Positions 1-63,387 are shown, counted from the whole stretch's first letter. The stretch: 63,387 bases of DNA, filler included, from Folioceros fuciformis (GCA_049999805.1; 3 parts of 2 records of this genome joined end to end with filler, not necessarily neighbours in it), one strand, 5' to 3'. Made by a program: numbers and translations. Notes: generated by a model not told the origin, from the sequence alone.

Positions 1-345
1 AAAAATATAATTGGTATCATATGCATATTTTAAGAGCAACAACTAAATAATATTATGCCTACAATTAGGAATTTGCAGAACGGAAGTCTTAAAACATATT
101 AGGTCCTCTTTTGAAACAAGTAGAAATAACCTATTTTTTTAAGCTAATTTCAAGTTCATTTCTTATTTTATTTATTTTAAATTTATAATTATTAAGAATA
201 CAATAGTCATACTTATATATTTAATAAAACATATAATTGAATATACATTTTCGATAGATAATTGAATTCTTTAATTGCTAGCCCTCCCTAAATGTTACCC
301 AATGCCCTACTCCCAACAGGTAACATTTAGGGAGGGTAGACCGTA
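1..345. mobile_element. Probable right end of an AT-rich non-autonomous DNA transposon (Tc1/mariner/pogo-like terminus)
   Basis: AT-rich body with a perfect 18-bp inverted repeat (CCCTCCCTAAATGTTACC 282-299 / GGTAACATTTAGGGAGGG 319-336). It ends in ...GACCG followed by TA, the same terminal signature seen at 12929-12935. The other end is not in the window. Confidence 0.35.
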
Positions 346-1049
346 TATAGATACTTGGTCACCAGCAGAACGGGCATGCCTGTGAGCACCCAGAGCCATC
401 AAGGCTTGGCACCATCTTAATTCCCAAAGGGCTCACATTCAACAGACCACAATTGGTCTACCACACGGCGGCGGACGCACACCGCACACCAAGAGAGCCC
501 TAACAGGGGGCACCGGCAAAGACGCACACCGCTCACCAAGAAAACCCTAAACGGGGGCACCGACAAAATCCTAAGTGCCTTTCTCATTGCTACAATAGGG
601 TAGGTTATGCATCCATACATACAGCCTTTAATAAACCCTAACCCTAAAAAGTTCAAAGCATATTTAATAAGATGTACTGTAAATATGTTGTATAAATTCT
701 ATGGATTTCTAATAGCCACCAGCCGTAATCGCACTTCCGTGAATGTTTCTCTGCAGGCGTACATAATTACATGCACTTTGGTGGCGTGCTTGAGTGCTTG
801 GAGGCACTTCGGTGCAGAGTAGCTTCACTCCGCGGGGGCAAGAAGATGAAGGCGTTGCGGTCGGGCCGTTGGTTTCACCACAGCGGTACGAACCGGCAAG
901 GCTTTAATTACTGACTTCTGAATATCGATTATATTCGACCCATTTGTGTCTTGAGTATTGTTAGGGTAACTCGTTTTTTTTTTTCTAGTATCACCAAAGC
1001 TGACAAACACTCAAGACCCAGATGGATGTCTTCCACAATTGCTGATGGC

Positions 1050-3385
1050 AGGGCAGATATTGTAGTTTCAGCTCGCGTTGGTGCAGGTGTTCGACATACA
1101 ATTTGTTCTTCTTCATAGTTTCAGCACAGGCAGTATCTATGCTGATTTAGCATAAGCATTTTCTGTGTTCATTGAGCATAGACATTTTCCGTGTGACGTC
1201 CTCCACATTTTCTGATTAGTGGACAGATATTGCAGTTTCAGCCCGAGTTGGTGCAGGTGTTCGACGTAGAGTTTCTTCGTCTTCATAGTTTCAGCACGGG
1301 TATTTTGTACGCTGATTTAGCACAAGCATTTTCTGTGTTTATTCAGCATCGGCTTTTTCTGTGTTCATTCAACATAGAACTGGCAGCGTTGAGACAATGG
1401 TTTTCCTGCCTTTCTGTCTCCGGGCCTTCTATTCGTGGTGTACTTAATCTGTGTAGCTGGTTTCTAGGTGACTTAACCCTATGGATGTTGGTTTCGATCC
1501 CTTTCATGAACTTTTTGATGTTTTTATCCCCTATGTCGGACTCTATCGAATCATGGTAGGAACGAAATTGAGATGGCTAAGTGGAGCACATGAGATGGCT
1601 ATGCGGAGGACATGGGTTGCACACAAATTGGTCTTTCATGCCAAACACACAACGATCTCATTCCATACATCAAGACTGTTGCGCAGATAATGGCGTGCAA
1701 CAACTGTTCAAACACTTCAGTTGTCCCTGCGGACAAATTAAATCCCAGAAGCAATCCTAGAAATGCTTGTGGCTGGGATTTGCAGGCAAAGGCATTAGAT
1801 GGCAGACGATGACGGGGGAGATAGGACTGATGGTTGTGTCAAACAAAGCTTACGACTAAATAACATAAGGTCTGTCAAAAGGGAACCACATAGTAAAGGT
1901 CCCACACCGTACGTCATGAAATTTGTAATTGAAGGACTGGTGACAGGAAATTCAGATTTTGTCACCGTAGTTGCAGAGCAAACTTTTTGAGGAAGGTGTA
2001 ACCCCCAAGATTGCACAGCCACTGGCTGCTGACAGGCCTGCTGTATGATATCACTGAAGGGGATGTTATACTGCAGCATAGTGTGCGCCACCTTTTCACC
2101 AACGTACCTGGCCAGCTTATGATGATACAACCCGTGCCAAGCTCATTGCGTGATGGCAAGGGAATCTGGAAAACACGAATCCTAGGTGCCCCTGCCTCTC
2201 TCACATACGACCAGGTGGTTCTTGAACATGTCCATGTTCTCGAGATGTTGTCGCCGTAGTTTCAGAGCAAACTTCTTGAGGAAGGTGAAACCTCCAAGAT
2301 TGCACAGCCACTGGGCTGTTGACTGGACTGCACCAACGTACATGGCCAGCATACAATGATGCAGCCTGTGCCAAATTCATTGCCTGATGTGATGCCAATG
2401 GTATCAGGAAAACCCAAATCCTAGGTGCTCCTGCCTCTCTCATACAGGACCAGGTGGTTTGAAGATGCCCACTATCTCGAAAACTACACCCGGCCCCGCC
2501 GCCCAGACCGTTCGCAAGATAGCTCTTCGAATGTCACTGAACTTCCCCCAGCTTACATTCATGTACATAGGTGCTACTATAAGTTGCTGCCAACCATGAG
2601 TGGCTCAAGGGCCCACGAGCTTAGTAAAGCCAAACGAGGGCAACACTTTGCCCTTGCCTGCCATCAGTCACAGCGTAGCGTTTCTGATGGGATTTGATGA
2701 GCTTTTCTTAACTGCTAACGGTGGCATTGTTGAAAGTTTTGGGATCGGACTACAGTATTATGCTGACTAATTTCACGAGCCGGAGGGGTTTCAACATGTT
2801 ACCGAAGATCAAATTAGCCACCTGACTAACTTTCCTATAGGGAAGAAATTGTTGTCTAGGACAAAGCAGTTGGTTGAATCCTGACTCACGTGCTGCCTGT
2901 GCGCAGGTACGCATCATCAAGGCGCCAACCCTGCTGCAGTCTGTCATTCCAAGTATATTTTGAAGAACGTGCCAGTGGCTGAGTAGGGCAAGTGACTCCA
3001 CTCCCTGTCAGAGAGCATATGCTTCGAAACCGATCTTTGACGTTGGCAACAGCCCGGTGGGCAGGTACTTGAGAGGTGCTTGCATGATGTTCATATGGTG
3101 TTCAAATTGCTAGGCACATCCTTCCTTTCATGGGCAACTATAACGTCACATTCATGGCGTGGTAAGGAGGAAATACCAATGGAGCAGAATCGCACACTGG
3201 ACAACAGCACTTCCTTTTTTAGATTCCAGAGCTGTTCGGAAGTCAATGTGGTCAATACCATGCAGTGCACCAAGTCTCCCATAGTTCATCGATCCGCGGA
3301 TTACAAGAACTTGAAACCCAAATGACTCATTGATAACGTTACCAAGGACATCCACATTACATTGACAAGCCAACCGGTGCATCAA
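1050..3385 (-). pseudogene. Degenerate leucine-rich-repeat (NLR-like) coding remnant
   Basis: Short minus-strand frames with LRR-like spacing (LVHCMVLTTLTSEQLWNL, LQNILGMTDCSRV, WLCNLGGFTFLKKFAL, FPDTIG/FPDSL), broken by stops and frameshifts. Internal tandem duplications at about 1053-1194/1223-1364 and 1961-2240/2250-2480. No clear NB-ARC motif seen. Confidence 0.35.
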
Positions 3386-4087
3386 CCTCTACACTAGCTT
3401 AGTCACCGGCTGAAGCTCCCCGAAGGCGTTTCAGGGGAAGCAGCCAAAAGGGAGCAGCGGGATCACCCCGGGGAACCTTTTGGTGCACAGGGGCGTCGCC
3501 TTAACTGAAGGATCAGCCTGATAAGGCACTGCAAACAGCTGGAGTTTCAGGTAACAACTTAATCGTGGAAGGAAAAAGATACATCACCAGCGCTTGCATC
3601 CAGGGTAGCTTGGCATACGTGGCTGTTCACATCGATTGTCAAGGATTGATTGTGGATGACAATCGAGAGATACCGATGACCGAGTCCGGGTAACGTCAGC
3701 TTCGTCCACCCCCGATCCCCTCTATGCAGCTAACTACCCGGAGGTTGATCGCAACTGTGAGATCCTGCCACAGTACCACAAGATAAAAGTCTCAGGAGTC
3801 TAAAGACCAGGTCCGATCCAAGGCTGACATTCGGGCGTTCCGATCCAAGGCTGACAGTCACGCGCTCATGCAAGTAGAGCAGTGTACCTGAATTTAGGCT
3901 CGGCCATATGATATATAGACTGACGAAGTTGATGAAGTGGTTCGGGTGAACCCTGACGGAGCGTCAGGGTTTCAGATCGATCACCGACCACATGGCTGGT
4001 GGTGATAGCGAACGGATGGCAGCTAGTTGCCCTGGTGGTGACGGGTGACAAAATGGCAGCAAGCGCGTCACCGGCTTCGTTTCCTCT

Positions 4088-4520
4088 CAGGGAACGCGAT
4101 CAATGGGAGGGCCACCTGCTGGCAGCTATAGGCAAATGCCGCACGCTGAGCGGCTTGCTCAGCGTGCGGCACTTGCCCACGGCTGTCATCAGGCCGACCT
4201 ATGGATGCCTCGATCAGAAGGTTGGCCCAGCCTGGTGAGCATAGCCACGGCTCTCTTGCATTGTGTCTCGGGGAAGGTGCAACCATCTACACAAATACAG
4301 CTTTCTCGCAGGAAAACCCTCTTCTGCACCTACCAAGCCGGCTCCGTTCCCACCCGGAGATTGCAACCTTCAGAAAGCGATCGCTGGAAGGGGCGCCTGC
4401 TGGCAGCTATAGGCAAGTGCCGCACGCTGAGCAGCTCGCTCCGCGTGCGGCACATGCCAACGGCTGTCAGCAGGACGACCTGGGGACCGATCGGTAATTA
4501 GGTTGGCCCAGCCTGGTGGG
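4088..4520. repeat. Two diverged direct copies (about 280-bp spacing), each containing a long GC-rich hairpin
   Basis: Copy 1 is about 4088-4240 and copy 2 about 4371-4520. Each has GGCAARTGCCGCACGCTGAGC-5nt-GCTCMGCGTGCGGCACWTGCC and each is followed by GGTTGGCCCAGCCTGGTG. Confidence 0.8.
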
Positions 4521-5280
4521 CACAACCAGGACCTTCAGACAACCTCGGCGAGCGCGCATCGCAAGACAGGTCCCGAGATATGAGCTTCATGTCTCCCCGA
4601 GTCTTTAAGTACCAGAGAGGTATGAATTCCTAGCCACAGAACGAGATACAATCATATTTACATGCACAGTGCTTTTAAAGGTTTCAGCACAGTAGACACG
4701 AGAAAAAGCAGTGTCTGTTGCCCTAGAGATTTCACGGCTCTCACGGCCTGGAGAAGGTTACCCTCCCATTTCTTATCTGCAAGCGGGCGGAGAGCTGTAC
4801 TTCGAAGGGAAGGCACCTATTTGCGTTCGAACAGTCAAAGACGTGGGCTGCTGCCGCGGCCCTACTTGCCTTAACGGCGATTTGTTGCATGTATGTAGAT
4901 TCTCGAGCAGAGGAGATAGCAATCAGTACAGGTCGGATTGCGCGGCGTGAAATTTCTAACATGGGTGCTAGCATGAAGCTCGAAGTTACGAGCTGCCCTT
5001 GTCCCTGGCCGTAGGCAAGTGAAAGTTTCCACTGTTTGGTTCGTTAGTAAGGGGTTATGCGCTGCCGGGTTTTCTTGGTGTATCATATTGAAACTAGTTT
5101 GTTTAGGGGTACGCGGGAGCTTTACTGTTGTCATGCGCTTGAGTGATGTGAGTCATGCGTTCTAGCGACATTCATTGTGAGGGTATCATAGGCTGGATGA
5201 CATAGAGGATTTATCGAGGAAGGGCACGTGTATGGCATGCCACAGCGGATAGAGATGGTCTGCCAGATAGATTTACGAAG

Positions 5281-5705
5281 CAAGGGTAAGCGTATGGCAT
5301 GCCAAAGTATGGAATACCGATTCGGATAGCGGCTACGCAAGGGTAAGCGTATGGCATGCCAAAGTATGGAATACAGATTCGGATAGGGGCTCCAGATTGA
5401 TGGTTTTATTTTCTATGGGAATATACGGTGGTATCTCGTGAATGTTCCCGTACTCAACCCATGGAATTTTTTCTCTAACCAGTATGTGGACCGAAAGGGA
5501 TTTCGGTTCATACCCACAATGTTTTAAGATTTGTCCTCATTGACACCGCCGTGAGAGCTCCCGATTGATACTGCTGCTCTTGATTACCACCGCCGTGAGG
5601 ACTCCTGATTGACACCATGGTTTGGGCTCCTAATTGCCACCGTCGTGAGGGCTCCCGATTGACACCGCGGTTTGGGCTCCCAATTGACATGGCCGTGAGG
5701 GCTCG
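5281..5705. repeat. 57-bp direct duplication plus degenerate ~24-30-bp tandem repeats
   Basis: CAAGGGTAAGCGTATGGCATGCCAAAGTATGGAATAC...ATTCGGATAG starts at 5281 and 5338. TTGACACCGCCGTGAGRGCTCC-like units recur between 5540 and 5705. Confidence 0.75.
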
Positions 5706-5855
5706 TTTACGGTTTCGGGTTTAGGTCTAGTCTAGGATGTGCACACTGACACACTTACAACAACGACACTTCTGTGCAAATGATAGCTTACGAATTGCAG
5801 GGTTAAGAAGCCATAGTTGCTCTTACACAATTTACAAAAAACATGAAATTCATTC

Positions 5856-6008
5856 TGATAATAAGCGGAAGCTTGTTGTAAAATTGAATGAATTAATAAA
5901 TACAAATTTTATGTGTTTAAATACTTGCTGAAGTGTCTTTTATGTCTTAACTATTGTTAAGTTATCACAGGTTAATGTGTGTTAGGATAACTATAATAAC
6001 CCTTGACA
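5856..6008 (-). repeat. 3' LTR of the copia element (153 bp)
   Basis: Starts TGATAATAAGCGGAAGC and ends CCTTGACA. Matches 11846-12002 with several substitutions and a small indel. Confidence 0.95.
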
Positions 6009-6902
6009 CTCCCACTTAGCCGCAGACACATATTAATGATTGTTAAACATTAAAACTCACTACGCTTGGGCTACACGGGTTACTCCACAACTGAATGGAT
6101 CAGTGATTGATTACTCCCACTCCTCAAGAGTTGCACCTACTCTTCTGATTGCCATTCCAGACTCGTACGGCTTCAAGGCTGTGAGCGATGAAGCCATTTC
6201 TTACCGTCTTTATATGTGTGCTCACCACACTTCTAACATCTAGAGTTGAAGTAGTGCTGATCAGCAGGTTGCCGCGGACAAGGAATCGCGTTCTGTCTCG
6301 CTAAGAGCATCCTCCTGTGCACCACCCTTGAGTAGGCCATCCAAGCTCAAGTCTGTTGGAGCCCAAAGACACTAAAGAGCCCTCACTTCTAGAGTCACAG
6401 TGACAACCGACTCTGGCCGACAGGAACATGTTCTCCCACCTACACGCTGTTCTGAAGAAGTGCGACGAGTTGGCTGAGGCCCTAAAGGAGTCAAGCTGTA
6501 GACTATACGAGTTGCAAGATTTACTGTCTTGCAGGCTTGATCCTAAGAACCCTAATCTTCCTTTGACAAAAGTAGAGTGTCAACACATGGTGAAGGAGCT
6601 AGTCCTGATGGGTTACGTCGAAGAGGTTGATGGTGAGAAACCTTACAGCCCCACTCATGTACACTAGTAAGTGATAGAGACTGCTACCATAAAATTTGCT
6701 GCAGACAATTTACGCTTTGTACCTTCACTTGTAAGCTTCATCCACTAAATTGTTGCTACCTAAATTTGCCTGTATCGGGAAGGATAGTAACGGGAAGATA
6801 TTTAAGCGATCAGGCTGGGCGTCTGGACCTCCTTAACTAATCGACAACAAACACATCAAGTCCTTGGGTTTCTTCATCCTTCCTGTAGGGCAAATAACGG
6901 CC

Positions 6903-9900
6903 TCAAGTTGTGGAAGAGGGAGTAGGCATAACAAAATCCTTCAGCCCAAGGGCTCCCACATGTCTGTAGTGCTTTGTCTTAACAAGCCCCTTAGTCAAAA
7001 CGTCGGTAGTGTTGTTGTCTGTATGTATGTACTCGACCTTCACAACTCCTCTTTCCGCTGCGTCACGTATAAAATGATGATACAACTCTATATGTTTTGT
7101 GCGTGCATGGAATCTTAGATTCGAGACCTAGGCAATGGCACTCATATTACCATAGAAAAGTTGGGTTGGTTCTGTCTGAGGTAAGTGAATACCATCCAGG
7201 AATTGCCTTTCCCACTCTGCTTCCTTACAAGCATCTGTTAAGGCTTTATACTCAGGTTTAGTACTTGAAAGTCCTAACGACGCTTACTTTTTACAAGACC
7301 AGTTAACAGATCCTAACGCTAGCTGAAACACATAGGCTGAGAGGCTCCGTCTGGTATCTGAATCTGAAGCCCAGTCGACATCAGCCAAAGAGATAAGCAC
7401 CATCTGTTTATGTCCACTGGCTATGTAATGCAAGCCAAGATGAATTGTGCCCTTAAAATATCGATAAATCCTCTTGACAGCAGCCCAATGAGCTCTACCT
7501 GTGCATTTGAGAAATTGACTAACAATGCTCACTACATAGGAGATATCGGGGCGAGTCTAGTTGGCAATGAAGATAAGGTAACCCACATCCTCAGCATAAG
7601 GTACAGCTTGCATGTCAGCAAGATCCGTATCAGTTGTTAGGGACATGTCTGCTATTAACTTTACTCCCACTACTGAGGGAGTGGATACAGGACGAGCAGC
7701 ATCAAGGCCGAAACGTTTCAAGATCTCCTTGAGATATTTAGTTTGATGTAATATAATCGTTCTAGTAGGCCTATCTAGAAGAATCTAAATTCCAAGTCAA
7801 AACTGTAATTTTCTTTGGTCTGTCATTTCAAATTCTGCTTGAAGCAAGTCCTTTGCTTTATCTAGTATAGAAGTGCTGTTACTCAACAGGATGACATCAT
7901 CGACATAGAGAGTAAGAATCACGAAGAAGTCCCCTTCTATGAAATAAAACACATTGGAGTCTGCCCCACACTACACAAAGCCCTTTTTCTTGAGGTACTT
8001 CATAATGCGTTTATACCAAGCCCTCGGGCTCTATTTTAATCCAAAGAGGGTTTTCAGGAGCTTACATACTCGTTGAGGCCACTGGGAACGAACAAAACCC
8101 TCTAGTTGCTCCATATACAAGACCTCCTCAAGCTCACCATGAAGGAATGTTGTACAAACATCCATTTGATGAACTTCGAGATCAAACTCTGCAGCCATTG
8201 CAAGCAGAATCCGAATAGAAGGTGGTTTAACAACAAGAGAGAACGTCTCCCCATAATCCACTCCTAGGATTTGGCTAAAACCTCTTGCAACCAGTCGAGA
8301 CTTATAGTGAGCAATTGTGCTATCAGACTTTAGTTTAGTTTTAAATACCCACTTACAAGTGATGGGCTTACAACCAGAAGGTAAGTCCACCAGTTCCCAT
8401 GTGCTATTCTTAATTAAGCTATTATACTCCTCATTGATACTAATCCTCCAATGGTCACCATCAGGGCCATTAAGTGCTTCACTATACAACTGAGGATCAA
8501 GCCTCACTTTTGGAACAAATAAGTCTGCCACATATGATGATTTTCGAAAGTCAACAGACTCATATGGCACTTTTGTCCATTCTGACTTTGGCCTCCGTTC
8601 TCTAATAGGATAACGTGGAGAGGGAGGTTCAATAGGAATTTTAGCTCCCACTGGATCTGATGGGTCAAATCTATCATCTTTAGCACCATCAGATCTGTCA
8701 GACTGTGAGCCATCTCCAGCCATGATATCTGGGTCGAGGCCTTTATAAGGGTCGACAGATTGCAAATGAGAATCAGTATCCTCATCAACTAGAACATCTG
8801 AAGTTGCTTCCTCATCATCCAAATAAGGATACACATCTGGTAAAGATGGTTGAACAGCAGGCAATCCAGGGCTAGGTGAAGCAAACACTAGAGCATCACC
8901 AGAATAGTCAAGCATTACCTCACTATCTGAATCGTTTAACGGAGGTAACATCTCCCTCAAGTAGTTCATGCAAAGGATCTGATCTAGGGGGAGGTAAGCT
9001 CACAAGACGTAACACTTCTTGCGAGCACCACCTTATGAGTTTGAGGATTAATCAACTTATATGCCTTACTTTTCTTAGAGTAACCTAGGAATAAGTAAGG
9101 AACTGCCCTGTCATCTAACTTCTTCCTTCTCTCTGCAGGAACATATACAAAGGCAGATGAGCCGAATACTCTTAAGTGGTTTATACTAGGCTTGCGTCCC
9201 CAAAATACTTCATAAGGAGTCTTTCCTCAAACAGCGGATGTAAGAAGTTTGTTCGGCATATATGTTGTAGTAGTAATGGCTTCTGCCCAATAATTTTTAT
9301 GTAATCCTGCATAAGAGAGCATACTCCAAGTCATGCCCATAAGTGTCTGGTTCTTACGCTCAGTAACACCGTTTTGTTGTTGTATATAGGGTACAGCTAG
9401 TTGGCGAATGATGCCACACCTTTTGAATAGCTCATCATATTTGTAGCTAACAAACTCACCTCCATTGTCTGTTCTTAGGCATTTTACCATGCATCTAGTT
9501 TGGTGTTGACCATGACAATCCAGGATGCAATATGATCAAAAGCATCACTTTTGTGCCTCAATGGGTAAGTCTAAGTGTATCTTGAATAATCATTAGTGAT
9601 TGTTAGATAGTACTCTAGCAAGGACATTGCCCTTGTGGCATTCTTATTTTTGAAAGGTAGTTCTTTCTGTTTGGACAAGACACAGGAACTGCAAACAAGA
9701 AGGGACTTGAAACATGAAGGGAACTTCTCTCTATAACAATCAGACGCTGACATAAGATCAAGTTTGGTTCTATTTACATGACCTAATCTAGCATGCCACA
9801 ACTTAACTTGACTCGTAGAAGTGACTACACATGCTTGTTCTAACCTCTTGGGTGTAGTGAACAGTTGGTATAGGTCACCAACTACTGCAGCTTCTACTAA

Positions 9901-10400
9901 ATGATGGTCAGAATCATCCAAGTTGTAAATGTAACAGTGGTTAGCTTCAAAAGGGAAACCATACGACTGACTACTCAAATGGAGATCAGGTTCTTCGACA
10001 TAGAGGGCACATAGAGGACATCTTCCAACTAAAGTGTCCCTCCATTTATTAAAGGTATGACCACCCGTCTAGTACCTTTGACTGCAACTCCTCGAGCATT
10101 TCCTACATACACTAATTGTGGTGAGGTTGTGTTCCAGAACGTCGTGAATAACTGCCGGTTGTTGCAAACATGTGCAGAGGCACATGAGTCAATAAACCAC
10201 AGAGATGAAAGCTCACGTGTAGCAGTGAAGCACACAGTCAAAGTTGTTGCAGCACGTCTGTTTGAAGGTAATTTGGAGTCCTTTACAACAACATGAGCTT
10301 GTGATAATTTCACGTCCTTCTTTGGATCACCAGCTTGCTTCTTGCAACAGTCGTGCTCCCAATGTCCAGGAATGCCACACCAATGGCAAGTGCCTGCACA
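6903..10400 (-). pseudogene. Disrupted copia gag-knuckle/pol polyprotein (PR-INT-RT-RH)
   Basis: ORF fragments at 10029-10313, 9571-9978, 9227-9490, 8031-8969, 7284-7532 and 6903-7085 carry canonical copia motifs, separated by stops and frameshifts. Confidence 0.92.
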
Positions 10401-11562
10401 TTTGGCAGTCGAGGGGGAAATAGAGGGAGGTTTCTTTCCTCCTTTATATGTCCTCTTCCTAAACGTTTTGCACTAACGACAAGGAGAACAAATGTAGGAG
10501 GAGGAACGATTGAGGAATATTGAGAAGTTAGAGACTACAAGAATGATACCTCTGTTTCTGGGTCTGTGTCATGATCACTATCCGTCTCTTCAAAGAGAAG
10601 TGAGAGACCTGACATACAGAAAGTATCTATGCGATCATGCAAAGAATACGTAGACGCATCAGCTTATTTGCAGGCTATAAACTAATAAAAAACAGGTGAG
10701 AATCGAAACGCCACCACGAAACGACATGGAAATTGGAAACGGTAAGTAAGTGAGCCCTAAAAGAACCAAACGTGCCCTAACTTTAAATTTTAAGGATATG
10801 ACTGGTTGTACGCTCATGACAGGTGTACACAATCGAAGAACAATGTGCCTAAACCCTGTACATGACAACCAACTATCAGACGTGCGTAAGGCACCAGTTG
10901 GTGGCTGGCTGGAGACAACGCCTAGAGTGGTGAGCTATGTCCACCTCCGGCTGCAGCACGCCTCCCATCAATCTGATCAGGCTGCCTTAGTAGCATCGCA
11001 CTCACGAATTGGAGGCGACAACGCTGGTAAGTAAAGGGCAGCTTGAGGATCCATCACCAAGAGTCCTGGATCTGAAACTCTAAGAAGCTGCGCAATTTTC
11101 TGAATAGTTACAGTTTGCACTCGAGAAGTCTCAGATTGCAGACGCAGATCCTCCGTGAGAGTGGCAATCATTCGAATTGCTGAGTCAATCTGAAGGGTGA
11201 GGTCTGATCTTGTTCTAAATAGCAGAATCTGAGTGTCTCGAAGGCAATCATCAATTGTTGAACGAGTGGCTTCCAAGATCAGATCCTCATCTTCACCGAG
11301 TGACATCACTCTTAATGGTCGCCTTGCTAATCCTTGTCTTGAGCTTGCACGTTGAATTGCACAACAGGTGTAGGAACGCTGATCCTTTTGTTCACCACGA
11401 GATGTCTCCAATTTTTGAGATGCTATGGGGAAGAAAGCCGTGTGTGAGTTTTGTCTAGAGATTCTCCTTGAAGAATCCTCAAGATATCTATTCGTAGTAG
11501 AGGACAATTCAAGTTTAAATTCCCCTACGCATGAAGGATACCTATTTTTAGACCTACGCGTC

Positions 11563-11628
11563 ATTTCTGCTACTCAAGTGAGACCAACATAGTCTATTTC
11601 TGCTACTCAAGTGAGACCAACATAGTCT
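11563..11628. repeat. Perfect 33-bp tandem duplication in the copia 5' leader
   Basis: ATTTCTGCTACTCAAGTGAGACCAACATAGTCT occurs twice in tandem. Confidence 0.9.
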
Positions 11629-11833
11629 ATTTTGTAATGTGATCTCATCATAGCTAGGCTCATGAAATGCTATCCAGTGAGAATTCCAACATAGCTCAGC
11701 GTGCATAAATGAATGCACAGTAAACTAATAACATTGAAAGACACCTTGTCTCATTTAAAGTACAGCATTTGTTATGTTTGATAGAGTAGCCTAAATCTAT
11801 ATATAGATGAGCAACATGGATCAAAGAGCTAGA

Positions 11834-11845
11834 GCTCTAATACCA
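11834..11845 (-). promoter_or_regulatory. Primer binding site (tRNA-iMet type)
   Basis: Minus strand reads TGGTATTAGAGC, one mismatch from the canonical TGGTATCAGAGC, directly adjacent to the LTR. Confidence 0.85.
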
Positions 11846-12002
11846 TGATAATAAGCGGAAGCTTGTTGTAAAATTGAATGAATTAATAAATAAAAATTGT
11901 ATGTGTTTAAATACGTATTGAAGTGTCTATTCACTTTAACCTAACTATCGTTAAGTTATCACATGTTAATCTGTGTTAGGATAACTATAATAACCCTTAA
12001 CA
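11846..12002 (-). repeat. 5' LTR of the copia element (157 bp)
   Basis: Direct repeat of 5856-6008, flanked on the inner side by the PBS and on the outer side by the CATTC TSD. Confidence 0.95.
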
Positions 12003-12426
12003 CATTCTGCTAGACCAGATAGGAAACAAGTCAACCTACAGCAACCCACAGCACCTTCCACAAAACATATATAGACTAGGGTCGCTGCAGCTACAAGATC
12101 AGCCTAGCAACAACAGATACTGGAAAAACTGTAGGAGCTCACCGTCTCTACAGCACCAACGCCAATGCCTCTAACCTGCCTACACATATAAACCCTGCAC
12201 GCCACATGCATCCCTAAACCTTGCGATCCCTAGATCGCAAATTGCTTTCCAGCGACTCCACCAACCCAAGGCTATTGTGCAAAGCATGCACCACGTCCGC
12301 TAGGGTGTCCGTGACATTTCCTGTCCNNNNNNNNNNNNNNNNNNNNNNNNNNNNNNNNNNNNNNNNNNNNNNNNNNNNNNNNNNNNNNNNNNNNNNNNNN
12401 NNNNNNNNNNNNNNNNNNNNNNNNNN

Positions 12427-12935
12427 TGTCCGAATGGGTTGTAGGGCACAAAGTAGGTGTCCGAATGGGTTGTAGGGCACAAAGTAGGTGTTTGAATCGG
12501 TTGTAGGGCACAAAGTAGGTGTCCGAATCAGTTGTAGGGCACAAAGTAGGTGTCCGAATCGGTTGTAGGGCACAAAGTAGGTGTCCCAATCGATTGTAGG
12601 GCACAAAGTAGGTGTCCGAATCGGTTGTAGGGCACAAAGTAGGTGTCCCAATCGGTTGTAGGGCACAAAGTAGGTGTACGAATGGGTTGTAGGGCACAAA
12701 GTAGGTGTACGAATGGGTTGTAGGGCACAAANNNNNNNNNNNNNNNNNNNNNNNNNNNNNNNNNNNNNNNNNNNNNNNNNNNNNNNNNNNNNNNNNNNNN
12801 NNNNNNNNNNNNNNNNNNNNNNNNNNNNNNNTAGGGCACAAAGTAGGTGTCCGAATCGGTTGTAGGGCATAAAGTAGGGACACGAAGGGGGCATATTATG
12901 TCCGAAATGTTTGGGGCACGTTATGTCCGACCGTA
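12427..12935. repeat. 31-bp tandem array (gap-interrupted), probably the subterminal repeat of a DNA transposon
   Basis: Unit TGTCCGAATCGGTTGTAGGGCACAAAGTAGG, about 10 copies in 12427-12731 and more after the gap. It decays into ...GGGCACGTTATGTCCGACCG|TA at 12933. Confidence 0.85.
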
Positions 12936-13158
12936 TACCACTGCCCTAAAGTTTGTGTGAAAAGAGCCCCTGACCATATATTCCATACCAAAGCAGATAA
13001 AGATTGTCTACCAAATAGGATTTATGGAGGAAGGGCAAGTGTATGGCATGCCAGAGCGGACAGAGATTGACATCATAATGAATGATCGCTTTGGTGCCCA
13101 GATGAAAATTACCCTCCTCGCTATTGGGACATTTGTACGGGCACCAAAATCCTAGATT

Positions 13159-13349
13159 ATTCTCGCAAGCATATGAATCTTGTTTCCCCTACTCGCTATT
13201 CTCACAAGCATATGAATCTTGTTTCCCCTACTCGCTATTCTCGCAAGCATATGAATCTTGTTTCCACTACCCGCTATTCTTGCAAGCATATGAATCTTGT
13301 TTCCCCTACTCGCTATTCTCGCAAGCATATGAATCTTGTTTCCCCTACT
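13159..13349. repeat. 39-bp minisatellite, about 5 copies
   Basis: Unit ATTCTCGCAAGCATATGAATCTTGTTTCCCCTACTCGCT. It explains the repetitive SLFSQAYESCFPY ORFs in the track. Confidence 0.9.
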
Positions 13350-13656
13350 GGATATGAGCAAAAGCACTCTACACACATGCTATGATGGTTGTCCTTCCTT
13401 TTGAAGAGTTTGATTCCTCCAACTCCCTACAAAATCAGACCATACCGTCTTCCGACTGCAGGTATGTAATATGTATAATACTGAAAAATAAATACGTGGA
13501 ACATATTTCTATATAATATAGCCAAAAAATAAAAAATAACGGTTTTCGTTCTTCTGAAATGCCTGCGGAGGCCTTGCCACCGAAGCCAGGAGCCCTGACC
13601 TACAGGGCACCGACTCCTGCAGGGCAAGCCCGCTCTACATCGTAGGCTATAGCGAA

Positions 13657-14538
13657 TTAGCGTTGGTGTTTACGCAGCACATCATAGCACGGATCCCTCA
13701 AATTCTCCCAGGAGGGAGAGAAGGACTTGGGGCAAGCAAAGGAGAGGGGCTCCCGCATTCCCGCCAAGGTTATGTACAACTGCTGGCCATCAAGAATTGT
13801 CCATGGCCGCGGCCGAGAGGCGCTCCACTTAAAGCTTGCTGTCAGCATCCCGCAAAATTCAAAGCTTCGCATTCAGATTCAGCACCACCCTCGCAAAATT
13901 TACAGATTCGCAGTCAGCACTCCCCGCACGTACTGCACCTCCAAGCCATACCAGCAGGATGGGGCGTAGGGCAGACTGATCCATGGCAGCATGCCCCTGG
14001 AGGACAGCAGCACCGTCCCGCCGTCCGCCAAAATACGTCTATCGGTGTCGCTCGGGTCCCACCTTGCCAGGAGGCCTAGGGCTGCAACATGTTCTTCATC
14101 TCGCTGTGGCTCCTGAACATGGTACACGTGCCAGTGGTTTGAGCTGGTATGATAGACGGAAACATCCACGGTCGCACGCCTTGCCATGCCTATAGCCACC
14201 AGCGTCGTCGGGTACTCTCGCTGTAACATAACCTTCTCCTGCAACAAGCTCGGCCACGACGCCACCTCTTTCCACTCTCTGCACACCGCTCGTGCCCGCA
14301 GCAGGCTCACCAACGGCAAAGCTGCCAGCACCTTCATCAGCACGTCTTGCGGCAGGTAGCTCCATATGCCAATCTCTTCCTCCAGGACCTGCTTTTGCTC
14401 GGGATCCGGCTCCTGCTCCTGCTTCTGCTTCTCCTGCTCGCGCTGGTCCTGGAGCTTGCGAGGCCTGATCGCCGCATACACCATCCTCCTCCAGCTCCGC
14501 ATCCATATTCTCACACGTCTTACGGGCTCGCACCACAT
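13657..14538 (-). pseudogene. F-box protein gene, probably truncated or degenerate
   Basis: WSYLPQDVLMKVLAALPLVSLLRARAVCREWK is a canonical plant F-box motif. The ORF stops at 13900 and downstream sequence continues only as fragments. Confidence 0.7.
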
Positions 14539-14857
14539 TTTTTTCCTTGCTCCCTCCTTCCCTCCCTGAAGGGACCTTGGTCTCCTACCTGAAAGACGTA
14601 GTCGTGCATGAAAACCTGCCTACTTTGCATGGTTATGGCTCTCACTGGAATGCGCGACGCTTCCAGGCTAATTCCTTGATTGAGAGATTCTGAAATTGAA
14701 GACGATGTGTGGTTGCATGGAGCTAGTGAGGAGCTAACAGTTGCTGACTCGGGCGTGCACCGATTTAGCAGTGTGGAGGAGCAACGACAGTTTATCTCTA
14801 CACGAGAGATAATGGTTCATGCGAGGCATACGTTGCATGCAGGCAGTCGTGAGGAGA

Positions 14858-14940
14858 ATGCATGACATTGTGTCGGAGATTCTGGCAAGGCTGCCCGCTC
14901 CGCAGAGCGACCGCACCAAGCTCCGCATCGCACGAAACCT
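14858..14940 (+). pseudogene. Second, divergently oriented F-box fragment
   Basis: Plus-strand translation MHDIVSEILARLPAPQ... matches the F-box core. No long ORF. Confidence 0.45.
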
Positions 14941-15483
14941 CATGGTTTCCGTCACCAATTTCGTGTGAGAGCACGAGCGTCTCTTGAGTCACGAAAGGAA
15001 AGGATACTCGACAATGGATCCCGGAACATTAAAAAACCAAACTCAAAGATCTACTACGGAGCATAGTGATTTAGCAAGCCAAATTATGGTGCAATGTACC
15101 CACTGAATTGTGGCGCACGATACTCACCGAGGTGTAGTGGAATACCGATCGCGCTAGGGAGAGAGCAATGACCGGTAAATCACCAGAGCAATAACCCGTG
15201 TATCGCCATATTGATGTTCCATACGCAACGACCACAACGTAATAATAGATGACTCACTCTTGGAAGGCCTCACCCCTAAACCCTAAACCCTTGTGGAAGT
15301 GAACCTACTTAATTATTCGCATCTTTGTAACAATTGAAGCCCAGTAATGATACACCTCAGACGTTTTCATAATCCCATCATACTCCAATCATTCTAGGAG
15401 CGAACAACTGCTGACCCTGTGATTTCATTTACCTGGATACACTTATACGCATACAACATGACATGTGACTGACAATCAGAATT

Positions 15484-18400
15484 CTACTTACTGTTGGAAA
15501 GCTTGTCCGCAGAGTTATCAACAGACAAAGAATCGGAGGGGCGGATCATATGGTTTGGGTGGCAGGGCCTATCCCATATCTTCACATGTCCTTCATGACA
15601 CGCAGTCAATATTGCTTCTTTAGTAAAGAGTAGCCCTGATAGAGGTTCTGCGTGGACACGGTGTGCCATCACTGGAGAAAGCTTTGGCACTTCCTTACGA
15701 ACAGGTGCCGGGTGTAGGTACCCCACACCTTGTGAGCTGTCCCAGTTAGCAGTCTTCAATGTGGGCGATGACGCAGAAGGTGCTAACCTTCTCAACGGCA
15801 TGACCACTTCATCCATGGCCATATCCCACAAGAGCAATTGCGCGTCCTGCGTGAAACACCAGCACATCCCTTGCGTCAGACTTTATTCCATGCTACAGAA
15901 CCGGCACCCTGCGGCCCATCCAGTCAGCATCCCTTACAAAGACAATAGCGAGGACTAACCTACCTGCCCCACAGACCCAAAACGATATGTCACGCCATCC
16001 CCCGAGTCATCTGAAGGAGGTGACGTCCAGAAGGAATCAAACGCCACACCGCTAACCTGTTCCAGCCATTGAAACGTGTGTTAACCAGCGGTGGGGTGCA
16101 CAAGAAGTGCGCGCGGTCATGAGAACGGAATTCTAGCTTGAGAACCCTTACTGGGAGCCAGAGGCGTCTCTACTCCCCGACCGACCAACACACAGACTCG
16201 ACACCAGAACAGCTACCTACAGCCCAAACATAATGCTCCATGCCTTGAGACATTGCCAGACTCATGTTTGAAAGACAGAAAGTCGACGCACCCAGGAATT
16301 ATGCCCTTCCCCCCAAGCAACAATAGCCTGATCCTCCATACTCCAGACCTGCACCAGATCGTCTTCTCCTCCTGTCAAGACATACTTGCCATCCGGGCTT
16401 CGATGCACAACAACAAAGGTTTTTGTAAGCCATGTGACGTGAGCAGGTTTACCTCATATTCGTCAATTGACAAACATCCCACACTTTGAGCTCACAAAAG
16501 AATGATCTGAACTTCCATTCAAGAACAACTATCAGCCACAAAGCCTAAAACCTGCACATACCTCCAGGCACAGCATAGCAACGCACCGAAGTAGCCTTTG
16601 CAGCCACAGGCGAGTACTTCCTTCGAGTACTCAAAGATGCGCAGGTAACCTACAGGACATTCAGAGTAGTCAATGTAAGTGCACAAATGCTCGTCTAGAA
16701 CAAGAATTCACTGAACCTGACTTCCTCTAGACAGATCAAAATTTGCAGCATGAAAATCTCCATGGAAGGAATATGCGAGTTAGAGCACCGCAAACCCAAC
16801 ACTTAACAAAAATCAAGCACAAACAGTTAGAAATTATTAACCGAGGCAGCCATAGCTGTATGATCGATGACTCACCATCCCTTCCCACCGTGGCCATGAA
16901 CAATCCATCTGCTGAGAAAGATATTCCATTTATTGCACCTTGGCAGATGTGCCATCTTGCAATTGGATTGCTCTGCAGAGGACTCAGCGACATGAGCATC
17001 TTCAACACAATGAGAGACAAGCAAGCTGTGAAGCTACATTCTAAACAAAAGGCTGCGAGTAATTACTTGAAATAAAAAAAAAAAGTCTAAGTTCAGACAA
17101 CACGAGATTTGTAGGCACCTTGCTTGACCTGGCGTGGGCAAAAGTGAATTGTGCCGGATCTTTTATAGGTGGAAAGCTCACGTCTCCACTGCCATCTTTG
17201 CTCTGAGAGACCCATGACTGAAGTTAGCAAAGTTGCAAACCTGCACAGACGGAGCAAGAAGAAAGCTGTGCCATTCACATCAAAGAACTCATGAGATTCT
17301 AGAAGGATTGCTGTGACAGTGCCGAACCCTAAGATAAGGAGGACTTACCTTGTCATACACATAGAGATTCCCATCTGCATGTGCAGCAACAAAGATGCCA
17401 TCTGTACGAGGAACCCACGACACTGATGTGCATCGACTGCGACCAGAGGACGACAGTCAGAATGGCGCAAGAGAGGACGAACACTGAAAGACTTAGCAAC
17501 AGACATGAGTAACGGAAGAAAAATCCTTTAGGGAAGCACACGACTAGGTCTTTCGAAGACGAAAACGAAGCACCTGTTGTTAATTGCCCCATCCTTGTTG
17601 TAGTGTGTGGCTCCTACAAGTTTCTTTCCAGAATCCTGCAGCTGCTGCCTCAGAGACGCAGAGTAGACTGCACATGGACGCATGCAATGTTGTAGCGCGA
17701 AATACCCGAGGACGAAGCGAGCAGCAAACGAGACAGCCACTCACCATCTCCTGTACTCAAGCCGATGAGTAAATCGTGGCCATCCTTAGCGTCAGCATCG
17801 AAACTGTGACAAATTGGATTCGCCCCGTTGAACTGTATGCACTTCACCGGGTCCTGCGACAACAGATCCCAAAGACGTGAGCCGGCCGGCGCGTCACACA
17901 GAAAGCAGAAGCAGCAGCAGGGAACGAAGGTCGAGGCAAGTCCTTCCTTCCGTGCTTGCCTTGTCCTGAGAGCTGACATCACTGATGAAGATCGCATCGC
18001 TGACGTTGAAAATGAGGTAAGTACCCTCGCCATCGAATGCAGGAACAGCAGGGCCACCATTGACAGCGCCCGGCAGCAGAGGAGCGGATGTCTTGGCACC
18101 GCCGCTCATCCTGGAATAGGCATTTCCTCCTCCAAAGCCCAGAGTCCTGCCCCCATTCCCAGACCCGAGCAATCGAGCAGCTGTGAAGCGACTCCCGGTG
18201 CCGGTACCGCTGGAGCTGTTGCTCCCAGTGGAGGAGGGCCCGGCAGGCTTGCCTTTGAGGTGAGCGAGAGTGACCTGGTGCCAGCAGCAGCACGGTGACG
18301 AGGTGAGCACTAGCCATAGCAGCATCCAAATCCCTGCCAGGGTGCAAACGTACCACAGTGACCGCCTTGTTGTGGCTGTAGTGCAGCAGGCCAGCGGGAT

Positions 18401-18488
18401 GCGTCTTCTCGTGCGTCAAGCTGTAGCGGCCCTCGGGCGTCTTGAAGTGGGTGCGCACCGCGGAGGATTGCGAGTGCGGGGTAGCCAT
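15484..18488 (-). CDS. WD40-repeat protein, DMWD/WDR20/CreC-like (multi-exon)
   Basis: Motifs RTHFKTPEGRYSL, TYLIFNVSDAIFISD, HDLLIGLSTGD, NPIARWHICQGAINGISFS...ATVGRDG, QDAQLLLWD and HVKIWDRP, with GT-AG introns between them. Confidence 0.88.
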
Positions 18489-20305
18489 GCCCTTCAATTG
18501 CAATGCAGCCGAGGCTTCATCCTTGTGCCTCGTGCGCAGTAGAGCATCCCGTCCTTTCCCCCCTCCCCACCCGGGCTGTATGCAGTGCCGTGCAGTGCTG
18601 TGTGCTGCCCTGGGACTGTTTGTTTCCAAATGACACCGCTAACCTGTGCTTCCTTCCACCCAGGCACTCAGGGGAACGTATATGTCTATCTGTCTTTATA
18701 TCACACAAATATTCCACACCATAACCTCCGCACTCGACACCGAGAAAGAAAGGTGGAGACTTTATTATAAAGAAGACGCTGGAACCCATTTACTCCTACA
18801 ACAAAAAAGGTCACAATCCCAAACAAAGGGCCACAAGCCCATGAAAGCAGTTCAAATTCAAGGGACTAGAACACGCTATCAAGCATATAGCATCTACATC
18901 ACTAATGGATTAATATATATATATATAACTATATCACATATATATAATATAATCTGATATAATAAATAAATAATTTTTATTATTAAAAAAGAGATGGAAA
19001 GTCCTATGTACTCCAAAGATTGGAGGAATAACCCTAACAATGCCACATGCCAAAAGGATACTAGTCCCTTATATACACATTATATATAGAGAATATGTTC
19101 ACTCATGAAGTGAAGTCAAGGTTTTATATACTACTAACTCTAGAACTATTCAAAAAAAACTTTGAAGAACTATCTATATCACTAACTAAAAGGAATTCCA
19201 TAGATAAGAAAAAACAAGATGAGAAACTTATCTACCCCTAAAGAGTTGAGATCAATCACCAAAGGCAACCAAGTCACCGACGGTAGCCATGAAGCTGTTA
19301 AGCCTAAAAGCTACCAACAAAAACCCAAAACACTAAGTGTCGAAAGAACTTCGAACAACTATTTAGATCATTGAAAGAAATTCAAACATCCATTTAGATT
19401 AGTGATGTCTCATTCACTTGAGAAAGAAGAAGATGGAGAACTGATCTGCCCTAAAAGAGGTGAGACAAACCACCAAAGATGATGGGCAATACATGACAAA
19501 GAAGACCTTACCCATTTTTCTTGTTTTGAACCATCTAACCACTACATTGGGGTTAGTGGTCGAGGTTCTTATGTAGTTAATCGGAACATTGGGGCTAGCC
19601 AACACCTTATATCGTTAATTTTTCACTAGAACTTTCGGAGAACTGCCTATGTCATACCAGAACTCCTAATTACTAATGGCTCAAAAAACTTTGTGATTAG
19701 GAATGTCAAAGGGTTGGAGTTGGAGAAGCTACTTCTTTCACACTTATCTTGAACTACTTTTCAGCACTTACTGATGTCTTGATATCCCATACACCACATT
19801 AGCCAACACCCTAGGGGCTAATCCATAAAGCGTAATAACTACTAATACCACCCAATGGTTTTAATTATGATTATTGTTAATGAAGATTCTTTTCGTTCCA
19901 TTAAATCAAATTTATAATCACAGTTAGACATCTTGTTTTAAAATGTAAATTATTAAAATATTTAATGATAATAAATTATATAAATATTATACATTTATGC
20001 ATGTTATAACCCGGAACACAAAATGTAGCTAACCAACTGGATACGTACGAACACTGTAGAAAAATTGACTTGACACATCTATCTATCTATGGATGGATCT
20101 ATCCCATGGTAGCGTGACAAGGATGAGAATGTTGAGGGTCCAGCCTTCCAGGCAAGGCAAAGGCAGGCTTGCCGTTGAGAGACTGTGTGGCAGGGCAACC
20201 GGGAGAGTGGTTTGACGTCACTCGGGTGGTGACTGGCAGGTGCACGTCGTTTGGGCCAGTGCGAGGCCTGCTGCGTCCAGACCAGAGCAGACCAGAGACG
20301 GGCAG

Positions 20306-20390
20306 TCCAGGCCAGGCCAGGCCAGGCCAGGCCAGGCCAGGCCAGGCCAGTTCAGTTCAGTCTGGTCCGGTCCAGTCCAGTCCAGTCCAG
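20306..20390. repeat. (CCAGG)n / (CCAGT)n pentanucleotide microsatellite upstream of the BAR-like gene
   Basis: About 9 perfect CCAGG units followed by TCAGT/CCAGT units. Confidence 0.9.
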
Positions 20391-20506
20391 GCGTTGGGAG
20401 CACACATTGTGTCCGTCCCCCGAGTTGGTCTCCGCCCTCGCCGGGATCCAGGCGGTGTGTTTGAGCTTGGAGCACTGGAGCCTTGGCGTCCGCCTGCTCT
20501 TGCCCT

Positions 20507-23189
20507 ATGAAGTCTTTCAGGAGGCTGAGCAGTCTGGTGCTCAGCACGCACAAGCCGCCCAGGGACAAGGATAAGGCGGAGAGGGAGAGGCGCATCGATG
20601 GCGGGGACGGGATGCCAGGGGCGCAAGATGAAGAGGGCCTCACCATCGCCAAAGGAATGCAGGTGCCTGAACGGGGCCCCTTCCTGCCTGCTGCCATGCT
20701 TTGGAGTCACTAGAAATGGAAAGGAAACCAATAGGGCCCTGCCGTCCCCCGCCATCTCACTCTTTCTTTGCTGCCTGACTGGACTGGATGCGAACATGGG
20801 TGCAGGAGTTGCGGGACATGACTGCCCGGTACCAGGGCTTGGTCACCGTTTCTGCGCAGCTGGCGGCCTGTGCTTACGGTTAGATCGTGCTACGCCGCTC
20901 CTCTGGGAATGAGGGGTATGGGGATTCGTGTTCGGAGACTCATACTCACCTCATCTTGTGTCACAGAGTTTTCTGGAGCAGTTCAGGACATGGGCTCGTA
21001 CTGTATCAACAATTTCGGATTCGTGGGGAATGACGATATCGGTTAGCTCATGTCCTTACCCTTCACCTTGCAGCAGCAGCACCCTGTCTGTCGCTCCTCT
21101 GCTGGATTTTCTCGCTCACCCTTTGCTCCGGTGTCTAGGTAAGATCTTCGAAACCGTGGGGAAGGTGCAGTTTGAGATCTCCAAATTTCTGGACCTCTAT
21201 GTTCGTATTCAATTCACTCACTTTCGATCCTCTGCCACCTCTCTGAACAGCAGTTCGTATTTTTCCTCCAACTTGAGTGTGTGCCTCGCCAGCGGTAATG
21301 CTGCTCTTCTAATCCCCGTCTGTGCAGGGTAGCCATGTGTCCCAAACTATTGTCACCCCGACGGAGAGTCTGCTAGCTGAGCTTCGGCGTCTGGAGGTCA
21401 GTGGCACGTCCTTAACACGTCCGTTTTGAAGAGACGAGAAATTTCGAGCTTCCTTCCTTTCGCTTATGACAACGTTGTTGGTGCAGGATTCAAATAGACA
21501 GTACGATGCAAAGAGGTGAGCGGACATGGTCCTCTATCACCGTTTCAGTCGGTGGAGCCCTTGATTAAGCCGGTCGGTGACTTGCTGTGACAGGCAGGCA
21601 TATGATGCTTTGAGGTACAGTAGCATGTCGGGAAGGATGAAGAATTCTAAGGAAGATGCACTCCTGGAGAAGCAGATGCAGCAAAACAAAGTGGAACGTG
21701 AGGAGCTGGCCGTTTTCATCGGTTGCCGCTTGCTATCCCTACAGCACGGTCGCCCACGCAGTCTTATAACACAGGCAGCTCGCCATTACACCGCCCAGGT
21801 GCTCTCCCACACTGCCTTACCAGTCTATTGGGAATGCGCCCGCTCCTATTCAAGTCATGAATTGTGACTTAAGATCCCATGGTGTACGCTTCTCAGGTCC
21901 AGCTCTTCGGCAGCGTAGTGGAGGCTCTTCAGGGTGTTGAAAGCTACATGAAGAACGTTATGCAGGAGCGTGACATTGATGAGAATCTTAACTCTGCAGC
22001 CGATGCAGCTCCAGACAAGCAGGTGGGTGCTCACACTCGGAAAGGGTCACTCTGCTCGTAATTCGTTTCTTTTGCTCCTCTCCAGTCACCCTGCCTACGT
22101 GTTAGTATGCAGAGCGTGAAAGTTCCAGAAAAGAGCAGCAGCAAGCCCAACACTCCGTCCCCGAGAGCAGTGCCTGATCAAAGTCCCGTTGAGCAGATTT
22201 GGGCCAACATGCGGAGAACCAACAAAGCCATGACGCCTGCATCCCCTACTGGTTATCAAAAGAGCTATGTATGTAACCCTATGGTGGTATCTCCTCCGCC
22301 TTCACCTCGACAAGAACTTGGGACGACGTCCGTCACTTTTGGGCCTCCCTCCAGGCGGCCACCTACTCCACCTATCCCTCCTATGAAGGTTGATGAGCTT
22401 CAGGATGTGGAGCACTTGGATCTCACACTAATTGAGGAGGCCAGGGGAAGCGGCGACAATCAGCAGCAGAGTGATGAAGCAGCTGTGGCAGAGGAGGCAT
22501 CAACCTTCTTACTTGATAGAGTGCAGGTTCAGCAGGAGGTCACCGTCGCCAGGCCAACTGCACCCTCTGCTTCTCCCAGGACCAGTCACGTGCCTCCCAG
22601 TGTGACCTTAGGTATTCCGACACTGTCCTCGGTTGCCATCAGCAACGAGCAGAGTCAAAACAAGAGCAGGAGGCCCGACAAAATACCGGAAGCTTCTCCG
22701 GTTAGGCGACACTCTCAATCAGGTCCTCTGACAAGGGATGGGACTCCTTGGTCGGTTCCCGTGAGCAGAGCCAGCAGCAGTTTGAACAGGTTGCCTAGAG
22801 ACAGCACCATCTTTGGTACGCCAAGGTCATCTAAAGTTGCAAAGGTGCAAATAAGCGAGCTGCATAAGCTGCCTGCTCCTCCACCCTCAGCTCCCGAGCC
22901 GTCAGGGCCTGGGCATGCTGGTGGAATGGGAAGATCGACGACCCGTTCGGGCCCCTTGCCCAAGAGTCATGATGATGCGGCGGCAAGGACGAGAACTACT
23001 GCCCGCCAACACCTCCTGGCAACTGAAGCTGCTTCTAGTCGCAGTGGGGTGTCCAGAAGCCTGTCGCTACCTGCATTTGCTCCCAAGGCGCAGGTGTCTA
23101 CCGCACCCAACGTGCATGACTCTCCGCGTGCAACTCGAAGACTCTCGAGAATTGAAAAGGAGAGATCTGTGAGCGTCGGCGGTGCGTAA
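20507..23189 (+). CDS. BAR-domain-like protein with Pro/Ser-rich C-terminus (At2g33490-like), multi-exon
   Basis: N-terminus MKSFRRL. Helical exons GKVQFEISKFLDLY, SHVSQTIVTPTESLLAELRRLE and RSLITQAARHYTAQ. The long last exon has HSQSGPL and ISELHKLPAPP motifs typical of this plant family. Confidence 0.75.
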
Positions 23190-23274
23190 GTGACATATCC
23201 GAGGTGCTAATTACTCACAACTGACTTGTGCAAATACATCTGTGTATCATGCTTCTTGCCACTTATTTGTACAA

Positions 23275-25240
23275 CTACATTCTAAGCTGGGAGGCTTCTT
23301 CCAGGCTACCATTTTTATCATCAGAGTGTCCCTGGCCCAACCAACTACAGAGCCTCCCATCCTCACCACCAGTCCAATAAGTTGGCCCTGAAATGGAGCT
23401 TGCGCCACTCCACACACTTCTTACAACCTCCGAATGCCCACCTTCAAGTATGACACTGGCCTGTCCTACAACGGAATCCGAAAGTAACGGGAAAACTCCA
23501 ACGGAGCCACTTCGGGTGCCACCCAGAACGGAGAGGCATCCCGACAACGCTGAGTACTGACAGTCGATGAGATAATCCACCTGTAAAGATGCATCCACAA
23601 GTGAGAGCTGATTTCCTCGAGATACCCTGTCGACGGGATAGTGAGAGGAACCCAACAGAGCTCTCATACAACAAACCCTGATAACGATTGGAGAACTGAA
23701 GAGATCAACGCATACATGGCATTTCCCACCGGGACGATGAGGAATCTGAGTAGACGGCCATGTGGGTATTTACTAACTCAGAGCAGCGAAAGCATAAATC
23801 ACACTCCTCACCCACATTGAGTCATCAATCAAATTGGAAAACACAGCCGAATTCTACTGTGAGTCAGCATAGAGTACAACATGCACGCACATGAAAAGTG
23901 AAAGGTGTCAAGTAAACACGTACAGAGTCCAAAGGCCAGTTGGATGTCAACCGTGACCTGATGTCACCGAAGTCGGCTTGCATGACTGAAGAATCCATAT
24001 TCCAGATCCTGCATCAAATCATGGTAATATACAATGAAGGGCTTCTCGGCAATGGAAGAGTCACAGGCCCCACGAGAAAGCCCGACATACATCGTACCTC
24101 AGGGTTTCAATATGTGTCAAGCACCATATTTTTTTATACTGATCCCCATGAAAGCCGAACTTGGAGACAGACGTTCCAACGTTCATGACCTGGCCCATGG
24201 AAAGTTAGAGAAGTGGTGAACCCGACCACAAAAGTTGCCGAAGGATGCCGAGAGGACGAATTACTAGCCAAGCTACGTAGCTCACCGACTCCAAGGCGTC
24301 CTCTTCAGCGATGTTCCCACTAGTGTCAACCGTACAAACAAGGCCATCCACTGATGCGGACACCACTCGTTCATGTTTACAGCTGTGGAACTTCACCTAG
24401 AAGGCGAAACTGGACAAACCCGTCGTCAACGAGAATAGGTTTCCCGATTCAGAGGCCAGAGACAAACAAAGAGATAATAAAAAACAGACATTGCAAAGCC
24501 AGAAACCTGCGTCACAGCTTCGGTGTGGAGCTCATCCAAGCATGATTGTTGCTGTTTTCTCCTCCAGTCCCAGAATACCAACTGCTTGCAAGCAGTGAAA
24601 GTTCGAAGGTTGTAAGCTCTGTCCTCGCACACACAGTTTGGTTTGCCAGTGAAGGGCAACATGAGATACCTCGGCACCAACACCGGCAACGACAGTACAC
24701 CCCGACGAGCCTCCACAGCTGAAGCTCCACACCTCTCGCGACGAAGAATTGGGTCTCAGCAAACCAACCTAGCAACATTTGGAAGGCCTCGTTAAGGAGC
24801 ATTCTGTGTGCGTTATAACATCAGAGCAAGGCTGGAGTACGTGACACAGACCTGAGACCGGGAGCGCACGTCCCAACCACGGAGGGTTCCATCACTAGAG
24901 GAAGAAAACAAGAGATTGGGTGACAATTGCTCCACGTAGGCCACCTGAGTCACAGTATCCTCATGGCCGCAGCACAACCCCAGACGCTTGCCCGTGGTAG
25001 GAGAGTACAGGCAGATGGAGTTGGTAGAAAGAGAGACTGCCATGACAGAATTGCTGGCGCTGCCATACATGTAATACAACACAGGTTGGCACAACCCGCT
25101 CAAGAGCAGAAGATCGAGATGTCGGGAATGGAGAATACGCACTTGACGGCAATGTCGAAGACATAGTCAGAGTCCGAGCCGGAGCCATTGGCAGCCGCAC
25201 CGGCCTGAATGCGGTAAAGGACGTGAGGACGCGCCGCCAT
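23275..25240 (-). CDS. WD40 protein GTS1/WDR89-like, multi-exon
   Basis: Start MAARPH...DYVFDIAV. Motifs MAVSLSTNSICLYSPTTG, SSSSDGTLRGWDVR, LDELHTEAVTQV, SASVDGLVC, DYLIDCQY and GGHSEVVRSV...WTGGEDGRLCSW. Confidence 0.85.
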
Positions 25241-25432
25241 CGAGGAACAGAATTCCGACTTCTGGAATTTTTGTCACCTACACATAGAAGGTTGTAGCAG
25301 TATCCAACAATTGTACGTATCCAGACGGTAGTCATTCGACTAGGTCTCGTATCTTCGGACTGTTACTTATCCTTCATTTCTAGGTTTCTGTGAGCGGAGT
25401 GGAGCCAGGCATCTCTGCGCCATCAGGGCAAC

Positions 25433-26398
25433 ATGGACAGCATACCACGGGAGGAGCTGGAGCGGCTCATGTTCTTCGAGCAGGCCAGGGAAAAGGCTGC
25501 TGCCGACTACATCCGATCTCCCAAGGATCCCGATGTAAGTGTTTCTACCACTACACTGCCAGGACAAAACAGGTGTCCATTATCATCTAACAGTCTACCT
25601 TGTCCAGAATTTGACACGATGGGGAGGAGCCTTGCTGGAGTTGGCACAGTTTCGCCAAGGCCAGGACTCAATCGACATGGTTCAAGGTGAGATCTCCACT
25701 CCCGTACCCTTCTCCACTGGCAGTAAGAGTAGGACTTTTGTGAAACCTGTGATGCGGTTGTTGCAGATGCTGTGTCTAAGTTGGAGGAAGCATTACGGAT
25801 AAATCCGAAGAAGCATGATGCCCATTGGTGTCTGGGGAACGCGTATACTTCACAGGGCTTTCTCGTCTCCGAAACCGATAAGGCGAACGAGTACTTCCGA
25901 AAAGCAGTGCGATGCTTCCAGCAAGCTTTGGATGAGGTGGGACGGCTTGCATCCGTGCATCCTTGTTATATAACCAGCTTGCTCTGCTCAGCTGTTCAGC
26001 CCCGAAGTTCATGACCTTTTCAATCCCTTGCAGGAGCCTTCCAGCGAGTTGTATCAAAAGGCCCTGGAGATGACACTAAAGGTGTGTTCCACTACCCGTT
26101 TTATCACAGACTTGCACGGCCATGGTGGTCACCTGACGGAAGTGACTCTTCCTCAATTCAGGCACCTGCGCTGCATCAGGAGCTTCAGAAGCAGTTGGCC
26201 TCCCAGCAGGTGGGTGTGGGCGGCGGAGGTGGAGGATCTCTTGGCGCGGGCACATCCAAGGCCGGCAAGAAGAAGAAGAAGAACAGTGACTTTAAGTACG
26301 ACGTGCTAGGGTGGGTGGTGCTGGCGGCAGGAGTTGTTGCTTGGGTAGGGTTAGCGAAGTCTTCCATGCCACCCCCTCCTCCTCCAACCTTGAGATGA
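25433..26398 (+). CDS. TOM20: Mitochondrial import receptor subunit TOM20 (plant type), multi-exon
   Basis: Motifs [26 protein letters not shown] and [27 protein letters not shown]-terminus [15 protein letters not shown] followed by a transmembrane segment and poly-Pro. Confidence 0.95.
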
Positions 26399-26994
26399 GA
26401 AGTAGCTATGTCGGGAGTGGGGAAAAGGCAAGAAAGAGGATAGACCTCACGGCGTGTAAAGTTGTAGGGTCTTCCATGAAATGTGTCTGGCGACAGGAGT
26501 TGATCCTTTGGTAGGATGAGCCAACGTATCTTGTTTCGCTCCCTCCTCTAACGTCGAGATCAAACCAGATATGGTAGCGTGTTGGGGAAAGGTGAATAGA
26601 GTCGACAGTACGGGGGGCCATGTCGTCGGGAGACATGTATGTAAATAATAAGGCAAAGCAAAACTGTCCACCTGTTGAACGTTTTTCACAACACGAGCAT
26701 ATCATGGGAGTGACTTTCCCGGAGCCGAAATTAATGCAAATGCAAGCTAATTGGACGTTGGCTGACCGCCCGGGGTTTTTATGTCTCGAGGTTGCCACTG
26801 TCGAATTTATTATTTTTACAGCAAGCTACAAATATTCCTGCCTGCCGTCCCCTTCTTTGAGGCCTTTTCTTGCTCGCTGTGCTGTCGTGTGCTTCGTCTC
26901 GGACAGCCCATCCAGGACTTGACGACTTGAGGGGCCGTTCGGCTGGTTGATCGACTACCCGGACGCGGCTGGCCAGGAGGAGGAGGCAGACGAC

Positions 26995-28332
26995 ATGGCG
27001 GAAAAAAACGAGAAGAAGGCTTCTGTGTCCGATGTCGGTGCCTGGGCCATGAATATCAGCAGCTCCGTGGCGATCATCATGACTAACAAGCAAGTGATGC
27101 GATCGACTGGATACGATTTTGTGTTTGGTATGCCTCGTATTGCTCCCTCTCCTCCTGTTGCAAATTGCCTTTTGCCCTCATTGCTTCCAGCTTAATTTGT
27201 TGTGGATGTTGTTCCAGCCACATCGTTGACAGCCTTCCACTTCACCCTAACGTCCTTGGTGGGATTCATTCATCGGGCCTCTACCAAAGCATCGGCCAAA
27301 ACTGTGCCCTTTTGGGATCTCTTCTGGTTTTCTTTAGTCTCTAACTTGTCCATCGTTGCGATGAATTCCAGTCTGATGCTCAACTCTGTTGGGTTCTATC
27401 AGGTACTGCTCGCTCCTCGCCCTTGGTTTCGTCCGCAGTTTGCAATGCTTTTCCTCATATCTCGTATTCGTTGCAGATCTCTAAGCTTAGTATGATCCCG
27501 GTCGTGTGCGTGCTGGAGTGGCTTCTTAATGGCAAAACATACACCAGGCAGATTAAGGTGGCCGTGCTCATTACCATGCTTGGTGTGGGAGTTTGCACCG
27601 TGACCGATGTGAAGATCAACCTGAAAGGGTTGCTGACCGCAATAATCGCCGTTTTAGCTACGGGCATTCAACAAATAGTAAGCAATCGTTGACTCCTTTG
27701 TCCGCTCAGTGTTCGTGATCAGATCTATTCGTGCTGACTTGTGGCCGCCTTTTCTGCAGTTTATTGGCTCGCTACAGAAGAAGCACAACATCGCGTCATT
27801 CGATCTCCTGAGCAAGACGGCCCCCATGCAAGCTGCATCGCTGCTGCTGCTTGGCCCCTTTGTGGACTACATTCTGACTGGACGGAGTATCTTGAACTAC
27901 TCCCTTTCGTGGGGAGCCACCGTAAGTCTAGCCATCTTTTCTCTCTCATCCTTGTTTCTGCTGATATCCGGAGTCCTCATATTGGAGTCTGTTGTACAGT
28001 TTTTTATTGGCCTCTCCTGCGTACTCGCCGTCTTCTGCAATATGAGCCAGTATATGTGCATCGGCCGCTTCTCAGCAGTAACTTTCCAAGTGTTAGGCCA
28101 CATGAAGACTGTTTGCATCTTGATTCTCGGCTATCTCCTCTTCGACTCAGCTTTATCTCTGAAAAACACGTTGGGAATGGCCGTTGCCATAGTCGGCATG
28201 TTCGTGTACCAATGGGCTGTGGAGCAAGCCAAAATTGCTGCGTTGATGAAGGATGCTAGTTTTTCAGAGGACGAGCTTACTTTGCTAAAAAGTGGGCCGG
28301 AGAGTAAGGATGTAGAAGGTGGGTTAAGATAA
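26995..28332 (+). CDS. Nucleotide-sugar transporter, UDP-rhamnose/UDP-galactose transporter (URGT) family, multi-exon
   Basis: Motifs SVSDVGAWAMNISSSVAIIMTNKQVM, SLMLNSVGFYQISKLSMIPVVC and QYMCIGRFSAVTFQVLGHMKTVC. Confidence 0.92.
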
Positions 28333-30569
28333 AGGGAAGGATCAGCGTTTGTGCAATGATCTCACACAACTGTGTGTTATGTTCACTGAAGATGCAGGCG
28401 AGCAAGCATATACAATCTGTTGTAACCATGGGTGCAGCACATTGTGTGCTCCTTGGAATCCAGGAAGCGCACCGTGAGTCCGAACGGAGTAATTTTGCAG
28501 TATCGCCAGTCCGGAAAGGCCAGGTGTTCCTTTCGTTTTTGGCAAATGCACTGCAATAGATACTCCATAGAGAGCCATTTGGACACCATTCATCTGTTAA
28601 TTTGAGAGGTGCGGCAGGCATCTCTGATTTAACATTCCCTATTCATTCGTTCTCTTGGAAGTCCTTGTGGCAGTTGTCAGTTATAAGGCATTTGACATCC
28701 CTGATGTTGAAACCGGTGACGACTTTATGTCGGACACATACATAAAGCGAAGATGAGTCTCTGAGCAATTACTGACAACGTTACCAAAGTCCACAGAGCA
28801 GGAGGTCAAGCCTTTCCAAAAGAGAAATTCAGCACCAGCTGCTAAAGCCATGGCCACCACAATGTTTTCATTATGTGATACATTGCTTCATATACATGTC
28901 ACCGCTTCCTGGAAGGACACGTATCATCATTCTGGTAAATAAGGAGCTTTGCAACAATCCTTTCCTGCGTGAAACAAAGCTCGGACGTCACACTCACTAG
29001 TCATGATTGGCATTTCTCATCGACAAAACCTGAGAAAATATTTAAGCCCTAGGTGGAATCCGTAAGTCCTTCTGCTATCCAAAACTCTGCTGCAATGGCA
29101 ACAAATGACACGATACTGGACCAAGCCTTATCAGTTCTTAGGACAGAAGCCACACCCTCTGGCGTTCTCACCTTAAAAACATGGATTGGGCACAGGACGA
29201 AATCACGTCACGGCACAAAGAGTCGGAAGAATAGAGGACCTGAGCAGCCGAAACACTGCTAATCATCAAAGGCTCTGAGTACTTCAGAACACAACGGGCG
29301 GGGGCCTACCAGTGGCTAGCCCACCCGCAGATCACCTAAAGCAGACAAAGTCAAAGATGATAACACTGACCGGTAGAAGAGCGGGTTCCTCAGTGCAAAC
29401 CTGGAACCACGAAGTTCAAAGACACATTTTTCTCACTACCAGAGCTCTGATCACCAGCGCACTTTTAAAGGACTAGTGCGGTATTTGTGCCAAACGGCAC
29501 CAAGTTGGTCCCCCCCCCCCCCGCCCCACCATACTCTGCCTTGGCAAGTGTCGGACGATACCTCATTGGGCACATCGTTTTACACCTTGGACAATCTGAA
29601 AACAAAACTAGGCAGAAGCAATTATGCAATTTTTTGGTCAGTACTTCACTTACAAAGGATTCAGGCACCCATACATGACCTTCCCCTTCATAGGAGAGCA
29701 AATAAAATTCTGGCAATTTGACCAGGCAAGCGCTGACGTTTGACACTGTGCATGAGCGTTGAAAATCATTAGTATCACACACCGGTGTCTTCATTTTGAA
29801 AAAGGCCTAGCAACCACGTGAATGGTATTAGAGTTTCACCATGGGCAATGTGTCATCTTGCTCGTTCTTGGACCGATTGGGAGCAAAAATTCGACACTGC
29901 AGCCATAACCACCATTAACATCTGTTTCCAACTTTATACAGGATGGAACACAAAGGGTTCTCCAACATTCAGGTTCTAAGAAAACATGCACCTAAACACA
30001 GGAACTATGCTTCATCTATCGAAAAAAAACGCTCAGCTAGGTGCCTTTAAAAGCCGTCGTAGCATTCTCCATAGACTGCAAGACGTCTTGGAGACGCCTT
30101 CGAGTTTCTTCTCAAACACATCTGTATCTTCCACTGCCCACTCTAATGTGGATAATGGTTTAATTCTTTCTTGAAACGGGGCAAAACCTCATAATAATGT
30201 ATACGCTTGGTGCAAATTCAGCGCAACGCTTGTTGACGTCAATTCCCTATCTTTAACAATGTCATTATCAATTTTAGCATAAAACCACTTTGAATGTACC
30301 AATGAGAAAATGTAGAAAAAAAATAGTGAAAACTAAGGGTAGGGAGCCGACATGTCAGGGCCCTGCCCCTCATACTTTTCTTCTTTATACCAGCCTACAT
30401 TAATTTATATATTAAGATATTTACAATCTATATGTTTAAGTTATATAGTTGAGTGGTTAAGTTAGAAGCCTTGCATAGGGTAGCGTAAATAGGATCGATA
30501 GCGTAGGAAAGAATTGAGAATCAAANNNNNNNNNNNNNNNNNNNNNNNNNNNNNNNNNNNNNNNNNNNN

Positions 30570-30581
30570 TTAATTAATTAA
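30570..30581. other. Artificial scaffold linker TTAATTAATTAA inside an N-gap (also at 60073-60084)
   Basis: An identical 12-mer with stops in all six frames sits centred in two 100-nt gaps. Confidence 0.9.
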
Positions 30582-30625
30582 NNNNNNNNNNNNNNNNNNN
30601 NNNNNNNNNNNNNNNNNNNNNNNNN

Positions 30626-33068
30626 CTCTGGAGCTGTGGGGCAATGTCAGAGCTCTAGCCTTGGACCGATTGCCACAAGGGATTGTGGGTGTGCAGTATT
30701 TCGACCTGCGCCACGCCAGGGAGGCTCTCCGGGAGATTCAGCACCAGCATCTGCTCCAGCAGCAGCGGATGCATCACAAGCTCCAGGTTATGCATGATTA
30801 TGGGCCGCACCACCAGCAGGTGTGGTTTGGTGGTGAGGACTTGCCGCCTGTGGGCGATGCATCTTACTCCATGGATCTTCATAATAGAGGCTTGATCTGC
30901 GGGAAGGCCGTTTGGGCTCAGTATACTTCGCCAGCGGAAGTACCTGTGGCGGGGCCAGATAGTATGAATCAAGGTACTCTTGTGGTGTTCAATTTGGATG
31001 CTGACACGTCCCTCGAAGATTTGCAGCAAGCGTTTGAACGTCATGGTGAGTTCTGCCCGCCCTTTCTTGAGTACTGCAGTGCACACTTTCTTTTTCTTGT
31101 TCTTTCTCAAGCTTTTATCATCATTCAGGCATGGGCGTGGGTGCCCCCCATTCAGAGCACATCTGAGGCTTCCTCCCTCCCTCTGTATTCTGTGCAGGTA
31201 ACGTGAAGGAAGTTAGAGAGACACCACTGAAAAGGCAGCATAGGTTTGTTGAATTCTTTGATGTCCGGGATGCAGCCCGGGCATTGACTGCTATGGACGG
31301 CCAGGAGATCGCTGGCAAGAGGGTGAAGATAGAGTTCAGCCGGCCAGGAGGGGCAGCTCAAAGACAATTACGGGAGGCTCAGGAAGCGTATGCTCAGGCC
31401 CAGGCTCAGGCTCATGCAGATGCCGAGGCTGGCCAAGCTGTATCTTACGTGGATGCGGCGGTGAATGCAAGCTCAGTACCTGGTCCATCTCACAGAGGCG
31501 CAGTGTACGTGCCCCGGTGGGGTCCTGGAGGGGGGATTCCTGCTGTTCCCCCCTTATCTTCTGGCCTCCCGAGCAATGTTCCACCCATGTGGTGGGGCAA
31601 TCACAACGGGGCTTCTGGATCCTCGGGTGAGAATTTGGGACATGCACGCCACACTCAGACCACCGTGCCTGTGCCTGTGCCTGTTCCTCCGCCTGCAACG
31701 GGTCAGGCTGTTCCTCCCGGACCAGGGATACTCTCACTCACGGAGCAACAGCAGGCTTCAGGTGTTGGGAGAGGGACAGGTGGAAGTAATGTGCAGACTA
31801 GGAGCGTCGGAGGTGNNNNNNNNNNNNNNNNNNNNNNNNNNNNNNNNNNNNNNNNNNNNNNNNNNNNNNNNNNNNNNNNNNNNNNNNNNNNNNNNNNNNN
31901 NNNNNNNNNNNNNNNATACAACTTCGTGGGAAGGAGGCGGGGTGGGGCAGGGGGAAATGGTGGCAGCTTCAGACATCCTAATAACCGTGCCAACAATGGG
32001 AGAACATCAGGGGATGGAAGCGTTGGTTCCAGAGATGGCCGTCGGAGTGGAGTGTCCGGGCCTTCATCCCGCAGTCCTGCACGCGATGTCCAGCAGTCTC
32101 AGTACGTGTTTGACGAAAGGGAGGCGGTGACCAGTGACAACCCTCGCACGACAGTGATGATCAGGAACATCCCAAACAAATACTGGTACTGCCGTCATTT
32201 GGTTTTATTTTGCTTTCTTTGGGCTGTTGTGAAAACTGAAAGCTAGCTAGCTAGCGTGATGTTGATGTGTGTTGTCGTTCTTGTGTTGCGATGACAATAC
32301 GACAGCCAAGCTATGTTGCTGAACCTTCTGGACGATCACTGCGCTGCGGAGAACAGACGCATCATAGAAGCCAACGAGCGACTGCAGAGGCTAGAAGTCG
32401 ACAGCAAACGCAACACAGAGGGCGAGAGCAGCCGCGCGGCAGAGAATCGACCACGACCGGAACCTGAGTCGGCCTACAACTTCGTATATCTGCCCATTGA
32501 TTTCAAGTAAGTGCCGTTGGGTGTGCCGGGTTGGAACGCAGGAAGGAGGTGGGTGAACATGGACTGACTTACTTAACCCATTTGTCCTACTGTTTGTGTA
32601 CTACGCAGGAACAAGTGCAATCTGGGGTACGCGTTCGTCAATCTCACCACAGTGCAGGCAGCGGTGAGGTTGTATCGGGCATTCGATTCGCAGGCGTGGC
32701 ATGCGTTCAATTCTCGCAAAGTGTGTCAAGTCGCGTATGCTCGTATTCAGGTGCGTCATCTCTCGCTCTGCCTCTCTGTCTTTCTGCCTCTCCCTCTCCC
32801 CCTCACCCTCATGAGCCCTGCCCTGCCCTGCCTGCTGCGTACCGGACTCGTCTCAAACCTTTTGATGATGACAAGTCTGGCAGCTTCCAATTCACATGAC
32901 CTTGATTGGTGGGTTTTGCAGGGATACACAGCTCTGGTGGAACACTTTCGAAATTCGCGCTTCGCGTGCGACACGCGCGAATATCTGCCGCTGAACTTCC
33001 CCACGCCTCGGACTGGACTGGTCCGCCCCGAACCTGAAACTGCTGCAACTCACCTGGCTCCTCGTTGA
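30626..33068 (+). CDS. Mei2-like RRM protein of the TERMINAL EAR1-like (TEL) clade; 5' end lost in a gap
   Basis: RRM1 remnant VQYFDLRHAREAL. RRM2 NQGTLVVFNLD...RFVEFFDVRDAARAL. RRM3 RTTVMIRNIPNKY...[insertion]...[22 protein letters not shown]...CQVAYARIQG. The RRM3 insertion is characteristic of the TEL clade. Confidence 0.9.
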
Positions 33069-33531
33069 GGTTGTCGGCACCGCCATGGCGGCTCTCGCCA
33101 CACGGACGGCAGCTCAACACATTACTGAATAATCATGCTCTTTTCATTTGTAACACAATTACATACTAAATTTAACAGTAGGTACCGAAACTTCTGTCGT
33201 GTCCCGTTACAGCAGCCGCCGCCGCTCCAGCCGCCGCGGCCGCCGCCGCGAGTTGCACTGCATGTACGACGCCCTATGCAATCATTTTCGTGATAACATT
33301 GGCTGCTCCCACTCATTATGACACCCTGCCGGCCCCACCCACATGAATTGCGCTTGCAGATTCCACGATCAGTGTCGGAGCCGATACTCCACAACGTACC
33401 GTATCACTGATAACCTATGTCTTATGAGCCGTGCGTATGTGTATCCCAAAGTACGAATACGTACAAATTCGAAACTACGCATCTCAATCTCATCGTTACG
33501 CCGATGCACACACGTTTCAGTCCCCACAAGT

Positions 33532-36226
<2,695 letters not shown>

Positions 36227-38021
36227 AGCCTGCCGCGAAGGTTGCCAGATTTAATTTCCTTTGGCACCTGCCAGACCACACGGCCTTCATTGCTCCAACA
36301 CAAAGGCTTCCGAATGTTTCATTAAATTTTATAAAGTTTTATAGAAATAAGGTGTTCCCATTCAAGAGATAAAAGGTGAATGTGTACACCCAATGGGAAG
36401 AGATAAGGGGATGATAAGACACGAAGGTGCATTATTGGACATTGCTCAAATAAGTTGCACGCAATGACAATGGCCTTCCTTGAGGGCACTTTGCAAAGGA
36501 GTTGATAGATACCCTCAAGAGGGTTTGTTCTACACTGAAGCTGAGTTTCACGGTAAAAGTCAAGTTCATAGCTGCATAGAAACCAAAAAGCCAAGTTCAC
36601 TATCGTGTTGAAGCCAAGAAGTTAAGTTCACCGTTGCACTAAAGCTGAGAAGCAGAGTTGACTACTGCGTTGATGCCGAGAACATGAGTTGTCCCCTTGT
36701 AATGTGAGTCATTTAAAGATGAACTTGTTGGATAATGCAAGTGAGTACATTGTAACCTTAGGCACACTATGATCATGTTTGTATATTCACCCAATTCAAT
36801 CATGTTATTGATTATTGGTTGTGAACGTTCGAAGTGGGTTCACAAGAAGAAGAGGATTTGCATATTGACCCGCTTCAAACATTATGAAATTCTTACTAGG
36901 TATGTTATTATAGAAGTTTTTGGGCGATTGCAAGGTCAAAATTATGTCTAGTAGCTCATGCCCACTACGCCAACACAATTGAAAGATATTGCAAGTTCAC
37001 ATACCCACAATGGGCTAACATGTAGCACACAAAAAAGGAAACCTTGTTATGGGCTTCCTACCCTTCATGGTTGTTGTGTTTTGAAGAGATCGAAAGGTCT
37101 TGCAACATGTCATAAATTATCCAGTCTTGGTTGCAACAAAGGCAAGCACCATGGTTGCACCTTGCTTTGTTCATTGCTATAACCTTGGCCCTTGAAGTCG
37201 TCATTGTGAAGTTCTAGCTAGATTGAGGATACTCTATATGTGATATGTGAGTTATGCTGAACAAGTGTGTCTTGTAGAAAAATGTGTGAAGCATACAAAC
37301 CCTAGAAGAAAGTTTTTGTGTGGTACCATGAGCGCATGAACAAAAAGGTGTGAAGAGAAAATATTCCTTGCCCAGAATGTACCATGCATTGGCATCTTAT
37401 GACCATGGAATAAATCGTAAAATAAAGTATCTAAAAAAAATACTATAATACATTTCCATATGAAATACCTCCAAGAAAAAAAGAAGAGCTGATATGTAAT
37501 CAGTTTTCCATATACCTCATAATTAGTTTAATTATCTAATCCTAATATAAAAACATAAGAATAGAAAATATGTCTCCATGTTTGGACCAGGAAGATTAGG
37601 TGGTAGGTAAAGTAGATTTAGTGGCTATGTTTTTCTCACAAAAATATCATTTACTTTAGATGTGTTCTTGGATTCCTCTACACTTGTGTATCCTTATCTA
37701 ACAGCTAGTTTGTGCCGGTGATAGAAGATGCTCTCCTTGGCAACGTGAGAAAGGAGACGTCTCCTTTTCCGCATGCCACAATAAGCAGACTAAAACTGGA
37801 TTCCTTCAATTAGATATCAAGAGATGTCACAAAACTGGCCAGGAAACCAAAAAGAACAACTTAATCCTTTAGGGTTAAGTGGCTACGAAACAACAACATT
37901 CTTGATGCTACATAATCCAAAAAGGAAATTTAGGAAGCGAGAGATCCACACAGCCGAAATTCCGGATGAACACAAACGCGTGACCACAGCCATCAACGGG
38001 CACAACCCTGCTCTAAGTCTG

Positions 38022-40770
38022 CTAAGTGGTCAAAATCTCCGGGAGGCTGATTGAACCCTTCGAGCCCTTGACAGCTGCTGAGGTGTCAGGGAAGAACTCC
38101 AGGCCATTCGGCAGGTCAGTCACTGCACCGTCTTTCGTAACTTCGACTGGAAACGATAACAGATGACCAGGCAAGTCAACGATCTCTTCTCCTGCATACA
38201 ATTCAAGCAAGCGATCCGCCTGCCTATTGACTTCCCTGATGCAGTCCAGGCTTGAAGGGTCTGCAAAGACCTCGTCCAACCGCCCCAGATGCTCATACCA
38301 CAGCGACTGTCTGAAACCATGAACGGCACCTCGGGGCAGCTGGTCGGTTATCAGATGATGAGGTTGATATGCCCCAATTGCAATCTCAGAATCCCGTGCA
38401 CCATCCATGGAGCGTTGATTAATATTTGCCGATCCTACAATGATATATTCATCATCCACTGCAGAGGAGGTTTCACATCCAAACAAACCATGTATTAGGT
38501 GTCACAGCCTACTACTAAAGCTACCAAAGATTGCAATAGGCATGTCATCAGTGTAATTAAGACATCACAAACTGGAGCTCACCGATCATCATCTTCGAAT
38601 GAACGTAGATCATAAAACGCCGATTATCTTGCGCCTTTTGATAGTCACTTCCAGGCTCAGGGGATTTTGAAGGCAGATACTCCACACCTTCCTTCGTTTC
38701 ACGGTTGCCAAGGCAGAAAAACGTCAAGTAGTCACGAGGATTTTCATCCTCGATCTGCTCGGCGCGCAAAGCTTCTGCTATGTACTTGTACATCATCTGC
38801 TGCGTTTTCCTCATCCAGTCCAGGATAGCTTGCACAGAAGCACTTTCAGGCACACCTTCAGGCCACATGGGAACCACAACATAAACAGCAAAACGTTCTC
38901 TTGCTTCAATCTTGCTGACAATCTTGAGTGCAAGCTCAATTGGAATGAGATGTGAAGCTCCTGCGTGCTGATCCTCAGGCCAGGCAAAGCAGCTCCCCAG
39001 AAAGTACTGGTTTTCGATGTAGATGTAGTTTTTCGCTCGCCGGATGGCATGGACGTAAGCGTCATGAATGCTCTTGTCTATTGTGTTGTTCTTCCCACTC
39101 ATAAGACCAGCCTTAGCAGCATCATGAGGATTCTCAGGAAATCCAGCTGCAGCGCCTGCATCAATCGATCGGAAAAGCTGCACATTCCAGCTCTCCGGGT
39201 CGTCACCGCTGGTAACTTCCGTGGGAGGTCCCATGTTGGGAATAGTTCTGATATCCTTCAGGGTATCATCCCCCTTACCCTGCTTTCTCCAGCGCTGTTC
39301 GAAGTTGTACAGAACATCCCACGCCACAGGACCCTCCATCCTGGAATGAATATCATGCCAAGGCTCTCTGGGACCACCACACTCAATGGTTGCCCCAACG
39401 AAGTTTGGCTGGTGGAAATCCGAATGGTTCACAGAGTCTAGCGTCCTGAAGAGGGAATGACGTTGATCGTCATAACGGCCATCACAAAGATCAATTCCGC
39501 CAACAAAACTGACGATACGCAAGTCCTCGGATCCACCAGGCGAAGGAGCGTCAACAATGACGGTCTTCTGGTGATGCGTGAACATGAACTTGATCTCACT
39601 GCCCTGGACAAAACTGAGGGAATCATCGGGATCCCGCGGACAAAGCACACAATTGACTTGGGTGTCACGGAAATACTCACTCGTATCTTCATCGTGAGTA
39701 GCCATGAGCCCATCCTTCTTCAGCGAACCGACCGAAGTTCTGTCATCCCAGACCAGAAGGTTGACTCTAACCCCTTCGTCGGCCTTCTTCTTCAACAGAT
39801 CTCCCAAAGTTAACCCTTCGTCTCCCGGAACAGGCCTCTCCGGGTCCCGGATCAAGGTTATCTTAGTGTAGACAGACCATCCAGTGATGTAAATGATGTT
39901 CTTGGCATTGTGGATGGCTTCAAACACATCCTCCCAACACCTGCCAGGCCTGAAGGCCAGGCCACCGTCCAGCTGCACGTCGGGAGAGAAGTCATTGGCG
40001 GCATGCGTGTCCTGATAGAGTGTGACCCTGCAACCAGTCCTCTGAGGGAAGTACGTGTAGGGAACGCCGGGATAAGTAGGGACCTTAATTCCCGCTCCCC
40101 AGTGATCATCGTGTCTGGCCTCAAAAAACTGCAGTCGAAATCTGAGCTTGGCATCGCCAATCTTGTCACCGTTCCCCTCATCCTTAAACAGATCGTACCA
40201 CCCCTCCACCACCTCTCCTCCCAGCAGATCAGAGGCTACCACTCTAGCCGTGCCGAGCACATCCGCCCCGATAGTATTGCTGTCCTTGATGCTCAAACAA
40301 ACGTAGTCCACGCTGTGAGCACAGTAAATATGGAAGTCCTCATTCCAGACAGGATTAACAGGCACCTTCTCAATCACACGGGTGCGGCCAACTGTGGCAT
40401 TCTTCCCCAAGTTGATGGTGCAGTACAGCCTGCTCGCTCCCTTTCCAAACCCGACTGCCTCCTCGATGTTCTCTACAAGCTACAATGCAGCAGACAAAAA
40501 TGTCAGGTACGCAACCGAAAAGCCAGAAAGCTCTAGTCCATACCGTCTTACACACAGAAACTAGGCGCCCCCGGCGTTTCCGGTAATACAGATCTGCAGC
40601 GCCAAGGACTGGATGCATGATAGCAAGGCAGAGACAGATGAGCTGAGATGCCGAAGACATACCTTTCTGATGAACTTGGGAGCGCCGCCCGTGGTTCGCT
40701 CCGGATCGATGAGGTCTTGAGCCTCGTACACGGAGACGAACAAAGTCCCGTGAAGCAGGTAGAAAGCCAT
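38022..40770 (-). CDS. PLDa: Phospholipase D alpha-type (C2-PLD)
   Basis: N-terminal C2 ([13 protein letters not shown]), two HKD motifs (HHQKTVIVD and HSKMMI|VDD), [30 protein letters not shown] and C-terminal LPEILTT. Confidence 0.96.
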
Positions 40771-42699
40771 GGTCGGAGCGGTCTCGGTCGGCTTCAGCTC
40801 GGATGGAGCTCAGCTTCTCCTCCTGCTCCTACTCGAGTCTGCTCTCACGCTAACCTCAACCTGGCGGAGTACAGTAATAGCGACTCAGCGGCGGAGTCTG
40901 GTAGAGAGAAGTCCGCGTGCCGCTTTTCCAGGAGATACCTACTGTACGCGCCAACTGATCTTGCACAGGGAACTAAAACGAAATGGCTTATAAATGTAAA
41001 AGTGTCGAACTCAAATTGCATGGCTATGGCGTGACAAAGGGTTGCACACGTAAAATTCTCACACTCAGATTCGATAGCTGTGGAATACGAAAGGGAGAGA
41101 GGGGGCTCCTTTTTTCATTATTATCCTATGGGTATTTTACACACATTTTGTGTTTGGCCAATGTGGTGTATGTCCAATACGGACACCCGAAGCTGCCAAT
41201 GTGACTAAAACATATGGAGAAATCGATCTGCTTGGCCACTTCTAAAAAAAGAACAAAAAGTATGCCCTTTGCCCACATGCCCAACTAATGAATGACCAAC
41301 CTATGTGGCTATGGTGAAAAGATTTGACCAAGAAACCAATCAACCTGTGCATTTAGGCTAACTAGCCACTGTTTTCCATCCCTACTTTAAGGATAATGTG
41401 CCACCACCTACTAGGCAAGGATGCAACCACCAAGGCTCTTATTGTATTTGCCATTCAATGACAAAAGGCATCAAAGCATCATTGCCAGTCTAAAAAAACC
41501 ATCATAAGGCTACAATAGCATCAGGCTAAAACAAAATCAGTAACTTCATGTCTGCCATTCCTACACTTGACAACAACATCGATAGTCTGTAGCCAAGTCG
41601 AAAATGATTTTGTTGCTTGCTCAAGCATTTCTTGTTTAGGAGAGAAGAACAAATGTGGAGAGTTGTCAAGGGTTTTAAGGCATAGGCAAAAGGAAGTGAG
41701 TCTAGGAGTGATACTAGCAAGCAATGAATGTCATTTAGATGTGTTGAAAGTAGGTTGGGTGAGGAAGACACAGTGCGTATAGTTGTATGGTTGCTATGGT
41801 ATAATGTGGACTCGTTTTTTTGTGAGCCTTGAACTACGAACTATGTTGTTGTAACTGAACGAATACCTTACTCTATTATTGTATGATGTCTTCGTGTGAG
41901 TAGAGGTTCCTCACAAGCCTACATTATACCTTTATCTCATTAAAGCTTCATACACATCTAACTTTAACGTCTTTGTCCAATTCTTGCTCGAATCCAACAA
42001 ACATTCTTAGACTAAGATCTCACATATATAGCAAAACAACAACATATATAATCCCCTTTGGTTAGAAGCTGAGAACCCTTTTCATATCTCTCTCTCTAGT
42101 TCATCTTACTAATGACCTTTATCAAATGTTTGAATTGTGAACCTCTTTGAATAGCACCTTGGGAGAATGAGGTTTCTCCTAAAAACTCTTTTTTACACTA
42201 TTCGAACAGTGTAAATGCAACCCAAAAGTTACAATTCCACCTATTAAATGATTTCAAAAGACTTTTCAATTGTAAGCCATTCTAAAGAAATAAGCAAATC
42301 GGGGATACCCATTTAAAGGAAGATAGAATCCACGGCATAATAATCACAAAAAAATTATTATTTACAAGTTGGTACTTTTAAGTCTGAAACCTAATATAAA
42401 AAAAGAAAAAAAAGAAAACAGTGGTCGATGGATGCAAACTAATGCACGCCACCACTACATTTCTCACTCAAACTATCTCTGTAAAACCTCNNNNNNNNNN
42501 NNNNNNNNNNNNNNNNNNNNNNNNNNNNNNNNNNNNNNNNNNNNNNNNNNNNNNNNNNNNNNNNNNNNNNNNNNNNNNNNNNNNNNNNNNGCACGCCACC
42601 ACTACATTTCTCACTCAAACTATCTCTGTAAAACCTCTTGGTCCTCTATGGCTTGACAATTTTGATGTTCGGTCATAGGAACTATTATATCGTTATTCA

Positions 42700-44030
42700 T
42701 AGCCTACAACTCCATATCATTTCCTCTTTAGGGTTCTCACTGTTGTTAACTTGATAAAAGTTACCAAAAAAAGTCTACAAATCATTTGAGTCGACACTTC
42801 ACCTTTTTGTCTTTCCTTTCCTTTTCCCTTCTCTTTTGTTTTGTTATGTTCCTTAACTCTGGTTGAGCTCAAACGAATCAACTTTCCTTGGATCATATGA
42901 AGAGTAGGGGTCTTTAACTTTATTGCCCTCCCCTAGCAATCTTTATTGCAAAAATTACATGATGTCCTCTCAAATGTGGTTTTGTTATCAACTCTTCATC
43001 GTCAAATGACAAGTACTCATGCCTCTTAATTCATTGCTTAATGAACATTGTATGCCTCTAGTCTTGGTTAATAGCAAAGCAAGTACACCCCTCCAATAAA
43101 GTTGCTAAAACACCATTGCTACTCCTAGAAAAATTGTCGATAGCCCACTTTCCATAATCATTCAATAGTATACACAAAAGGACCATAAGATCAATTGGCT
43201 TTTGATACGAATTAACCACATTACCATCATTAGACACATTCAATAGCTTCATGATAACTACACTATACTTGATGAAGGGAGGAATAGCTCTGATTTCTTT
43301 TTCAACTATGTTGCTTAAGGCTTTGCTTCTCTTTATATCTTCTTCTAACAAATGCACTCCATATCCCACTGTTATATACTCACAATTCTTGTAGGGGCCT
43401 TCATCCACAAATCCATTATTTTTTTCCTACACCATTGTATAAACTCCTTCTTACATGCAATATTTCCATACACTCCAACGCACATCTTGCATTTGATTTG
43501 GCCCATGCATAAAGACTACACCAAAGTTCAATTCTATAGGGAATTCATTCAAATTAATCATGCAGAGCAGTGGTAAAACTCTTTCTTGAATATGTCCCTT
43601 CTTAATCTCCTTGAGCTAGTGTTTTCCCCAAGATTCATCAATGCGTCTTATCTGTGCATTAGGTGTCATATAACCTGTAGAGCATAGCTTCATAATCACA
43701 ACCATGTTAGTACATGGCAAGTATCTTTTCTTGTGAGCTACTTCTCTAACTTGAACCAAAGAATCACTATTCCACAAAGCTCATCCAACTCTATTGCTAT
43801 CCATCAAAATTGCTTTTGTAATAACGTGCCTTATTGTGGGTTCGATGTCCTCGATATCTGACTTTGTATTTTTCTTATCCCTTTCTTTTTCTTTTCTTGG
43901 AACTCGAATTGACGAGTCTGTAACTATTAGCTCAAGCTCTTCCTCTTCTTCCAAATCTGAAACATCATCCCTATCTTCCTCTACATCTTGTTGTGTTGGC
44001 TGAACCTTGTTCCTTCATTAGCCCATCTCA
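42700..44030 (-). mobile_element. Highly decayed DNA-transposon coding remnant, possibly hAT/DUF659-like
   Basis: VHLLEEDIKRSKALSNIVEK...FIKY resembles the hAT-associated H-x-x-x-L-x-L-E-D-I segment. AT-rich with many stops; no TIRs identified. Confidence 0.35.
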
Positions 44031-47000
44031 TATTCCTTGAGTATAGCTTATTATTTCTGGACATAGGTCGACCTTTAAGATCCTCCTTCACTGATGCATT
44101 TCCCTATATTAGAATGCAGGTCAACTTATGTCAAGGTTTATATGATTCCCAATTCTGCTCGTCATTCGGTCACACAACGTCGTTTTAGAGCACATCATTC
44201 TACATCTATGGCGTAATGCGTCATTCAGGTCCGGCTCACGAGTACTGGTCATCAACCGATGCTGGCACTCTTACTAGTGTACACCGAAAGCTACCAGGAA
44301 CCCTTTGCATTTGGAACCATCGATGTTGTTGATCCAATCAGTCCAACCCTATGTGTAAAAAAAGAAACTCGGGATGTCACTACACGATCTCAAAGTCATG
44401 AAGGTAGTCATTTTCTGGTGCCTTGCCCAATCGTCCACACCTCATCTTACAACCCCTGGCCCCTGTACTATTCCGAAGAGTGCAAGGAGTTCTCGGCAAG
44501 GGTCTCCACTTTGTCTGCAATGAACATGCACTCACCCTTCACCACAAAGGTTACGTAACATTGTGCATACCGCCCCGCTGCCAACTACTGAGACAGGGCG
44601 TAGGGAGGAGTCAGCATTGTAACCCCAATGCCTCTGTTGGTCAAGTAAGCTACCTGTTAGAAACGAGTGAAGACAACTTTCGGATTTGAAAGTTGTTTTC
44701 ACTTGATTCTAATGGGTCAACTTCTAAATCCACATCAATCCTATCCTTAGACTGGCGTTCACTACTATCTCCATCATCATCTGCTTCTTCATGCACATCC
44801 GGCGGAATATACTTCTCGTTCTCTTCTTGCAATTCTTTGAAAATCCTTAAGGCTATCATAGAACTCAAAATTTCGTTTCTCTCACTCATTCGTGTAGGTG
44901 GGGAAAGGCCTAAGAACTCTCCGCGACATACCTTAACCTATTCACATTTGGAAGAACACATGATTCACAATTGGCTAACTAAGCCTTGAATTCTTCAAGT
45001 ATGAGTGAAACAAGACGACGAGCCAGCCTCTCGTATCCATCAGCTTGAAAGACACACAACTCCAAAATTGCCCTAGCCACCATGGGTGCGGCAACGGGAA
45101 CCACACAAAATCCAAATGCGACTGAACAATGAGGTATAACCTATCTATAAACCATATTTAGTGGGAATGAACTAGGATTAATAGTAATATAGAATAGCAA
45201 AACAGGGTTAATTACGAAACCCAATCTTAACCCTGGAACTAACTAGCCTTAGACTATAAGTCACCTTAACCTGGGATACTAAGAACTAGAACAAAACTAG
45301 CCTTAGACTATAAGTCACCTTAACCTGGGATACCAAGAACTAGAACAAAACTGCGGCTGTGGGCACCCTTCGTGGTAGGAAGCACATGCTCCTATACGCA
45401 TGAACTCATAATTGAAATAAACGTGAGAACCTTGTATGCGATATGATCTACGTTCTAGAGCTAGTATTGCTGCAATGAGAGTGTTGAAGTGCAATGTGTA
45501 TGGCCTTGAATTCTGCAATTATGAGAGCTTTGAAGTGCAAGGTGTATATTTCCGTGCTTGGTTATTTGTAGAAAATCTTACTAGGCTTTTCACTTTGGTA
45601 TCCACTAAGAGGAAACAAAGNNNNNNNNNNNNNNNNNNNNNNNNNNNNNNNNNNNNNNNNNNNNNNNNNNNNNNNNNNNNNNNNNNNNNNNNNNNNNNNN
45701 NNNNNNNNNNNNNNNNNNNNTATCATATTTAAAATAAATTAATCTATTTATCATAAAAGAATAAGCTATTTTATTAAAAATAAATTAATCTCTTTTACCC
45801 TAACTAAAATAAATAGTCTTATTTCATCCTTAAAAATGAAAAACTATTTTATCTTGAATAAAATAAATACATTTATTTCATTATATATCTATAATCCACC
45901 CTTCTTACAATGTACACAAAATTTCTTTAGGGTTTGTTCCAACATGCAAGATTATGTGATACCAAAATCTTGTTTAGTATTTGTCTTTGTCATATTGTTA
46001 TTTACATGGAACACACTAGTTTGTTTTAACCTTACTTGAAGGAATTATGTGTCCCAATATATCTATACCTTGTAGTCACAAGCATCGACAAGTCACAACT
46101 TAACATCCATATCTTGAAATGATTCTTGCAATGAGGTCACTTTGCAACATGCTTAATATGCCTGACATACTTTCCAGCTCATCGCAATCATACAACAATA
46201 ATAAACTGTGTGATACCAAACTTTTGTTTAATATTTGTTTTTGTCACACTATTATCCACATAGAACAAACCAGTTTATTTTAGCCTTAAAGGGATTTTGT
46301 GTTCCAACATCATCATCTATACCTTGTAGCCACAAGCATCAACAAGTTATGGCCTAACATTAGTAGCTTGAAATGATGCTTGTAGTGAAGTCAGTTTGCA
46401 AAATGCCTAATGTGCCTAGCATACTTTCTAACTCATCATAATGATGCAACAATAATAAATTGCGAAGAAGAAAATTGCCCTTACAAATGGGGAAGCAATA
46501 ACACCAATTTAAGTGCATTAAAAAATGACATATATACCAATGTAAGCAAAACGAAAACAATTGAATATGTGAGGTTGTAGTCCCTTTTGCAACAACGAGG
46601 TGAAATAGGTGGGAGGGGAAAAATAAGAGACCTGTGGTGAACGGTGGGACCTAGAGGTAAAGATAGAAGAGAGGTTCGTGGAGGTTCAGACCTCCGACAT
46701 GTGAGGGCGGAGTGACTGGATGTGGGGTGCGGTTACAAGGTCTTGTCTAATGGGTGGAGGAAACAGAACGAAACCCCGTAACGTGTGAGACGAGGTGGGG
46801 AAGGCCGGGCAGGTGGTGCAACAAGAGGACAACGGAGCCGGAGCCTCCCAAGGTTTGTAGATCGGAGTTTGACCTCACTAAATGCCACTCAACGAACGTG
46901 ACAAAATGGTTGCAAGGGAGGGAAGGTAGGTTGGTAGATAAGAAAAAGGAAACCCACGATTGGTACCTAGTCGATGAGAGTCGTTGTAGAGGGGGCGAAG

Positions 47001-49100
47001 GACTGCTGGGTCTGTCCCATGAGTGTTGTAGGACTGGAGCACACTAGAGAAAAAAAAATCGGAGGCATCGGTTGTATTGCAGAGTTGGGACTTATAAACC
47101 CATCGGACCTAGGGTCCAAGGTAGATCCATGTGTTGGGCCGCAATGATCCCCATATACCTCCGAAGGTCCTCCATGGCCACAGAGGTGGATGTTGTCTCT
47201 TCGCAAAGGTGTAAAGTGGTTGCAGGTCTGTCTCCCACTTTAGCTAGACCATCCGCTCTTCTACATGAGTGGCCTCCTTCGTGATTCCTTGGTGCTCTCT
47301 CAACCAACTACACTCGAACTTTGCCTCTTCAAGTTCCCTGGCCAATAGGAAGGTAGGGGGAGAAAGCTGATTGTGCCTCTTGAAGCTGCATGCCCTCGCC
47401 TTCTCCCCCTACTCTGTGCTTCGACCCTTAACTCCTCGAGCTCTTGCATGCAGTGGTCACACTCCTCCCAGAGTTTTTTCAACTCATCTTGGAGTCCCAA
47501 GGTGAGTTCAGCACCTCATTCCTTAAGGGTAGTTAGCCAATCTACCAATTCGGACATCCTTCTCCAGAGGGCTATGTTCTCCCCCTCTTGAGTGGCTACC
47601 TACCTAAAAGACCAAGCTAGTCCCTCAACCACGAAGGTCACAATTCCTTGCGCTACTTGCGTTGCTTCTTCGAAGGTGACTTCATAGTAGAAGAAATAAT
47701 TAGAAGACAACCGGGCCCTCCCAAAGGATGTTCAAATAGCCCACCTCATTGCCTCCTAATTAGTGATCCCTCCCTTCATCAAGGCTTCAAAGACAACAAA
47801 CTGGGGTAGCCCCTTCCTTCGGTCCTGTTCCTGCTCAGTAGGCTTGTGGCTAGGCGAGGTATTACTCTAGCCGACGGTGGGCTAAGGGACCAGCTCTAGG
47901 AGAGTGGGAGGGGCATAGGAGTCATCGGTAGTGCCTTAGGTAGCGCTGCTGGTACAATGACCTTTTTCTTTAGGGTAGGAGCCAAGGCCGGAGTAGCATC
48001 AAAGGAAGGTGTCGGGATAGGAGTGAATCGAGCTATGGTTGCGCTTTCTAAGTTTGTCAGGACCTTATAGTGCCCTCAGATGTGGAATAGAAAGGGAGAC
48101 ATGCTTGAGGTGTGTGGCTTCTTCTGTCTTAGCGTATTGACATTGAATTGAATTCGATGTGCCACCACCTCACCCCAATCTACCGAGGATCCTTGAGCTA
48201 AGCCTAGAGGAACATCTGCACTTCATCGGCCACATGATCTGTTTTCGTGTCCAGCAACCAATTTACAATGATTTCAGGAGACACTCCAAATTCTTAGGTC
48301 CTCGATGTGAATCAACCACCCACTGGTGGTTTTGAAGGATCCATCTGTCAGAAGTGCCTTAGCAACCTCCTTCACCAAGGCTTTGTTCTATTGCAAATTT
48401 AGGTAGAGTCCTTTATGCTCTGAAGCTGGCCATCGGTAGACCTCCCTCATCNNNNNNNNNNNNNNNNNNNNNNNNNNNNNNNNNNNNNNNNNNNNNNNNN
48501 NNNNNNNNNNNNNNNNNNNNNNNNNNNNNNNNNNNNNNNNNNNNNNNNNNNGGTCCAGGGGAAGTGGAACAAGCCCAGCTCCCACTACTCGATAAGGTCG
48601 TCGGCGGCCGCTATACAGGGGGCAAAATTTGGGTATGCCCGTGTCTGTATTTGGTCTTCATTGATCCGCCAGGTGTTGACAGCCTCGAAAACCTGCCCTA
48701 GCGGCATTTGTGAGGAGGAGGTGGAGCAAAGGAAGGTAGGAAAGAACAAGTGAGCACGAAACTAGATCGTGCAATGTGGCTGTTGGAGGGGAGTAAGTGT
48801 GTGAGAGCTCAGCGAGGAGTTAGAGGAGCGTCAAGCTTCGGAATGGCGCCAAAGGTGGTGAGGCGAAGGGAGGGTTGGGGGAGCCAAGAGCGTAATCACC
48901 AGTGTATGCCAACATAAGAACTTACACTGCTGCCTCTTCCAACACTGCAACCATCCGAAGGTAGTTACGCACGCTCAACTTCATGATGACGAGTACGCCT
49001 GACTCATATCCAATTGTGAATCATGTCACTTCATCCGCCACGTGGCTCCTGTTCAAACCACCAAGTCCAGCATGCCTTCGGCTCCAAAAATTTGTACTTG
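44030..49100. mobile_element. Nested or decayed retroelement-like debris
   Basis: Stop-riddled frames, short direct repeats (about 54-bp duplication at 45241/45295), a coiled-coil fragment at 47300-47500 and assembly gaps. No intact domain recognised. Confidence 0.3.
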
Positions 49101-49461
49101 CTAAAAGAGAAATATTAATATTTAAAAATAACAAACACACACCAAACCTTACTTCGATGGATTGTCCATCAGAATACCAAAGTACTCCTCCGATATATTA
49201 TTTTTAGGGCTCACAGAGGTGGTGGTAAATTTGTATCTCTAAGGCATCACTGTTGTTGCAACATCTCTACTTTTGAGGCATCACTAACTTTACTACATTT
49301 CTATCTTTGAGAGATCACGTCTATTGCTACATATCTAAACGTAGGCCTAAGCATCTCTAAACTAGCCGATTAAGAGCCTAAGATGCAACTTCTACATTTG
49401 CTACACATTGTTGTATGTTTGCCCTCAACTTCTCTAGCCCTTCCTTAAGGGTCTCCAACAT

Positions 49462-50020
49462 TTCGAGCATGTAGTGCACACCGTGGACAGTGGCTATCAA
49501 TTTCTTCGAGCATGTAGTGCACACCATGGACAGTGGCTATCAATTTCTTTGAGCATGTAGTGCACACGATGGACAGCGGCTATCAATTTCTTCGAGCATG
49601 TAGTGCACACGATGGACAGCGGCTATCAATTTCTTCGAGCATGTAGTGCACACCATAAACAACGGCTATCAATTTCTTCGAGCATGTAGTGCACACCATG
49701 GACAGCGGCTATCAATTTCTTCGAGCATGTAGTGCACACCATGGACAGCGGCTATCAATTACTTCGAGCATGTAGTGCACACCATGGACAGCGGCTATCA
49801 ATTTCTTCGAGCATGTAGTGCACACCATGGACAGTGGCTATCAATTTCTTCGAGCATGTAGTGCACACCATGGACAGCGGCTATCAATTACTTCGAGCAT
49901 GTAGTGCACACCATGGACAGCGGCTATCAATTTCTTCGAGCATGTAGTGCACACCATGGATAGTGGCTATCAATTTCTTCGAGCATGTAGTGCACACCAT
50001 GGACAGTGGCTATCAATTTC
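49462..50020. repeat. 43-bp tandem minisatellite, 13 copies
   Basis: Unit TTCGAGCATGTAGTGCACACCATGGACAGCGGCTATCAATTTC. 559 bp = 13 x 43, with few substitutions and no spacers. Confidence 0.95.
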
Positions 50021-51233
50021 TTAGTGAAGTTGCTTAGATTGTTGCCTCCTTCTAGTGCCTGCTATTAGGTAGTGCCTTTGGAGGTAGCTCATTATTGCCA
50101 TTATGACATGTTCTTTTCCTTCTCTCCCAAAGAAGGGTAGGAAAGCCTATGAATATCAATATGCTCAAGTGATCTAGAGGGAGGTTGGCAAATGGTTGTA
50201 ATGCCTCTTTCCAACGGTCAATGTGATGATAATAGAATAATTAGCACTTTTCAATTAGAATAAGCGTAAATCTAATATGTGGCTCAATTGGATAGTAGTG
50301 GTACATGAGGGATCCGAATCCAGTGTGCACCAAGACTTTGTTATGGCGAATGTGGAAGCATGTGTTGATTGTTGCTAAGGGGACAAGGGTAGCCTCTTCT
50401 CACAAATTCAAGAGGAAGGAGTGGAGGCTAAAGCGTTTCCTCGCTTTGAGGAGAAAGATGCGGTAGAACCACTCATGCATGTGTAATGGATAAAGCATTG
50501 TAACTCTTTTGTCTACTGTAGGGCTTAGGGTTGGATGAGGCCTTGTACCTAATCTAGGACATAGAGACTATCTTTAACGCAACATAGGATAGGATATGGT
50601 AGCAAGAGGGGTGTCTTTAGTGTTTATTGCTGAGTGGAAACCACATTAACAATAAAATTCATGGTTGCTACAATTTCCTAGTTGCAAAGGGGAATTCAAT
50701 TGCAAATAAGTAGAACAGCTTTTGCGAACAAGGAACAAATAAGTAAAACAGCTTTTGCAAGGAAGCAACAAAACCTAAGTCCATACCAAATTGCACCTAC
50801 ACGAATCTAAGCATAACAAACACAGTTCAACATTTGAGGTGCTACTCCATCTCTACCTTTGAGGCATCAATCTTGTACCCACATTTCTCCCTTTAAGGCT
50901 TGCATAGTTTGAGCATCGATAAACTAGCTGATCAAGCCCTTGGGAGACAACTTTCACGTATGCTATATATTGCCACATGGTTGCCCTTGCCCTCAACTTC
51001 TTTAGTTTTCTCTCGAGGGTCTCCAATATATGAATCATGCAGTAAATAAGTGCATCAAACTATGTCTGTCAACTTTTATAGAATTACACAGATGACTACC
51101 TCCCTTTGTTGCTTGTTGTCAAATAGCTCATTTTTGCCAATTTGACACAGAAGAAACGTTTACACATGATCGTAGAGACTTGTCTTCATCATGGGGCATA
51201 CTATAGTGGCCATCTTTGTGATGGAAAAAAGTA

Positions 51234-51254
51234 TAGGGTTTAGGGTTTAGGGTT
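51234..51254 (+). repeat. Interstitial plant telomere-type repeat (TAGGGTT)x3
   Basis: Three tandem Arabidopsis-type units. Two CCCTAAA units also occur at 15274-15287. Confidence 0.7.
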
Positions 51255-53567
51255 ACTGTGGTATGTAGGGAGAACTTTTATTTGGAGTAGTAAGCTGTTT
51301 CATAGCGATGATGGTGATGCTTTCAAAACATTCAATATCATGTAGGTATTATCATGCGCTTTTGCATATGACATGTTAATCACGCATTGTGTAACCTTTA
51401 TATAGCTCATATGACTCAATGCTCATTACTTTTGTTTTTTTCAAATGAAGAATATATAGACTTTAGATCATGTGTAGTACTTCAAAATCAAAGGATGGAC
51501 TCCCATTGTACCTGCACTCTTTTTGAGCTTTGGGTCCCCCTAGTCAAGGAACAAAGGGCGCTGCCTTTGAGATAAGCCGAGACCAGCTGGAAACGCACAT
51601 CCATGTAGAAACCCGCCTGGTGATTCTTTCAACACAAATATCAAAGTGGTTCATCTTGCATCATGAGATGGAGATAATGTTTCTGACCATTGCATCAATC
51701 TATTCTGACCATTGCATCATTAGATTGAGATAGAGTTCCTGACCAGGACTTCCCTCTTGGCTTATGAGGAAGAATGTCACTTGGCCTGGTACGCTTCTCA
51801 ACCCCACGAAGAAAACTATGAAACAGTACGTCCATATCCACCGGCTCTGACCAGGCTGCTTTCTTGTCTTGATTGCCTCTTCATCCGTACGTATCTCGTC
51901 TGTGCCTGCAAACCGGTGCCAGGGCTTTGCATTTTCACGGTCTGATGCATGACGCAATCCAAATGTGACTCGCGAGTGTCTGCAAGCCAGGGCTTTGCAC
52001 GTTCTGCGGCAACTCGACAAGTGGTGGCGTATGGCTCCTGAATCGAGCAACCCCGATGCACGCGAGCCAGCCAGAACCTTGATGGCTCTGCGCTCCATGA
52101 ACTTGATGTACTGGGTTGCTGCATCTCCTCAAGGGTTTACTGTGCTTTGCTTTACATTGCAGGTGATTCGTTGCCAGGCCAGTTCTGGCTGGTCGACTTA
52201 TGGGACGTCCTACTGAAGGACCCTAAATTAGAAGCCTTATGCAACACGATATCCTTTAGACGCGTTAAAGGTTAATATTCACATGGACGACAATTGCCGA
52301 GGTTGAGGTATGGTGTCGCCTTCCCGGTCACCCGTCGTCCCTTCGTCGCTATGGCCTAAATTCGCGGTTCCTCCGGAAAAAGCAATGAGTAGGCAAATAG
52401 GAGCCCTACAGTGCATGGAATCCGGGTGGGGAGAGCCATCTGGGTTCATGATGTGGGCGAGGTTTTCGCTGTCGACGAGTTTTGCTTGTGGTCACCGCGG
52501 TTGCCTCGTCGGCGTACCTCGTTCTGAAGATTCACAAGAAGGCTTCAGCCACTTTGCGGAAAACGGGACTGCAGCCTTGGGTGGTGGAGCTGATTTCTAG
52601 CTGCTCCCACCAGCGCTCGTGGTGCTGACATTTTGCTCTTCGGAGAGGCTGGGAGACAGCGTATTGCTCCCTTGAACGTTGTTCAGTTGTCGGGATTTGA
52701 TCGGGCCGAGCCGATCTTTGCAGTTTCTCCGTAAGTTTGGCCTCCAGGCTATCTGCGGTGCAGTTTCTCCCTGATCCAAGTTTTTCCTCTGCTTTGCGTG
52801 CTCGTTTAATATCCACTGTGTGCTGCCGCGTGTTTCCAACGCGTATTCGGGTGAGAGTTGATCTGGAAATGCATGGACCTGACCTACACTCGAAGCAATT
52901 TTGTGTCTGTTTCTGGTCGGGTCTTTTAGTCTCCAGATCCTCCTCCTACATGTCGAGTAGGATGTGTTGGCAGGAGTGTCACAGTCTCTGTCCGCTTTCC
53001 CTCATGTGACGATGTCGACAACTCACGATATCCAAGCGGCCGTGCAGTCTCCTCTGCGTGGTGCTCCGACCTTGACCTTTTCCTACATCTGGCTTTTAGG
53101 TTACGGATTTGGAATGCTTAGCGATGTTCTCCTTTCCGTCGGGTTTGGGTCCCTGGCGAAACTATGGCAGGTACTTCTACGAGAAGTAGCTAAAGCAAAG
53201 GATGCCATCCAAGCTTTGTGGTCCACGGTATGTGCACCAGTCCGTGAGCCTGAACTTCCTTCTTCTAAGGACAATGAGTATGCTTTTTCTTTGTGATCCG
53301 CACAGTCCACCGTGCAGTGTTTGGGCAGCCTGTGATGACCCCCCTAAGTCTTGCATGCAATTGTGTTCTATTTCCAGGTAGTAGTTGCCAATGGTATTTG
53401 AAAGGTTGACAAGGTAACGGCTTGTTGTTGAGGGTCAGCTATTCGACGTGTCTCAATTGGTCTTTGTTCTGTCTCAGTCCTATCAAGCCAGACGAGAAGT
53501 CCGAGGAAAGCTGCTCGGGAAATCTTGCTTTGGGTATTGGGATTCCTTCGTCATCGGTTGGTCAAAG

Positions 53568-54720
53568 ATGCAACAAGACGAGCCCCCTCTTGCAGCAGAA
53601 GAATCTGTGCGAGAGACAACTCAAGCAAGTGTTTCCGAGCAGAAGTCTGTGGGAATGGAGCATGCTTTAAACCAGGAGGGCCAAATCACGGGTTTCCAGA
53701 GGAAAGGCATGGCGGAATTTTTGAGAGCGTACTTTTTTGCTAAATATATGCAATGTGACAACGTTCCTTGCAAAATAGAGCAGGTATTTTAACATTCTTC
53801 AAAATTTGGGGGCTTGAATGTTGCGTTGGCCGTGAGGGGCCAGTGCATAACTCCTCCCCGTGCACCCTTCAGGCCAGTTACTGCTCTTGCTGGCTTGGTT
53901 GTCTGAGTGTTTTTATTCAGCTACATGTATGCTACGGATAGTGTGCTCTCCAGGTTTGTCGTGATGGGGGTCCTTTCAAGTGCCTCCTTCTGACGCAAGT
54001 ACCATCCTGTTCTTCATATGCAGGGACTGTACCTGGGATCTATTGGAGCAGCATATAACAAGGCCGCACTGATGCATCTGAATGTGACCCATATTTTGGT
54101 GGTTGCCAATTCTGTCGAAACTCCTTTTCCTCGCGAATTCAAGTATCTGCGTATTGATGGTGCGTCTGGACTGCCTTCTTTGGTTGTCTGTAGAAGCAGT
54201 GGCCTCATTCTTGGGGCAACATAATCCGTTATTCAATGTTGCTTGACTTCCTGTGGCCAAGGTCTAATACAAAGTTTGTGAAAGCAGTCTTGGACAGTCC
54301 AACGGTGAATCTGTTGGAGTATTTCAGCACATGTTTTTCGTTTATTGACGAAGGGAGAAAGGATGGCGGTTCTGTACTTGTTCACTGCTTTGCAGGAAAA
54401 TCCAGAAGGTCTGCCCCGTCTCCTTGTACTTTTTTTGTGGTTCGAGGATTCCTCTTGTGGCTTGCAAACGGCATTGAACCCACTTCTACTCCATGGGTCT
54501 CGTGCAGTGTGACAGTCGTTGTAGGGTACTTGATGAAAAGGTATGCCTGGACCCTGTCTCAAGCATTAGCACTTGTCAAGGCCAAGCGACCGCAAGCATC
54601 ACCAAACAATGGTTTTATGTTACAACTTCACAGCTTCGAAGATCAGTTGCGGGGTGTGTGGGTTTTCTGCCCTACGTTGGTTGTCTTTGAGCTAACTGAT
54701 GGTTTTCGCCAGAGCACTAA
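53568..54720 (+). CDS. Dual-specificity protein phosphatase (DsPTP1/MKP2-like), multi-exon
   Basis: Motifs PCKIEQ|GLYLGSIGAA, VTHILVVAN, catalytic VLVHCFAGKSR|S, YLMKR and RPQASPNNGFMLQL. The spliced stop is inferred at 54718-54720. An upstream in-frame start at 53114 is possible. Confidence 0.9.
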
Positions 54721-55141
54721 TCCTGTGAGCACTGGCAGGCGGAGCGCGAGATGACGGCAGCAACGTCTGACGAGCGTGCCATCACCTTGTACAGAGAGCT
54801 TCTTCTTGGGATAGAATAGCGGCCATAGTTGAGGTATCTACTCTATTGCAGTGCGTTGGTTCTCCCCCTCCCGGCAAGTGGGTATTGTGCGTGAGAATTG
54901 TGTATAAGATAAAACCGAAGGTCGAAATTAGGTTGTTTGTCTGTGCCTCATCGTGACCATATACATAATTTCAGGTGAAGCATGTTACAGCCTGGCTGAC
55001 CTGCTTCTGTTGCCATCCCGCGGACGGAACTTGCACGCCTGCTGATCTCTTTTACTCATTCTAAGGGATTCTCACGATGAAAGAATCTGACAATGAACTG
55101 TAATCCCGTCCAGTATAAGGTTATGAAACCGAAAATCGCAT

Positions 55142-58100
55142 CTACGTCTTGTAGATTGGGAGATCTGTGAAATTCCAGTCGTCGTCCACAAAGTCAGTTT
55201 TTGTTGTCGCTGAAAAGAGATTGCATGAACGCGCAGGTGTGGCGGACTGGTATGAGAGGAACTTATGAGGTTTTTCAGCGGAAGTGACCAAATCGTCGCC
55301 AGAAACAGGCTGACACTCCAAGGATTTGCTATCTAATGGTATGCTTGTGCATGCGTCCCTTCCAGTCTGTTGAGTATCCTGTCGTTCGGCCTTCGCCAAC
55401 AAGGTTCGATACTGCTGCGCTTCATCTTTCCTGCCGAGACTGCTACACATTTGTACGAGGTACCGAAGGGACTCCACATTGTCAGGGTGGGAGGCAGAGA
55501 TGTCCTTGTACTTGGCCAAAGCCATTGAGTATGCTCCGGTCCGCCGATAACATGATGCTGCCAAAAGCTGCCATTTAACCTGCAAGGCACTGCATGTCAA
55601 ACAACTTGAAAGGTGCTGTCTGGTGTGCCTTCATAGGTGGCGATGAAGGTTTTACCTCTCTAGGCTCAATTCTGTGAGCTAGGTTGAAGAAAGGCAAGGC
55701 CTTCTCATAAACCTCTGTCTTGGTGTAAAACCCTCCCAGCCAGGCTATGATCTCCATATTCACAGGATATACTCGGTGCGACTCGCTGTAATAGTGCAAT
55801 GCTTTCAGTTCATCTTCAAGGTTGCTGTGGAGATGACCCAAAGTGGCTAGAATACCAGCATCGTGCATGGCCCGCGTGTTCACTATCTCCAGCCACTTTA
55901 TAGCCTGGCCTACGTTTCCCATAAGCTCGTTCAGTTGCCCGATCTGGTTGATCACTCACAATAAAGCAATTAAGTGCGAGACAAGTGAAATTTGCTAAGC
56001 TACAATGAAGTCTCTATATCATGTGGTGGAACCTGAAATAGGACCTCCACGTTGTTAGAAAGAACATTGCTGAGTTTCTTAAATATATTCAAGGCATCGG
56101 GTAGGGAACCCAACTTCCGATGGACAAGGCCAAGGTTGTAGATGGCCTCGACGCAATCTACATCCACCTCTACAGCCTCTGTGTACGAAGCTTTGGCACC
56201 CTCGACATCACCCTGCCATGCTCAAGGAAGCATATTGTACTGAGGCAGATTATGATCATTCTCGACTGCAGTGATGACGACTGATTTAACAAAAGAGAGG
56301 ACACTTCAAAGATTACCCTAGAGAACAAGCAATTTCCTTTATTAACAAGTGCACAGACGTTGTATCGGTTTGTCTTCACAGCAAGCTCTGCATTTTTTTC
56401 TGCACTTGACAAATCCCCTTCGAGATAATACAGGAAAGATAAATTGGTTGCAGCGCGAGCTTTCAAGTCCTTCTCCTTACGCTGAAATTCCCTCAACAAA
56501 CCGATGGCCTGCAGTACAAACACGTCCTGATGAGCCATCTCCCTCGAGGTCCACCAGCTAGTCCTCCTATGTTCAGATCATTACTGCCAACCAAGTGCTG
56601 ACGGGTGTCAGCAGGAATAATTACTTGACTGTAGTTCTTCCTACGCAAATGTTGAATAGCCTTGTCCATTTCCATCTCATGAGCTAAAGCGACATATTGC
56701 TGATCTTTAAGCATGTCAATCACCCAGTCGTAGCCTTCCACAAAAGTAGTTCCTATCACTGGCGCGATAAGCCTAGCTGCAGTCAGTATGTACTTCGTAA
56801 CATGCTGCTGCCTGACCCGAATCTCCTCTTTGAGAGTATCATTCTGGAAAACAACAAAGTGAGAGTGCACCCGGGATGCCCCTGATATGTGCAGTGAGAA
56901 AGATTATCACGGCTAGAGGCATGGGGTTCTAAGAAGAGTAGTTACGGCACCCGACATTCCAGGGATCGTGTCTGAAACATACCTGGGCTCGGTCTGCATC
57001 AGATTCATCATCTGAGTCCAGATCATGGAGCCTCAATATGAGCATCTTGGTGAAGCAATTCCTCATCTTGTCAGCATTGCCCAGGATGTAGTAGCACACG
57101 ATGGAGTTATAGCCTGTCTGATGATCTAATTTCAGCTCCATGATAGCTTCAAATGACTGCACGGCATCCTGATGAAGGGCGAAGCGTCCATCAGACCCTG
57201 GAATTGGAACAAGAAACTCGGAACGTAGATCCCGGGCTCCAAGTCTGCATAACCTGATATTGCCCGAGCTTCATAAACGCATTGCCAATGTTCCGCATGA
57301 TCTTGTATCGCGTCTCCTTGTAGGCATTAGGCGTCTGGTCCAGAGCCATGCGGTACATCTTGATGGCTGCAGGGTACTTCCGCTGCTCATAATACACATT
57401 CCCCATATTCACCCTGAGCCTGCCACCGTGCGCAAACTGTGTCGACCTCTGTACATTCAGCGGACAAGATATGGAGGACACCCTGCCCTCACACAAACGA
57501 ACACAAAAGCAACCTGCTTGTTTTTTACAATCTGCGAGTAGGTGCTCAGCGCCTCCGACTGCAACCCGTTAACCTCATACTGATGCCCCAGGTTAAAGCA
57601 CACGGCAAACGTCAACTCCAAGTTCATCCTGTCACCCTGTACACTCACTCGTGAGATGGCAGCAGGAGAAAGCTGTAGGCAGCACACACAGTATTGGTGT
57701 CTACCAGGCCCGCCTGTTCTCGATACTTGCATAGAGCCTTCTCTCTCTTGCTGGCTTCCTTAGCCTTCTCCAGAGCAGACGCATGGTCCCCCTGCCCACA
57801 GCGAGCCCACATAAGCACGGGTTCCCTCCGATATCCCGGAACCGGCAAGGTGAGGACAGTAAAGTTACAGCAAGACTAGCAGCAGCACTGTCCCGCAGCA
57901 GCTGGTTCACACTGCGCTCCATCTCCCGGCCCTGCTGCTCCACATCCCCCGAATCCTTCTTTCCAATGGCCGCCGCCTTGACCCCTTGATTCAGCGGATC
58001 AAACCTGGCGCCCTGCCGTGCCCCGCTCCCCGTCATCTCTAGCGTGAAACCCAATCCAATCCGATCGTGCCGCGGCACGCCTCGCATGTTAACATACCCT

Positions 58101-58553
58101 CGACGAGTACCCGGCAGCTCGAACCGCCGTCATGGGCCGGGAAGCATCTGTGAGCGCCGCGGATGCAACCGAACGAGCCCGCGGCCTCCCAGAGCTGTGC
58201 GGCCTCCACATCGACGCAGAGTGCGCCGTGGGCGTCCTGCACGTGGTGCTGCGAGAGTCGAGAGGCGTGCAAGCCACGAGCCCCTGCGCACGCCAAAAAG
58301 AAAAAACATGTCACGTCGAAAAATCTCTTCACCGCCATCTTCCATGAGCACATGAGGCATCGATCGGTACACGCCAGTGCACCTGATTGTCAGATGCGGA
58401 TGACGGGACACTCAAAGGCCAACACTCGGTGCCGGGGTTGGGCCCTCTCGCTCCCAGAGCAGGCTGCTCCTCGTAGTCGTTGTAGCCCTCATACAGCTCG
58501 TTGTGGAAGCTCTGCATCGACGAGCGCACATCTCCACCCCGCACCATAGCCAT
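55142..58553 (-). CDS. IFT88: Intraflagellar transport protein 88 (TPR protein of IFT-B), multi-exon
   Basis: N-terminal ELYEGYNDY. Motifs SRPMTAVRAAGYSS, GRLRVNMGNVYYEQRKYPAAIKMYRMALDQ, RAATNLSFLYYLEGD, RYNVCALVNKGN and VKWQLLAASCYRRTGAYSMALAKYKDI...PDNVESLRYLV. Confidence 0.95.
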
Positions 58554-58861
58554 GACAGTTTTGCGTCTCCACTACACTGCACACTGCGGCGCACGCAATT
58601 GCCAATTCACAAACATTCCATGGGCAGGTTCTGACAATTCCCATAGGCCGCGACAAATTCGGTTGGGGTTTGCGGCGGCCCGGCCACACATGCATGGCAG
58701 CGACATGCATGCACTGCGACGGGACGCAGACAGAGGGATTTGTGACGGATGGACGCGACGGATGGGCGGCGTTTCGCTTGAGAGGGAGTGTAGTGGGGAG
58801 CTTGCGCTCGGGGAGCAGTGACTTTGAGGCAGACGGAGAAGCAGAGGCAGGGGCGCAGAGA
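58554..58861. promoter_or_regulatory. Putative bidirectional promoter between IFT88 and the protamine-like gene
   Basis: Only 308 bp separate the divergent ATGs. Contains MYB-core CNGTT sites (CAGTT 58556-58560; CGGTT 58660-58664, which reads CAACCG on the minus strand) and two RY-type CATGCATG motifs (58689-58696, 58704-58711). Confidence 0.6.
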
Positions 58862-59344
58862 ATGGGGAAGGCTCATAGCCATCACCGCAGGCGCAGGCAC
58901 AAGCACAGGAGTAAGCACGGGGGCGGGCACAAGCATGGCAAAAGAAGGAGGCCCCATCCCACCTACCACTACATGATACAGAAGGTGCTGTCGAGCAACA
59001 AGCACCGCGTGTCGGGATGCAGTGCAGACAGCATCGCGCAACTGTGCATGAAGATGTATGGGAAGAAGAGGGGGCCTCCTCCACTGCACATGGCCAAGCA
59101 CGTCCACAAGCAGGTTCGCCAGCTCTTCAGGAAGGGCAAACTAGCACAAAAAGGCCATCGCTACGTCCTGGCTGCCAATGTGAAGATTCACCGTCGTCGC
59201 TCTGGTCGGCACAAGGGCCACCGCAAAGGCAGGGGCCGCCATCGCCGCAGGCGCAGACGCGGACGTAAGCGTGGACGCAAGCACGGCCGGAAGGGCCACA
59301 AGCGCAAGCGTCGTCGCAGACGGAGGCGCCGCAAGCACCATTAG
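58862..59344 (+). CDS. Protamine-like sperm nuclear basic protein: linker-histone H1 winged-helix domain with Arg/His/Lys-rich tails (160 aa, intronless)
   Basis: HPTYHYMIQKVL...GCSADSI...Y...VRQLFRKGKLAQKGHRYVLA follows the H15 globular-domain pattern. The C-terminal 51 aa contain 26 R, 8 K, 8 H, 8 G and 1 S. Only one acidic residue in the whole protein. Confidence 0.85.
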   Translation: MGKAHSHHRRRRHKHRSKHGGGHKHGKRRRPHPTYHYMIQKVLSSNKHRVSGCSADSIAQLCMKMYGKKRGPPPLHMAKHVHKQVRQLFRKGKLAQKGHRYVLAANVKIHRRRSGRHKGHRKGRGRHRRRRRRGRKRGRKHGRKGHKRKRRRRRRRRKHH

Positions 59345-60129
59345 CTTCCTTCCGCTCTAGAGATATCTAGCACCTAGATATCTCTCTCCCATGGCACCCT
59401 GGGTATCTTATATATCTCTATGTACGTATGAAAGTCCTGTGGTGTCAAAAACGGAGCCATGCCCACAGCCGCAGGGCCTCAACCTCATCTCAAAACCCAG
59501 AATACACTATGTATTTCTCAAAGGAAGGAATCGAAAATCCTGAATGTGGGTGCCACTCCGACTACCTCATACTACGCCTACCACACCTTTCCTCCATTTC
59601 AATTCATCTCCGAACAACAAACAAACAAACACACACACACACTTCAAATCAAAATTAAAATGATCCCTTCCTCCTCATTCTCTTCTCTTCCTCTTCTTCT
59701 TCCTCTTCCTCTTCATGCTATCCAAATTCCTCTCCCCTCACCTCCTTCCCTAGTTTACCACTACCTATCCTCTTTCCTTCTTTTCAAGTTTTTTCTTTCT
59801 TATACACTTTGTGTTTCTACTTATATTTGTTGCCTTCCAAGTTGGACTCTTCTCAAAGCTAGCATTCTGGCAAGATACTTGTTGGTTCTTTCTAATTGGT
59901 TTTTTCTCCAAACTTTCTTTCATCCTAGGTACATGAGTCTTTTATTTATTTATTAAATATATTTATAACATATTTTAATTTATTTATTTATATTCTTTTA
60001 TATTTATTATGATAATTATAATTTATTANNNNNNNNNNNNNNNNNNNNNNNNNNNNNNNNNNNNNNNNNNNNTTAATTAATTAANNNNNNNNNNNNNNNN
60101 NNNNNNNNNNNNNNNNNNNNNNNNNNNNT

Positions 60130-60500
60130 GGGAGACAGGCTGGCTGGGAAAAAAAGGGGCGGTGGTTGGCTGACCGGGAAAACATAAATGCATCCAAGTG
60201 CTTGGGCCAGGATGCAGTATGCAGCTGTAGCTTGGGACAGGACAGGACATGGAAACGGTTTTGCTTTGGGGAACGGGCGGTGAGAGGGAGGCTGGCTGGG
60301 AAAAAATGTATGTATCCAAGTGCTGGGGCCAGGATCTCGAGACAGGACAGGACAGAACAAGGGTTTTGCTTTGGGGAACGGGTGGTGGCTGGCTGGTTGG
60401 GCAAAATGTGTGTATAAGTGCTTGGGCGAGGATGCACCATGATGATGGCGCTGTTGTTTGTGATGGCGCTGTTGTTTGTGATGGCGCTGTTGTTGCTGAG
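60130..60500. repeat. Interspersed direct repeats upstream of the unknown ORF
   Basis: CAAGTGCTTGGGCCAGGAT-like motif three times, GTTTTGCTTTGGGGAACGGG twice, and an 18-bp GATGGCGCTGTTGTTTGT unit three times. Confidence 0.7.
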
Positions 60501-61226
60501 AGATCGTTTGTTGTGTTCATCAGGCATGAAGACAGATCTATTTCTCCTAGTTCAAGACTAGTGAAGCATGATGCACGTTGGAACATTCTGGATCTTATCA
60601 GGAAAGAAGAGAATCCCTCCAAGCGGGAAGAGCTCTTGGAGTTGTTGGCGAGGAGCATGGAGGACAAGGAGAAGATGGTGAGGAGCTTTGAGGACAAGTT
60701 GTTGAGGAGCTTTGAGGACAAGTTGTTGGACAAGGAGAAGAGGATTGCAGACAAGGAGCAGATGATCAAGGTGATGGAGGAGAATACGAAATTCCGAATC
60801 CAATGTCTGGAGTACGACCTGTTGAGGGCGTCCAACTCCAATACTCTGAGAGGAGTATTTGAGTTCTTCCAAGACAAACTGGAGGCGATTGTGGGATTGA
60901 AGTTTGGTCGTCCAGACGGGAACAGGAAAGCTTGGTGGGCTGCAGTCTACAAGGCTCACCCTAAATTGAGTAACTGTTTACGGAAGGACACGGGCTGGGC
61001 ATCTGAAGAGCAACAGGCAAGTGGTATGGTTGCAATATACGCAACCCTTTCTGGGCATGTGCATAGCACGAAGTTTGACAGTGCAAACAGACTTGAGAGG
61101 CTCAAGAAGACCTGGAGAATTGTACGGGAGCCTCTGACCTATGAGCAAGCCCGGGCAATTGAGTGCATTGCGCATTCTTTAGATTATGATTTGGAACTTG
61201 TGGAACCGGTCTCGTATAATACTTAG
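60432..61226 (+). CDS. Intronless protein of unknown function: K/E-rich coiled coil plus alpha-helical C-terminal domain
   Basis: Open frame of 264 codons from the ATG at 60432 (frame open from 60249) with protein-like composition. Repeats RSFEDKLL, then LRGVFE...WW...IYATLSGHVH. The true start is uncertain. Confidence 0.6.
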   Translation: MHHDDGAVVCDGAVVCDGAVVAERSFVVFIRHEDRSISPSSRLVKHDARWNILDLIRKEENPSKREELLELLARSMEDKEKMVRSFEDKLLRSFEDKLLDKEKRIADKEQMIKVMEENTKFRIQCLEYDLLRASNSNTLRGVFEFFQDKLEAIVGLKFGRPDGNRKAWWAAVYKAHPKLSNCLRKDTGWASEEQQASGMVAIYATLSGHVHSTKFDSANRLERLKKTWRIVREPLTYEQARAIECIAHSLDYDLELVEPVSYNT

Positions 61227-61231
61227 AGGTG

Positions 61232-62760
61232 GACCAAATTTTTGATAGCATGGCCTCCAAAGATGTGACATGGAATGGGCTGATTTGTGGTTTTTGCTGG
61301 TCTTCTGAAGGCCTTTAGAAGCACTGGAGCCTTACAGAAAGGCAGTGCAACTCACCTTACAAAAGGGCAGTGCAACTCAGGCGGGCAGTTGGAATCTCAA
61401 ATTTTGAGAAGAGGACTGGTGGATGACAGGATGGTGGGCACCTGCCTAGTGGACACTGGAAGGGTGCATGCCAAGTTTTTTTGACAGCATGGCCTCAAAG
61501 GATGTAGTAACATGCACAGTGCTGATTGTTGAGTATGTACAGCATGGACTCGGCCAGGAGGCACTTCGTGTATGAAATGGAGCAAGCATGTTCTCTCGGA
61601 ATGATCGTGCTATCTCCAGACGACGTTCTGTGCCGTGAAACAGCACGAAGTAGGCAGGACCCAGTTAGAATCAGAGGGCAGTATGGTGTTCCATCTGCAG
61701 TTTCGTGTGGCAACTACTGGGTATCATGTGCCGGAGTGCTAGTCCAGTAATCTGCAACGCATAAACTTTCCTCGCAACCCTGAACCCATCCCAGCCTCTA
61801 CACGAAAGCTGAGGACCACGGACCTAGCCGTGACAATCTGATGAGAACGTGACTGCAGAGAATTTATTGCTTCTTATACATACTATGCAATTCGTCGCAT
61901 GTCACGGCTATGGAAACCGATGGCATGCCATGCCATCGGTTTCCACAATTTTAGGTCACGGAAAACCATGGAGGCGCTGAGCAGGCTTTGAGGTTGCACT
62001 GTGGGATGTGGGGGATGAGTTTGTGCAGCCCGATGAATACGTGTTTGGAGGTGCCGTCAAGGGCCTGAGACAGCATGGCTGCCCTGGCTGCTGACAAGTT
62101 GATTCGTGCTCTTGTCGTGGAAAGTGGTTGTGAGGGTCACGTCTTGGTGAGGAACACCGTCGTTGACACCTATGTCAAGTGTTGGAGCTTGGAGGATGCG
62201 CGTAGGGTTTTTGATGGATTGCGAGGGAAGTACCTTGTGTCTTGGACTGCTGTAAGAGCGGGGTGTTGAGTGCTCGAAAGGCGTTCAAGGAGCTATCTGA
62301 TAGGAATGGGGTTCCTTGGAACGCCGTCGTCCAGGGCCATGCTGAGAGCGGTGCTGGCCGAAGGACACTAGCGCTGTTTCAGCAAATGGAACAAGAGGGC
62401 GTACAACCGGAGATGCTGCTAGGTCGTGGTCGATGTCTCGATGAGGGAAGGACTTCATCTAGAGCACGCCATCTGAAGCCGGCATTGTAGTCTGCACAGT
62501 CTTTGCCCGGGCATGCCAGGTTCTTGGCAACGTGAAGCTCGGGAGACATGCTCTTGAGCAGGTCTTGCAGCTGGATGCAAGAGATGCTGCCGCATTTGTC
62601 TTGATGTCAAACATTATGTGGGAGCTGGTAACAGGGCAGAGAGCAACTACGCGAGGCAGAAAATATATGCGGGGGTGTTTGGAGTGCAGAAGGTACTTGG
62701 GCAGACTTGGATGACATGGCATAGCCATTTCGAATGCAGACCAATCTGCATTCATAATTG
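61232..62760 (+). pseudogene. PLS/E-class pentatricopeptide-repeat pseudogene
   Basis: Fragments KFFDSMASKDVTWNGLI, NTVVDTYVKCWSLEDARRVFD...VSW and WNAVVQGHAESG...ALFQQMEQEGVQP, plus E-domain GNVKLGRHALEQVLQLD...AAFVLMSNI. Frameshifts, stops and an internal non-PPR insertion. Confidence 0.85.
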
Positions 62761-62900
62761 CACCAGATGTCATTCACTGTTGGGTGGGCTGGGAGAAAAT
62801 ATCGGTAAAATTCAGGGTGCTATCGTCTCCTGACTTTTGCAAGGTGTTGAAGTCGAGGTTGTCGCAATTCCTACAGATGACCCTGGTGGGTTCGAGGGCG

Positions 62901-63387
62901 TCACATCAGGAATTCGACGTTCGGTGTAACATACTTCACAGGCTTCCTGAAACGCGGCAGTGTCAGCTGTGCAAGCCCGGCAACGCCACACGTCAGGACT
63001 TGCAGAACGAAGCCCTGTGAATCTTCGAAAACCACAGGAAACCTTGGCCTAAGCGAGCGCCTAAGCCAGCGCCAGGTCATCTTGCAGACCCAGACGACCG
63101 GCAAAAGGAGGATGTAGACAGGTGAGGTTATCCACTTCAGCCCTCCTTCGAATCCTAGTCGCCATAGGACGTACAGGAAACCAGCCAGAATACCACACAG
63201 GTGGCCCAGGAAGAGCCAGGAAGAAGAGTCTCTAAAAGCTACGTGCACGAGCGAAAGCTCTGCCCAAGGGGCGTAGCGGGTCGGCACCATGAAACCAAGT
63301 ACATCGATGAGGTCGGATCTGGCATGCTGGCTCAACACCACCTTCATCCCGAAAAGCACACAAGAGAACCCTACTCCGCAATGGTAC
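62901..63387 (-). CDS. Rhomboid-like protease (RBL14/RHBDD1-like), 3' part only
   Basis: GVGFSCVLFGMKVVL (catalytic Ser), VPTRYAPWAEL and FLGHLCGILAG (catalytic His). Runs off the window edge. Confidence 0.85.
   Translation of the reverse strand, partial: YHCGVGFSCVLFGMKVVLSQHARSDLIDVLGFMVPTRYAPWAELSLVHVAFRDSSSWLFLGHLCGILAGFLYVLWRLGFEGGLKWITSPVYILLLPVVWVCKMTWRWLRRSLRPRFPVVFEDSQGFVLQVLTCGVAGLAQLTLPRFRKPVKYVTPNVEFLM

Follow-up and report, generated by a model that had tools for sequence, protein, structure and literature searches.

The stretch of DNA analysed here (63,387 bp in length, hereafter the window) contains two genes that start head to head, one for IFT88 and one for a small basic protein resembling linker histone H1. 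Such an arrangement raises the question of whether the short DNA between them controls both genes together in developing sperm, or whether two genes with separate controls happen to lie side by side. The first-pass annotation had placed IFT88 on the minus strand and an H1-derived, Arg-rich basic-protein gene on the plus strand, with 308 bp between their start codons and an ungapped assembly across that interval, and all of these assignments were borne out by the analyses described below.

The IFT88 gene and the H1-like gene

The IFT88 coding region, from ATG to stop, occupies positions 55142–58553 on the minus strand, with the start codon at 58553–58551 and the stop codon at 55144–55142. It comprises 12 exons encoding about 798 aa, located at 58553–58383, 58283–58098, 58012–57869, 57791–57705, 57636–57514, 57436–57254, 57168–56983, 56843–56625, 56508–56317, 56212–56033, 55943–55656 and 55579–55142. 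Exon models based on local scores gave unstable boundaries, so that a homology-guided global model was used instead. In this model the eleven introns were all of the GT..AG type, 68–139 nt in length, and neither internal stops nor frameshifts were present.

Fifteen sequencing runs were searched for the locus, of which 13 contained part of the stretch and one, X1 (share 0.98, run type guessed), contained at least half of its words; no RNA run was listed among those containing the stretch. A 56-nt contig from X1 linked 58282 to 58382 and skipped 99 nt (ends CT..AC, cut +1), which corresponds to intron 1 at 58284–58382 on the minus strand (99 nt, GT..AG), also the top candidate of the early exon models. 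The end of exon 1 was set by this joint at 58382, and the end at 58410 (donor 58409) chosen by the global model was overruled. The junction contig lacking intron 1 represents a spliced form of IFT88 in this single run of guessed type.

The exon-11 region showed its best PDB match to Chlamydomonas IFT88 (8bd7_A, E 3.9e-36), followed by a designed TPR protein (E 7.4e-27), while the non-TPR middle piece matched 8bd7_A and no other PDB entry (E 2.2e-06). The span was collinear in tblastn with all four full-length plant and algal homologues used (P0005, P0018, P0020 and P0007), and the N-terminus reads ELYEGYNDYE as compared with DDLY(S/G/E)GY(N/D) in algal and plant IFT88. In the phylogenetic tree the window's IFT88 fell within the land-plant clade with 100/100 support, branching outside both the fern pair and the group of moss and liverwort sequences, a placement that would suit a hornwort and a lycophyte to the same degree. 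Judged from its sequence, the minus-strand gene encodes an uninterrupted IFT88, a TPR protein of intraflagellar transport complex B that belongs to the core of the flagellum-building machinery.

The plus-strand gene (58862–59344, stop included) is intronless and encodes a protein of 160 aa, P0002, from a predicted start ATG at 58862 to the stop codon at 59342–59344. The reading frame is open from 58556 and holds further in-frame ATGs at 58694 and 58709, so that translation may begin further upstream and the spacer may be correspondingly shorter. P0002 consists of an N tail (residues 1–31, 58862–58954), a winged-helix core (residues 32–105, 58955–59176) and a C tail (residues 106–160, 59177–59341), all read on the plus strand, and is the only strongly basic ORF within the window. 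The C tail is composed of 47% Arg, 16% Lys, 15% His and 15% Gly and contains no Ala or Pro; the N tail is also basic, with 26% Arg and 26% His. A make-up near that of the C tail was found in the tail of the H1 of Calypogeia fissa, P0003 (44% Arg, 14% Lys and 14% His).

P0002 matched the Pfam Linker_histone family (PF00538, E 9.1e-05), residues 32–97 being aligned to profile positions 1–62 of 74. The match scored 23.1 bits against a gathering score of 22.4, so by sequence the H1 assignment is marginal, at 0.7 bits over the cut-off. P0003 was the sole match to P0002 among 1622 candidates in a word-index search, the two proteins being 34% identical across 64 aa at an E of 9e-05. When P0002 was aligned with three liverwort H1s, 22 columns were invariant and core identity was 32–34%; the cores of the Calypogeia and Riccia H1s are 86–87% conserved. 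The nearest ESM Atlas neighbours were three linker-histone clusters with scores of 0.78–0.81, taken as a lead. With the 81-aa core as query, HMMER was run in full against 1.84 billion representatives and found no true relative; its sole match, a 1344-aa WD-repeat protein, was judged spurious. PDB sequence searches with P0002, and likewise with P0003, returned no match at E<=0.001, and a metagenome scan with P0002 gave 130 pattern matches, none of which was a relative.

The structure of the P0002 core was predicted with AlphaFold from a four-row alignment (pLDDT 78.1), and this model superseded a single-sequence one (pLDDT 63.5) that had no usable fold match. It contains three helices and a beta hairpin (H8–17, H28–43, H50–63, E67–70 and E73–76). 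The ten best PDB fold matches were all linker-histone or chromatosome entries (TM 0.56–0.79, probability 0.98–1.00, E 0.015–0.13), headed by 5nl0_Z (TM 0.72/0.79, rmsd 2.1), 7xvm, 6la2 and 1hst; none of 500 Foldseek matches reached E<=0.001. The model gives the core an H1/H5-type winged-helix fold, and is not independent of H1s because the rows of its alignment are H1 proteins.

Pfam and the fold comparison identify the product of the plus-strand gene as a derivative of linker histone H1 that has kept the winged-helix core, while its Arg-rich tails consist almost entirely of Arg, Lys, His and Gly; a composition of this kind would be the hallmark of a protamine-like nuclear basic protein of sperm. 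The term protamine-like refers here to composition, the sequence comparison being with liverwort H1s. Canonical H1/H5 proteins share the winged-helix globular domain with P0002, but the C-terminal tails of somatic H1s are rich in Lys, Ala and Pro, as are canonical H1/H5 tails, whereas those of P0002 are rich in Arg and His and lack Ala and Pro; in addition, the P0002 gene is intronless and highly divergent in sequence. MpPRM and the liverwort male-germline H1s from which protamines arise, possible orthologues of P0002, likewise combine an H1-type core with an extremely Arg-rich tail, although the basic N tail of P0002 is missing from the liverwort proteins and core identity to them is low. These proteins are presumed to compact sperm chromatin, according to PMC6290024 and PMC10808223, and the same role is presumed for P0002.

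The spacer and the flanking DNA

The ATG-to-ATG spacer (58554–58861, 308 bp) separates start codons on opposite strands, and the N runs nearest to the gene pair are at 48452–48551 and 60029–60072. Its GC content is 0.60, with 25 CpG observed and 26.5 expected (ratio about 0.94), and it is no CpG island in the mammalian sense. No TATA-like word was found in the 308 bp, and no Rfam family in 54000–60028. Because the genes are head to head, the two core promoters, like the two 5' leaders, should be confined to at most 308 bp. In structure, the spacer is a candidate bidirectional promoter, as the genes are divergent and start less than 1 kb apart with nothing between them; known bidirectional promoters share this layout, and the spacer here is far below 1–2 kb.

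Several motifs in the spacer were chosen post hoc, after inspection of the sequence. Two RY-type CATGCATG words, separated by 15 bp, are located in the central part of the spacer (58689–58711); the whole window holds three such words, with 1.95 expected. The two words make up a 9-nt direct repeat, ACATGCATG, and may have arisen by one local duplication. RY-type words are associated with B3/VAL-type silencing, which is Polycomb-linked. In the moss-like loci used for comparison below, no CATGCATG was found close to the IFT88 start, the nearest one in locus L002 being about 2 kb upstream. The 13-mers AGTGTAGTGGAGA (58566–58578, minus strand, 13–25 nt upstream of the IFT88 ATG as read on the IFT88 strand) and AGTGTAGTGGGGA (58787–58799, plus strand, 63–75 nt upstream of the H1-like ATG) form an inverted-repeat pair, each in the same orientation relative to its own gene. 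Three matches to this pair with up to 2 mismatches were present in the window, and the two exact ones were the pair itself; by a rough hand estimate, not tool output, about 0.03 would be expected by chance in 308 bp. A direct-repeat family is represented by the tandem GACGGATGG(A/G)CG, with two copies 13 bp apart at 58744–58768 on the plus strand. The DUO1 consensus RRCSGTT (motif from PMC6290024) had no site in 58554–58861. It occurred 20 times across the window as against 36.97 expected, and the site nearest the spacer was at 58122–58128, within IFT88 exon 2.

At the opposite end of IFT88, the 3' end of a convergent neighbour gene was placed at 54834–55287 on the plus strand by an X1 contig linking 54806–54831 to 55235–55264, the last splice of that gene, and by a reading frame assigned by eye. 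Its last intron (54834–55236, GT..AG) encloses the IFT88 stop codon, and its terminal coding piece (55237–55287) is antisense to the last IFT88 exon. The ORF at 54194–54751, upstream in the same gene, contains a dual-specificity phosphatase domain (PF00782, E 8.8e-21). The locus is thus compact on both sides, and a short divergent spacer is unremarkable in itself.

Downstream of the H1-like gene, 14 nt past the stop codon, the plus strand at 59359–59385 contains a candidate 3'UTR hairpin, with a perfect stem of 12 bp and a loop of 3 nt. It was the main feature of the structure predicted by RNAfold for 59345–59420 (-20.6 kcal/mol).

Contigs of X1 spanned 55100–59416, introns and spacer included, which indicates that DNA or unspliced RNA was present and that the cover of the H1-like gene is uninformative on its expression. 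One of them (58382–59416) ended 72 nt past the H1-like stop codon; this was seen in one run only and was given no weight. Run X11 contributed one 123-nt piece (55137–55259, 90–95% alike), and no contig of X2 or X6 was placed on the stretch.

The pairing in other genomes and the competing explanations

The first-pass annotation had counted a lack of conserved linkage among the findings that would refute its proposal, and in the genomes compared no such linkage of IFT88 with an H1-like gene was found. In Riccia sorocarpa the two genes (R1sor_006049 and R1sor_006479) are on one contig of 55,960,836 bp and are 430 locus tags apart, a separation that presumes that tags follow gene order. In the moss-like loci L001, L002 and L004 there was no basic ORF upstream of IFT88 and no H1-like match (tblastn, E<=10), and the best E of a four-sequence HMM was 2. 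In L002 and L004, the 5.3 kb preceding IFT88 contained no H1-like ORF; in these two loci IFT88 has as its divergent neighbour a Myb_DNA-bind_4-like ORF about 2 kb off. For Marchantia, a text search on the gene numbers adjoining that of MpPRM returned solely papers that mention MpPRM itself. The flanking ORFs of the window had no match in 11 metagenome loci either, so that microsynteny is lost on both sides; the lost pairing therefore says little, because the other flanking ORFs are missing from the same loci.

By comparison with one liverwort and one moss-like genome, the pairing appears to be lineage-specific and not an ancient cassette. A spermiogenesis cassette in which selection has maintained the association of IFT88 with a PRM/H1-like gene throughout the seed-free land plants would account for the arrangement seen in this one window. 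It is nevertheless very improbable given the missing pairing in both genomes compared, and titles in the literature on IFT88 with bidirectional promoters, or on IFT88 with Marchantia, revealed nothing on such a pairing.

A more serious alternative is that the genes are chance neighbours in a gene-dense genome, each with its own core promoter and separate trans factors, so that their adjacency has no regulatory meaning and has not been selected. The overlap of the phosphatase gene with the IFT88 3' end, the short IFT88 introns, the absence of the pairing from Riccia sorocarpa and from L002 and L004 and the lack of a DUO1 site in the spacer are all in line with this explanation. Male-biased genes also make up a large share in bryophytes; 4126 genes were up in sperm packages versus egg cells in Physcomitrium (PMC12851517), and a sperm-expressed neighbour is accordingly not rare a priori. 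However, two fully independent promoters would be physically hard to separate within 308 bp, and the loss of synteny is a weak argument for the reason given above. Mammalian head-to-head pairs within 2 kb are, moreover, co-expressed well over random pairs (r 0.59–0.61 versus -0.10 to -0.14; PMC4772013). We regard chance adjacency as possible but short of probable.

It could also be that P0002 has no role in sperm, as a linker-histone variant that is somatic, related to stress or specialised in some other way, and that the pair has no common biology. The low core identity to liverwort H1 (34%, versus 86–87% between Calypogeia and Riccia) and the compositional basis of the protamine-like label would fit such a variant. 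The C tail, in which nearly half of the residues are Arg, argues against it by its contrast with somatic H1 tails, as does the similar Arg/Lys/His make-up of the Calypogeia tail. In addition, PMC12849711 and PMC13251019 report that the protamine-like proteins used by bryophyte sperm originate from H1 of the male germline. A non-sperm variant is accordingly unlikely.

The explanation we favour, at about an even chance, is a real divergent pair of probable spermatid genes in the compact genome of a seed-free land plant, specific to this lineage, with one short control region in common. The first-pass inference, that one bidirectional promoter couples flagellum assembly with nuclear condensation, has partial support: both gene identities and the head-to-head layout hold, and the search for DUO1 sites as a cis signal was negative.

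A putative shared control region and its significance

In the favoured explanation, the same trans-acting sperm programme would most likely switch on both genes in spermatids. PMC6290024 reports that in Marchantia a single factor, MpDUO1, is required for MpPRM and for the majority of the flagellar genes tested, which makes spermatid co-expression of the pair plausible. MpPRM (Mp3g14390) is described in PMC10808223 as expressed in sperm, in late spermiogenesis, and MpIFT52 as abundant in antheridiophores in bioRxiv 10.1101/2021.07.10.451882. The DUO1-dependent programme of sperm differentiation in land plants is thus the obvious candidate for activating both genes in trans; the spacer has no RRCSGTT, and the preference of the host DUO1 may differ.

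Within so short a spacer, both genes could be served by a single group of bound factors or by a single patch of open chromatin. Provided that neither leader contains an upstream ATG, transcription of IFT88 would start at or below about 58613 and that of the H1-like gene at or above about 58763. About 150 bp of upstream DNA common to both genes would then remain, with the paired CATGCATG words in it and the mirrored 13-mers in the two leaders. Identical timing of the two genes is not expected, as flagella elongate at stage 1 and nuclear reshaping begins at stage 2 in Marchantia according to bioRxiv 10.1101/2021.07.10.451882. Because flagella precede nuclear condensation, any coupling would be at transcription, with the basic protein held back later; it is possible that the 3'UTR hairpin is the means of holding it back.

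The pair may alternatively have arisen by promoter capture, in which a lineage-specific H1 copy, possibly a retrocopy, came to lie beside a spermatid IFT88 promoter, used its reverse activity and later gained Arg/His tails, independently of liverwort PRM. The CATGCATG pair would then act as a vegetative silencer of both genes and the 13-mers as start-site-proximal elements. New intronless gene copies are known to take over the promoter of a neighbour, and in mammals head-to-head retrocopies up to 2 kb from a gene are co-expressed with that gene (PMC4772013); no retrocopy hallmarks were found in the H1-like gene. We consider this detailed scenario improbable.

For the favoured explanation of a lineage-specific spermatid pair, what we have are two genes that are readily recognised and ordinarily arranged, and the link between IFT88 and the H1-like gene is an attractive hypothesis. 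Should both genes prove specific to spermatids, the spacer of 308 bp would be among the smallest known natural two-way sperm promoters in seed-free plants. It would also be a handy tool for expressing two transgenes in male gametes, and a compact test bed for the joint switching of flagellum building and chromatin compaction. P0002 itself is a candidate for a nuclear basic protein of sperm in a lineage that is neither moss, liverwort nor fern. The liverwort proteins are strongly conserved among themselves, and the core identity of P0002 to them of only 34% is relevant to the question of whether the protamine-like proteins of plants had a single or multiple origins from H1.

The IFT88 gene and its convergent neighbour

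The region of the window around IFT88 was eukaryotic and rich in introns. On the minus strand, stop-to-stop frames between 58553 and 55142 contained TPR repeats, and the exon at 55650-55955 matched 8bd7_A, the solved Chlamydomonas IFT88, with an E value of 3.9e-36. This was also the sole chain matched (E 2.2e-06) by a middle piece of the gene outside the strong TPR block. In tblastn searches, four of four full-length homologues (Ceratodon P0005, Adiantum P0018, Chlamydomonas IFT88 P0020, and P0007) were collinear over the entire IFT88 span. A homology-guided exon model, for which all GT/GC..AG pairs were searched, comprised 12 exons and eleven GT..AG introns of 68-139 nt, without a stop or frameshift. 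These results bear out the minus-strand IFT88 of the first-pass annotation.

The N-terminus, MAMVRGG...ELYEGYNDYEEQ, has a motif that algal and plant IFT88 proteins carry close to their start, which supports the ATG at 58553. In a 56-nt contig of sequencing run X1, position 58282 was joined to 58382 with ends CT..AC; this is the same 99-nt minus-strand GT..AG intron as the top-ranked candidate of the intron search. The fact that the two agree indicates that exon 1 extends from 58553 to 58383 and that the protein has about 798 aa. The IFT88 tree of 17 rows placed the window gene within the land-plant clade (100/100), apart from two Adiantum ferns and from the moss and liverwort group, a position compatible with a hornwort and just as well with a lycophyte.

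The 3' end of a dual-specificity phosphatase gene lies on the plus strand at 54194-55287 (PF00782, E 8.8e-21 in the upstream ORF). Its last intron (54834-55236, plus), whose junction was present in an X1 contig, encloses the IFT88 stop codon, and the last 51 nt of its coding sequence lie antisense to the final coding exon of IFT88 (55142-55579, minus). Because neighbouring genes overlap here, a divergent pair with start codons 308 bp apart is in itself nothing out of the ordinary. The short introns and the gene overlap agree with a small genome. Sequencing run X11, from a different organism (B), contained a 123-nt piece at 55137-55259, 90-95% alike at a depth of 69, which spans the IFT88 stop region and the intron-exon border of the phosphatase gene. 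About 5% of the words occurred in twelve sequencing runs from organisms B and C, probably owing to the same 123-nt piece.

The H1-like basic protein

The H1-like gene runs on the plus strand from an ATG at 58862 to a stop at 59344 and encodes 160 residues without an intron. Pfam Linker_histone was matched on residues 32-97 with 23.1 bits, slightly over the cut-off of 22.4. The sole database relative, one match among 1622 candidates, was the 210-aa H1 of the liverwort Calypogeia fissa (P0003), with 34% identity across 64 aa. Alignment with P0003 and two Riccia H1s left 22 invariant columns, including HPTY at the domain start. An AlphaFold model from this four-row alignment (pLDDT 78) had three helices and a beta hairpin. 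Its ten best PDB fold matches were all linker-histone or chromatosome structures (TM 0.56-0.79, probability 0.98-1.00); none of 500 PDB fold matches reached E<=0.001. The closest ESM Atlas clusters were linker histones as well, with scores of 0.78-0.81 that count as leads. A full search of 1.84 billion representatives gave a lone match to the core, which was judged spurious; the lack of a credible relative there indicates that the core is very divergent.

The tails are the distinguishing trait of the protein. Arg makes up 47% of the C tail, followed by Lys (16%), His (15%) and Gly (15%), with Ala, Pro, Asp and Glu all absent. The tail of the Calypogeia H1 has Arg at 44% and Lys and His at 14% each. 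In the N tail, Arg and His account for 26% each. No other strongly basic ORF was found in the window. Domain score, fold matches and tail make-up together confirm the proposed plus-strand gene for an H1-derived, Arg-rich basic protein, and by architecture its product is H1-derived and protamine-like. From this we infer a sperm protein; that it serves elsewhere is unlikely.

A 12-bp perfect inverted repeat with a 3-nt loop was observed at 59359-59385 (plus), beginning 14 nt past the H1-like stop. It is a candidate 3'UTR hairpin that could serve to store the mRNA or to form its 3' end, and we take it to differ from the animal or algal histone stem-loop. The Riccia H1 annotations P0023 (R. fluitans) and P0024 (R. 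sorocarpa) have cores 86-87% identical to that of Calypogeia. The Arg run ends soon after the core in P0023, and acidic, unrelated sequence takes its place in P0024; this suggests that frames or introns were wrongly called where the tail is a repetitive stretch of Arg codons.

The spacer and the remainder of the window

The start codons of IFT88 and the H1-like gene are separated by 308 bp (58554-58861) on a contig that is N-free from 48552 to 60028, so the described spacing without an assembly gap was reproduced. The spacer has a GC content of 60%, CpG is not depleted, and it contains no TATA-like word. The plus-strand frame of the H1-like gene is open from 58556, with in-frame ATGs at 58694 and 58709; its true start is thus uncertain and the ATG at 58862 is a candidate. 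If both leaders lack an upstream ATG, the start sites are predicted at about 58613 or lower for IFT88 and at about 58763 or higher for the H1-like gene, which would leave about 150 bp of common upstream DNA.

Two of the window's three copies of the RY-type word CATGCATG fall in this shared stretch, 15 bp apart in mid-spacer (58689-58711), and a tandem GACGGATGG also lies there. A 13-mer, AGTGTAGTGG(A/G)GA, occurs ahead of IFT88 (58566-58578, minus) and ahead of the H1-like gene (58787-58799, plus), in the same orientation relative to its own gene. These features were picked post hoc from the sequence and serve as leads, not as functional evidence. Within 58690-58822 (plus), the CATGCATG pair also gives four ATGs, two in the H1-like frame (58694 and 58709) and two that open a frame closing at a TGA near 58820. 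A transcript starting upstream of 58690 would carry either an upstream ORF or an N-terminal extension of 56 residues that is not basic.

Two joins, at 30526-30625 and 60029-60128, consist of 44 N, TTAATTAATTAA and 44 N, which places a stop codon in each of the six reading frames. Plain 100-N gaps occur at six other places: 12327, 12732, 31816, 42491, 45621 and 48452. The window is therefore made of several contigs, and sequence downstream of the H1-like gene is readable only to 60028. Long minus-strand ORFs at 8034-11573, one with a CCHC-type zinc-knuckle-like string (10032-10472), are probably a retroelement remnant. Genes for a phospholipase D with C2 and PLDc domains (38560-40479), thymidylate synthase (33425-33850) and a rhomboid-domain protein (62904-63386), all on the minus strand, have no obvious relation to sperm. 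A repeat frame of 331 codons on the next contig (60231-61223, plus), with LLWGTGG... units, had no Pfam match.

Linkage in other plants and origin of the pair

When the Calypogeia core was used as query, three proteins were obtained from 28 candidates, namely the query, R1flu_012833 of Riccia fluitans and R1sor_006049 of Riccia sorocarpa. The IFT88 of R. sorocarpa is R1sor_006479, and both R. sorocarpa genes are on contigs of 55,960,836 bp. They are 430 tags apart and hence, if the tags are numbered in gene order, not adjacent. When metagenomes were scanned with exon 11 of IFT88, 11 loci were obtained, of which three moss-like ones (L001, L002 and L004) held complete IFT88 genes with exon 11 76-77% identical to that of the window. 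The JGI protein P0004, 77% identical in exon 11, clustered with the moss Ceratodon (97/95) in the IFT88 tree. In the 5.3 kb upstream of IFT88 exon 1 in L002 and L004, no H1-like match was obtained by tblastn (E<=10) or a four-sequence HMM (best E 2), searches that could miss an intron-split or very divergent H1 gene, and no ORF with a basic stretch was found. The divergent neighbour there was a Myb_DNA-bind_4-like ORF about 2 kb off, scoring under the Pfam cut-off. Conservation of the linkage was not seen in the one liverwort and the moss-like loci compared, and an ancient, conserved cassette is disfavoured to the point of being very improbable. The window's other flanking ORFs were absent from these loci too, which indicates that synteny has decayed generally and that loss of the pairing says little about selection. 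No description of an IFT88/PRM linkage was found in the literature searched, whose supplementary gene lists could hold relevant data.

In our reading, the two genes form a divergent pair specific to this lineage; both are probably spermatid genes, and they would have one short control region in common. We consider this about as probable as all other readings together. The co-regulated sperm cassette first proposed is thereby supported in part: both gene identities and the head-to-head layout stood, and conserved linkage was not seen in the liverwort and moss-like loci compared. The main rival, with which the compactness of the locus agrees, is chance adjacency without regulatory meaning; it is a serious possibility, held with clearly less confidence. 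PMC6290024 states that in Marchantia MpPRM and most tested flagellar genes need MpDUO1, and gives the DUO1 consensus as RRCSGTT. This Marchantia-derived consensus does not occur in the 308-bp spacer; the window has 20 matches against 37 expected, the nearest within IFT88 exon 2. MpPRM is described in PMC10808223 as a late-spermiogenesis gene. According to bioRxiv 10.1101/2021.07.10.451882, Marchantia flagella elongate at stage 1, when the nucleus has kept its round shape, which begins to change at stage 2. Since flagella precede nuclear reshaping, a promoter common with IFT88 would require that the basic protein be delayed after transcription, possibly by way of its candidate 3'UTR hairpin.

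Both components belong to known kinds: the protein is a protamine-like derivative of H1, and the arrangement is an ordinary bidirectional gene pair. Retrocopies that capture the promoter of a head-to-head neighbour have a mammalian precedent, according to PMC4772013. Capture would fit the lack of an intron in the H1-like gene and the 34% identity of its core to the liverwort core, in which Calypogeia and Riccia are 86-87% alike. In this boldest and rather improbable reading, an H1 copy without introns would have taken over the activity of the IFT88 promoter in the reverse direction, giving a sperm protein independent of the liverwort line.
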